A stretch of DNA of 36,252 nucleotides from an uncultured bacterium. GTDB taxonomy: Bacteria > Latescibacterota > MWCZ01. Shown here one piece after another: positions 1 through 36,252 of this stretch. Below the pieces are notes generated by a model that saw only the letters and a list, made by a program, of their open reading frames with translations, was not told where the DNA came from and did no database searches. The position numbers and the translations under genes are program-made. The stretch's first letter is position 1, and the number at the start of each line of letters is the position of its first letter. The DNA lies in NCBI GenBank assembly GCA_964606675.1, contig CAZSJP010000001.1, forward strand, positions 1 to 36,252, written 5' to 3'.

Positions 1-297
1 GATGATGTAGGTGATGTTCTCTATCTTGATTCGTCTATTGCCCTTGTTGGTCCTAAGGAGTACCGAATTCCCTCCCGCCGACCGGAACTGCCCGGCGATG
101 GGATCGCCGTCACCCACGCCGATCAGGATGCCCTTCCCCACCCTCAAGGCCTTCCAGAAATCGTAATATCGCCATGGGGAGATCGTGGTGACACGCTTGG
201 CGTGCGGTATGACGCCCGCGCCCGCCCCGCAACCCGCCGCCTGCACCGCAAGCAACGCTACGAGGCCCCACGCGAGAGCGTGACGCGCCCGAGTCAT
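1..297 (-). CDS. putative lipoprotein, 3' end cut by the window edge (first 99 codons only)
   Basis: Reverse-strand ATG at 297-295 opens MTRARHALAWGLVALLAVQAAGCGAGAG... (signal peptide plus lipobox-like AAGC). The frame stays open to position 1. It is absent from the ORF track because it has no in-window stop. Confidence 0.45.
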   Translation of the reverse strand, partial: MTRARHALAWGLVALLAVQAAGCGAGAGVIPHAKRVTTISPWRYYDFWKALRVGKGILIGVGDGDPIAGQFRSAGGNSVLLRTNKGNRRIKIENITYII

Positions 298-549
298 ACC
301 CGGCGCAACCGAACCGTTACCCGTCCGTGCGCATTGCCGGCGATGCGGCGCGACCATCAGCCCACCTCACGTCGTTGCCCGTTGGAGACCGCATTTGCTT
401 TGGTGGTGGTTTCTAAGGCAAACCGAGTGCCAAACGCGTTGCGGTTGCGGGATGCCCATTGCGTGGCGATATAGGGCTGCAACCCGGCTCTCAATTCTGA
501 TACGTCATCGCGCCATCGAGGATCGTACCGTGCACGAGGCGATGGTGGC

Positions 550-2160
550 TCATCCCCGGCCGTCCCAAAGCGCAATCGATACGCCCGGCTCACCGGGAAG
601 AACCCATCCCGGCGTCAGGAAACGGCTATGACACAGACCCGCAGGGCGGCTGTTGATCTCCAAAGCGACGCCCTGAGCGACGTCGTCCTCGCCGCTTTCG
701 ACCAGCATGTCCAGGCCGGCCAGCCGCAGCCTTTCGCCCCGAGTGTGCGCCGCCTGTCGATGGAATGACTCGATCGCCAGCACTACCGTATCGGTGATCC
801 GGAGCACGTCGTCGTCATTCAATGCACGTTCGTCGTCACCAGGATCGATCAGTCGCAGCCGCTCGTGAACTATCGGGTACGCCCTCCCACTCCTGGCGAC
901 GCTTGCCACGAGGGCTTCAGGGTCATCGGCAACGTGAACGTATCCCGATTCGATCCGAACCTGGCCCTCGGCATCCGAAGTCGCGTGCAGCCGTAGTGTC
1001 GCCGGCAGCGGGACCCCGCGATCCGGCACGTAGCGAAGGTCGCCGCGCCGTTCCTGGATGATCGCGTCGTCTGTCAGGAGCACGGCCGCAACCTGATCCC
1101 ATGACGTCTCTATGCCGCCTCTCAGCAGCGAGACGCCGGCGGCTCCGGTGCCGTGCCGGGGTTTCACAAGCAAGTCTCGGTCGGTTCCCCAGGCGGCCAC
1201 TTCAGCCGCCGCCGACTTGACGGCGTTCTGCGGGCCGTCCTCCGATTCGCGCATCGATCCCCGAGTCACCAGTGCGCTCCGCGGCGATGGAACACCCGCC
1301 GAGGCCCACGCATCGTGAACGAACCACTTGTCGTCCGCGGCCAAGGAAGCTGAGGAGGAATTAGCTATGGCGGCACGATGTCCCATCAGTTCCGATGCGG
1401 TCCTCAGGTGCCATACTCCCTCGGCATCGCGCGGTCCCAGAAGAAGCAGCGCCGAGCTTACGCGGACGGACGGCGAAAGGTCGGCTTCAGCGATCCGATC
1501 GGTACCCGCGTCGTACCAGGCCGCGCGCGATAGACGACCATCGACGCCGAACCACGAGGCGTGAGCCGCAACCGCGATGCCGCCTATGGAACCCGCCGCG
1601 CGCGCTTGCAGCGCGTCGACAAGCAGCGGCCAGAACTCGTGCGAGGAATGGGGCCGGCGCTCGAAGACGATAGCGTGGTAGCCGACGTCAGGCTGCGGAG
1701 CGGAAGCGTCGAGCAGCCTCGTCGGTGGCGCCAACGGATGGCTGGTCAAGGTGTCGGCCGCAAAGGCTGCGATGCTGTGGCGGTGCTCCGCCAGAAGCGC
1801 TCGTGCCGCCTGTTCCGTGGGCAGGCCCTCGGTCTCACCGAGACGAACGGGGAGTGTGGCGTGGTGCGTACCGAGCCACCCGGCGGCCTCATCTTCGAGG
1901 CTCTGCCACGCGGCGGGTTTGTGCGGCGGCGATCCCCGAGCGACCGAGAACGGCCGATCGGGAGGCGCCAGAGCGCAGGCTACGACCCGGGCCAGAAGCG
2001 GAGCGATGTCGTCAGGCAGCGTCGCGCCGGGGCAGTCGGATTCAAGCAGCCTGCGACCGACAGAGATCAGGCCTTCGAGATACCTTCTATCCGTCGGCGC
2101 GCGGCCCGCGTCGGTCGCAACCTCTTGCGGCCTCGATGCTCCGATCGTACCCACTGGCAT
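550..2160 (-). CDS. ATP-grasp fold protein (RimK/GshB-like C-terminal half; N-terminal ~300 aa unknown)
   Basis: 536-aa ORF starting 12 nt after the stop of the giant ORF. ATP-grasp blocks appear in canonical order: DKWFVHDAWASAGVPSP, LLVKPRHGTGAAGVSLL, AIIQERRGDLRY, LAGLDMLVES...GVALEINSRPAGL. No signal peptide or TM segment seen. Confidence 0.7.
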   Translation of the reverse strand: MPVGTIGASRPQEVATDAGRAPTDRRYLEGLISVGRRLLESDCPGATLPDDIAPLLARVVACALAPPDRPFSVARGSPPHKPAAWQSLEDEAAGWLGTHHATLPVRLGETEGLPTEQAARALLAEHRHSIAAFAADTLTSHPLAPPTRLLDASAPQPDVGYHAIVFERRPHSSHEFWPLLVDALQARAAGSIGGIAVAAHASWFGVDGRLSRAAWYDAGTDRIAEADLSPSVRVSSALLLLGPRDAEGVWHLRTASELMGHRAAIANSSSASLAADDKWFVHDAWASAGVPSPRSALVTRGSMRESEDGPQNAVKSAAAEVAAWGTDRDLLVKPRHGTGAAGVSLLRGGIETSWDQVAAVLLTDDAIIQERRGDLRYVPDRGVPLPATLRLHATSDAEGQVRIESGYVHVADDPEALVASVARSGRAYPIVHERLRLIDPGDDERALNDDDVLRITDTVVLAIESFHRQAAHTRGERLRLAGLDMLVESGEDDVAQGVALEINSRPAGLCHSRFLTPGWVLPGEPGVSIALWDGRG

Positions 2161-2172
2161 GGCAAGTTCCCG

Positions 2173-5100
2173 TCAGCGACCCGACTTATCCCGAAGTGCG
2201 GTCATGTACTCGGTGCCCGCTCGCGTGAGGTCGCGCAACACGATCCGTGCGTTCTCGCCAACTCGGTCCCAGTTCATCGGTTCACCGGCGGCCGCAGCGC
2301 GCTCACGCTCGCGCTCCTCCTCGCGGATTGCTACGCGGTCCCACAGGCCGACACCGATGTTCGGTTCGATCAGAATCACCTGCCAATCGACGATCTTGCC
2401 CTCGAAAGTGCATGATCCGTCGTGAAGCATGAACAGCGAGCCGACCCTGGTCTCGCTTTCATCGAGGTCCGGAGCGATCTCTACCAGCTCGCCGGGCCTA
2501 TCGAACACCGGTCGCAGGAGGAAGTCGAGCATCAGATACCGTGGCACACCGTAGGAGACTCCCGTGAGGTCGCATCCTATGGCGTCGCCGGTCTCTTCCT
2601 CGTATTCGGAAGCGGTCTGGTTCTCGTACGCAGACATCGCCTCCATGGTCTTCCTGCCGGCGTCTTCGAGCGCATCAATGATCGACGACCGGAACTCCGG
2701 CCTGATGTCCGACGGCCGCAAAATCTCCAGAGTGCCGCCGCGCCCGATGTTCGTGATGAGCTGCGTGCTGTTGAGGGTGATCTTGTGGCTGACGTGCCAA
2801 TGGCGTTCGCGATCCTCCGCCTGCGGTCGGTCGGTCGAGAGGATGATCCGGAACGACCCGAACAACGGCGTCAGCGGCTGCCTATCCCTGACGATCGGGC
2901 GCGACCAGTCGGTGATCTGCCTGTCGGTGAATCTCTCCAGGAACCCCTCGGTCGCCCACGCCTCGGGCGAAGAGACGATGACCTCTTGAACCGCCACGTT
3001 ATGGTGGAGCGATATCTGGTATAGGAACTCAGCCGCGTCGTCGACCGCCTGATCGATCGGGGTACCGTCGGGTGCGCCGATCTCGAACGCTTTCTGCCTG
3101 CGGCCTCCCGATTCGGCGGCATCTTTGACCATGACGATCCTGTGCTGCCGCGCGAACGAGATCAGCCCCTCGAACGACGAATCCGGCCGGCCGCGTTTGA
3201 TGTGCTCCAGCACGGTCGGTTCGTCCGAGTCGGTCGTCCACTCATGCAGCCAGTCGATCTCGTCGGGGAACGTCACGCCGGTGTCGGGAGTGAAGATGTC
3301 CGCGTATTTGGCTTTGTCGTACGTCGTCCACGTGTGGTACCGCGACTGTATCGAAAATGGCAATCCGAGCCGTTCCAGATGCCCGCCGTCATACACCTCG
3401 CTGCCGTGCATCGGTAGAACGACCGCGGCTGTCACCGGCTCGGAGAAGCGCGCGGCTATCCGCACGCCCTTGGGGCCGACGTCCCTGTCGGCGATCGCTT
3501 CGGCGCCGCTCTCGCTGAGGCCCCAGTGCATCCGGAGTGCCGCCGTATAGGTCCCTCTTTCGACGTAGAGATGGGCGTCGTCGATCTCGATGCGATCGCC
3601 TCTGATGTGCCCCTGGCGCGTGAGGAGAATGTTGGCTGCGGGCTGCCCATCCGCGACAAGCTCTCGCGCCAGCGTCGGCCCCTCGGCCAACATGCGCGAT
3701 ATGTGCGTTCTTCCGACCGGGTACAACGCCACCAGATTTACACGATGTCGGGCATCTACGAGCGACGGGCCGAAACCGTCGAACACCGGGGGCAGCACGA
3801 ACCCGTCGTTGCGGAGGAACGCGATCTCCCGCAGCTGGCCGTAAGCACGCCATCGCCGCTCGGCGTCGGTTGTGCCGCCGGCTCCGATGGCGCCGATCGC
3901 TACGTCACTCTCTAGCCGGCCCAGCAGCAGGTCCTGGTCTGTCACGGGGCGGTGGTAGGCTTCGGTGCGCGTCACGACGAGGTTCCTCAGATAGCCGTAG
4001 AGCCACCTGTGGTGCCGATCGGCGAGATCGTAGAGTTCGTCGTCGTGGAACTCGTCGAAGCCTATCCCCCTCGAATACGCCCACGGGCGGTACTCGTCGA
4101 AATGATCGTTTATCGTCTCGGAGAAGAACGTGGCTAGGCTGCGCCAGAGATGCCCCGCGTCGGGTTCGTCGCCTTGCCCCTGCCTGTCGGCCAACGTCGC
4201 GTCCAGCGCGCGGGCTATGTCGACGAACTCCGCCAGCGTCGCTACGCTCTCGAGCACCGACAGACGCTTCCGCTTCGGCCATTTCTCCCCTCGCGCACGC
4301 TCAATCGCGTTCTGCCCCAGATTACCGAGTGCGCCGATCTCTTCGTATCCTCCGCAGACGGACCGCAGGGCGTCCGGGTCGAGTTCCATGCCACCGAACA
4401 GCGCGCGGAAACACTCGCTCAACTCGGCGGCCTCGTCGAGGTCGTCGCATAGCTCGGCGACCATGCTCTCGGCAAGAATCCTCGTGAGCGCCATCATCCG
4501 CCCGAATGCTTCGTCGGTCTCGAAGCCCTCCGGATCGCCGAGCGTCGCGCGAATGTCGTCTACCAGTTTCGCCGCGGGTCGTGCTGCACCGCGCTCTTTG
4601 TCGAGTGTCTCATCGAAAGCGCGCCGGCGCTTGTGCAACGCGACCATTCGTCGTGCGCGTTCGGCGAGCTGCTTCCGGGTGTCCAGAGCGATGCTCGTGA
4701 CCTCTTCAGTTGCCTTGTTCGAGCTCTCGACGCCGCCTTCCTGCCGAAACGCAGGTGCGCCGGCCTGTCGCATCGGAGGCGCAAGTATCGCTGCTGCTGC
4801 GCTGGGGGTCGGCTCCGTGTCGCCTGCCGACGGCTCGACGCCGAACATCTTCTTCCGCGCGCCGGCAAACAGAGCTTCCTCGCGTGCGAGGTCCGACTCG
4901 GGCAAGCCTTCGGTTATGAACGCGCCGCCCGCCCCAAGCCAATGAACGAAGCCGAACTCCTCCGGGCCGCGCATGCGAGAAATATCCGCGAGTGCGGCGG
5001 AGACGACGTGACCGGCCTCGGTATCCCTACGGAAGCGCGTAAGTCGCTCTTCCTCTTCGAGCGCCAGAAGCGCTTCCTGCTCGTCTCTGGCCGTCGCAAC

Positions 5101-8100
5101 GAGGCGCGCGAAGTGAGCTGCGACGCTGGATGGGTCGCCAGCCAGGTAGCGCTCGCGGAACCCCTTGGCCTCGTCTCGCGTCACCTGCATACGAAGCCGC
5201 CACGATTCGACCGTATCCTCTCCGACGCCGATCGCTCGATAGACGCCCTTCTTCCCGACCTGTTCGCATGCGGCAAACCATCGCATGACGTCGTACCGCG
5301 ACATGGCGCGGCGCCGCGCTCCCGAGCCACCGTCGACGATGATCAGGGAGCTATCGGGATGACCGTAGAGCATCAGGTCGCGCAGCTCTGCCGGGCGCGC
5401 CAGAAGCTCCATGACCTGTCGGTGCGATATTCCGACGTCGAATACGTCGGCGCCCTGAAGAGCGTGCTCGTACGAGTTATCGGGCCCCAACACTGAGAGC
5501 GCCATCGCGTGGATGTATCCGCCCAGCTTCCCGGCAAGCTCGGAAGCGGCCGGATCGCCACGCAGCCTGGCCCATCGCTCGAGCCTCGGGCCGAATGTCG
5601 TCATGTTGGCCACGATGTCTTCGTCGTCGAGACCGAGCGCGTAGAGCTCGGCCTTCGCATCCTCCGCGACGTCCTCTATCGTCGTGTCGCTCGTGTAGCG
5701 CAGAACGTCCTGGGTCGAAAGACCCATCGGGCTAACGAGCCGCAACTCGCCGGGAGCGGGATATCCGGGGAACACATCGCGCAGTTGCTCCGACCCATCG
5801 TTCGGGGCAAGGCCCCAGCGCGCGGCGATCCGGCGCAACTGCGAGTCGTCGGCGCCCAGGGCGTCGACGGTGCGATCCCAACCGTCGATCATCAGTGCCG
5901 CGAGTGTCCTCGCCTCGCCGCCGAGGCTGTAACGCAGAAACTCGCCGGTGCCGGCGTATATCTCGAACTTGCGCATGCCGACCGAGAAGCGCCCATCCTG
6001 CGTGTCGGGCTTGTATTCGGCGCTCAGGACGATCTTCGCGTTCTCCGGCGTCGGCAGACGGTCGTTCTCTCTGTGAGCGTTCGCTAGCGCGTCGTATGTC
6101 AACCAGACTTTGTAGAACGGCATGAACCGATTCACGTGCTCGGCGCCTGCGATCATCGTATGCACGCCGAACCTGGCGGCGAGAGAACCGACCACCGCGC
6201 GGCCGTTCGTTAGCGGTGGCTGACCCAGTCGCTCCAGTACCGAGGCCAGGCGCGTTATCTGAAAGACTGGCACCTGCCTGCCGGACGGCCCGTCGGCGTC
6301 ACGAATGCCGAATGCTTTCCGCAAACCGTCCTCGTCGGCCAGCATCCGCTCGGCCCATGCCTCCCATTCCAGTTCGGTCGGGAAGTCTTCGCGTCCAAGC
6401 AGCACCTTGCGAGCCAGCCTCGCTACCGATGCGTGGTTGTGATCCTCGACGCCCAGCTGCCCGAGCTTGACCCCCTCCGACAGCGTCAGCACGAACTCCA
6501 GAAACAGCCCGTCCTTCGGGACGCAATACCCACCGTAGCCCTCGCCCGCCGGGTGTATCGTACGGTCTTCGCGAAGGCTCATCTGATCGCCCAGTTCCTC
6601 AACGTCGCCTCGTCCGGCCGCGTTGACCATCAGCGCCATCGCGTTGGAATACGCGAAGTGCGATGCCATCGAAGCGTTCTCGCCGGTCTTCAGTACCTCC
6701 GGCTCGGTCAGGCTGTCGAACCTCTTCACGGACTTGTTGATCAGGCCGTATACGCGTCTGCCGACTTGAGCCGCCTGCCTGTCGAGTCCGCCGACCCATT
6801 GCGCCCAGGTTTCCACCGACTCCCGCTCGCGCGGCCCCAAGTCGACACGGCTCGGCGTGTAGAGCAGGTGGTACCGCTTCGACCCGCCGGTGGCCTGGTA
6901 GTAGTGGCGCGGGTCGAGTGTAAGATGGCTGAGGCCCGCCTCCGACAGCACCTCTTTCCTGGCGGTGGTTCGGGCCAGCCTCTGGTGCCGGCGCAGCCAG
7001 TTGGCCTTGCGCTCGGCAAGAGCATCGTCGGGCTGTTCCTCGTCGAGCTTCCTCAGCAGCGCCTCGCGGGCGGCAAAGCGAACGAAAGCGCCCAAGTCGG
7101 CGGTGAAGTCGCCGTTGCCGTCCACGACGCGACGCTCCAACTCGGCGTGGCTTGCGTCAGGGCTCTGCTCGCGGAGGCCCGCCACGGCGCGGCCGATCTC
7201 CAGAACATTGCGTTCGACCACGTCCGCGAGAGCCTGCTCTTCCAGTTCCGCACGTTTCGTTCCGATGTAGGAATCGACCTCGGGCGGGTCGACCGGCGCG
7301 TTGTCCGCGTTGCTGTGCCCGAGGACCTCTCGCAGCACTGCGAGCACCGATACCTGCGCCTGAACGAGGCGATTGGCACCGATCGCCCGGCGTATGGCCG
7401 AAGCGCGAGGTATGTCCTCGGTGGCAACCATCGTGTCGACTTCGACCCCAAGGCCCAGTTCGTCGATGAGCGCTTCGCCGAGAGCCTCGATCTCGTCGCC
7501 GTACGACCGAAGGCGCTCGTCTACGGCTCCGGCGAGCCCCTCGGCATCGACGACGTTGACCAGCGCCATGCTCTCTTCGAGCCACGTCCGCACGTAGCCG
7601 TCGGTCATGTTCGCCGACTGCGTTGTCAGCACGTGCATGGCCGGTGTCCGCCTGAGCGGCCGCTCCGACAGGGGCGCCATCTCGACGCAAGCCGCTCGGT
7701 GCCGTTCGCGAACCTCGGGCGATGCATCGGCGAGCGCCGATTGCAGCCCGGAAAGCCAATCGCTCGACTGCCGGACCTGGCCGAGTACCGCCTGCCACAA
7801 CTCGTCGCCGACGATGCCAACGTCGCCGTCGTATTCATCGAGCAGGACTCGACGGACCGCATCGAGCCGTTCGCCGCCGCCGTTCCTCTCGAACTCGGCG
7901 CTGATAGCCGCGGCCGATGTATCCGATGCCAGCTTCACCGTGGCTGCAAGCGCGGCGGTCTCGTCGGCTCGTCCGTCGGTCGTCAACTTGCGCACGCGGT
8001 CGAAGTCCGCCGCGCGACCGAGGTCGGCCGATGCCGGATCCTCGTCCAGAAGCAATGCCCTGGCGAACGCGCAGTATCCGCTCAACTCCGCCGCGCGAAG

Positions 8101-9666
8101 ATTTCGCGCCCATGGTTCGGCCATCTGCTCCCTGAACGACTCCTCCATCCCCGCTTGATCGATCACGGTCTCGGTCGTCTCGACACCGTCGACGACTCGA
8201 ATACGCTCCTTGATGAACAGTGGGATCGCTTCTATCCAATGGTCTGCATGTTCGAGCCAGACGTAGTCCGGCGACGCATAGAGCCGGTCGCCGGCCTGTG
8301 GCACCAGTTGTCTCAGGTTCTCGGCTTTGCCGAGGTACGGCTCGCGCCCTTCGTTGATCTTCGCAAGCAGGTGCGAACCGGTGGGCGACGGGCGCTGACT
8401 CGCGATGAGATACGCCGCCGGACGTCGGTCGGCTTCCAGGATGCGCTCGCGGAGCGTCCCGGTCGCGCGCAGAATCGCCTCACTCACGCGCATTGTTTCG
8501 CTGAGGTCGGCCTCCGCCTTACGGTTGGACTCGGGATCGGGCGTGGCGGCCTCAACCTGAGCGCGTCTGCGCTGCAGTGCGCTCTGAGCCTGTGACCGTT
8601 GGTGCCGTAGCGTCTGCTCCTCGAGGTGATCCAGCGCGCCGGCCAACTCTGTGAGCCGCGCCTCGCTTCGGGGCCTTGCGAGCAGCGTAATCCTGTCGGC
8701 GGCGGGACGCAGATTGCTCCACGGCTCGGCGCATTCGGCAACGTCGTCGGCCGCGGCCGCTACTTCGTCCGTGATCGTGACAAGCCGCGCGTGCGCGAAC
8801 AGGAGCGCCTGGTTGTGGAACGCACGACTCATCCTGCCGAAGATCAGCTCTTCGTCGCTCCACGCGGACTCGCCGCTTATCCGCTCCGCGTTGCACCTCT
8901 CCGTGCCCCGGTGGTAGCCGCGAACGATCTGGTAGAGGGCCAGTCGCGCTTCGTCCGGGTCCATGTTGGCCCGAAGCGTCTCGGCTATGGCCGCACGGTC
9001 GTACGGCAGATCCAGCCGGGCCTGCCCGAGAAGCCACGTTATGCAACGTTGTCGCCACTCGTCGGCCGAATCGCCCGCGTCACCCATCGCCTCCTTGTCG
9101 TCGAGCGAACGGAGAAAACGACCGAATATGCCCCCTGCATCGATCCGAAGCGAATCGATACCACTCAGAACGGCGTGTCGGTCGGCTGCAGTGCTTTCAT
9201 CCCAAACTGCGAGCGATGACGCGAGCGCGGATCGGTCGTCTGTCGCACCGCCTATGGTTTCACGAGCGAATGCTCCCGCCATCTGCAACAGCGTGACCGC
9301 GCATTTGTGAGCCGCCTCCGGCCCAGCGACCTTCCTGCCCGAGAGCGTCAGCCCTGCTCCCGCTGCGAAGTCCGCCGCGATCTCCACCTTCGCCTCGGCG
9401 CACCTGACTACGAGCAGGCTCTCGGCGCCGGCACTGTATTCGACTGATGCGTTCTCGGCCCACGCGGCCTCACCCCACGCCTCCCGGCAGAGCGCCGCCG
9501 TCAGATCGGCGTCAGGCTCCGAAGCGATCGATCCGTCCGCCACCGCCCGCCATCGTGCTCGGCGGTCATCTTCGGCGTGAATGCATCTTACGGGAAATGC
9601 GGAGCGCGTGGCGCCCCAGCAGGGTACTGTTTCGGCTTTGGTGTGTTCGTCGCCGGCAGATGGCAT
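2173..9666 (-). CDS. giant multidomain protein (~2,500 aa): nucleotide-sugar dehydrogenase-like core plus C-terminal ATP-grasp-like module, remainder unknown
   Basis: Uninterrupted ORF of 2,508 codons from GTG 9699. The ATG at 9666 has GAGG 6 nt upstream and is the likelier start. UDP-glucose/GDP-mannose dehydrogenase family blocks: YTPSRVDLGPRE, NASMASHFAYSNAMALMVNA, GEGYGGYCVPKDG (Cys codon 6523-6525) and VLSAEYKPDTQDGRFS. C-terminal ATP-grasp-like blocks: IVMVKDAAESGG, VAVQEVI, ITNIGRGGTLE, VILIEPNIGVG. No signal peptide or TM segment seen. Confidence 0.9.
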   Translation of the reverse strand: MPSAGDEHTKAETVPCWGATRSAFPVRCIHAEDDRRARWRAVADGSIASEPDADLTAALCREAWGEAAWAENASVEYSAGAESLLVVRCAEAKVEIAADFAAGAGLTLSGRKVAGPEAAHKCAVTLLQMAGAFARETIGGATDDRSALASSLAVWDESTAADRHAVLSGIDSLRIDAGGIFGRFLRSLDDKEAMGDAGDSADEWRQRCITWLLGQARLDLPYDRAAIAETLRANMDPDEARLALYQIVRGYHRGTERCNAERISGESAWSDEELIFGRMSRAFHNQALLFAHARLVTITDEVAAAADDVAECAEPWSNLRPAADRITLLARPRSEARLTELAGALDHLEEQTLRHQRSQAQSALQRRRAQVEAATPDPESNRKAEADLSETMRVSEAILRATGTLRERILEADRRPAAYLIASQRPSPTGSHLLAKINEGREPYLGKAENLRQLVPQAGDRLYASPDYVWLEHADHWIEAIPLFIKERIRVVDGVETTETVIDQAGMEESFREQMAEPWARNLRAAELSGYCAFARALLLDEDPASADLGRAADFDRVRKLTTDGRADETAALAATVKLASDTSAAAISAEFERNGGGERLDAVRRVLLDEYDGDVGIVGDELWQAVLGQVRQSSDWLSGLQSALADASPEVRERHRAACVEMAPLSERPLRRTPAMHVLTTQSANMTDGYVRTWLEESMALVNVVDAEGLAGAVDERLRSYGDEIEALGEALIDELGLGVEVDTMVATEDIPRASAIRRAIGANRLVQAQVSVLAVLREVLGHSNADNAPVDPPEVDSYIGTKRAELEEQALADVVERNVLEIGRAVAGLREQSPDASHAELERRVVDGNGDFTADLGAFVRFAAREALLRKLDEEQPDDALAERKANWLRRHQRLARTTARKEVLSEAGLSHLTLDPRHYYQATGGSKRYHLLYTPSRVDLGPRERESVETWAQWVGGLDRQAAQVGRRVYGLINKSVKRFDSLTEPEVLKTGENASMASHFAYSNAMALMVNAAGRGDVEELGDQMSLREDRTIHPAGEGYGGYCVPKDGLFLEFVLTLSEGVKLGQLGVEDHNHASVARLARKVLLGREDFPTELEWEAWAERMLADEDGLRKAFGIRDADGPSGRQVPVFQITRLASVLERLGQPPLTNGRAVVGSLAARFGVHTMIAGAEHVNRFMPFYKVWLTYDALANAHRENDRLPTPENAKIVLSAEYKPDTQDGRFSVGMRKFEIYAGTGEFLRYSLGGEARTLAALMIDGWDRTVDALGADDSQLRRIAARWGLAPNDGSEQLRDVFPGYPAPGELRLVSPMGLSTQDVLRYTSDTTIEDVAEDAKAELYALGLDDEDIVANMTTFGPRLERWARLRGDPAASELAGKLGGYIHAMALSVLGPDNSYEHALQGADVFDVGISHRQVMELLARPAELRDLMLYGHPDSSLIIVDGGSGARRRAMSRYDVMRWFAACEQVGKKGVYRAIGVGEDTVESWRLRMQVTRDEAKGFRERYLAGDPSSVAAHFARLVATARDEQEALLALEEEERLTRFRRDTEAGHVVSAALADISRMRGPEEFGFVHWLGAGGAFITEGLPESDLAREEALFAGARKKMFGVEPSAGDTEPTPSAAAAILAPPMRQAGAPAFRQEGGVESSNKATEEVTSIALDTRKQLAERARRMVALHKRRRAFDETLDKERGAARPAAKLVDDIRATLGDPEGFETDEAFGRMMALTRILAESMVAELCDDLDEAAELSECFRALFGGMELDPDALRSVCGGYEEIGALGNLGQNAIERARGEKWPKRKRLSVLESVATLAEFVDIARALDATLADRQGQGDEPDAGHLWRSLATFFSETINDHFDEYRPWAYSRGIGFDEFHDDELYDLADRHHRWLYGYLRNLVVTRTEAYHRPVTDQDLLLGRLESDVAIGAIGAGGTTDAERRWRAYGQLREIAFLRNDGFVLPPVFDGFGPSLVDARHRVNLVALYPVGRTHISRMLAEGPTLARELVADGQPAANILLTRQGHIRGDRIEIDDAHLYVERGTYTAALRMHWGLSESGAEAIADRDVGPKGVRIAARFSEPVTAAVVLPMHGSEVYDGGHLERLGLPFSIQSRYHTWTTYDKAKYADIFTPDTGVTFPDEIDWLHEWTTDSDEPTVLEHIKRGRPDSSFEGLISFARQHRIVMVKDAAESGGRRQKAFEIGAPDGTPIDQAVDDAAEFLYQISLHHNVAVQEVIVSSPEAWATEGFLERFTDRQITDWSRPIVRDRQPLTPLFGSFRIILSTDRPQAEDRERHWHVSHKITLNSTQLITNIGRGGTLEILRPSDIRPEFRSSIIDALEDAGRKTMEAMSAYENQTASEYEEETGDAIGCDLTGVSYGVPRYLMLDFLLRPVFDRPGELVEIAPDLDESETRVGSLFMLHDGSCTFEGKIVDWQVILIEPNIGVGLWDRVAIREEERERERAAAAGEPMNWDRVGENARIVLRDLTRAGTEYMTALRDKSGR

Positions 9667-9938
9667 CGATGACCTCGATCTTGTTCGGTCTGTTCGCACG
9701 CCGGCATCGCCAGCCGAGCGTGCGATTGGGCAGGAACGCTCTTCGGGAGGGCTGCGGGACAGCCACTCGCACGGTCACGACAACATGACCGTAAAAATGA
9801 AAAATACGACCGATCCGTACACGGGGGCAACGAAGGTAGGGAGAAGTCGTTCCGCTTGGCTCCGCTCGCCAAGCGAGGTACCATCTCCGTCGACGAGCTG
9901 CAACGCAGAGCGGCCACGGGTGAGAAGCGGAGTGGGCA

Positions 9939-10625
9939 ATGCTGGTCCTGGGTATCGATACGGCCTCAACCGGGCTTGGCGTGGCGATTGCCGGCCCGGA
10001 TGGGCTGATCGCCGAGACGACGCTCCAAACAGGTCTGCGTCATTCGAGCAACTTGCTGCCGATCGTCGACCGGACGCTTACAACCGCGGGCTACACCATC
10101 GGCGACGTCGAGGCCGTGGCCGTGACGATGGGCCCGGGAAGTTTCACCGCCGTCAGAATCGGGCTCAACACCGCCAAAGGAATCTGCCTGGGGCGCGATC
10201 TGCCGCTGGTGGGGCTTTCGACGCTTGCCGCCATGGCCGCGAGGTTCCCGTCGCCAGGTGGCGAGGCGATGCCCGTCATCCCATGGCTCGACGCCAGAAG
10301 GCGCGAGGTCTACGCCGGCTACTACGACACTTCCGGTAGCCATCCGCGGGCAATCGAGCCTGACGTGGCCACGTCTCCGACCGAGTGGCTCGACGGCCAC
10401 CCCGGCCCCGGCTTGTTCGTCGGCGACGGCGCCGTAGCCTATCGCCAACAGATTACCGATCGCCTTGGAGCCGAAGCCGTTGTCGCTCCGTTGTGGGCGG
10501 CATGCACGTCGGCGGCTGCGTGCTCGGTATGGGGTCGAGAACTCGCGCTGGACGGCGTAACGACGGACCCCGACGAAGTGGCTCCTATGTACCTACGTCG
10601 ACCGCAAGCTTTCGACTCGCGCTGA
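9939..10625 (+). CDS. tsaB: tRNA threonylcarbamoyladenosine (t6A) biosynthesis protein TsaB
   Basis: MLVLGIDTASTGLGVAIAG...VAVTMGPGSFTAVRIGLNTAKG is the typical TsaB/YeaZ N-terminal ASKHA signature. GGAG lies 6 nt upstream of the ATG. rimI is nearby, as in many genomes. Confidence 0.9.
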   Translation: MLVLGIDTASTGLGVAIAGPDGLIAETTLQTGLRHSSNLLPIVDRTLTTAGYTIGDVEAVAVTMGPGSFTAVRIGLNTAKGICLGRDLPLVGLSTLAAMAARFPSPGGEAMPVIPWLDARRREVYAGYYDTSGSHPRAIEPDVATSPTEWLDGHPGPGLFVGDGAVAYRQQITDRLGAEAVVAPLWAACTSAAACSVWGRELALDGVTTDPDEVAPMYLRRPQAFDSR

Positions 10626-10720
10626 GGCCGAGTTTCGGCCTGGTTCGGACGAGAGAGACTTCCCAACGCCCCTCTTCCGGCGGTATATTCAAAGCCATCG
10701 AGCAGGCGAGGCGGTGCGTA

Positions 10721-11680
10721 GTGGCAAGCGTTGCATATGTGTCCCATCCCGACTACGAACTGCACGTTCAGGGGCCGATGCACCCTGAACGTCCGGAGCG
10801 CGTGACGGCGATCAACAGCCATCTCGAAACAACCGATCTGTGGTCCCGCCTGCATCCTGTCACTCCGGAACCCGCACCGATCGAGACTATCGAATCCGTC
10901 CACGACCCGGCGTACGTCGAGGCACTGGCCGAGACGTGCGAACGTTCCGGCGGCGGGCTGCTCGTCGATGGTCGCGAGACCGGCATAGTGCCCAAGTCGT
11001 TCAACGTGGCACGGCTGGCCGTCGGCGCCGCTACGGCCTCGGTGGACTCGGTCATGAACGGCAATGCGAGCCGCGCGTTCAGCGCCGTTCGTCCGCCGGG
11101 GCACCATGCGGTGCGCGGCGGCGCGATGGGGTTCTGTCTCTTCAACAACGTCGCTATCGGCGCGCGGTATGCGCAACGACAATACGGCATCGAGCGGATC
11201 GCCATAGTCGACTGGGACTTCCACCACGGCAACGGAACGCAAGAGGCGTTCTGGCGCGATCCGGACGTGCTATTCTGCAGCGCTCACTATTCGCCGGCGG
11301 CGCCGATGGCGTACCCGGGCACCGGGTATTGGCACGAGCGGGGCGAGGGCAAGGGCGAGGGGCTGACGGTCAACCTTCCGCTGCCACCCCATACCTCCGG
11401 ACCAGAATACGTTCGGGCCTTCGACGAGGCGCTTGTGCCGGCCATCGAGAGCTTCCAACCGGAGATGATCTTCATATCCGCCGGCTTCGATGCTCACCGC
11501 GACGATCCGCTCTCGCGCATGTTCCTCGATGAAGCCGATTTCGGTAAGCTCACAGAGCGCGTCGACGTGCTGGCCGATAGATTCGCCGATGGTCGAGTCG
11601 TGTCCGTGCTTGAGGGTGGCTACAACGCGGCAGCCACGGCACGGTCCGTCGAGCACCACATTCGCGCTCTGATAGGGTGA
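10721..11680 (+). CDS. histone deacetylase-family (class II HDAC/AcuC-like) deacetylase
   Basis: HPERPERV, RPPGHHA, DWDFHHGNGTQ and the EGGY motifs of the arginase/HDAC superfamily are present. I start it at GTG 10721 (VASVAYVSHPDYE...). The track ORF start at 10385 would overlap tsaB with an Arg-rich, non-protein-like extension. Confidence 0.88.
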   Translation: MASVAYVSHPDYELHVQGPMHPERPERVTAINSHLETTDLWSRLHPVTPEPAPIETIESVHDPAYVEALAETCERSGGGLLVDGRETGIVPKSFNVARLAVGAATASVDSVMNGNASRAFSAVRPPGHHAVRGGAMGFCLFNNVAIGARYAQRQYGIERIAIVDWDFHHGNGTQEAFWRDPDVLFCSAHYSPAAPMAYPGTGYWHERGEGKGEGLTVNLPLPPHTSGPEYVRAFDEALVPAIESFQPEMIFISAGFDAHRDDPLSRMFLDEADFGKLTERVDVLADRFADGRVVSVLEGGYNAAATARSVEHHIRALIG

Positions 11681-12192
11681 TGGACGGGTTGCACGTGCGG
11701 CCGGCCGAGGCCCCCGACGTGTTGCCCATCGTCGCGATGGAGGCCGAGTCGTTTCCGGCGCCGTGGTCGGATACGCAGATCGCGCCGTATGTCGGCACAC
11801 AACAACCTGCCGCGCTGGTCGCGGTTCTCTGCGGCTCTTCGTGTGGGTACCTGCTGTGCAGACTCGTGCTCGACGAAGCTGAGATCGACCGCGTCGGTGT
11901 CGATCCCGGCAACCGACGACGTGGCATCGGCCGTGCGTTGCTCCATCGGTGCCTTCACGACCTGGAGGAACGTGGCGTGAAGCGCGTCTGGCTGGAAGTG
12001 GCGTCTTCGAACGCCCCTGCGATCGGGCTGTATGAGAGCTTAGGGTTCGAGGCCGTCGACACTCGGCGCGGGTACTACGGCGCACCGTCGGGCCTTGGCC
12101 GGGGAAGCGCTCGTCAAGCGGCGGTTGCCCCGGAGGATGCACTGATGATGCGGCTTGCTCTGCAGCGACAGACGGAGACCCTACCCGCATGA
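11677..12192 (+). CDS. rimI: ribosomal-protein-alanine N-acetyltransferase (GNAT)
   Basis: GNAT motif A (VDPGNRRRGIGRALL) and RimI-like N-terminus (IVAMEAESFPAPWS). The start (GTG 11677 or ATG 11680) overlaps the deacetylase stop TGA at 11678-11680. Confidence 0.85.
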   Translation: MMDGLHVRPAEAPDVLPIVAMEAESFPAPWSDTQIAPYVGTQQPAALVAVLCGSSCGYLLCRLVLDEAEIDRVGVDPGNRRRGIGRALLHRCLHDLEERGVKRVWLEVASSNAPAIGLYESLGFEAVDTRRGYYGAPSGLGRGSARQAAVAPEDALMMRLALQRQTETLPA

Positions 12193-13046
12193 GACCCCGC
12201 TCGGAGACAGCCGAATGGCTGCGCGCCCAAGGAGTAGCGCATATAGCGGGGGTCGTCGTGCTGGGGAGCGGATGGGCGCCGCTGGCGGACCGTGTCGATG
12301 TGCTTGGCCGGTGGGCCTGTTCGGATGTGCCGGGTGCCTCCGCGACGTCCGTGGCAGGTCATCCGGGAGAGATCGTTTGGGGTAGATGGTGCGGGACTCC
12401 CGTGCTTCTCTTCGTCGGACGATGGCACGGATATGAGGGCTGCACGGCACAGGAAGTCGTTTTGCCCGTCAACGTTGCCGTGGACCTCGGCAGCGAATGG
12501 CTTCTCTGCACCAACGCCGCAGGAGCCGTATCGCCGTTGGTAGACGTGGGCCAACTCGTCGCCATCACGGACGATCTGGAGACATCCAGTTCGAGCTGCC
12601 TCGAAGCGCTGCGTTGTAACGGCGGCCCGTCCGATCGGCTTGCGGCCCGAGACGAGCTCGCGATAGGACGCCCGACCTATTCGCCCCGACTGCTCGCGGC
12701 CTTGTCGGAGGCCGCCACCGAGGCGAACGTTCACTTGGGCAGGGGCGTTCTGGCCATGATGACCGGACCCAACTACGAGACGCCCGCCGAGGTCCGTATG
12801 TTGCTTCGGACGGGTGCCACGGTTGTCAGCATGTCTACCGTGCCGGAAGCCAGGTACGCCGTTCGCCTCGGATTGGACGTGGCGGCGATTTCGTGCGTGA
12901 CGAACCGAGCGCCGACCTACCCAGGGGCACACGTGACACACGAGGAAGTGCTGGTGGCATGTCGACGGGCGCAGGGCGACGCCGCGGCACTCATGGAGAA
13001 ATGGATGAGGCACGATCTCGTTGCACGGGCGCATGGCGCGCCCTGA
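12189..13046 (+). CDS. punA: purine nucleoside phosphorylase (trimeric PNP/MTAP family)
   Basis: GHPGEIVWG, FVGRWHGYEG, LCTNAAGAV and MMTGPNYETPAEVRMLLRTGATVVSMSTVPE are PNP-family blocks. The ATG overlaps the rimI stop (ATGA at 12189-12192). Confidence 0.85.
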   Translation: MRPRSETAEWLRAQGVAHIAGVVVLGSGWAPLADRVDVLGRWACSDVPGASATSVAGHPGEIVWGRWCGTPVLLFVGRWHGYEGCTAQEVVLPVNVAVDLGSEWLLCTNAAGAVSPLVDVGQLVAITDDLETSSSSCLEALRCNGGPSDRLAARDELAIGRPTYSPRLLAALSEAATEANVHLGRGVLAMMTGPNYETPAEVRMLLRTGATVVSMSTVPEARYAVRLGLDVAAISCVTNRAPTYPGAHVTHEEVLVACRRAQGDAAALMEKWMRHDLVARAHGAP

Positions 13047-13187
13047 ACGCACCCGACGGAACGATGTTACCCGCTTGCGCCGATTCGCGTGCCTGGGCGT
13101 GAGCGTGTCGACCCTGACGAACGGGTGCCGGCATCCGGAGAGACAGTGCGCCTGTCACCGCAAGCGAGCACCAAGCTGAAGAGGTAG

Positions 13188-14066
13188 ATGATGAGCTGGT
13201 TCGACAAATGGAAGACAGGCCTTGGCTTCGAACCCAAGAAGCCTGTGCCGGACGGCGTCTGGGTCAAGTGCGAAGGCGTGGGAGCCGACGCCCACCTCGG
13301 CTGCGGCACATCGCTGTTCCGCAAAGAGTTGGACGCCTCTATGTGGGTGTGCACGCTCTGCGGGTTCCATCTGCGCGTCCGTACCGACTCCTATTTCGAT
13401 TACATTCTCGACGGCGGCGGGTACGAAAGTCTGTTCGACAACATCGGCTCAGCCGATCCGCTCAAGTTCAAGGCCGATGGAAAGCGCTACGCCGACCAGA
13501 TCAGGAGCGATGCGAAGAAGACCAGTCGCAAATGCGCGTTCATGGCGGCTCAGGGCTACCTGAACGGACGTCCGATCGCGATAGGGGCGATGGATTTCTC
13601 GTTCCGCGGAGGGAGCCTCGGCTCGGCCGAGGGCGAGAAGATGTGCCGGTTGATCGGGCTGGCGGAAGAGAAACGGTGGCCTCTGGTCATCGTGAGCCAG
13701 TCCGGTGGCGCCCGCATGCAGGAAGCGGCACAGTCTCTGATGCAGATGGCCAAGACGAGCGCGCGCCTGGCGCAATACGCTCAAGCCGGGCTGCCGTACA
13801 TCAGCGTCCTGACCAGCCCCACAACGGGCGGCGTCACCGCCAGTTTCGCCATGCTTGGCGACATCATCATCGCAGAGCCGAAAGCGCTGATCGGTTTCGC
13901 GGGCGCTCGGGTTCGCGACACGATCAAAGAGGAACTTCCGGAGGGGTTCCAGCGCTCTGAGTTCCTAATGGAGCACGGATTCGTCGACATGGTTGTCGAC
14001 CGCAGGCAGTTGCGGGACCAGATCGACCGCATCATCCGGTTGCTGCTGCCTGTGCCGCAGCCCTGA
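13188..14066 (+). CDS. accD: acetyl-CoA carboxylase carboxyltransferase beta subunit
   Basis: MSWFDKW N-terminus, an N-terminal Cys4 zinc ribbon, and carboxyltransferase blocks (MDFSFRGGSLGSAEGEK, SGGARMQE, GFAGARV). Confidence 0.92.
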   Translation: MMSWFDKWKTGLGFEPKKPVPDGVWVKCEGVGADAHLGCGTSLFRKELDASMWVCTLCGFHLRVRTDSYFDYILDGGGYESLFDNIGSADPLKFKADGKRYADQIRSDAKKTSRKCAFMAAQGYLNGRPIAIGAMDFSFRGGSLGSAEGEKMCRLIGLAEEKRWPLVIVSQSGGARMQEAAQSLMQMAKTSARLAQYAQAGLPYISVLTSPTTGGVTASFAMLGDIIIAEPKALIGFAGARVRDTIKEELPEGFQRSEFLMEHGFVDMVVDRRQLRDQIDRIIRLLLPVPQP

Positions 14067-14119
14067 GGCCCTAGGATCGATCTCCAGTCGAGAACCGGAC
14101 GTGAGGAAAGGAACGTGTC

Positions 14120-14857
14120 ATGCAGAGACGAACCTCGCTCGCCATAGCCGCGCTTTCGGTGGCACTCGTCGGCGCTGCAAGCCTGTTCGGTCAGGGTTGC
14201 GCGTCTTCCACCGGGCCCGAAGCGGCCAGCGACTACTTCCCGATCGTCGTGGGCAACTCCTGGGTCTACTCGGCACCGGACGGCAGCCTCGACACCGCCG
14301 AAGTGAAACGCGCGCTCACTGTTGACGGCAAGACCTATTACGAGATCACCAACATCGGCAGCGAACTCGGGCTCTCGAAGTTCCGTCCAGCCGATGACGG
14401 CGTTCACGTGTACATCGCCGACATCGCGGACGTGCTCGCCTTCGCAATCGCTTCCCAACTCTCGGCTCAGTTGGGTGCCCAGATCGCCGAAATAACCGCC
14501 GCTGCCGACTCGGAATGGGTGTTGCTCAGCTATCCGATGAAGGAAGGCGACGAGTGGACGGTCGGAGGCATGTCTATCGACGCGACGGTACTATATCTCG
14601 GCTCACCCCTGGGCGCGACCTTCAGCATCAGCATCACTGCAAAAGCCGAGGCCACCGAATCCATCGCTACGGCGGCCGGATCGTTCGAGGCTATCAAGGT
14701 CGCATGGACGATCGCGGTCGTGGGCACACTCGGCGAAGCATTCGCCATCGATGAGGCGCTTCCCGGCGGGTCGTTCTGGTTCGCCAGGGGTGTCGGAATG
14801 GTCCAGTCCGATTTCGGCGAACAGGTCTCTACGCTCGTATCGGTCGATCTGAAATAG
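14120..14857 (+). CDS. hypothetical secreted protein or lipoprotein
   Basis: The signal-like N-terminus MQRRTSLAIAALSVALVGAASLFGQGCASS has a Cys after the h-region. Composition is protein-like and no family is recognised. Confidence 0.65.
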   Translation: MQRRTSLAIAALSVALVGAASLFGQGCASSTGPEAASDYFPIVVGNSWVYSAPDGSLDTAEVKRALTVDGKTYYEITNIGSELGLSKFRPADDGVHVYIADIADVLAFAIASQLSAQLGAQIAEITAAADSEWVLLSYPMKEGDEWTVGGMSIDATVLYLGSPLGATFSISITAKAEATESIATAAGSFEAIKVAWTIAVVGTLGEAFAIDEALPGGSFWFARGVGMVQSDFGEQVSTLVSVDLK

Positions 14858-14886
14858 GGGTTCGCCGCGCCGAAACCGCGAGATCG

Positions 14887-14915
14887 TTGCCGGATGCTCC
14901 GGCACGCCCTATTAT
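14887..14915 (+). promoter_or_regulatory. candidate sigma70-type promoter (TTGCCG-17 nt-TATTAT) upstream of the ABC ATPase gene
   Basis: TTGCCG at 14887-14892 and TATTAT at 14910-14915 with a 17-nt spacer, in the only AT-rich patch of this intergenic region. The spacer contains a GCCGGA/TCCGGC hairpin that could instead terminate the upstream gene. Confidence 0.3.
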
Positions 14916-15023
14916 TATTGCTCACCCTGGACGACTGGTGTGTATGCCGGGCCTACTAAGGTTCCAGGCCTATCGCCGGCTTGGCCGAACAGGCGAACGA
15001 ATCGGTGTCGAGAGGTTCATTCG

Positions 15024-16118
15024 ATGGCTGAAGTCAATCTGAAAGCGGTTACGAAAGTTTTCGACGGCGACGTAGTGGCCGTGAAGAACGCGGATCTCAA
15101 GGTCGAAGACAAAGAATTCGTCGTGCTGGTCGGGCCTTCCGGGTGCGGCAAGTCGACCACGCTCAGGATGATTGCCGGACTGGAGGAGATCACCGACGGC
15201 GAGATTCACATCGATGGTCGCTTGGTGAACGACGTACCTCCGAAGAATCGCGACATCGCAATGGTGTTCCAGAACTATGCGCTGTACCCGCACATGAGCG
15301 TGTACGACAACATGGCTTTCGGATTGAAGTTGCGCAAGTACCCGAAGGAAGAGATCGAGAGCCGCGTTCGCGACGCGGCCCGTATCCTCGGGATCGACGA
15401 GCTTCTGGAGAGGAAGCCGAAAGCGCTCTCCGGCGGCCAACGGCAGAGAGTGGCGGTCGGGCGCGCCATCGTGCGGCAGCCCAAAGTGTTTCTCTTCGAC
15501 GAGCCCCTGTCCAACCTCGACGCGAAGTTCCGCGTTGCCATGCGCACCGAGATCTCCAAGCTCCATACGCAGCTTGAAGCGACGATGATCTACGTGACGC
15601 ACGACCAGGTCGAGGCCATGACGATGGGCGACAGGATCGTCGTCATGAACGACGGCGAGATCCAGCAGGTCGACGCACCGATAGACGTGTACGAGCATCC
15701 GGTGAACAGGTTCGTCGCGGGTTTCATCGGCTCTCCGGCCATGAACTTCTTCAAGGGCCGCATCGTCGCCGAGGATGGCATGTTGTTCGACGACGGCGCC
15801 GCGCGGATATCTCTGCCGGAGGAGATGACCGAGAAGGTAGAACCCTACGTAGGCAAGGGCATCACGCTCGGCTTCCGGCCCGAAACGGTCGACACGTCGG
15901 GCGCGGAAGCTTCGGCCAACGGAGGGCCGAGCTTCGAGGCGGAGGTAGAGCTTGTAGAGCCGATGGGCAGCGAGACCTATATCCATCTCAGCACCGGAAC
16001 GCATTCTCTCATCGTAAGAGCCGATGCTCACACGTTGCCCGGCCTCGGCGAGTGGCTGACTCTACGCATGGACCCGGAACGCATCCACTTTTTCGAGCCG
16101 GACGGCGCCGCCATCTGA
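15024..16118 (+). CDS. sugar-type ABC transporter ATP-binding protein (MalK/UgpC/MsiK-like)
   Basis: Walker A GPSGCGKST, signature LSGGQRQR, Walker B FLFDEPLSNLD, H-loop VTHDQ, and a C-terminal TOBE-like regulatory domain. The ATG at 15024 (MAEVNLKAVTKVF) is preceded by GAGAGG. Confidence 0.9.
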   Translation: MAEVNLKAVTKVFDGDVVAVKNADLKVEDKEFVVLVGPSGCGKSTTLRMIAGLEEITDGEIHIDGRLVNDVPPKNRDIAMVFQNYALYPHMSVYDNMAFGLKLRKYPKEEIESRVRDAARILGIDELLERKPKALSGGQRQRVAVGRAIVRQPKVFLFDEPLSNLDAKFRVAMRTEISKLHTQLEATMIYVTHDQVEAMTMGDRIVVMNDGEIQQVDAPIDVYEHPVNRFVAGFIGSPAMNFFKGRIVAEDGMLFDDGAARISLPEEMTEKVEPYVGKGITLGFRPETVDTSGAEASANGGPSFEAEVELVEPMGSETYIHLSTGTHSLIVRADAHTLPGLGEWLTLRMDPERIHFFEPDGAAI

Positions 16119-16269
16119 CGTCGCCGGGCCCCGAGTAACCCACCTGATTGCCCGTCGTTACGCGGGAACAACTGGCTGCGGCCCTTCGCAACCGGTCCAA
16201 CGCCCCTTACATTTGGTGTTGCGGGCCAGGGCGCTTGCTAGTCCCCGTCACGTTGGATGCCGATCTACC

Positions 16270-17391
16270 ATGCCTGACCACCGAGCGGTTGTTCAGCAGC
16301 TTCTCCACGCGTACCGAAAGGGCCGGCTCGGGCACGCCCTGTTGTTGACGGGCGGTGGCGGTTTCGGCGCGTACGACGTCGCTATCTCGCTCGCGCAGGT
16401 GCTGATCTGCCCTGATGCCACAGACGCGTCTCACTCGGCGGATTGCTCGATATGTTCGCGGGTTCGCGGGTTCGGACATCCTGATTTCCTGGGCATCGCG
16501 CCGCTGCCGACGCTCTCGGAACGTCGTCGAAGCGGGAACACCGATGGATCGGACCCCGTGTCCGAGGCTCTGGCGAAGGATCCGTACGCGCCGCTTGCGG
16601 TGGGCGCGAATTGGGGAATCACTGCCGATCAGGCCCGCGAAGTGATCCGCTGGACCTCGATGACCTCGTGGGAGAGTCCGTCGAAAGTCGTGCTCATCGC
16701 CGAGGCCGATCGCGTCACCGAGCCCACCGGCGACATCTTGCTGAAAACGCTCGAAGAGCCGCCGCAAGACGTAACGATCATACTCGTGACGGCCCGGCCG
16801 CAGGATCTACTGCCGACGGTGCGCTCCCGATGCCACGAGACACGGGTGCCGCCACTCGGCGCCGAGCGGATCGCCGAACTGTTAACCGAACGCGGCATCG
16901 GAGATGACGGGCCGACGACCGAAAGCTTGCTGGCCCGGGCGGATGGGGATTTTTGGCGCGCCTGTGCATTGGTGGGTGGCGACGCAGATCAGCTGCGCGG
17001 CGCAGCGGCAGACTTGATAGCAGTCGCGCTAGATCCGGCTCGGACCTCGGCGGACGTGATGGTTGCGACGCGAAAGGCGACCGACAACGCAACGTCGGGG
17101 CAGACGAGCGAATTGGTGCGCTGGATCGTCTGGTGGCTGCGGGATCTGCTGCTGGCGCAGGTGGAGCGGTCGGACGACGCGGCGATGGACAAGCTGGCCC
17201 CGATGGCCGACAGGATGGGACGCGAGCGACTCGGACAGTGGCTCGAGGAAGCTGACAGAGCATATGAGATGCTGGGGCGTAACATAACGCCACCGGCTGT
17301 ACTTGCGACGCTAATGCTGTTTCCGCGCGACCAGCGCTTTCTCGGCGGCGTCGTGGCGTTTCCGCCTCTCGATCTGGCGGTCTCGGGATAG
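16270..17391 (+). CDS. holB: DNA polymerase III delta' subunit
   Basis: GRLGHALLLTG, CSICSRVRGFGHPDF, VVLIAEADRV and LLKTLEEPP...LPTVRSRC are typical clamp-loader delta' blocks. The holB-PSP1-metG gene order is widely conserved. Confidence 0.85.
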   Translation: MPDHRAVVQQLLHAYRKGRLGHALLLTGGGGFGAYDVAISLAQVLICPDATDASHSADCSICSRVRGFGHPDFLGIAPLPTLSERRRSGNTDGSDPVSEALAKDPYAPLAVGANWGITADQAREVIRWTSMTSWESPSKVVLIAEADRVTEPTGDILLKTLEEPPQDVTIILVTARPQDLLPTVRSRCHETRVPPLGAERIAELLTERGIGDDGPTTESLLARADGDFWRACALVGGDADQLRGAAADLIAVALDPARTSADVMVATRKATDNATSGQTSELVRWIVWWLRDLLLAQVERSDDAAMDKLAPMADRMGRERLGQWLEEADRAYEMLGRNITPPAVLATLMLFPRDQRFLGGVVAFPPLDLAVSG

Positions 17392-17410
17392 ATACGAAGG
17401 AACGACGACC

Positions 17411-18226
17411 ATGGTTGACGAATCCGAAGATGCTGCGATAGAAGAAGGCGCGAACGCTGAGGCCACCGAAAAGGCCGAGACCACTGAGATCGATGAAACC
17501 ATAGAGGCCGACGAGAGTGCTGACGGACCGTGCCAGAAATGTCCGGATGGCGACGACCTGGGCCTTGTCGAGGTGCTCTTCAAGGGCAACCGTCGGGCGG
17601 TATTCGCCAACACGGGCGGCGTCGAGACGGCCGGACGCCGCCACGTCATCGTCGAAGCCGACAAGGGTGAAGACATCGGGCGCATAGGGCTTGTTGGTTG
17701 TTGCGAGAACAAGAAGCAGAAAGGCAAGCGCAAGAAGATTCTCAGGTTGGCTTCCGACCAGGAAATCGAGCGCAGGAAGCAGTTGCACCCGCGCGAAGTC
17801 GAAGCGCTGGCCGATTTCAGGGCCCGGATAGTCCGCAGAGAGATGCCGATGAAAGCGGTCGACGTCGAGTACCAGCTCGACGGGAAGAAGATATGCTTCT
17901 ACTTCACCGCCGACCATCGAGTGGACTTCCGCGAGCTTGTCAGGGAACTGGCGTCGGTGTATCGAACGCGGATCGAGCTGAGACAAATCGGCGTGCGAGA
18001 CGAAGCCAGGCATCTCGGTGGCGTCGGCCCCTGCGGGCGAGAGCTCTGCTGCGAGAAGTTCATCGCTGAGTTTGCGCCGATATCCACACAAATGGCTCGC
18101 GACCAGAATCTTTCGCTGAACCCGTCGAAACTCTCGGGGTTGTGTGGAAGACTGAAATGCTGCCTCAGGTTCGAGCACGACTTCTACCGCGGCGTGCGTG
18201 CGAGATGTCCGAATGCTAGGCGATAG
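17411..18226 (+). CDS. ricT: PSP1 domain protein (RicT/YaaT family), apparently truncated by a frame change near 18215
   Basis: PSP1 C-terminal domain blocks: KICFYFTADHRVDFRELVRELASVYRTRIELRQIGVRDEA and GPCGRELCCEKF...CGRLKCCLRFE. Confidence 0.85.
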   Translation: MVDESEDAAIEEGANAEATEKAETTEIDETIEADESADGPCQKCPDGDDLGLVEVLFKGNRRAVFANTGGVETAGRRHVIVEADKGEDIGRIGLVGCCENKKQKGKRKKILRLASDQEIERRKQLHPREVEALADFRARIVRREMPMKAVDVEYQLDGKKICFYFTADHRVDFRELVRELASVYRTRIELRQIGVRDEARHLGGVGPCGRELCCEKFIAEFAPISTQMARDQNLSLNPSKLSGLCGRLKCCLRFEHDFYRGVRARCPNARR

Positions 18227-18359
18227 CCTAAAAATAGACGGCCGCACGGCATGCGTGTGCAAGCTCGATCTGCTCAACGAGCGAATCGATATTCGCTTCG
18301 AGGACGGCGAAGAGGACTCGATTCCTCTCGGGGCCGAACAAATCGATGCGGGCAAGTAG
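18213..18359 (+). other. out-of-frame 3' continuation of the PSP1/RicT gene (48 codons)
   Basis: The +1 frame reads MLGDSLKIDGRTACVCKLDLLNERIDIRFEDGEEDSIPLGAEQIDAGK*. This looks like the small beta-rich C-terminal tail that normally follows the PSP1 domain, and it fills the otherwise empty gap before metG. Confidence 0.5.
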
Positions 18360-18411
18360 CTGGCCGGCCGACCGAACGAACACCAAGGAGCCATCTGCAA
18401 GGAGTCATCTG

Positions 18412-20361
18412 GTGGAAAGATTCTACGTCACGACGCCCATATATTACGTGAGCGCGCCTCCATTCCTGGGAAATGCCTACACCACTGTCGTTGCCGACGC
18501 TCAAGCCAGATTCGCGAGGCTTGAAGGCAAAGACGCATACTTTCTCACCGGCACGGACGAGCACGGTAGCAAGATCGTCCAGAGCGCCGAGGACGCGGGG
18601 ATCGAGCCGCGGCAGTGGGTAGACGACATCAGCGGTAGATTCCGCGCGCTGTGGCCGACGCTGAACATAGAACACAACGACTTCATCCGAACGACTGAGC
18701 CGCGTCACATGACCGTCGTGCAGGACATCCTGCAGCGGGTGTACGACAGTGGCGATATCTACTTCGACCAGTACGAAGGACTGTACTGCGTAGGCTGCGA
18801 ACTCTACTACGACGAAGACCAACTCGACGGCGATGGGAGATGCCTCACTCACGGCACCAAAGCTGAGTTGCTGAAGGAACAGAACTACTTCTTCCGCATG
18901 AGCAACTACTACGACTGGCTGAAGTCGCACATTGCGGACAAGCCCGATTTCGTTCGCCCGGAGCGATACCGCAACGAGCTTCTGGCCATGCTGGAAAAGC
19001 CGACTGATCTCTGCATTAGTCGTCCGAAGGACCGGCTTTCGTGGGCAATCCCGTTGCCGTTCGACGACAAATTCGTCGCGTACGTGTGGTTCGATGCGCT
19101 CATAAACTACGTGAGCGGCCCCGGATGGCCCGATAGCGAGTTGTTCGAGAAGTATTGGCCGGTCTGCGAGCACGTTATCGGGAAAGACATACTCAGGCAG
19201 CACGGCCTCTACTGGCCATGTATGCTCAGAGCCGCCGGCATACCGATGTTCAACCATCTGAACGTACATGGGTTTTGGCGCGGCTTCGACGGACGCAAGA
19301 TGTCGAAGTCCCTCGGCAACTCGATCGAGCCGGCGGACGTGCGCGACGTGTACGGTGCCGATGCCGTGCGATACGCGTTGCTGCGAGAGATGCCGTTCGG
19401 TGTCGACGCCAACATCGGCGATTCCATCATCGCCAAGCGCATGAACACGGACCTGGCGAACGACCTGGGCAACCTGCTTTCCCGGACGATGAAGCTGGTG
19501 CAAAGCTCGTTCGACGGCCTCGTCCCGGGCCTGGGCGACGGCCCCGCGAGCGAGACCGACATCGAACTGCGGGACTACTGGCGTTCCGCCACCCCGGACG
19601 TCATCGAGTTCTGGCGCGAATGGAAGATGTCGCAGGGCATCGAGCGGACGATGGAATGTATCCGCGCGACGAACCGCTACATCGACTCCGAGAAACCGTG
19701 GGAACTGGCCAAGAGCGGCGACACCGCTCGGCTGGGAGCGGTGCTGTACAGCTGCCTGGAGTCGCTCAGGATTGCCTCGGCACTTCTCTGGCCGGCGATG
19801 CCGGAGCGGATGTCGACACTGCGCGAGCAGCTGGGAATCGCAAGCGATCCGACGTTGGCAGAGGCAGCGGAGTGGGGGCTGCTTGTGCCGGGGCAGGCAC
19901 TGGCGCCTGGCGAAAGACTGTTTCCGAGGGCCGATCTCGACGCAGCGAGGGAGCGCGAGGCAAGTCGCAAGGCCACGACTGAGGCAGCGACGGGGGCAGC
20001 CGACGACGTTGGAGACGAGACGACCGACGAGCCGGCACTCGTCAGTTTCGACGACTTTGGCAAGCTGGACCTTCGCGTGGGCACGATTCTCTCGGCGGAG
20101 CCGGTGAAGAAGACGACCAAGTTGCTGAAGCTATCGGTCGACATCGGCGAGGAAACGCCGCGTACGCTGGTCGCAGGGGTCGCTGAGCACTACGCAGCCG
20201 ACGACGTCGTCGGTAGGCAGATCGTGGTAGTCGCCAATTTGGAGCCGGCCAAAATCCGTGGCGTGGAATCGCAGGGGATGCTTCTGGCGGCCGACTCCGG
20301 CGACGCGCTGTCGATACTCGCTCCGGACGCCAGCGTGCCGAACGGTTCACGAGTCAGGTGA
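18412..20361 (+). CDS. metG: methionyl-tRNA synthetase with C-terminal tRNA-binding (Trbp111/EMAP-like) domain
   Basis: TTPIYYVS...AYTTVVADAQARF, TGTDEHG, KMSKS (19297-19311) and the anticodon-binding region. The C-terminal VSFDDFGKLDLRVGTILSAEPVKKTTKLLKLSVDIG is an OB-fold tRNA-binding domain. GTG 18412 is preceded by AAGGAG at 18399-18404. Confidence 0.93.
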   Translation: MERFYVTTPIYYVSAPPFLGNAYTTVVADAQARFARLEGKDAYFLTGTDEHGSKIVQSAEDAGIEPRQWVDDISGRFRALWPTLNIEHNDFIRTTEPRHMTVVQDILQRVYDSGDIYFDQYEGLYCVGCELYYDEDQLDGDGRCLTHGTKAELLKEQNYFFRMSNYYDWLKSHIADKPDFVRPERYRNELLAMLEKPTDLCISRPKDRLSWAIPLPFDDKFVAYVWFDALINYVSGPGWPDSELFEKYWPVCEHVIGKDILRQHGLYWPCMLRAAGIPMFNHLNVHGFWRGFDGRKMSKSLGNSIEPADVRDVYGADAVRYALLREMPFGVDANIGDSIIAKRMNTDLANDLGNLLSRTMKLVQSSFDGLVPGLGDGPASETDIELRDYWRSATPDVIEFWREWKMSQGIERTMECIRATNRYIDSEKPWELAKSGDTARLGAVLYSCLESLRIASALLWPAMPERMSTLREQLGIASDPTLAEAAEWGLLVPGQALAPGERLFPRADLDAAREREASRKATTEAATGAADDVGDETTDEPALVSFDDFGKLDLRVGTILSAEPVKKTTKLLKLSVDIGEETPRTLVAGVAEHYAADDVVGRQIVVVANLEPAKIRGVESQGMLLAADSGDALSILAPDASVPNGSRVR

Positions 20362-20367
20362 GGGCGG

Positions 20368-20558
20368 ATGGCGGAAACGACTCAGTTCTACCTCTCGAAC
20401 AAGCCCTATGGCTGGATGTCCAATCTCGCCCGTGGCTGGCCGACATAAGTCGACGGTAGGAACTGGCCGACGTCGGAGTGCTAGTTCCAGGCGATGAAGT
20501 TCGAGGGCGACCCTGAGTTCGAGGCGGAGTCGGTGTCCGATCGCCGTGCAGCTCGGGC
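20368..20558 (+). pseudogene. decayed NADAR/YbiA-family (DUF1768) gene remnant with two in-frame stops
   Basis: A single frame reads MAETTQFYLSNKPYGWMSNLARGWPT*VDGRNWPTSEC*FQAMKFEGDPEF.... From memory, this matches the NADAR signature FY...YG.FSNF..WPI.VDG..WPTSEHYFQA.KF. It is interrupted by TAA (20446-20448) and TAG (20482-20484), and it runs into the convergent aldolase gene. Confidence 0.65.
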
Positions 20559-21587
20559 TCAGCCCCGGTATTTCGCCCGTAGAGCGTCCATCTCCCGCTC
20601 GTATACGTCCATGCGGTCGTCGTCGATGCCGGCGCGTTTCGAGCCGTATGGCGAGCCGGTCGTCTTCGTATAGGGCTGTACGTTCGCGCCCTTGCGCGCG
20701 GCGTACATCAGGCCGCCGATGCCAGTGTCGACCCCCTCGGACACTTCTATCGCACGGCAGCTGTCGAACGACGCCTCCCGCGCACCGACGATGTCCTTTG
20801 CGAGCATTCTGTCGTAGATCGCTCGCAGCGTTTCAGGATTCGTGTTGCATCCCTGACCGATGACTCCGGCGGCGCCAAGCGTGATGGCGAACATGTACGC
20901 CAGTTCGTCGCCAGCAATGAAGGCGAAGTTCGTGTCGGCGGCAACCATCGCCAGCCATTCCAGGCGAACCATTTCCCCGGATGAGAACTTCATCCCTGCG
21001 ATGTTCGGCAGTTCGAGCAGACGCGCAAGCAACGAAGGCGTCATGAGATACTCTTCGGGCAGGCCCGGCGCCTGATACATCACGATCGGCACGTCGATTT
21101 CGCCGGCGACGGTCTCGAAGTACTTCACGACGGTGTCTTCGAGCGGCACGTTGTCTTCAGGGGCCAGAGCCGCCGGAAGAACCAGTACGACGGCGGTCGA
21201 TCCCTCTTTCTGGGCATGCTGAGACAGCTCGATACTCTCTCGCGTGAACACTTCCGGGTCGGGACGATCCGCCGTGTTGCCACCGTAGATGCCCGACGTG
21301 CCCGGCATGACTCCTGCCCGCCCGTCCGCCTGGTCGATGACGATCTCGGATATCTTCTTCACCTCGTCGTAATCGAACGCGTACATGCGCCCGAGCCCGC
21401 AGCGGGGGAACAGCGTGGTGATCGAGCCGATTCCGATCAGGTAGTCCGTGTATGCCCGGATTCCCGCATCGTCTAAGGTGCCATCGGGGTTGCATGGCGT
21501 GAACATCGGCGTGATGACGCCGTGCAGAAAGGCGGGTATTTCTTGGCCTGAGTAGGGTTGCGTGACTGGGGTCGTCCATTTGTCCAC
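20559..21587 (-). CDS. DapA/N-acetylneuraminate-lyase-family class I aldolase, divergent paralogue 1
   Basis: Collinear with DapA: VITPMFTPC, PGTSG, VMYQAPG (Tyr of the YN.P block), GMKFSSGE (Schiff-base Lys position), IAGDE. GTG start at 21587 has AGGAG upstream. Confidence 0.85.
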   Translation of the reverse strand: MDKWTTPVTQPYSGQEIPAFLHGVITPMFTPCNPDGTLDDAGIRAYTDYLIGIGSITTLFPRCGLGRMYAFDYDEVKKISEIVIDQADGRAGVMPGTSGIYGGNTADRPDPEVFTRESIELSQHAQKEGSTAVVLVLPAALAPEDNVPLEDTVVKYFETVAGEIDVPIVMYQAPGLPEEYLMTPSLLARLLELPNIAGMKFSSGEMVRLEWLAMVAADTNFAFIAGDELAYMFAITLGAAGVIGQGCNTNPETLRAIYDRMLAKDIVGAREASFDSCRAIEVSEGVDTGIGGLMYAARKGANVQPYTKTTGSPYGSKRAGIDDDRMDVYEREMDALRAKYRG

Positions 21588-21634
21588 GTTCTGGTCTCCT
21601 GAAGGCTATGTCGTGCAAGGGCGCTACGGCGATG

Positions 21635-22708
21635 CTATTGGCCGGTGCGCTCCCACCACTGATTCTGCGTGTAGCGGCTTCTAAGCTCGTCCATCTGCCT
21701 GACGAACCGCTCTAATCTTTCGGAGGACACCGGCTCGATTCCAGCCTTCGTAAACGGCTGTATCGGCTTGCCTTTGTACGCCAGGTAGCTCAGCCCGGCG
21801 GCGACGGCGTTCAACCCGTCGGTGATCGATACGGCGCGGCTTGCGTCCATCGCGGCGCGGCTCGCTCCGGCGTAGTCGGAGGCCATCAGCCGCTCGTACA
21901 CGGCTTTGAGTATCTCGGGGTTGTTGCTCGCTCCTTGTCCAATGACGCCCGTGCCTCCGAGCATGAACAGCGCCGAGAACGCGCGCTCGTCTCCGGCGAT
22001 CAGGGCGAAATCGCTGCCCTCCACTACCTCCGCGATCAGGGTCAGTGGGTTCATCCTGTCGGTCGAGTACTTCAGCCCGACGATGTTCGGGATTGCCATG
22101 AGTCGTTCCAGCAGCCTCGGTCCGATCCGGTAAGTTCGTCTATACGGCGGGGGCTGGTAGATGAGTATTGGCATATCGGTCTCGGAGGCGACGTCTCGGA
22201 AGTATTCGAATGCGGTGTCGTCGTCGCCTCTGCTCTTGACGAGTTCGGAGGGTACCAACAGTACGACGGCGATCGCATCTCTGTCCTGAGCGTGGCGGCA
22301 AAGCTCAATGCTCTGTCGGATGTATGTCGCCCGGTCCAGGGTGCCGTTGTATATGCCGGCGCACCCGGCCATGACCGGCACGCGTCCGGCCGCTTGGTCG
22401 GCCACGACGTCTATCAGCCGCTTCACCTCGTCGAATTCGAACTCGAACATCTTCCCGAGTCCGCCCCGAAGGAACAGGCCGGATATGGCTCCGGACTCGA
22501 TAAGGACGTCGGTGTACGCTCGTATCGCCGTCTCGTCGAGCGTGTGGTCGCTGTTGCACGGCGTGAACATGGGTACTATCACGCCATGGAGGTATCGAGG
22601 GGTTCGGGCGCCCGTCAGCGGGTGCACCACGGGCGCTTTCCAGTCAATCACTAGCTTCCCTTTCGGAGATCCGCGGACCGCAGGAACCGGGAGTGAGTCG
22701 TCGGCCAT
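21635..22708 (-). CDS. DapA/NAL-family class I aldolase, divergent paralogue 2
   Basis: It carries the same blocks as paralogue 1: VIVPMFTPC, LIYQPPP, GLKYSTDR, IAGDE. An alternative GTG start at 22651 (VIDWKAPVV) aligns better with the N-termini of the other two copies. Confidence 0.82.
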   Translation of the reverse strand: MADDSLPVPAVRGSPKGKLVIDWKAPVVHPLTGARTPRYLHGVIVPMFTPCNSDHTLDETAIRAYTDVLIESGAISGLFLRGGLGKMFEFEFDEVKRLIDVVADQAAGRVPVMAGCAGIYNGTLDRATYIRQSIELCRHAQDRDAIAVVLLVPSELVKSRGDDDTAFEYFRDVASETDMPILIYQPPPYRRTYRIGPRLLERLMAIPNIVGLKYSTDRMNPLTLIAEVVEGSDFALIAGDERAFSALFMLGGTGVIGQGASNNPEILKAVYERLMASDYAGASRAAMDASRAVSITDGLNAVAAGLSYLAYKGKPIQPFTKAGIEPVSSERLERFVRQMDELRSRYTQNQWWERTGQ

Positions 22709-22795
22709 GCCGCGGTGACGTCACGCAACAAGAACGTTCACGCGAGCGCATGGGGCAACCGCATCGGTGTGGTTCATATGCCCGCGCCCCCTGGC

Positions 22796-23800
22796 TCAAC
22801 TCAGGTATGGCTCCCTGATTGAGTCGAGCGCTCGCTCGGACTCGTCGAGCCGTTCGTTGGGTATCGCTCTGGTCGGAACGACGGTGTGTGGCAGAACGCG
22901 TGTCCCCTTGCGCGCGGCGTACCCGAGGCTCCAGATCGCCGAATCGACCCCGTTGGATGGCTCCAGCGCGAGGACCGAGTCCCACGCCGCCTTCCGCGCA
23001 CCATCGTAGTCTTTCGCCATCATCCGGTCGTACACGGCTCTCAGGATCTCTGCGTGCGTGTTGCAGCCTCTGCCTATGACGCCGGTCGCGCCGATCATCA
23101 TGGTGTAGATGAACGCCCGTTCGTCGCCGGCGATGAACGCGAAGTTCGTTCCCTTGGCAACGACAGCCAGCCGACCGAAAACGACCATGTTGCCGCTCGA
23201 TATCTTGACGCCGACGACGTTGGGGATTTGCAGCAGCCGCTCCAGAGTCGGCGGAGTCAGCCGGTAGGCCTGTTCGGTACCGCCCGGCTGATACAGGATG
23301 ATCGGGATATCCAGTTCGGCCGCAACCGTCTCGTAGTACTCGCATATCGTGTCGGCCAGCGGCTTGCCTTCCTCGGCGCGCAGAGCCATCGGCAGAGCGA
23401 GCACCGCAGCCGCCGCGCCGACCTTCTGGGCCAGTTGCGAAAGCTCGATGCTCTGTCGAGTGTAGATGGCCGGCGCGGGCCTCTCAGCCGGGTCGCCGGA
23501 GTACATGCCGCACGTGCCGACCACCACGGGCGCCCTGTCGCCGGCATGGTCGACGACCGTTTTCGTGAGCCGTTCGACTTGCTCGTACGAGAAGCCGTAC
23601 ATTTTTCCGACTCCCCCGCGAGGGAAGAGCGTGTCCACCTTGAGATCGTCTATGAGGAAGTCGACGTACGCGCGGACGCCGGCCTCGTCAAGTGCGCCGT
23701 CGGTGGTGCATGGCGTCGCCATCGGGGCAATCGTGCCGTGCAGGTATCGCGGTATGTCCTGCCCGCTGAATGGCTGACGAATCGTGGTGTCCTTGGCCAT
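22796..23800 (-). CDS. DapA/NAL-family class I aldolase, divergent paralogue 3
   Basis: Blocks TIAPMATPC, ILYQPGG, GVKISSGN and IAGDE. ATG 23800 is preceded by GGGAGG at 6-nt spacing. Confidence 0.85.
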   Translation of the reverse strand: MAKDTTIRQPFSGQDIPRYLHGTIAPMATPCTTDGALDEAGVRAYVDFLIDDLKVDTLFPRGGVGKMYGFSYEQVERLTKTVVDHAGDRAPVVVGTCGMYSGDPAERPAPAIYTRQSIELSQLAQKVGAAAAVLALPMALRAEEGKPLADTICEYYETVAAELDIPIILYQPGGTEQAYRLTPPTLERLLQIPNVVGVKISSGNMVVFGRLAVVAKGTNFAFIAGDERAFIYTMMIGATGVIGRGCNTHAEILRAVYDRMMAKDYDGARKAAWDSVLALEPSNGVDSAIWSLGYAARKGTRVLPHTVVPTRAIPNERLDESERALDSIREPYLS

Positions 23801-23925
23801 ATCGCACCTCCCGGCGTTGGTTCCACGGTCCCCGACGCATAACTCTACACACTACGAATATCGATGCGAACGGAGCGATACCGCAATCGGTCCGAGAGCC
23901 GACACCGGAGAAGCGAGGCGATGCG

Positions 23926-25629
23926 ATGCACGGAAAACGACTCAACAACCTGGTAACCGAATTGGCCACCGCCGCCGATCTGTCCGCAGATGGCGGCCTC
24001 TGTTTCGAGAACCCTCGCGAGGGATGGGTGTTCATCGGCCTGGCATCGGGCGATGCCGTCCTCGACGGCACGACCGTTCTCGAGGGTGGCGGCGAGACGA
24101 TGCGCTACCTGGATGCCGGTCCACACGATTTGCAGGTGGAAGGTGGCCCAACTACTGCTGAGCTTTCCGTGCGCACGGTGCCGGAACTCGCGTACTGCAA
24201 GTTCGTGTTCGATCCGCACGTGAAAGAGTACGGCCCGTACAACGCCGACTTCCTTGCCAAGCATGTCTTCCCTCACTGTAACACCGTGGTGGGGAGCGCA
24301 AGCCCGGAGACTAGAGCCTACGCCGAGAAGTGGAAGGCTGCCGGCGGCCGATGGATCATCGAGTGCCCGTTGCCGGGCCTTAGCGCCGAGACGGTCGACT
24401 TCGAGGACGTGTACAACGCATGGTCGACCAACCCCGGTATGGCCGATCCGCTGTACGACGGGGTAGTGGTCGACGAGTTCTTCTCGGGCGACAACCCCAA
24501 GTACCGCCAGTGGACCGATGCGATGAACCGGGTCCTAGACGAGAACCCCGGCAAGCGATTCTATCCGTACTTAGGCTCGCATTGGCCGGACAAGGACGAT
24601 TGGCACCGGGGCGGCAAAGACAACCGCGAAGAGAGCAGCAAGGCGTTTCTCGGTACGGCGCTCAAGAGAGGGCAGGTCATAGCCTGGGAGCGCTACGTGC
24701 AGGAGAGGCACGAGCAACAGATCGGAGCCGAGTTCATTCAGAGGCGACTGGGCGAGCCGGTGAAACGCTGGCAGGAAGTGTTCCCCGGATCGCCGGGCCA
24801 GCTGCTGGTAACGTTCGGATACATGACCATCACCGAGACGCTGAGCGTCCACCCCTCAGTCAACTACAAAGTCTTCATGGACATGCAGTTCAACTTCGTC
24901 GCGAACCGGCCCGAGTTCGACGGCCTGTACGGCATAATGGAGTACACCGCCGGATACGCCGACGAAGAGACGGTGCGCTGGGCGGCGCGGCTCTACCGAC
25001 ACTACGGAATCGAAGGCAACACGGACATGCTCACCGAGCGGCTGGGTTGGAAATACAAGTCGGATCATATCTACAACCCAGAGTTTAACTTCGACCTCGA
25101 AGGCTGGGACGTGCCGATTTGGATCGAGAGGAACGTCGCCGCCAGGAGCGTGCCTGGCTTCGGGCATATCGAGGGACGGTGGCCGCGAACCAGCGCCGGC
25201 GACACGTTCCTCTACGTGGAACGCTCGGACGAGCGCCCGAATGCTCTCAGCCAGCCGATACGAAACCTGGAGCCGGGGAAGCTCTACAGCGTCAAGATGA
25301 TCAGCGGCGACTACGGCGATCTGGTGGCGGGTCGTTCCGAGGAGAAACAGCACGGGCTGTCGTTGTCGGTCGACGGTGCTGATGTAATCGCGGGCAAGAC
25401 GTTCCGGAGCGTCGTCGCCAACAACTACGCTCACATGCAGGAGCCGTTCACGACGGCAAAGCCGTTCTGGCTCAACTTCCATCAGCTCGTATTTCGCGCC
25501 GGAGACGGCGTGGCAACGCTCAGTATCTCGGACTGGGCGACCGATGAAGAACCTGGTGGCCCGATCGGGCAGGAGCTGATGTGCAACAACGTCGAGCTGC
25601 ATCCGTACTTCGACGAGAGCGGCATGTAG
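23926..25629 (+). CDS. 567-aa protein of unknown function, paralogue A (possible glycoside-hydrolase-like enzyme with a C-terminal jelly-roll/CBM-like domain)
   Basis: The internal ATG at 23926 (MHGKRLNNLVTELA) gives exactly the same length as paralogue B and a collinear alignment. The C-terminal NPEFNFDLEGWDV... region resembles galactose-binding-like or CBM modules. No signal peptide. Confidence 0.8.
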   Translation: MHGKRLNNLVTELATAADLSADGGLCFENPREGWVFIGLASGDAVLDGTTVLEGGGETMRYLDAGPHDLQVEGGPTTAELSVRTVPELAYCKFVFDPHVKEYGPYNADFLAKHVFPHCNTVVGSASPETRAYAEKWKAAGGRWIIECPLPGLSAETVDFEDVYNAWSTNPGMADPLYDGVVVDEFFSGDNPKYRQWTDAMNRVLDENPGKRFYPYLGSHWPDKDDWHRGGKDNREESSKAFLGTALKRGQVIAWERYVQERHEQQIGAEFIQRRLGEPVKRWQEVFPGSPGQLLVTFGYMTITETLSVHPSVNYKVFMDMQFNFVANRPEFDGLYGIMEYTAGYADEETVRWAARLYRHYGIEGNTDMLTERLGWKYKSDHIYNPEFNFDLEGWDVPIWIERNVAARSVPGFGHIEGRWPRTSAGDTFLYVERSDERPNALSQPIRNLEPGKLYSVKMISGDYGDLVAGRSEEKQHGLSLSVDGADVIAGKTFRSVVANNYAHMQEPFTTAKPFWLNFHQLVFRAGDGVATLSISDWATDEEPGGPIGQELMCNNVELHPYFDESGM

Positions 25630-25645
25630 GCGGCAGCCTGGCGTA

Positions 25646-25704
25646 GCGGCCTGACGGCCGCTTTGGGAGATTGCTTTGCTCGGCTGCGCCGAGGCGCAAT
25701 CTCC
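25646..25704 (+). terminator. stem-loop cluster directly after the stop of paralogue A (candidate intrinsic terminator)
   Basis: GCGGCC-TGAC-GGCCGC (25646-25661) is followed by TTT. Next comes a 9-bp outer stem GGAGATTGC (25666-25674) / GCAATCTCC (25696-25704) enclosing a CTCGG/CCGAG inner stem. The U-tract is weak. Confidence 0.35.
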
Positions 25705-26041
25705 GGCCGTGTACGAAACGGCGCGGGGGCGCGGAGCTTGGGCCCCTTCGATCGGCTAGAACGTCGGTACGTCTTGCCCGCGGGCACGTTGGCATCGTTG
25801 TCTGCCCGGACACGGCACGCCGCCCCATTCGCTCCCGACTAGAAGTCGAGGGCTGGCGTTGCGAAGTCACTGCGGTTCCTAGGCCGCCGGACGCCCTTGC
25901 GCAGTCAGCATCGGTACGGTATTTTCCGCGACAACGCTGCTGGGAGCGGAGTGTTGGCAGAGGCTGACGTGCGGGGAGGTGCCTGTGAGGGAGTCGAAAC
26001 TGATCGCAGCGTCTCAGCCACTTGCCTGGGAGGGATACCTT

Positions 26042-27208
26042 ATGTACACAGCGCTGTTGGCTGTAGTTGGCTTGGCCGCGATTCTCCTACTCTTCTTCTT
26101 CGTCCGGCGAGCTGTCTTCGTCAGCATCAGGCAGGACGAGCTCGCCATAGTGCTCAGGCGTGGCCGCGTGACGGGCAGGGTACTTGGCCCCGGCCAATAC
26201 TGGTTGAGGCCGGTCACCGACACCATAGAGCGATACCCGCGCCGCGAGCTTACTTACATGACCGTAAGAAGCGAAACGTACGAGAGAGTTCAGGCGGGGG
26301 AGCTACAGGAAGTGGCACGGAGCACAAACTACATCGGAGTGCCGCTCACGGTAACAACCGAGGATGGAGCCAGGGGAGACATACTTTACACTCTGAGATT
26401 CCGAATCGATTCAGATCGACTATCGGTTACACACGAGAAGCTCGGCAGGGCGGGCATCGAAAGGGTGGTGACTCAGGAGAGCCGCCACGTAGTGCGGGCC
26501 ACGATGAGGGAGAATGATTACTCCGCAATCAAGCTCCTGCAGTCAGAGAGCAAGTCCGTAGAGGCAGCGGTGACGGAGCGGCTAGCCGGTCGCCTTGAAG
26601 TGTATGGCCTCGACCTGACGCACTTCGGGTTCAGGGAGCCGGACCTCGCGGAAGCCGGCGATCTGCTGAATCGTGAGATGATAATGAACAAGGAGAAGGA
26701 TATTGAGTTGGAGGAGACCCGCAAGGCACTTGAGATAGAAACGGCGAAAAGCGAGCTGCACGCTGAGACGGAGCGCAGGTCATCTGAGCACACCGTCTCG
26801 GAAGCAGATGCGTTCGCGGAGGCGCGCAAACGAGAGATGGCCGCTGACGCGTACGAGATCAGGCAGCAGGCGGAGGCCAAGGAAGAGGCGGAACGGCGCG
26901 AGATAGAGACGGAGGCGCTCCGCATCAACGAACTAGCGGACGCTCGGAGGAAGGCTGCCGAGGGCGAAGCTAAGGGCAACCAAGCCGTCGCGGAAAGCCT
27001 GACTAAGTCGCTCATCGACTACCGGTCGCAGCAGGCCGAGTGGGAGGTGCAGCAGTCGGCGGCCGGGCGGTGGGACGGCAAGTTGCCGATCCTCTCAGGC
27101 CAGAACCCGTTCACGTTCGCGAGCCTTACCGACGCGATTACCGCGATGATAGATCGGGAGCCATCCAGGACTGGGAAAGAGGGTGCTGATCAAGAGGAGG
27201 TGATATAG
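26042..27208 (+). CDS. SPFH/band-7 (flotillin/prohibitin-like) membrane protein with a long coiled-coil tail
   Basis: N-terminal TM helix MYTALLAVVGLAAILLLFFFV and an SPFH-like core (VFVSIRQDELAIVLRRGRV...GPGQYWLRPV). The C-terminal E/K/R/A-rich region has heptad character. ATG 26042 is preceded by GGAGGG. Confidence 0.8.
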   Translation: MYTALLAVVGLAAILLLFFFVRRAVFVSIRQDELAIVLRRGRVTGRVLGPGQYWLRPVTDTIERYPRRELTYMTVRSETYERVQAGELQEVARSTNYIGVPLTVTTEDGARGDILYTLRFRIDSDRLSVTHEKLGRAGIERVVTQESRHVVRATMRENDYSAIKLLQSESKSVEAAVTERLAGRLEVYGLDLTHFGFREPDLAEAGDLLNREMIMNKEKDIELEETRKALEIETAKSELHAETERRSSEHTVSEADAFAEARKREMAADAYEIRQQAEAKEEAERREIETEALRINELADARRKAAEGEAKGNQAVAESLTKSLIDYRSQQAEWEVQQSAAGRWDGKLPILSGQNPFTFASLTDAITAMIDREPSRTGKEGADQEEVI

Positions 27209-27483
27209 AGAGCCGTAGGTCTATCGCTCTCAGATCCCTTGTCGCGTGATGTCGTGGCGAGTACCGCACCGAGTGCGCATGCGATCGTCTGTAGGCCTCA
27301 CCCCCGACCAGCATGTCTTGCGTCCCCCCAGACCGGCACTCGCTACCACGAGCCTGGTCGCCGATATCTCGACGTGATCTTCCATCAGGTTGTCCACACG
27401 CGGCATCGGAGGGGTAGGGCATGGTCGCCTACGGCGACCACGCGTGCCACTCCCTCTTCGGGTTGGAGACACGGTTGGCCAGG

Positions 27484-27565
27484 GCGCGGTCTAACCGCGT
27501 GCAGATCAGCCCTCGACTGAAGTCGAGGGCGAGGTGTTTTCAGGGGCGCAATGCTTTGCGCCCCT
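27484..27565 (+). promoter_or_regulatory. three consecutive stem-loops in the 5' leader of paralogue B
   Basis: The three stem-loops are GCGCGGT-CTA-ACCGCGT (27484-27500), a perfect 9-bp stem GCCCTCGAC-TGAA-GTCGAGGGC (27509-27530), and a perfect 10-bp stem AGGGGCGCAA-TGCT-TTGCGCCCCT (27542-27565). The last ends 64 nt before the GTG start. Confidence 0.35.
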
Positions 27566-27628
27566 CTTGCATCTCCGCCTGGAAGCATCGGACGCAGATA
27601 CGGAAACACATAGAAGGGGAGCGATACC

Positions 27629-29332
27629 GTGAAGAGGCTGAACAACCTAGTCATCGAACTGGCTGCCGAAGAGGACCTTGCCGCCGGCGCCGAACTAAAG
27701 ATTTCGAACCCGCGCGAAGGGTGGGTGTACTTGCGAGCCGCCAGACCGGACGCGAAGCTGGCTATCGATGGCGACGGGATATCGCTGCGATCCGTCTGCG
27801 GCGCCGAAGAGACGATGCGTTATCTGCCCGAGGGCGAATTCACTGTGACGGCGGCAGGCGGCGCGAGCGGCCTCGTCGTGCGAGCCGTGCCTGAGCTGAT
27901 GTTCTGCAAGTACCAGTACAACCCTATGGTGCCGGAGTACGGACCGTACGATTGGGAGTTCTTGAAGCGGTACGTGCTGGACCATGTCAACACCGTGATC
28001 GGTGGCTTCTCCGACGAGCAGGTTCCGCGCATCGTCGAATGGAAAGAGCGTAGCGGCAAGTGGATCGTCGAGGGTAGCCTGCCCGGCGAACAGGATGAGA
28101 TCGCCGATGTCGAGGAGAACGTCGCCGCCTGGAGCGAAGGTCCCGGCATGCAGGAGCCGCTCTGCGACGGTATTCTGCTCGACGAGTTCTTCAGCGGCGA
28201 TAGAGCGGCATTTCCCGGCCGGACGGAGACCGTCAGGCGCCTGGCGGCCGACCCGCGATACGCCGGCAAAAAGGTATATCCCTACTGCGGCTCGCACTAC
28301 CCAGATCGCGACGATTGGGGTGCCTTCGACGAGAACGACGCGACCAACTCGAGCGTGCCGTTCTATCGTGCCGTCTTCGAGAGTGGCTACCGTGTCGCCT
28401 GGGAGCGGTACATGCAGGAGCGTCACGACGAAGACGTGGCGCAGGAACACATCGAGGACAAGATGGGCCGGTCGATGAGAGCGTGGCGCGCGGTGTACCC
28501 CGACGCCGCCGAAAACATGATCGTGGTGCTGGGGTACATGTCCGTCGGCTTCGCGCTCAACTGCCATCCGTCGGTCGACATGAAGGCCTACTACGACATG
28601 CAGTTTCGATACATGGCCACCGCCCCCGAGTTCGAGGGGCTATACGGCATCACGGGGTGGACGTCGGGCTACGCCGAGGCCGAAACGCTCAAGTGGACCG
28701 CGCGCCTTTACCGCCACTACGGAATCGAGGGCAACACCGAGCCGCTCTGCGATCGATTCGGCTATACCTATCGCCTCGATCACATCAGGAACCCCGACTT
28801 CGCTCAGCATTGGGAGGGTTGGTCGGTGCCGGTCAGCATCGAACGCAATTGTTCCGTCAAGAGCATCGGCGGCTACAGCATGCTGCAAGGCCGATGGCAG
28901 CACACGGCGGTTGGCGACACGTCGCTGCTGCTGAAGCGGAGCGCCGAGCGTCCGAACGCGGTGTCGCAGCCGATCAGGAAGCTGGTTCCGGGCGAGCTGT
29001 ACTCGGTGAAGATGATAACGGCAGACTATCACGATTTCCTCGGAGGCGTGTCGGCCCAGAAGAAGCACGCCGTCGGATTCGAGATCGAGGGCGGCGAGGT
29101 GCTGCCCGAGCCAACGTTCCAGAGCGTCGTGGGGCATCATCCGACGATAAAGCACGAGCGTTTCAGCCCGGAGAATCGCTTCTACTTCAACCATCACCAC
29201 GTCGTGTTCAGAGCGACCGCGGAGACGGGCGAACTGACCATCACCGATTGGCCCGGCTCAATGGACCGAGGCCCGGTCGGGCAGGAGATCATGGTGAACT
29301 TCGTAGAGCTGCAGCCTTACTTCAGTGGGTAG
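27629..29332 (+). CDS. 567-aa protein of unknown function, paralogue B
   Basis: GTG start is preceded by AAGGGGA. It is collinear with paralogue A over its whole length, sharing KRLNNLV.ELA, NPREGW, ETMRYL, VPEL..CK, EYGPY, DEFFSGD, YPY.GSH.PD.DDW, AWERY.QERH, PEF.GLYGI, ARLYRHYGIEGNT, NP.F...EGW and GQE.M.N.VEL.PYF. Confidence 0.85.
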   Translation: MKRLNNLVIELAAEEDLAAGAELKISNPREGWVYLRAARPDAKLAIDGDGISLRSVCGAEETMRYLPEGEFTVTAAGGASGLVVRAVPELMFCKYQYNPMVPEYGPYDWEFLKRYVLDHVNTVIGGFSDEQVPRIVEWKERSGKWIVEGSLPGEQDEIADVEENVAAWSEGPGMQEPLCDGILLDEFFSGDRAAFPGRTETVRRLAADPRYAGKKVYPYCGSHYPDRDDWGAFDENDATNSSVPFYRAVFESGYRVAWERYMQERHDEDVAQEHIEDKMGRSMRAWRAVYPDAAENMIVVLGYMSVGFALNCHPSVDMKAYYDMQFRYMATAPEFEGLYGITGWTSGYAEAETLKWTARLYRHYGIEGNTEPLCDRFGYTYRLDHIRNPDFAQHWEGWSVPVSIERNCSVKSIGGYSMLQGRWQHTAVGDTSLLLKRSAERPNAVSQPIRKLVPGELYSVKMITADYHDFLGGVSAQKKHAVGFEIEGGEVLPEPTFQSVVGHHPTIKHERFSPENRFYFNHHHVVFRATAETGELTITDWPGSMDRGPVGQEIMVNFVELQPYFSG

Positions 29333-29390
29333 CCTGCGGGCCCGCGGCCATCGAACGTGCCCGGCGATTCACCGGGCGAGCGAGGCGCAG

Positions 29391-30263
29391 ATGAAACCAG
29401 CGTGGGACGATCTGGAGCTTAACGGCATCGACCTGCACTTCCATGCGGGCACCGAACGGCTGGCGGAGTATTCACTCGCCGACGTGGTCGCTTATGCTCG
29501 CGCAACGGGACGTAAGGTGCTGGGCCTCACCGATCATTGGGGCCGATACGTTCGTCCGTCGAAGAAGGAACTTCGCCACTACACGGGTGATGCTTCCGGT
29601 TACGCGCACTTCGCGGCGGACGTGGCCGATGTAAGAACGAAGTACCCCGACGTGGCGATCGCTTTCGGGCCGGAGATACCCCTTTCCGACATCATCGACG
29701 GCAACTGCGACGCTGCGTTCGAGCCATCCGAAGTCGACTATTTCATGGGCGAACAGGGCGGCAGCGGCCCGAGCGACACAATCGGCGAGGAATACATAGC
29801 AGGAATGGAGCACATGGCTCGGCTTCGCGACCGGGTCGGCAGGCCGTGCTTCATCGCGCACCCGTTGCGCAGCCGCGTGAACTACTACGTGGGGAAGACA
29901 GGCCCCGGCCCGAAATACCCAGCGCAACCGGCGGGCGGCCCTCTTGCACATTGCGCCGACCCGTTGGCTCACGTCGACGAACTGTTCGGCATGAGCACTC
30001 GGGATCTCGCACGGGCATCGGTCGAGTACGACGTGCCGATGGAGATCAATGAGTCGAGTTGGGGGCGTATACTCGGGCAGAACCAGGAGTGGTTCGCCGA
30101 GCGCTATCTGTTCTTCTTCCGGGCGATGCTCGATATGGGCGCGGAGGTCGTGCTCGGCAGCGACCAGCACAGCGTCGAAGCGGGGGCATGCACGCCGTTT
30201 GCGGTGGCGAAGATGCTCGGCGTCAAGCCCGGCGACGTGAAGTTCTTGCGGCATTGGGTGTAG
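29391..30263 (+). CDS. PHP-domain metal-dependent phosphoesterase/hydrolase, paralogue 1 (290 aa)
   Basis: PHP motifs: GIDLHFHAGTE, LGLTDHW, FIAHPLR, MEINES and VLGSDQH (compare the GSDAH motif). ATG 29391. Confidence 0.8.
   Translation: MKPAWDDLELNGIDLHFHAGTERLAEYSLADVVAYARATGRKVLGLTDHWGRYVRPSKKELRHYTGDASGYAHFAADVADVRTKYPDVAIAFGPEIPLSDIIDGNCDAAFEPSEVDYFMGEQGGSGPSDTIGEEYIAGMEHMARLRDRVGRPCFIAHPLRSRVNYYVGKTGPGPKYPAQPAGGPLAHCADPLAHVDELFGMSTRDLARASVEYDVPMEINESSWGRILGQNQEWFAERYLFFFRAMLDMGAEVVLGSDQHSVEAGACTPFAVAKMLGVKPGDVKFLRHWV
29955..30171 (+). repeat. near-identical tract shared with 30968-31184 (copy 1)
   Basis: At a constant offset of 1013 nt I count about 7 mismatches in ~217 nt. This includes a perfect 108-nt run (29999-30106 = 31012-31119). 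The 5' halves of the two genes are clearly more diverged. Confidence 0.85.
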
Positions 30264-30403
30264 GTGGTGGTGTCGTCGTTGAAGTAGCCGACCACAGCAC
30301 CCGGCTATTCCGAACGCAGTGAGGAACCCCTATCATGTCGAGATGCTGCCTCATTTCAACGGGGGCTCTTCGGCCAGCAGACATCGAACCTCAAGAGGCG
30401 CAC

Positions 30404-31276
30404 ATGACACCTGTATGGGACGATCTTCAGCTCAACGGCATCGATCTGCACTTCCACGCGGGCACCGAAAGGCCTGAGCCGTACTCGTTGGACGACGTCA
30501 TTTCCTATGCTCGAGCAACGGGCCGTCGCGTGCTGGGCATCACCGATCACTGGCGTCGGTACACTCATCCGGCGAGAAAGCAGCTTCATCACTACGCCCC
30601 CGATATGTCGGGTTTCGCACAGTTCGCGGCAGACGTGGCGGAGGCCCGCGAGGCGCACACGGACATGGCCATCGCTTTCGGGCCGGAGGTACCTCTCCCC
30701 GACATCGTCGAAGGGAATTGCGGGGAGGCATTCCGGGTGCCCGAAGTCGACTACTTCATGGGCGAACCGGGCAGCGTCGGTACCGGGACCGGCGTCGGCA
30801 AAGAGTTCGTGACGGCGATCGGGTACATGGCGCGGCTTCGCGACCGGGTTGACAGACCTTGCTTCCTGGCGCACCCGCTGCGCGGTTGGGTGAACTACTA
30901 CATAGGGGCGACGGGCGTAGGGCCAAAACACCCCGAACGGCCACCGGGTCGTCCGCTTGCTCAGTATGCCGACCCGCTGGCTCACGTCGACGAGTTGTTC
31001 GGCATGAGCATTCGGGATCTCGCACGGGCATCGGTCGAGTACGACGTGCCGATGGAGATCAATGAGTCGAGTTGGGGGCGTATACTCGGGCAGAACCAGG
31101 AGTGGTTCGCCGAGCGCTACCTGTTCTTCTTCCGGGCGATGCTCGATATGGGCGCCGAGGTCGTGCTCGGTAGCGACCAGCACAACGCCGAGGCCGGCGC
31201 GTGCACGCCGTTCACGGTCGCCAAGATACTCGGCGTCACCCCCGGCGACGTGAAGTTCTTGCGGTATTGGCTCTGA
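30404..31276 (+). CDS. PHP-domain metal-dependent phosphoesterase/hydrolase, paralogue 2 (290 aa)
   Basis: It has the same motifs and the same length as paralogue 1. ATG 30404 (MTPVWDDLQLNGIDLHFHAGTE). Confidence 0.8.
   Translation: MTPVWDDLQLNGIDLHFHAGTERPEPYSLDDVISYARATGRRVLGITDHWRRYTHPARKQLHHYAPDMSGFAQFAADVAEAREAHTDMAIAFGPEVPLPDIVEGNCGEAFRVPEVDYFMGEPGSVGTGTGVGKEFVTAIGYMARLRDRVDRPCFLAHPLRGWVNYYIGATGVGPKHPERPPGRPLAQYADPLAHVDELFGMSIRDLARASVEYDVPMEINESSWGRILGQNQEWFAERYLFFFRAMLDMGAEVVLGSDQHNAEAGACTPFTVAKILGVTPGDVKFLRYWL
30968..31184 (+). repeat. near-identical tract shared with 29955-30171 (copy 2)
   Basis: See copy 1. Confidence 0.85.
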
Positions 31277-31296
31277 ATGTTGCCAAGGAGACACAC

Positions 31297-32226
31297 GTGA
31301 TCGAGAAGTTCGTGCATAGCCCCGCGCTGGAGGGCAACTTCCTGGGCGACTCTCCGGACCGGGAGGTCCTGGTCTACCTGCCGCCGGGCTACGAGAGCGA
31401 CGGCGGCGTCCGCTATCCGGTGCTGTACTTGCTCCACGGCTACCCCGGTGAGCGTGGCGGACGGTGGGAGTTCGTCGCCGAGATCGCCGATAGGATGATC
31501 GGGGATGGGCGAATTCGTCCGCTGATTCTCGTCGCGCCGCACTCGCGTGCGGGGTGCTTCTACGCGAACTCACCGGTTGTGGGCAACTGGGCCGACTTCA
31601 TCTCGCGCGATCTGGTGAGCGATGTCGACGCCGAGTACCGCACCCTGGTAGAGCCGTCGTCGCGTGGAATCGCGGGACACTCGATGGGTGGATACGGCGC
31701 GATGGCGCTCGCGATGGAGCATCCGGACGTGTTCGGTGCCGTCTACAGCCTGAGCGGCCTGCTCGGTTCGGTCGACGGCGACCGCCTCGCGACGTCGGAC
31801 TCGTGGCCGGACATCCTGAACATGGCCCGGTTTCCATCGAACGACGATTTCGCGGCGATGAGCGAGTTCGTCATGGCCGCAGTCTGGTCGCCGAACATGG
31901 AGAATCCGCCGCTCCACGTCGATCTGCCCGTTTGGCTGGTCGACGGCCAAGTCGTTCCGGTCGAATCGGTCGTGGCAAGGTGGCAGTCGGAGACGCCGGT
32001 CGGCATGCTCGACGCCTTTGGCGCGAACCTGCGTCGTCTGGCGGGCGTAAGGCTCGACATCGGCACCGACGACTGGCTGCTCGACGGCAATCGGGAGTTC
32101 GCCGGCGCTCTGGCCGATTCCGACATACCGCACGTCTACGAGGAATACGACGGCGACCACGGCAACAGGTTGGTCGAGCGGGTCGAGACGCACGTGCTGC
32201 CGTTCTTCTCAGAGGCGCTGGCGTAA
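31297..32226 (+). CDS. alpha/beta-hydrolase esterase (esterase D / 'putative esterase' family)
   Basis: YPVLYLLHGYPG, nucleophile elbow GHSMGG, and C-terminal DGDHG. GTG 31297 is preceded by AAGGAG (31284-31289). Confidence 0.85.
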   Translation: MIEKFVHSPALEGNFLGDSPDREVLVYLPPGYESDGGVRYPVLYLLHGYPGERGGRWEFVAEIADRMIGDGRIRPLILVAPHSRAGCFYANSPVVGNWADFISRDLVSDVDAEYRTLVEPSSRGIAGHSMGGYGAMALAMEHPDVFGAVYSLSGLLGSVDGDRLATSDSWPDILNMARFPSNDDFAAMSEFVMAAVWSPNMENPPLHVDLPVWLVDGQVVPVESVVARWQSETPVGMLDAFGANLRRLAGVRLDIGTDDWLLDGNREFAGALADSDIPHVYEEYDGDHGNRLVERVETHVLPFFSEALA

Positions 32227-32394
32227 AGCACCGACTCGCCGCGGCAGCTCGCCGGGTCCGATGGCCTTCTCTGCACGTTTGCGCACCTCACGTAATCCGC
32301 ATCACTTCCTCCATCGGATGTTCACGGTACATTTGTTGCAAACTCAACGGATCAAAGGAATGCTTCACAGCGTCCACATAGGAGAGTTCCGCAG

Positions 32395-33249
32395 ATGAAA
32401 TGTTTCCTGATTCTACTGTGCAGTGCTGCGATTGCGCTCTACGCCTGCAGCAGCAATCCAGCCAGTGACGGCGGCAACATGGGCACTGTGAAGATCGAAG
32501 CGTTCGACAACACTCTTGCGTCCGACCAAGGCGGAAGACCGGGCGACGTGCCGAGGAACGTCGAGCATGTGAACCTCACCGTCAGGTCTGTCAGTGTCCA
32601 CAACTCGGAGACCGGAGTGTGGGACACACTCGCCGAGCCGAACGCGACACTCGATTTCCTTGACCTCATCAACGGTGCTACAGCCTTGCTTGCGGAATCT
32701 CCTCTCGCGGTTGGCACCTACTCGCAACTTCGCCTTGTGCTTTCAGACAGCAATGAGGTCGTCATCGATGGCCAGTCGCATCCTCTCGTGGTTCCCAGTG
32801 GCGAGCAGTCCGGTGTGAAGGTCAATCTGGGATTCAGCATTCAGGTCGACGAGATCGTCGAGATATACATAGATTTCGACGTACCTCGATCTGTGAAATG
32901 GAATCCCAATCGGTACAGCCTCCGTCCGACGTTCAAGGCGTTCAAGAAGATTCTCTCCGGTACCGTATCGGGCGTCGTGACAGATACAAGCGGGGCATTC
33001 GTTCCGAATGCGTCGGTTCACGCCGTATCGAACGGCGACAGCACGACGACGGTAACGACCGACGAGGGGGCTTTCAAGTTCATCCTCCTTGCGGGTACGT
33101 ACGATATCGCCGCGTCGGCTGAATCGTACGAGGGCGCGAATACCTCCTACACCGGCGTGCAGGTCGCGGCCGAGGACACACTGCCGGAACTCTTGGCGCT
33201 GTCGTCTCAACCGCGTGTCCATCATCAACTTCCTCAGCTTGGGTGGTGA
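32395..33249 (+). CDS. lipoprotein with a DUF4382-like domain and a carboxypeptidase-regulatory-like beta-sandwich
   Basis: Lipoprotein signal MKCFLILLCSAAIALYAC. The DUF4382-like pattern comprises VNLTVRSVSVHN...WDTL, LDFLDLINGA, GTYSQLRLVL, LVVPSGEQSGVKV and IDFDVPRSV. A GTVSGVVTDTSGAFVPNASV CarboxypepD_reg-like segment follows. AGGAGAG RBS. Confidence 0.8.
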   Translation: MKCFLILLCSAAIALYACSSNPASDGGNMGTVKIEAFDNTLASDQGGRPGDVPRNVEHVNLTVRSVSVHNSETGVWDTLAEPNATLDFLDLINGATALLAESPLAVGTYSQLRLVLSDSNEVVIDGQSHPLVVPSGEQSGVKVNLGFSIQVDEIVEIYIDFDVPRSVKWNPNRYSLRPTFKAFKKILSGTVSGVVTDTSGAFVPNASVHAVSNGDSTTTVTTDEGAFKFILLAGTYDIAASAESYEGANTSYTGVQVAAEDTLPELLALSSQPRVHHQLPQLGW

Positions 33250-33300
33250 CAACGTCATGACATTCCACATCTAGCGTGAGCTCTCGCCTCGCTCAAGCCA

Positions 33301-33490
33301 CAACATCGTCCACCGACCGAAACACGGTCTCCAGCACTCTACTTGCTTCACGGCTACCCCGGTGAGCGTGGCGCACGACGTTCGCCCGTTTGCCGTAACT
33401 CCGCCCATAAATGCGTATCTTTGCACCGAGCACAAGCCAATCCGAGGTCACTCCTTCGCTTTGCGAGCGGCATTCAATGTGGAGGCTTGG
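33301..33490 (+). pseudogene. relic of a second esterase copy
   Basis: 33340-33373 matches esterase gene positions 31426-31459 at 33 of 34 nt. It translates PALYLLHGYPGERGA versus PVLYLLHGYPGERGG in the intact gene. Downstream similarity is only vague, with a possible RGHSFA remnant of the GHSMGG elbow in a shifted frame. Confidence 0.35.
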
Positions 33491-33491
33491 C

Positions 33492-33614
33492 ATGGTCACT
33501 GACGGAGTCACCGAAGTCATACTATACGTTGCAGCCCTTGTCGTTGGCGCCATAGCGTTTCTGCCGATCATCGCGTGGCGGAAGCGCGATCACCGGCGCG
33601 AAGAGCATAGGTAG
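33492..33614 (+). CDS. candidate 40-aa single-pass membrane peptide
   Basis: GGAGG (33481-33485) lies 6 nt upstream of ATG 33492. The product is MVTDGVTEVILYVAALVVGAIAFLPIIAWRKRDHRREEHR*: one hydrophobic helix followed by a basic tail. There is no comparative support. Confidence 0.35.
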   Translation: MVTDGVTEVILYVAALVVGAIAFLPIIAWRKRDHRREEHR

Positions 33615-33734
33615 CGTTCGGCAAGGCGTGCGCACGTTTGTGGTCCGGCAAAGCGGCAGGCGCGGAGTCTGCGGCATCGCCGGAGGCGACAAGAGCACAC
33701 TCCCAACGTGCGCACCAGCGCACGACGCAGTCGA

Positions 33735-34697
33735 CTACGGCTGAAACATCTCAAGCGTGTTGACGGAGAAGTTGCCGTCGTGGCCCCCAACTGCGTACAC
33801 GACGCTGTCCACTGTCACGGTCGCGAGGCGTTCCCGTCCAGTGGGCATGTACGGGCCCATCGACCATGATTGCGTGGCGGTATCGTAAATCTGCAGCAGG
33901 TTGCGACCCGCCCCGTATCCGTCCGTTCCCCCGACTATGTGCAACCTGGACCCGAGGGCTGAGATTGCAGACAATGACCGCGGAACGGGCATGGGCGGGC
34001 CGGTTGACCATTGCGCCCCGAGCGGCGCAGCCGGATCGTAGATACTTAGCGTGCTCATGCCACCGTAACCGCCCAACGCGTACACGTTTCCGTCGATGGC
34101 TGCAACAGCAAGGCCGCTCCGGGGGGTCGGAATGTCCTGCCCTGCCGTCCATGTGTCTGTCGCGGGATCGTAGACCTCGAGCGTGCTAAGGCGACTCCCG
34201 CCGACGCTCCATCCCCCAAACACGTACACCTTGCCGTCGAGGGCCGCGGCCGCAAGGTCGCTTCGTGGTGTGAGCATCGAGCTACCCGTGCGCCACGAGT
34301 TCGTCGCAGGATCGTAGATCTCCAGTGTGCTGAGGCGGCTGCCGTCCAAGCCCCCCACCGCGTACACCTTGCCGTCCACGGCGGCGGCCGCAAGATACAT
34401 CCGGGCCGTTGGCATGGGTTCGCCGGTCGTCCATGATTTCGTCGCGGGATCGTAGATCTCCAGCGTGTTGAGGCGGGTGTCCTTCCAGCCCCCAACCACG
34501 TATACCTTGCCATCTACGTTGACAGCCGCAAGGCCTTGCCGCGCGGTGGGCATGGACGGGGCGGTCTGCCACGGCGCAACATAGTTGGCCGCCTCGGGAT
34601 CCCTTGGGTTGTTAAGCAGTATCGTCGCTTTGTCTGAACAGCCACCAAGCAAAGCCGTGAAGCCCAGAAGACATATCGCTGGCGCGTTGACGATCAT
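33735..34697 (-). CDS. Kelch-repeat beta-propeller lipoprotein
   Basis: About six repeats of the type MPT.R..LAAA.VDGKVY..GG......L.TLEIYDPAT..W. ATG 34697 gives MIVNAPAICLLGFTALLGGCSD (lipobox) with AGGTGG upstream. The longer track ORF start at 34763 is unnecessary. Confidence 0.85.
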   Translation of the reverse strand: MIVNAPAICLLGFTALLGGCSDKATILLNNPRDPEAANYVAPWQTAPSMPTARQGLAAVNVDGKVYVVGGWKDTRLNTLEIYDPATKSWTTGEPMPTARMYLAAAAVDGKVYAVGGLDGSRLSTLEIYDPATNSWRTGSSMLTPRSDLAAAALDGKVYVFGGWSVGGSRLSTLEVYDPATDTWTAGQDIPTPRSGLAVAAIDGNVYALGGYGGMSTLSIYDPAAPLGAQWSTGPPMPVPRSLSAISALGSRLHIVGGTDGYGAGRNLLQIYDTATQSWSMGPYMPTGRERLATVTVDSVVYAVGGHDGNFSVNTLEMFQP

Positions 34698-34762
34698 CCG
34701 CCACCTACCGTGCGTCACGTATGGTTCATCCATGGCGCCTCCTCCTCCTGCGCATGGCAGCA

Positions 34763-36199
34763 TCAGAATGTCAGCGGCAGCAAGATGCCGATGCTCAGTG
34801 CGGCACTAGCGATGCCGTAGAAGATGTTTCGCTTGGATGCGGCAGCATCCCCTCTCGCTGCCGCGGCATCGATCTCACCCCGCAGCCGCGCGACTTCCGG
34901 CCTGTCCTTCTCCACCTGGTACTCTCGGTACACCGTCATTCGCTCATCGTAAGCAGCTTTGGCGTCCATGTTCATCCTGTAGCCGATCCCGGCTGCAACG
35001 GCCGCGACAGCGAGCGAAACCCACCTGATACGCGCTTTCCGAACACGAGCGACCTGGGGGAGTAGCGGCAGATCGCCACTCAGAAATGTCTCCTGCCCAA
35101 GCCGGATCACCACGTCCCTTGAGAGCGAATCATGATCGGCCAGCTTCGCGACAACAAGATGGCTCCCCACGCCGATGGGCCGGCGTGACACGGTCTCCGT
35201 TCCTATGCTCGCTCCGTCGACATGCACGATCGCGCCCGCCGGCTGGACGCTGATACTCAGGTATCCGCACGGCTCAAGCCGCGCCATCACGGCAGCACGG
35301 TCGTTCAGGTCGACCCGGACACGCTCCTGCCACGGCGCGCGATTCGGCGCAGTGACTCTTACAACGTGGCTACCGACGGCAAGGTCAGATATCAGCACCG
35401 GGGTTGTACCGCGTGTTCGGCCATCGACCTTCACTGGAGCGCCCGACGGGGCGCTCTGAATGAACATACTGCCGGAACCAAGGCGGAGTGCGAGGGTGAC
35501 CTTGACCAGCCTGTCTCGTGCGATTGTAACCCGTTGTTTCGCCACAAGGTTGCCTTTGACGAGCCTCACCAGGTGCTCGCCCACCGGCAATCGCTGAAAC
35601 GTCGCCGGGGTCACCTCCCGACGCAGTCTGCCATCCAGTGCTATCGTCGCCCCAGGCGGGGTCGACTCGACGAATAGCATGCCCATGCCCTCGCCACGCT
35701 GGAATTCGGTCGTCTGCATCGGCTCGACTCCGGCCAGTTCGGCGGCCACCTGCGCGATTGTTGTCGTGAGGATGTCCTCCAGAGTGCAACGACAGTCCTT
35801 GACTGCCGTTTCCTCGATCGCTCCGGTTGCGACGTCGATGATGCGCAGACTGATCGAGTACACACTGCCGATACGCCCGACAGTGCCGCCCACCATTTTC
35901 TCGGCGCCCGCGAGTTGCCCGACTTCGACAACGCAATCGGTCGCCACGCAACCGGACTGCTGGAAGCCCTGTTCTTCGAGGATGGCAGCCATCTGATCGC
36001 GCTCGATGACCGTGTATTCGCCTGTCTGGAACAGCTCGGCCCGCAGACGGTCCGAGAGCATACTAAGCTCCGGACCGGACACGTCCTCGCTTGTCAGATC
36101 GAGAACGCCAATGCGGGTCAGTCCCACCGATTGAGCAGCGGCGCCGTGCGCCACGAGCGCACAGACGAGCATCCCTCGTAGGTAGTTCGTCAGCCCCAT
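34763..36199 (-). CDS. envelope protein: CsgG/LpoB-like N-terminal domain, three PEGA domains, C-terminal TM anchor
   Basis: Signal peptide, then IGVLDLTSEDVS...YTVIERDQMAAILEEQGFQQSGCV...GAEKMVGGTVGRIGSVYSISLRIIDVATGAI (CsgG/LpoB-like pattern). PEGA-like units are GATIALDGRLRREVTPATFQRLPVGEHLVRL, GAPVKVDGRTRGTTPVLISDLAVGSHVVRV and GAIVHVDGASIGTE...GVGSHLVV. The C-terminus is hydrophobic. GGGAGG RBS. Confidence 0.85.
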   Translation of the reverse strand: MGLTNYLRGMLVCALVAHGAAAQSVGLTRIGVLDLTSEDVSGPELSMLSDRLRAELFQTGEYTVIERDQMAAILEEQGFQQSGCVATDCVVEVGQLAGAEKMVGGTVGRIGSVYSISLRIIDVATGAIEETAVKDCRCTLEDILTTTIAQVAAELAGVEPMQTTEFQRGEGMGMLFVESTPPGATIALDGRLRREVTPATFQRLPVGEHLVRLVKGNLVAKQRVTIARDRLVKVTLALRLGSGSMFIQSAPSGAPVKVDGRTRGTTPVLISDLAVGSHVVRVTAPNRAPWQERVRVDLNDRAAVMARLEPCGYLSISVQPAGAIVHVDGASIGTETVSRRPIGVGSHLVVAKLADHDSLSRDVVIRLGQETFLSGDLPLLPQVARVRKARIRWVSLAVAAVAAGIGYRMNMDAKAAYDERMTVYREYQVEKDRPEVARLRGEIDAAAARGDAAASKRNIFYGIASAALSIGILLPLTF

Positions 36200-36252
36200 G
36201 TTTCCTCCCGGGCCGCTCCGTCGATATCGCCCTTGCCGGCGACCTGTCCGTC

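Follow-up and report, generated by a model that had tools for sequence, protein, structure and literature searches.

The UDP-glucose, GDP-mannose and UDP-ManNAc 6-dehydrogenases are enzymes of ~400-480 aa (PF03721 + PF00984 + PF03720; structures 4r16, 3g79 and 4a7p), which carry a Rossmann GxGxxG, the Glu of a PEF motif, a Cys within G-G-x-C-x-P-K-D, a K-x-x-x-N pair and a C-terminal K-x-x-T-x-D-x-R nucleotide-binding motif. A second relevant group is the RimK/LysX/D-Ala-D-Ala ligase (Ddl) clade of ATP-grasp enzymes, with its Lys, Gly-rich loop and E-x-N Mg ligands, and a third is formed by sugar kinases such as Fkp (a bifunctional fucokinase/fucose-1-phosphate guanylyltransferase) and the heptose kinases. 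Cyanophycin synthetase CphA1 is an example of a large, cytoplasmic enzyme that combines two different ATP-dependent ligase sites. An ATP-grasp that acts on a sugar acid has been described in Campylobacter jejuni, where the C-terminal TupA-like ATP-grasp of Cj1438 converts the C6 carboxylate of capsular glucuronate into an amide (PMC11800379).

Features of several of these systems come together in a two-gene locus from an uncultured bacterium, found in a window of 36,252 nucleotides (the whole stretch of DNA that was analysed, GCA_964606675.1 CAZSJP010000001.1:1-36252). The two genes, referred to here as the giant and the partner, were placed as follows:

2173..9699, minus strand: giant ORF, 2,508 codons from GTG 9699 (ORF list)
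2161..2172, minus strand: 12-nt intergenic spacer from giant stop to partner start, cgggaacttgcc
550..2160, minus strand: partner ORF, predicted RimK/LysX/Ddl-type ATP-grasp ligase, 536 aa, ATG start

This gene structure is solidly established, and the coordinates that the initial annotation had given for a 7.5-kb ORF, a 12-nt gap and a 536-aa ORF were confirmed. The giant probably starts at ATG 9666 (Met12), with GAGG 9 nt upstream, which yields a protein of 2,497 aa identical (100%) to the NCBI gene call P0001; residues are numbered here with this Met as 1. Its stop codon, TGA, lies at 2173-2175, and the ATG of the partner is at 2160. No terminator-like site was seen between the two genes in a sigma-70/terminator scan that is itself rated uninformative. 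Hydropathy bears out the earlier statement that the giant has no TM helix and shows the same for the partner (maximum Kyte-Doolittle values of 1.27-1.28 over 19-residue stretches), and both are predicted to be soluble and cytoplasmic. The genes around the pair in the window are of the housekeeping kind (tsaB-like, HDAC-like, MTAP-like, accD, ABC ATPase, holB, PSP1 and metG), with a putative lipoprotein gene downstream. No glycosyltransferase, exporter or regulator adjoins the pair within the window, as had been noted before.

The giant belongs to a family with ~100 full-length homologues of 42-62% identity, whose hosts are the little-studied phyla Latescibacterota, Gemmatimonadota and Armatimonadota as well as Planctomycetota and Methylococcaceae, the last including the cultured methanotrophs Methylovulum miyakonense HT12, Methyloglobulus morosus KoM1 and Methylotetracoccus oryzae. 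In total, 62 genomic loci from at least six phyla were collected, and an alignment of 32 giants shows conservation along its whole length (mean column identity 57%); these homologues and this alignment show that the giant ORF did not arise by chance from high G+C content. One protein of 1,724 aa (P0102) that was considered as a shorter architecture proved to be the same operon split by frameshifts. The family is sparse in its distribution and has multiple paralogues, its members carry variable extra domains such as WD40, and one fused homologue adjoins an AbiE toxin-antitoxin pair. These traits and the size of the giant could suggest a conflict or defence system or, as the initial annotation had allowed, a chimeric mis-assembly. 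Such origins are extremely unlikely: PADLOC defence-system models gave no match for giant or partner at E<=1, plasmid or phage copies of the family were not found, the flanking genes in the window are housekeeping, and a chimera is excluded because the ~100 full-length homologues are collinear and come from assemblies made independently. A full-text literature search found no paper on the family, which is rare and uncharacterised, with no characterised relative found, in keeping with the earlier remark that no characterised protein has such an architecture.

The part of the giant for which relatives can be named is a unit that resembles the 6-dehydrogenases, and the following features were assigned to it and to the stretch upstream:

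5287..6891, minus strand: UDP-glucose/GDP-mannose-dehydrogenase-like unit lacking the NAD-binding half, aa 926-1460 (profile and Foldseek matches)
6523..6525, minus strand: Cys1048 codon, at the position of the catalytic (thioester-forming) Cys of the UGDH family (alignment)
7606..7635, minus strand: strand-loop-helix HVLTTQSANM, aa 678-687 (alignment and AF2)

The unit consists of the last N-domain strands (YTPSRVDLG), a central domain with K993..N997 and GYGGYCVPKDG, a ~140-aa insertion, and a C-terminal NDP-binding-like domain that holds AEYKPDTQDGRFS and IVDGGSGARRR. The hallmark blocks reported earlier, YTPSRVDLGPRE, GYGGYCVPKDG and AEYKPDTQDGRFS, were all located in the giant, and the likeness is significant by PF00984 (27.7 bits, above the 25.4 cut-off), by TIGR03026 (E 3.5e-14, model positions 144-275 of 413) and by a search of the PDB with the giant-family profile, which matched 4r16 (E 1.2e-5), 4a7p and 3g79. 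Foldseek on this region likewise returned 3g79, 3ojo and 4r16 (probability 0.96-0.99), with the AF2 model at its weakest over this stretch (pLDDT 35-50); all AF2 models were built from alignments of 32 sequences each. These UGDH-type matches of sequence and fold are the only significant ones for the giant, and the identity of the domain is solidly established. The same holds for the conservation of its active site, in which Cys1048 is invariant in all members examined, including the giant-partner fusions described below, and Lys1051, Asp1052, Lys993 and Asn997 are invariant as well. These residues, the NDP-binding Lys and Arg, and the motifs P-S-R, K..EN, G[YF]C.PK[DE] and YK...D.R are kept down to relatives of ~25% identity. 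The giant probably dimerises through its central domain. The KxxTxDxR-type motif YKPDTQDGR is conserved too; for this stretch alone the alignment to 4r16 (280-338) has an i-Evalue of 84, the AF2 model is cut inside the domain, and PF03720, the C-terminal UDP/GDP-binding domain, has no Pfam match in the giant.

The retained residues and the NDP-binding motif could be taken to mean that the giant works as a genuine 6-dehydrogenase of nucleotide sugars and uses NAD to make an NDP-uronic acid, which the two ATP-grasps of the system would then amidate or peptidylate. Amidation of glucuronate by an ATP-grasp has precedent, and the strand-loop-helix HVLTTQSANM (LTTQSxxM) stands ~260 aa upstream of the dehydrogenase-like blocks, at the place where the Rossmann beta1-GxGxxG-alphaA would be expected. 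In this motif T681, T682, Q683, A685 and M687 are invariant, it persists in distant fusions, and the AF2 model shows a strand at 579-584 (segment numbering) followed by helices. However, a hidden Rossmann domain was looked for and rejected by Pfam, NCBIfam and PDB profiles and by AF2 secondary structure: PF03721 has no Pfam match in the giant at E<=1, GxGxxG is absent from the conserved columns of the alignment, the PDB and NCBIfam alignments begin only at model or chain position ~144-148, and ~240 residues of confident helices are predicted in place of beta2-beta5. In addition, the catalytic Glu of the PEF motif, (N/A)PE(F/R), is replaced by Ser in every member (Y-x-P-S-R-V in 22/22 compared sequences). 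NDP-uronate production by the giant is doubtful because the Rossmann half is missing and this Glu is Ser, and the proposal is unsupported in the form in which it was first made; we regard a functional dehydrogenase as quite unlikely. The module, judged by its sequence, retains the sugar/NDP-binding pocket and the Cys-Lys-Asp-Asn site and has probably lost the NAD-binding half and the hydrolytic Glu. As the NAD-binding domain is missing, oxidation by the module is not to be assumed.

On either side of this module lie regions that are specific to the family:

7687..9375, minus strand: N-terminal domain(s), aa 98-660, mostly helices round a small sheet (AF2)
8809-8841, minus strand: invariant motif FGRMSRAFHNQ in the N-terminal domain (alignment)
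8206-8241, minus strand: invariant motif HWIEAIPLFIKE in the N-terminal domain (alignment)
3859..5169, minus strand: helical-repeat middle region, aa 1500-1936 (AF2)

The N-terminal region is predicted with pLDDT mostly 85-95 over aa 98-660. It has no Pfam, NCBIfam or PDB sequence match and no PDB fold match, a search of viral folds gave noise only, and profile searches find only fragments of the same family. The middle region is modelled entirely as helices with pLDDT of ~85-95, apart from a disordered stretch at aa 1640-1665; it contains a conserved EFREEKGxESSNKA segment, and Foldseek relates it to generic helical-repeat proteins only. In all, ~1,300 residues of the giant are conserved, are modelled with a confident fold and have relatives within the family only. 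The initial annotation had described more than 1,500 aa as Ala/Arg/Glu/Asp/Leu-rich with no motif that could be named; the Ala/Arg/Glu-rich regions are conserved, confidently folded, family-specific domains and not filler.

The C-terminal end of the giant appears to be an ATP-grasp of its own:

2176..3858, minus strand: C-terminal module, aa 1937-2497, pre-domain and predicted ATP-grasp core (Foldseek and motifs)
2317-3414, minus strand: predicted ATP-grasp core, ~aa 2085-2450 (motifs)

The core contains, in canonical order, HG..Y..G.LE..GLP...YDK, VMVK2181DAAESGGR, QEVI, FR2273IIL, N2306IGRGG, LD2381F and IE2434PN2436, of which K2181, ESGGR 2185-2189, QEVI 2227, R2273, N2306-G2311, D2381, E2434 and N2436 are invariant or nearly so. 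Foldseek on the C-terminal AF2 model (pLDDT 84.8) gave an ATP-grasp protein, 7r8q_A, as its best match (probability 0.98, E 0.059) and a RimK-domain protein, 5i47_B, as its third, the E-values being weak (0.06-0.4) because the query was a 1,200-residue multi-domain model. Profile searches did not reach significance: no Pfam or NCBIfam model matched this ATP-grasp, the C-terminal profile against the PDB found only Ddl 3r23 at E=1, in a weak alignment that spans the N/central junction motif, and the same profile against 1.84 billion proteins, like a search with the C-terminal segment, returned only the family itself. The ATP-grasp blocks noted earlier are thus supported by predicted fold (Foldseek rank and probability) and motif order and not by profiles, and the module is best described as a putative, divergent ATP-grasp. 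As a whole, the giant consists of a family-specific N-terminal domain, a UGDH-derived module, a helical-repeat spacer and this divergent ATP-grasp.

The partner can be placed more directly, in a core located as follows:

601-1398, minus strand: ATP-grasp core of partner, ~aa 255-520 (profile and motifs)

It carries the motifs DDK278, LVK333P and LE501IN503SRPAG, with K333, E501 and N503 conserved in the partner family and the Gly-rich loop kept, and it has an extra N-terminal region of ~250 aa. The partner-family profile matches PDB entries of 3vpd (E 8.9e-7), Ddl (3e-6) and LysX (1.5e-5) as well as RimK, DcsG, GshAB and cyanophycin synthetase, the full range being E 9e-7 to 1e-3, and the orthologue at another locus (L001) is above the Pfam cut-offs for ATPgrasp_ST and ATP-grasp_3; the window's own copy, taken alone, matches rimK_fam at E 1e-3, under every curated cut-off. 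Its domain identity agrees with the earlier view of a different, RimK-like ATP-grasp, and the partner is, as predicted from these matches, a RimK/LysX/Ddl-type ligase that clusters with amide-forming ligases. A paralogous origin of the two ATP-grasps was considered and rejected, since hhalign between them (E 0.009, probability 4.5%, weak but in register) shows no significant similarity and the giant's ATP-grasp is not detectably nearer to that of the partner than to ATP-grasps of other proteins.

In 51/59 loci the partner is the gene directly downstream of the giant, and in at least 17 "super-giant" proteins of 3,000-7,944 aa the two are fused in operon order; four super-giants whose contigs were examined are single called genes on prokaryotic contigs. 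The linkage and the fusions are solidly established, and the conservation of the pairing across genomes, proposed earlier as a check, was found. A third recurrent component was invisible to the first reading of the window because it is absent there: a GHMP-type sugar kinase, which adjoins or is fused in about half of the cases. It is downstream in 27/53 loci, and GHMP_kinases_N was found in the fused post-partner segment of all six super-giants tested (21.9-39.2 bits against a cut-off of 22.3, which 5/6 pass). This component has 631 aa or 338 aa where it is a separate protein and ~650 aa where it is a fused segment, and the closest relatives of known structure are fucokinase and heptose kinases. 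An HMM made from the 631-aa kinases found none in the window, and the window's closest clade likewise has no GHMP kinase next to the pair. The fusion of all three in polypeptides of up to 7,944 residues shows that giant, partner and GHMP kinase cooperate. No nucleotidyltransferase that would convert a sugar-1-phosphate into an NDP-sugar was identified.

Two ligase sites could also point to a protein- or peptide-directed ligase or a poly-amino-acid polymerase, comparable to RimK or cyanophycin synthetase, with the helical regions serving as a binding platform and the dehydrogenase-like pocket as a regulatory or primer site. The best PDB matches of the partner profile include RimK/LysX-type protein-tail ligases and cyanophycin synthetase, the two different sites recall the two-site logic of the latter, the helical-repeat regions are very large, and at one Armatimonadota locus giant and partner are separated by a PGA_cap (poly-gamma-glutamate CapA-like) gene. 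This explanation would, however, leave unaccounted for both the fusion and linkage to a GHMP sugar kinase and the strict conservation of UGDH-type catalytic residues, and no conserved candidate substrate protein is encoded near the loci; such a ligase is in our judgement improbable, to the same degree as a functional dehydrogenase.

The surroundings of other loci bear on a further possibility, namely that the proteins form an enzyme complex for the catabolism or salvage of a sugar or sugar acid from the environment, in which one or both ATP-grasps would be kinases or carboxylate activators. Some ATP-grasp enzymes are kinases (inositol phosphate kinases, PPDK), and some act on proteins. LacI, AraC or GntR/FCD regulators flank several loci, one locus has upstream sugar-acid catabolic genes (PfkB kinase, SDR, MR_MLE dehydratase and TRAP transporter), and one super-giant has a mannitol/mannonate-dehydrogenase domain after the partner segment. 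The catabolic type of the regulators at some loci is compatible with either breakdown or biosynthesis. Against this, the partner clusters with amide-forming ligases, the flanking catabolic genes vary between loci and are not conserved, and the window's neighbours are housekeeping genes, so that a catabolic complex is very unlikely. NtrC-type regulators lie upstream in many loci, and a sigma-54 consensus scan upstream of the giants gave chance-level matches only.

The reading that we prefer, and put forward tentatively, is a cytoplasmic machine that would bind a sugar-nucleotide-like carboxylate and perform two ATP-dependent ligations. The involvement of a sugar is favoured by the GHMP kinase, by the mannitol/mannonate-dehydrogenase domain, regulators and sugar-acid genes just described, and by a hexapeptide-transferase repeat in another super-giant, and the amidation of glucuronate in Campylobacter is a precedent for the chemistry. 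In many genomes the trio would be completed by the GHMP-type anomeric sugar kinase, encoded alongside or fused. We infer the substrate class, the order of steps and the product as follows. The GHMP kinase would phosphorylate a sugar, and the dehydrogenase-derived pocket would then present a nucleotide-sugar-like or sugar-acid ligand. The carboxylate of this ligand, or an attached acid, would next undergo two successive ATP-dependent, acyl-phosphate-mediated amide ligations, one by each ATP-grasp, and the product may be a conjugate of sugar acid and amino acid or else a short polymer in the cytoplasm. It is conceivable, if unlikely, that the family is a hitherto unrecognised type of cytoplasmic assembly machine, that its Cys site without an NAD domain holds the intermediate covalently (as a thioester) or positions it between the GHMP kinase and the two unrelated ATP-grasps, that the conjugate or polymer is built without glycosyltransferases, NRPS modules or ribosomes, and that the ~1,300 family-specific residues add new catalytic or templating functions. 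More than half of this conserved giant of 2,500 residues has no relative or structural analogue outside the family, and its presence in cultured methanotrophs makes genetics and biochemistry feasible. Such work might uncover a metabolite or polymer not seen before, as well as a novel role for the catalytic Cys of the UGDH family.

When set beside the systems mentioned at the outset, the giant shares with the 6-dehydrogenases the G-G-x-C-x-P-K-D Cys, the K-x-x-x-N pair and the C-terminal nucleotide-binding motif; it differs from them in having no Rossmann GxGxxG, Ser in place of the PEF Glu, a ~140-aa insertion between the central and C-terminal domains, and a module that sits inside a protein of 2,500 aa. 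With the RimK/LysX/Ddl clade, the partner has the Lys, the Gly-rich loop and the E-x-N Mg ligands in common, and the C-terminal module of the giant shows the same predicted fold and motif order; the partner departs from this clade by its ~250-aa N-terminal extra, and the ATP-grasp of the giant is too divergent for profiles. The family's GHMP component matches the kinase domains of Fkp and the heptose kinases, but is absent from the window and, in contrast to Fkp, has no detected nucleotidyltransferase domain. CphA1 is likewise large and cytoplasmic with two different ligase sites, and its ATP-grasp is matched weakly by the partner profile; it pairs this ATP-grasp with a Mur-ligase-type domain, for which there is no signal in giant or partner, and has no dehydrogenase-like module. 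For the proposed chemistry, Cj1438 offers the closest functional analogy, since it too has an ATP-grasp fused within a larger multi-domain carbohydrate enzyme. In Cj1438 the ATP-grasp is joined to a GT2 glycosyltransferase, and the capsule locus also encodes exporters, as opposed to the predicted cytoplasmic pair of the window, which has neither glycosyltransferase nor exporter nearby and gives no TupA-like Pfam match in giant or partner, so the likeness to TupA-like uronate amidoligases would be one of functional analogy only. The combination of a sugar-nucleotide-dehydrogenase site without its cofactor domain, two unrelated putative ATP-grasps and, often, a sugar kinase is unlike any characterised enzyme.

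The gene pair lies on the reverse strand of the window, with 12 nt between the stop codon of the first gene and the start codon of the second, a gap in which no terminator-like site was found:

2173..9699 (-): the giant, a dehydrogenase-like module with a C-terminal ATP-grasp, 2,508 aa from a GTG start in the ORF list
550..2160 (-): the partner, a second ATP-grasp protein, 536 aa from an ATG start in the ORF list

In the public annotation of this contig (P0001) the giant begins at Met12 (ATG 9666), with GAGG 9 nt upstream, which gives a protein of 2,497 aa whose residues are numbered here from that Met. The peptide blocks quoted in the initial annotation were all found in the two sequences, and neither contains a stretch hydrophobic enough for a transmembrane helix, a feature that it had reported missing from the giant; giant, partner and the GHMP-family kinase that accompanies them at other loci are all soluble. 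The neighbours are housekeeping genes (tsaB-like, deacetylase, MTAP-like, accD, ABC ATPase, holB, PSP1 and metG), with a putative lipoprotein gene downstream. Other features of the window are as follows:

11982-12065 (+): ARAGORN call 'tRNA-???', anticodon of two bases, probably a false positive; overlapping ORFs contain it, with the deacetylase and MTAP-like genes on either side
20559-23800 (-): three consecutive DHDPS/N-acetylneuraminate-lyase family paralogues (342, 357 and 334 aa)
23770-25629, 27629-29332, 29325-30263 and 30335-31276 (+): ORFs of 619, 567, 312 and 313 aa, none matched by Pfam at E<=0.001
25979-27208: SPFH/Band-7 protein, among these four ORFs
33735-36199 (-): a 478-aa protein (two PEGA domains, one CsgG/LpoB-like lipoprotein domain) and, immediately behind it, a 342-aa bacterial Kelch-repeat beta-propeller protein

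Searched against 5.8 billion proteins, the giant returned ~100 homologues (2,400-2,530 aa, 92-100% query coverage, 42-62% identity), every one unnamed or annotated as hypothetical, and those with a source name came from Latescibacteria, Armatimonadota and Methylococcaceae. Scanning one genome per species gave 62 giant loci, adding Gemmatimonadota, Planctomycetota and Handelsmanbacteria, with Methylovulum miyakonense HT12, Methyloglobulus morosus KoM1 and Methylotetracoccus oryzae C50C1 as cultured carriers. The family is rare, since a profile of the C-terminal module finds only 140 matches among 1.84 billion representative proteins. Conservation runs end to end in an alignment of 32 giants (mean column identity 57%) and includes motifs such as FGRMSRAFHNQ, HWIEAIPLFIKE and LTTQSAGM in regions that the initial annotation could not name; this, with the near-full-coverage homologues, rules out a chimeric mis-assembly. 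A defence system or an artefact is hardly credible in view of these full-length homologues and of searches of plasmids and phages, which found no giant copies. One MAG (CAZEAI01; loci L006 and L013) carries two giant genes, 62% and 57% identical to that of the window, and has an adjacent partner at only one of them, so that one partner may serve several giants.

Residues ~98-920 and ~1500-2000 of the giant give confident, largely helical AF2 models, for which no fold counterpart was found in the PDB or a viral structure library and profile searches returned no sequence relatives beyond the giant family; these orphan domains amount to ~1,300 residues.

In the UDP-glucose/GDP-mannose dehydrogenase (UGDH) family, the catalytic set comprises a Cys nucleophile in GGxCxxKD, the Lys and Asp of that motif, a KxxxN pair and a nucleotide-binding K..T.D.R. 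This set is invariant in the giant family, being kept even at ~25% identity, and the dehydrogenase blocks reach significance in profile searches: PF00984 (UDPG_MGDP_dh central domain) is the sole Pfam match (27.7 bits, cut-off 25.4), NCBIfam TIGR03026 matches at E 3.5e-14, confined to model positions 144-275 of 413, and a family profile finds the UDP-ManNAc/UDP-glucose dehydrogenases 4r16 (E 1.2e-5), 4a7p and 3g79 in the PDB, where the alignment spans only chain residues ~148-264 and a weak second piece at the KPDTQDGR motif. Foldseek on the AF2 model returned 3g79, 3ojo and 4r16 (probability 0.96-0.99). However, Pfam, NCBIfam and PDB profile searches gave no match to the NAD-binding Rossmann domain; at its expected place the model has one conserved strand (HVLTTQ) followed by ~240 confidently helical residues in place of beta2-beta5. 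In addition, all 22 sequences compared have Ser where the PEF motif has its Glu. The nucleotide-sugar-dehydrogenase-like core originally claimed therefore survives as catalytic set and central domain but not as cofactor domain, and the module is best seen as an active site and NDP-sugar pocket of dehydrogenase origin; a genuine NAD-dependent dehydrogenase, for which the invariant catalytic set would speak, is unlikely given the same two losses. This stretch, the most conserved of the giant, is also the lowest-confidence part of the AF2 model (pLDDT 35-50), possibly because the domain normally dimerises or because the modelled segment ended at residue 1297, inside its C-terminal domain.

The ATP-grasp module of the giant went undetected in Pfam, NCBIfam, PDB profile and 1.84-billion-protein profile searches, so that the earlier assignment lacks profile significance but is accepted at the level of predicted fold and ordered motifs. 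Residues 1298-2497 (AF2 model, pLDDT 84.8) have the ATP-grasp protein 7r8q_A as top Foldseek match in the PDB (probability 0.98) and the RimK-domain protein 5i47_B as the third, and the hallmarks are all there in canonical order, invariant or nearly so: the junction HG..G.LE..G(I/L)P...DK (the only stretch alignable to D-Ala-D-Ala ligase), VMVK2181-DAAESGGR, QEVI, R2273, N2306-x-GRGG, D2381 and E2434-x-N2436.

By itself, the window copy of the partner matches rimK_fam alone (E 1e-3). A profile of 23 orthologous sequences matches the solved structures of the RimK/LysX-type ligase 3vpd (E 8.9e-7) and D-Ala-D-Ala ligases (3e-6), as well as LysX, DcsG, GshAB and cyanophycin synthetase; the orthologue at locus L001 lies above the Pfam cut-offs of ATPgrasp_ST and ATP-grasp_3, and DDK278, K333, E501 and N503 are conserved, which bears out the RimK-like ATP-grasp proposed for this protein. 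The RimK/LysX-type and cyanophycin synthetase matches would also suit a ligase for proteins or polymers, akin to RimK or to the cyanophycin enzyme, a role to which we give a low probability. To judge by a weak profile-profile match (E 0.009, probability 4.5%) with register kept at the Lys loop and N-x-GRGG, the two ATP-grasps are not close paralogues, again as first described.

Of 59 giant genes with >=1.8 kb of downstream sequence, 51 are followed directly by the partner in the same orientation, and a GHMP-family kinase comes next in 27 of the 53 with >=4.5 kb. This kinase has a 631-aa form in Latescibacterota, Gemmatimonadota and Planctomycetota, matching heptose kinases and the kinase half of fucokinase Fkp, and a 338-aa form in Methylococcaceae; the window and its nearest clade have giant and partner without it. 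The strongest linkage evidence comes from 29 proteins of 2,600-7,944 aa found with the C-terminal-module profile, in at least 17 of which the partner is fused directly after that module, in operon order. GHMP_kinases_N was detected in the ~650 residues after the fused partner in all six tested (21.9-39.2 bits; five above the cut-off of 22.3). Four such super-giants were examined, each one called gene on a prokaryotic contig. Three super-giants each contain a whole giant, partner and GHMP-kinase segment, and nothing in Pfam matches their N-terminal extensions (up to 3,377 aa):

L070:3707-27541: P0159, single ORF, 7,944 aa, Mannitol_dh domains after the partner
L071:8001-24794: P0137, single ORF, 5,597 aa, WD40 propeller
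L069:728-13285: P0141, single ORF, 4,185 aa

Among the extra segments of super-giants are a mannitol/mannonate-dehydrogenase domain, a WD40 propeller and a hexapeptide-transferase repeat. Downstream linkage and fusion thus make giant, partner and kinase one functional unit, and the giant-partner pairing is conserved across genomes. Directly after P0137, L071:25252-32355 encodes a 2,367-aa giant protein with FBPase_3 and HAD-hydrolase domains, for which BLAST shows no resemblance to the other super-giants.

Gene context varies. In Latescibacterota and Gemmatimonadota a PAS histidine kinase, an NtrC-type sigma-54 activator and an HDOD-like protein precede the operon (14-23 loci, L009, L011, L021 and L025 among them, 0.1-6 kb upstream of the giant); no convincing sigma-54 promoter consensus was found upstream of giants. 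At Armatimonadota loci the regulators are of LacI or AraC type, and each genome has two or three giant paralogues. Examples of context from these and other loci are:

L005:3826-19130 (Armatimonadota): two giant paralogues of a single contig flanking a T2SSE/MshEN-type ATPase, no adjacent partner
L074:10001-20266 (Armatimonadota): PGA_cap (CapA-like) gene between giant and ATPgrasp_ST partner, AraC regulator upstream
L001:16990-19646 and about 20 other loci: 255-aa FabI-like SDR overlapping the stop codon of the 631-aa GHMP kinase

The FabI-like SDR is found behind the kinase at loci of Latescibacterota, Gemmatimonadota and Planctomycetota; it is 66-78% identical between phyla, yet falls under all FabI equivalog cut-offs. 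Beyond it come DUF2064, split TPP-enzyme and LarA-like genes. One divergent locus has GntR/FCD, PfkB, SDR, MR_MLE and TRAP-transporter genes upstream and, after the operon, an extended-SDR gene with multiple Pfam epimerase/dehydratase matches, which we take to be a candidate UDP-glucuronate 4-epimerase. Such neighbours hint at sugars or sugar acids; they are not conserved across loci, and a catabolic or kinase role, which the genes preceding the divergent operon would fit, is quite improbable.

The association of two unrelated ATP-grasp domains with an NAD-less UGDH-type Cys pocket is obligatory, and an anomeric-type sugar kinase often joins it. Our tentative proposal, somewhat short of an even chance, is that a sugar-derived, probably nucleotide-linked carboxylate would be held in the dehydrogenase-derived pocket and then lengthened through two amide ligations in succession, each by way of an acyl phosphate.

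No entry in Pfam, NCBIfam, PADLOC or the PDB covers the giant family as such, and no source in the literature searched names it, in line with the initial view that no characterised protein has this architecture. Each recognisable piece falls within a known superfamily. Among characterised proteins there is no precedent for the architecture, for the dehydrogenase module lacking its cofactor domain or for the orphan domains. The giant has the central-domain catalytic set in common with the UGDH family, whose NAD Rossmann domain and PEF Glu are without counterpart in it. For the proposed chemistry of giant and partner, the nearest precedent is Campylobacter Cj1438, whose ATP-grasp domain amidates the C6 carboxylate of glucuronate (PMC11800379).

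Follow-up and report, generated by a model that had tools for sequence, protein, structure and literature searches.

Glycosidases of clan GH-K (GH20 beta-hexosaminidases, GH18 chitinases and ENGases, and also GH84 and GH85) are substrate-assisted enzymes built on a (beta/alpha)8 barrel, with an adjacent Asp-Glu pair in GH20, a DxxDxDxE motif in GH18, and a conserved Tyr in both. In GH66 dextranases and CITases, GH13 TVAII, GH31 and GH101, the barrel is placed between two beta-sandwiches. The GH156 exosialidase EnvSia156 (PDB 6rzd), first obtained from a hot-spring metagenome, combines a (beta/alpha)8 barrel with a C-terminal beta-sandwich (PMC6254351, PMC6811678), and was unrecognisable from sequence until functional screening; its barrel begins at residue 6, without an N-terminal sandwich, and its catalytic residues are Asp14 and His134. 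The window analysed here (the whole 36,252-nucleotide stretch) encodes two paralogues, A and B, of a large and so far undescribed family, termed family X. On balance, we read A and B as glycosidase-like enzymes, coupled to an aldolase, that would act in the breakdown of acid-sugar glycans, a reading held with some but not strong confidence.

A (23926-25629, forward strand) and B (27629-29332, forward strand, GTG start) are open reading frames of 1704 nt each, corresponding to 567 codons plus stop. The longest form of ORF A starts at 23770 and encodes 619 aa; in an alignment of 56 family members, most leaderless sequences start 3-9 residues before a conserved LNNLV strand, and A (MHGKR-LNNLV) and B (MKR-LNNLV) show the same spacing, which supports the chosen start of A. 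A purine-rich stretch is located 7-8 nt upstream of both starts. Alignment by BLASTP gave 46% identity and 64% positives (E = 0, residues 4-562 of A against 2-565 of B), with just 13 gap positions, a similarity far beyond chance. No hydrophobic leader is present in A or B, and signal-peptide or lipobox-like N-termini were seen in 22 of the 56 aligned homologues (about 40%). The earlier note, which had chosen both starts from ribosome-binding-site context and described two 567-aa proteins homologous over their full length and lacking signal peptides, was thus borne out. The sole DNA-level repeat common to both genes (24433-24491 and 28142-28200) contains the codons of D183-E184 of A.

The closest relatives of A (P0002, P0003, P0004) and those of B (P0012, P0009, P0017, P0016) share 59-55% identity with their respective paralogue, as against 46% between A and B, and a neighbour-joining tree placed B in a clade separate from A. 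Both types were found together in at least five genomes or contigs (the window, L001, two Latescibacterota MAGs and ERZ795049 NODE-1), and A and B would, from their sequences, be anciently diverged members of family X. A recent local duplication was ruled out as their origin, the two being old paralogous lineages. Since A-type and B-type genes recur together in these genomes, the two proteins are probably non-redundant.

As single sequences, A and B had no Pfam or NCBIfam match at E ≤ 1 and no PDB sequence match, and a profile of the 56 sequences likewise matched nothing in Pfam, NCBIfam or PDB sequences; the proteins had previously been left without an assignable family, and these three libraries yielded no established family for them. 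Family X comprises 1396 clusters at 50% identity and gave 325 matches among genomes that represent bacterial and archaeal species, every one of them from an uncultured phylum (e.g. Latescibacterota, Armatimonadota, Planctomycetota, Hydrogenedentota). Some members are fused N-terminally to Laminin_G_3 (LamG), CBM9 or CBM_4_9 modules, and one to a GH29 fucosidase domain. Relative to Pfam, NCBIfam and PDB, family X is probably a new glycoside-hydrolase-like family.

The AlphaFold (AF2) model of A (pLDDT 95.4, pTM 0.94) consists of an N-terminal beta-sandwich (residues 1-85), a (beta/alpha)8 barrel (residues about 86-375) followed by a linker, and a C-terminal CBM-like jelly roll (residues about 400-567), reproducing the layout of N-terminal beta region, central region with acidic motifs and C-terminal jelly roll that had been read from the letters. 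A Foldseek search of the full-length model against the PDB produced 192 matches at E ≤ 1e-3, and the best 50 of these 192 were almost all glycoside hydrolases, headed by the GH5+CBM structure 1wky (3e-10) and GH66 5axg (6e-10). Also matched were 3wnn (4e-8), 2xvk and 2zxq, and members of GH2, GH13, GH31, GH27, GH79, GH101, GH18, GH20 and GH84, many families in all at 8-13% identity. With the isolated barrel (model pLDDT 91), the best matches listed were GH20 structures (5ac4 at 7e-6, TMq 0.54, and 2epn), GH18-like 8uwq and chitinases of GH18, the latter reaching a TMq of 0.56, and barrels of a sugar epimerase (7dz3), an aldolase and triosephosphate isomerase matched at similar E-values. In these models, the similarity of family X to known enzymes is at the general TIM-barrel level only (TM about 0.5). 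The C-terminal domain matched CBM-bearing enzymes and CBM61 in Foldseek, with weak Pfam matches to GH101 domain 5, DUF642 and CBM_4_9, in agreement with its earlier description as CBM-like.

Conservation was counted over 250 full-length family-X members. In the model of A, D183-E184 (codons 24472-24477, forward strand; counterpart D185-E186 of B at 28181-28186, forward strand) lie at the C-terminal end of barrel strand 4 as assigned by DSSP, and the E255-R-Y257-V-Q-E260 stretch (codons 24688-24705, forward strand) covers the end of barrel strand 6, where E255 and Y257 are located, and the next loop. D183 is kept in 239/250 members, E184 in 247/250, Y257 in 249/250, E260 in 235/250, E348 in 246/250 and E255 in 225/250 (otherwise K, T, S, N or G); the 11 members with N or S in place of D183 all keep E184. 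D183-E184, Y257, E260 and E348 are near-invariant and likely mark the active site on the model, with D183-E184 as the best candidate catalytic pair and E184 as the likely general acid/base. All family-invariant residues are kept in both A and B. The motifs singled out in the earlier note (DEFFSGD, YPY.GSH.PD.DDW, AWERY.QERH, NP.F...EGW) are present in both proteins but hold family-wide only in parts, namely at D183, E184, F185, P214, Y215, E255, Y257, E260, N384, F387 and W394, and the GSH.PD.DDW stretch is conserved in the closest subclade only.

Much of the most invariant family-X sequence lies outside the barrel strands (R358-H359-Y360, R418, R433, N439, Q443, D536-W537 and E57) and is unaccounted for by the active-site proposal.

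Many invariant residues are located not in the barrel but in the C-terminal jelly roll, and one of the top barrel matches, BT1282 (8uwq), is deposited only as 'GH18-like'; both points would suit non-catalytic carbohydrate-binding or regulatory proteins with a retained glycosidase-like fold. This reading is very improbable, given that the acidic and aromatic residues E184, D183, Y257, E260, E348 and Y215 on the barrel's catalytic face hardly vary among the 250 members, drawn from many phyla, a pattern of active enzymes, and are all retained in A and B.

Among active glycosidases, the same residues could be those of a classical two-carboxylate retaining enzyme of GH66, GH31, GH27, GH101 or GH168 type acting on alpha-linked sugars, with D183 (strand 4) as nucleophile and E255 (strand 6) as acid/base, a geometry reported for GH168. 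The beta-sandwich/barrel/beta-sandwich order is that of GH66, GH13, GH31 and GH101, 5axg, 3wnn, 2xvk and 2zxq are among the top full-length matches, and the C-terminal domain weakly matches GH101 domain 5. However, family X shares only 8-10% identity with GH66 and its kin, at global TM 0.2-0.3 and rmsd 13-25 Å, with no HMM matches, and GH66, GH31 and GH101 are absent among the 50 barrel-only matches listed. E255 is also the least conserved of the candidates, and a nucleophile with its acid/base would not be expected to tolerate the replacement of D183 by N or S with E184 kept, so that this assignment is unlikely.

The active-site layout of family X would be closest to that of clan GH-K, whose members 5ac4, 2epn, 8uwq and 3n18 are the best barrel-only matches listed (TMq 0.49-0.56). 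Strand 4, of pattern D-G-x-x-x-D-E-F, has the adjacent Asp-Glu pair at its end, and a Tyr that hardly varies follows strand 6, echoing the Asp-Glu pair of GH20, the GH18 motif and the Tyr of both. Family X differs from the clan in its low identity (10-12%), in motif spacing unlike that of GH18, in an all-beta N-terminal sandwich as opposed to the alpha/beta GH20b domain of GH20, and in its extra obligatory C-terminal jelly roll; neither PF00728, PF00704 nor any other HMM matched, and hhalign showed no similarity to the GH20-like DUF4838 proteins (probability 0.15%). Like GH156, family X is unrecognisable from sequence, but it has an N-terminal sandwich that GH156 lacks. No sequence or profile similarity between the two was found (hhalign probability 0.2%), and 6rzd is absent among the 50 matches listed in the full-length and barrel-only searches alike.

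Adjoining A, and divergent from it, is a DHDPS/NAL-superfamily class I aldolase-like gene (22796-23800, reverse strand; PF00701, 2.2e-32), followed by two paralogues of the same atypical DHDPS subfamily (21635-22708 and 20559-21587, both reverse strand; PF00701). The encoded proteins match PF00701 at 1e-29 to 1e-32 and retain a G-D-E motif, the Schiff-base Lys and, ahead of this Lys, the active-site Tyr. Where canonical DHDPS has the carboxylate-binding motif G-T-T-G-E, they have R-[GCS]-G-[LV]-[GS]-[KRQ]; relative to the canonical enzyme in L065, they also lack a second Tyr and carry an insertion of 10-15 residues. No NCBIfam equivalog (dapA, nanA, KdgD, HpaI, KDG aldolase) reached its cut-off. 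The divergent cassette of DHDPS and family-X genes occurs on 8 contigs; orthologues of the aldolase gene are divergent beside family-X genes in L001, L014, L005/6, L089 and the P0017 and P0011 contigs, and a relic persists in L086/87. Copy number has expanded on either side, with 3 DHDPS and 2 X genes in the window, 3 and 1 on the P0011 contig, and 1 and 3 in L014. The 22796-23800 gene is a conserved partner of the A/B subclade, to which the link is restricted: family-wide, no neighbour recurs in more than 12/85 loci, and the two closest relatives of A are without an intact DHDPS neighbour.

This tight pairing with an aldolase/dehydratase-superfamily gene would also be compatible with a metabolic reaction of a monosaccharide acid. 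The barrel would then belong to another carbohydrate-active TIM-barrel enzyme that works together with the aldolase, such as an isomerase, epimerase, lyase, dehydratase or transglycosylase for a sugar or sugar acid, and the isolated barrel scores about as well against non-glycosidase barrels as against glycoside hydrolases. Secreted and lipoprotein forms and the LamG, CBM9, CBM4_9 and GH29 fusions are, however, usual in enzymes with polymer or oligosaccharide substrates and not in cytoplasmic monosaccharide isomerases, the obligatory CBM-like domain points to glycan binding, and the 250 members have no conserved His/Asp/Glu metal-binding set on the barrel strands, making this explanation a doubtful one, improbable on the whole.

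Frequent neighbours of family X include GFO/IDH/MocA oxidoreductases, sulfatases, BNR_2, GH156-like and DUF4838 proteins. B-type orthologues in L009, L081, L090 and L097 are accompanied by a GH156 exosialidase homologue (6rzd, 3.9e-31). BNR_2 sialidase-like genes are found in these loci as well as in L099, and L081 and L090 also contain PIG-L deacetylase genes. Between A and B, an SPFH/Band_7 membrane protein, as previously recognised, is encoded at 25979-27208 (forward strand; PF01145, 6.6e-15), with a single transmembrane helix at its N-terminal end and a C-terminal region rich in Glu and Ala. The 420-nt gap between this gene and ORF B contains a GC-rich hairpin that resembles a terminator and leads into a T-run (27509-27530, forward strand), which suggests that B may be transcribed separately, although the hairpin is a consensus match of a kind no more frequent in the region than in shuffled sequence. 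The carbohydrate or sugar-acid processing in the cytoplasm proposed earlier is supported by the glycosidase-type barrel, the fusions in other members, the missing signal peptides and the conserved divergent DHDPS-family aldolase. PHP and esterase genes (0/85 loci, and none in a second set of 48) and the SPFH gene (no homologue in the 85 + 48 related loci) are not conserved partners.

We propose that family X consists of three-domain glycosidase-like enzymes, in which an N-terminal beta-sandwich and a C-terminal CBM-like jelly roll flank a catalytic (beta/alpha)8 barrel, where E184 at the end of strand 4 would act as general acid/base with the help of D183 and Y257 (strand 6), and E260 or E348 may provide additional carboxylates. 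A and B would be cytoplasmic glycosidases acting on imported oligosaccharides and may cleave different linkages. Because of the proposed functional coupling of the pair to an atypical DHDPS/NAL-type Schiff-base aldolase in this lineage, their role would lie in breaking down glycans that contain or yield 2-keto-3-deoxy acid sugars, of the sialic-acid, KDN or KDG-like kind.

ORF A (23926–25629, + strand; longest possible ORF from 23770) and ORF B (27629–29332, + strand, GTG start) each encode 567 residues, and a purine-rich stretch lies 7–8 nt upstream of both starts. In a 56-sequence alignment of the protein family to which A and B belong (family X), leaderless members mostly start 3–9 residues ahead of a conserved LNNLV strand, and the start chosen for A is backed by the same offset. 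Over their whole length the two proteins share 46% identity and 64% positives (E = 0, 13 gap positions), confirming the earlier note's description of two 567-residue paralogues, alignable end to end, on either side of an SPFH gene. That gene (SPFH/Band_7, 25979–27208; PF01145, 6.6e-15) is separated from ORF B by 420 nt (27209–27628), containing a GC-rich 9-bp hairpin with a T-run (27509–27530); another GC-rich palindrome can be made out by eye around 27543–27568. Given the length of the gap and the hairpin with its T-run, ORF B is probably transcribed apart from the SPFH gene, as its own unit. An Rfam scan of the window returned zero families.

Searches of the Pfam-A and NCBIfam HMMs assigned no family to A or B at E ≤ 1, phmmer against all PDB chains gave a single match at chance level (E = 1), and a profile of the 56 sequences found nothing among PDB chains at E ≤ 10. 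When the 56 aligned members were compared with Pfam at E ≤ 10, only sub-threshold matches were obtained, all to beta-sandwich models: GH101_dom-5 in 7 of the 56 (best 0.005), with DUF642, CBM_4_9 and CE2_N each matched by one or two members. Source annotations, where present, read "hypothetical protein" or "LamG domain-containing protein", and literature searches for new glycoside hydrolase (GH) families, or for a family of this kind, retrieved no description that fits. The statement in the earlier note that the proteins belong to no assignable family was thus borne out by sequence against Pfam, NCBIfam and the PDB, and by profile against the PDB. The family is absent from Pfam 2025, NCBIfam 2026 and PDB 2026, and its newness is judged against these and the literature.

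Family X comprises at least 473 clusters at 90% identity in a word-indexed search; when 1.84 billion representative proteins were searched exhaustively with an HMM, 1396 clusters were obtained at E ≤ 1e-3 (1099 at ≤ 1e-10, 758 at ≤ 1e-30). Relatives are encoded on 325 stretches in the representative genomes of 185,579 species of bacteria and archaea, and the top 80 of these stretches all belong to metagenome-assembled genomes; the phylum closest to the window copies is Latescibacterota (51%). Members occur in Latescibacterota, Armatimonadota, Planctomycetota, Hydrogenedentota, Verrucomicrobiota, Poribacteria, Acidobacteriota, Omnitrophota and Lentisphaerota (Lentisphaeria), and no plasmid homologues were found. 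In the HMM search the 570-residue module was never partial, and it was C-terminal in long proteins, where the N-terminal additions include Laminin_G_3, CBM9_1, CBM_4_9 and, once, a GH29 alpha-L-fucosidase domain. The last case is P0126, a relative of 1299 aa in which GH29 alpha-L-fucosidase, Laminin_G_3 and a complete family-X module are joined in a single protein; this fusion may hint at fucosylated substrates. Signal-peptide or lipobox-like leaders are present in 22 of the 56 aligned members (~40%); A, B and the relatives closest to them have none, as had been proposed for A and B.

A full-length model, obtained with AlphaFold2 fed with the 56-sequence alignment (pLDDT 95.4, pTM 0.94), contains an all-beta domain at residues 1–85 (numbering of A), eight beta-alpha units spanning residues 86–362 (DSSP; strands 87–91, 120–123, 142–148, 179–185, 211–216, 252–256, 293–298 and 336–340), and a second all-beta domain at about residues 400–567. 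Foldseek of this model against the PDB gave 192 matches at E ≤ 1e-3, and the 50 listed are nearly all multi-domain glycoside hydrolases, headed by a GH5 mannanase with CBM (1wky, 3e-10) and a GH66 dextranase (5axg, 6e-10), with GH5-CBM6, GH66 CITase, GH2 glucuronidases, GH13, GH31, GH27, GH101, GH26, GH79, GH35, GH18, GH20 and GH84 also among them; identities were 8–13% and global TM-scores low. The barrel modelled alone (pLDDT 91) best matched GH20 (5ac4, 7e-6, TMq 0.54; 2epn) and the GH18-like BT1282, GH18 chitinases reached TMq up to 0.56, and epimerase, aldolase and triosephosphate isomerase barrels gave E-values similar to those of the GH barrels. The C-terminal domain matched CBM61 (2xon, TMt 0.61), GH5-CBM6 (2y8k) and the mannanase with CBM (1wky), and by predicted fold it is a CBM or galactose-binding-like jelly roll. 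The earlier note had anticipated a CBM-like jelly roll here, which agrees with the all-beta domain, the CBM61 match and the sub-threshold GH101_dom-5, DUF642 and CBM_4_9 matches; its beta-rich N-terminal region corresponds to residues 1–85 of the model. From both Foldseek searches, the model can be classed clearly as a glycosidase-type TIM barrel between beta-sandwiches, with no existing family near. Eight strands with conserved carboxylates (D183/E184 and E255) at strand ends place the barrel in the GH (beta/alpha)8 superfold, and this kind of protein, the multi-domain TIM-barrel glycosidase, is already well known.

Conservation was counted over 250 full-length members. The residues best conserved around the barrel are Y257 at the end of strand 6 (249/250), E184 at the C-terminal end of strand 4 (247/250) and E348 at the start of the helix following strand 8 (246/250), followed by D183, also at the C-terminal end of strand 4 (239/250, otherwise N or S), E260 (235/250), E255 at the end of strand 6 (225/250, otherwise K, T, S, N or G) and Y215 (211/250, otherwise W, F or, once, L). 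E57, R358-H359-Y360, N384, F387, W394, R418, R433, N439, Q443, Y454 and D536-W537 are essentially invariant, and A and B each retain every one of these residues. All the motifs that had been picked out by eye were found again; GSH.PD.DDW is limited to the nearest subclade, and family-wide only D183-E184-F185, P214-Y215, E255, Y257, E260, N384, F387 and W394 are kept.

Strand 4 reads D178-G-V-V-V-D183-E184-F. In clan GH-K (GH18, GH20, GH84, GH85) a near-invariant Glu follows an Asp on strand 4, and a Tyr lies after strand 6. Family X resembles this clan in having, on strand 4, an almost invariant Glu that follows an Asp (in some members Asn or Ser) and in its invariant Tyr after strand 6, a pattern that agrees with the barrel-only Foldseek ranking; E184 would then be the acid/base. 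The likeness is closest to GH20, whose adjacent Asp-Glu at the end of strand 4 appears, by strand position, to be matched by D183-E184; family X differs from GH20 in its all-beta rather than alpha/beta (GH20b) N-terminal domain and in lacking a PF00728 match. The GH18 strand-4 motif DxxDxDxE differs in spacing. GH20-like DUF4838 proteins encoded near some family-X genes showed no relationship to it by hhalign (probability 0.15%, with a comparison profile of only 4 sequences). In the alternative assignment, D183 would be the nucleophile and E255 the acid/base, as in GH66, GH31, GH27, GH101 and GH168 (PMC11685898 for the GH168 geometry). Both residues (D183 96%, E255 90%) lie on the right strands for enzymes of this type, and the assignment suits the domain order of family X, but the variability of E255 (225/250) makes it less convincing, as does the replacement of both residues in members where E184 and Y257 are kept; A and B had no Pfam HMM match to GH66, GH31, GH27, GH101 or GH168. 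Membership in GH148 was also rejected: in GH148 a CBM4 insertion interrupts the GH-A barrel, and the catalytic motifs, NE and E, belong to strands 4 and 7 (PMC5725463), whereas the family-X barrel is continuous and its strand 7 has G298-Y299 in place of a conserved Glu. We consider E184 the better candidate and, overall, regard family X as probably a new carbohydrate-active enzyme family, and as somewhat more probably than otherwise a glycoside hydrolase with E184 catalytic; substrate-assisted chemistry of the GH-K kind is a tentative extension, somewhat less likely than not.

A is closer to relatives P0002, P0003 and P0004 (59–55%), and B to relatives P0012, P0009, P0017 and P0016 (59–55%), than either is to the other (46%), and a neighbour-joining tree places them in separate clades, so a recent tandem duplication was rejected. 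A-type and B-type orthologues stand in tandem on contig L001 in the same order as in the window, on different contigs of two Latescibacterota metagenome-assembled genomes (loci L007/L081 and L008/L009), and 295 kb apart on a 1.03-Mb metagenome contig (L098/L097). Two or three copies also stand in tandem at L014, L089, the P0017 contig, L031, L049 and L052. This co-occurrence, with the tandem copies, suggests that the genes differ in specificity and are not redundant copies kept for dosage.

No operon is conserved family-wide, the most frequent neighbour, GFO/IDH/MocA, being found at 12 of 85 genome loci, with GH156-like ("GHL10") proteins, sulfatases, BNR_2 and DUF4838 at 4–7 loci each. Homologues of the window's PHP-like, esterase and SPFH genes were found at 0 of 85 genome and 0 of 48 metagenome loci, and these genes were rejected as functional partners; of the context proposed earlier for A and B, the aldolase recurs near their subclade and the PHP and esterase neighbours do not. 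In this subclade, groups of one to three family-X genes have a divergent DHDPS-family gene upstream; this is so in the window (three DHDPS genes), at L001, L014, L005/L006 and L089, and on the P0017 and P0011 contigs (three DHDPS genes on the latter). The window copies are tandem DHDPS/NAL-superfamily paralogues (20559–23800, − strand). The family-X-linked DHDPS proteins match PF00701 at around 1e-30, but no NCBIfam equivalog reaches its cut-off for them; they retain the Schiff-base Lys, the Tyr before it and a G-D-E motif. Compared with a canonical DHDPS encoded at L065, they carry R-[GCS]-G-[LV]-[GS]-[KRQ] instead of G-T-T-G-E, have lost the second (active-site) Tyr and have gained a 10–15-residue insertion; from these sequence features they look like an undescribed subfamily in their own right. 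Divergently upstream of P0003, a 116-aa fragment of the same subfamily (L086 9432–9782, − strand; L087 1707–2057, − strand; E = 1e-26) appears to be a decayed partner gene.

Near B-type genes at L009, L081, L090 and L097 a 376-aa GH156 homologue is encoded (6rzd, 3.9e-31), with BNR_2 sialidase-like genes beside the B-type gene at the same four loci and at L099, and PIG-L deacetylase genes at L081 and L090. The block of GH156 homologue, B-type gene and BNR_2 is conserved in Latescibacterota-like genomes; its L090 member (951–2081, 376 aa) bore only "GHL10 (weak)" in the precomputed annotation, yet is a clear EnvSia156 homologue. Membership of family X itself in GH156 was rejected, with no PDB sequence match and an hhalign probability of 0.2% against the GH156-like neighbours; the architecture also differs, EnvSia156 having its barrel from the N-terminus with catalytic Asp14/His134 and family X opening with an all-beta domain. 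A-type orthologues are convergent with M24, AP_endonuc_2, PfkB and Eda genes, a block given little weight because of this orientation and because it may be ordinary housekeeping synteny. Taken together, the three contexts suggest breakdown of glycans in which 2-keto-3-deoxy acid sugars are present or from which they arise, the family-X substrate itself not being fixed by them.

Elsewhere in the window, the tandem PHP-like genes (29325–30263 and 30335–31276, + strand) gave weak NCBIfam PHP and histidinol-phosphatase matches and no Pfam match. Their products are 72% identical overall and nearly identical over the C-terminal ~100 residues, which suggests partial gene conversion, and their true starts are probably internal Met codons (MKPAWDDL / MTPVWDDL). 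A gene at 33735–34763 (− strand, 342 aa) encodes a six-blade Kelch propeller of near-consensus repeats (E = 6e-94 to the designed consensus Kelch SAKe, about 1e-62 to KEAP1); it passes Pfam NANM (50.1 vs 45 bits) but is a generic Kelch, and was rejected as a NanM sialate mutarotase. The sole Pfam match of a 2508-aa ORF (2173–9699, − strand) is to the UDP-glucose/GDP-mannose dehydrogenase central domain (residues 1000–1066, 3e-6), and the 536-aa ORF that follows it (550–2160) has weak ATP-grasp (RimK-like) similarity. An ARAGORN "tRNA-???" at 11982–12065 (+ strand), with a two-base anticodon and overlapped by minus-strand ORFs (11270–12190 and 12114–13052), is probably a false positive.

In the proposed scheme, A and B would belong to a new family and work in the cytoplasm, as exo- or oligosaccharide-glycosidases, on imported pieces of complex glycans, possibly sialylated, HexNAc- or uronate-containing; the adjacent aldolases would cleave the acid sugar that arises downstream. 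Direct action on an ulosonic-acid glycoside is improbable in our estimate. It is similarly a long shot that the A/B subclade constitutes an undescribed fold class of 2-keto-3-deoxy acid sugar glycosidase, with R358, R418 and R433 binding the carboxylate and the product cleaved by the divergent DHDPS-type aldolase; candidates under such a reading would be a sialidase/KDNase of a third structural type, or an enzyme that releases another nonulosonic or octulosonic acid. Being leaderless and confidently modelled, the window copies are practical expression targets. If confirmed biochemically, family X would be a new glycoside-hydrolase family of more than 1000 sequence clusters in nine or more bacterial phyla, most of them uncultured, whose glycan-degrading capacity is now estimated from annotated CAZymes only. 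Its conserved pairing with an unusual Schiff-base aldolase offers a concrete, testable way into an undescribed acid-sugar catabolic route.
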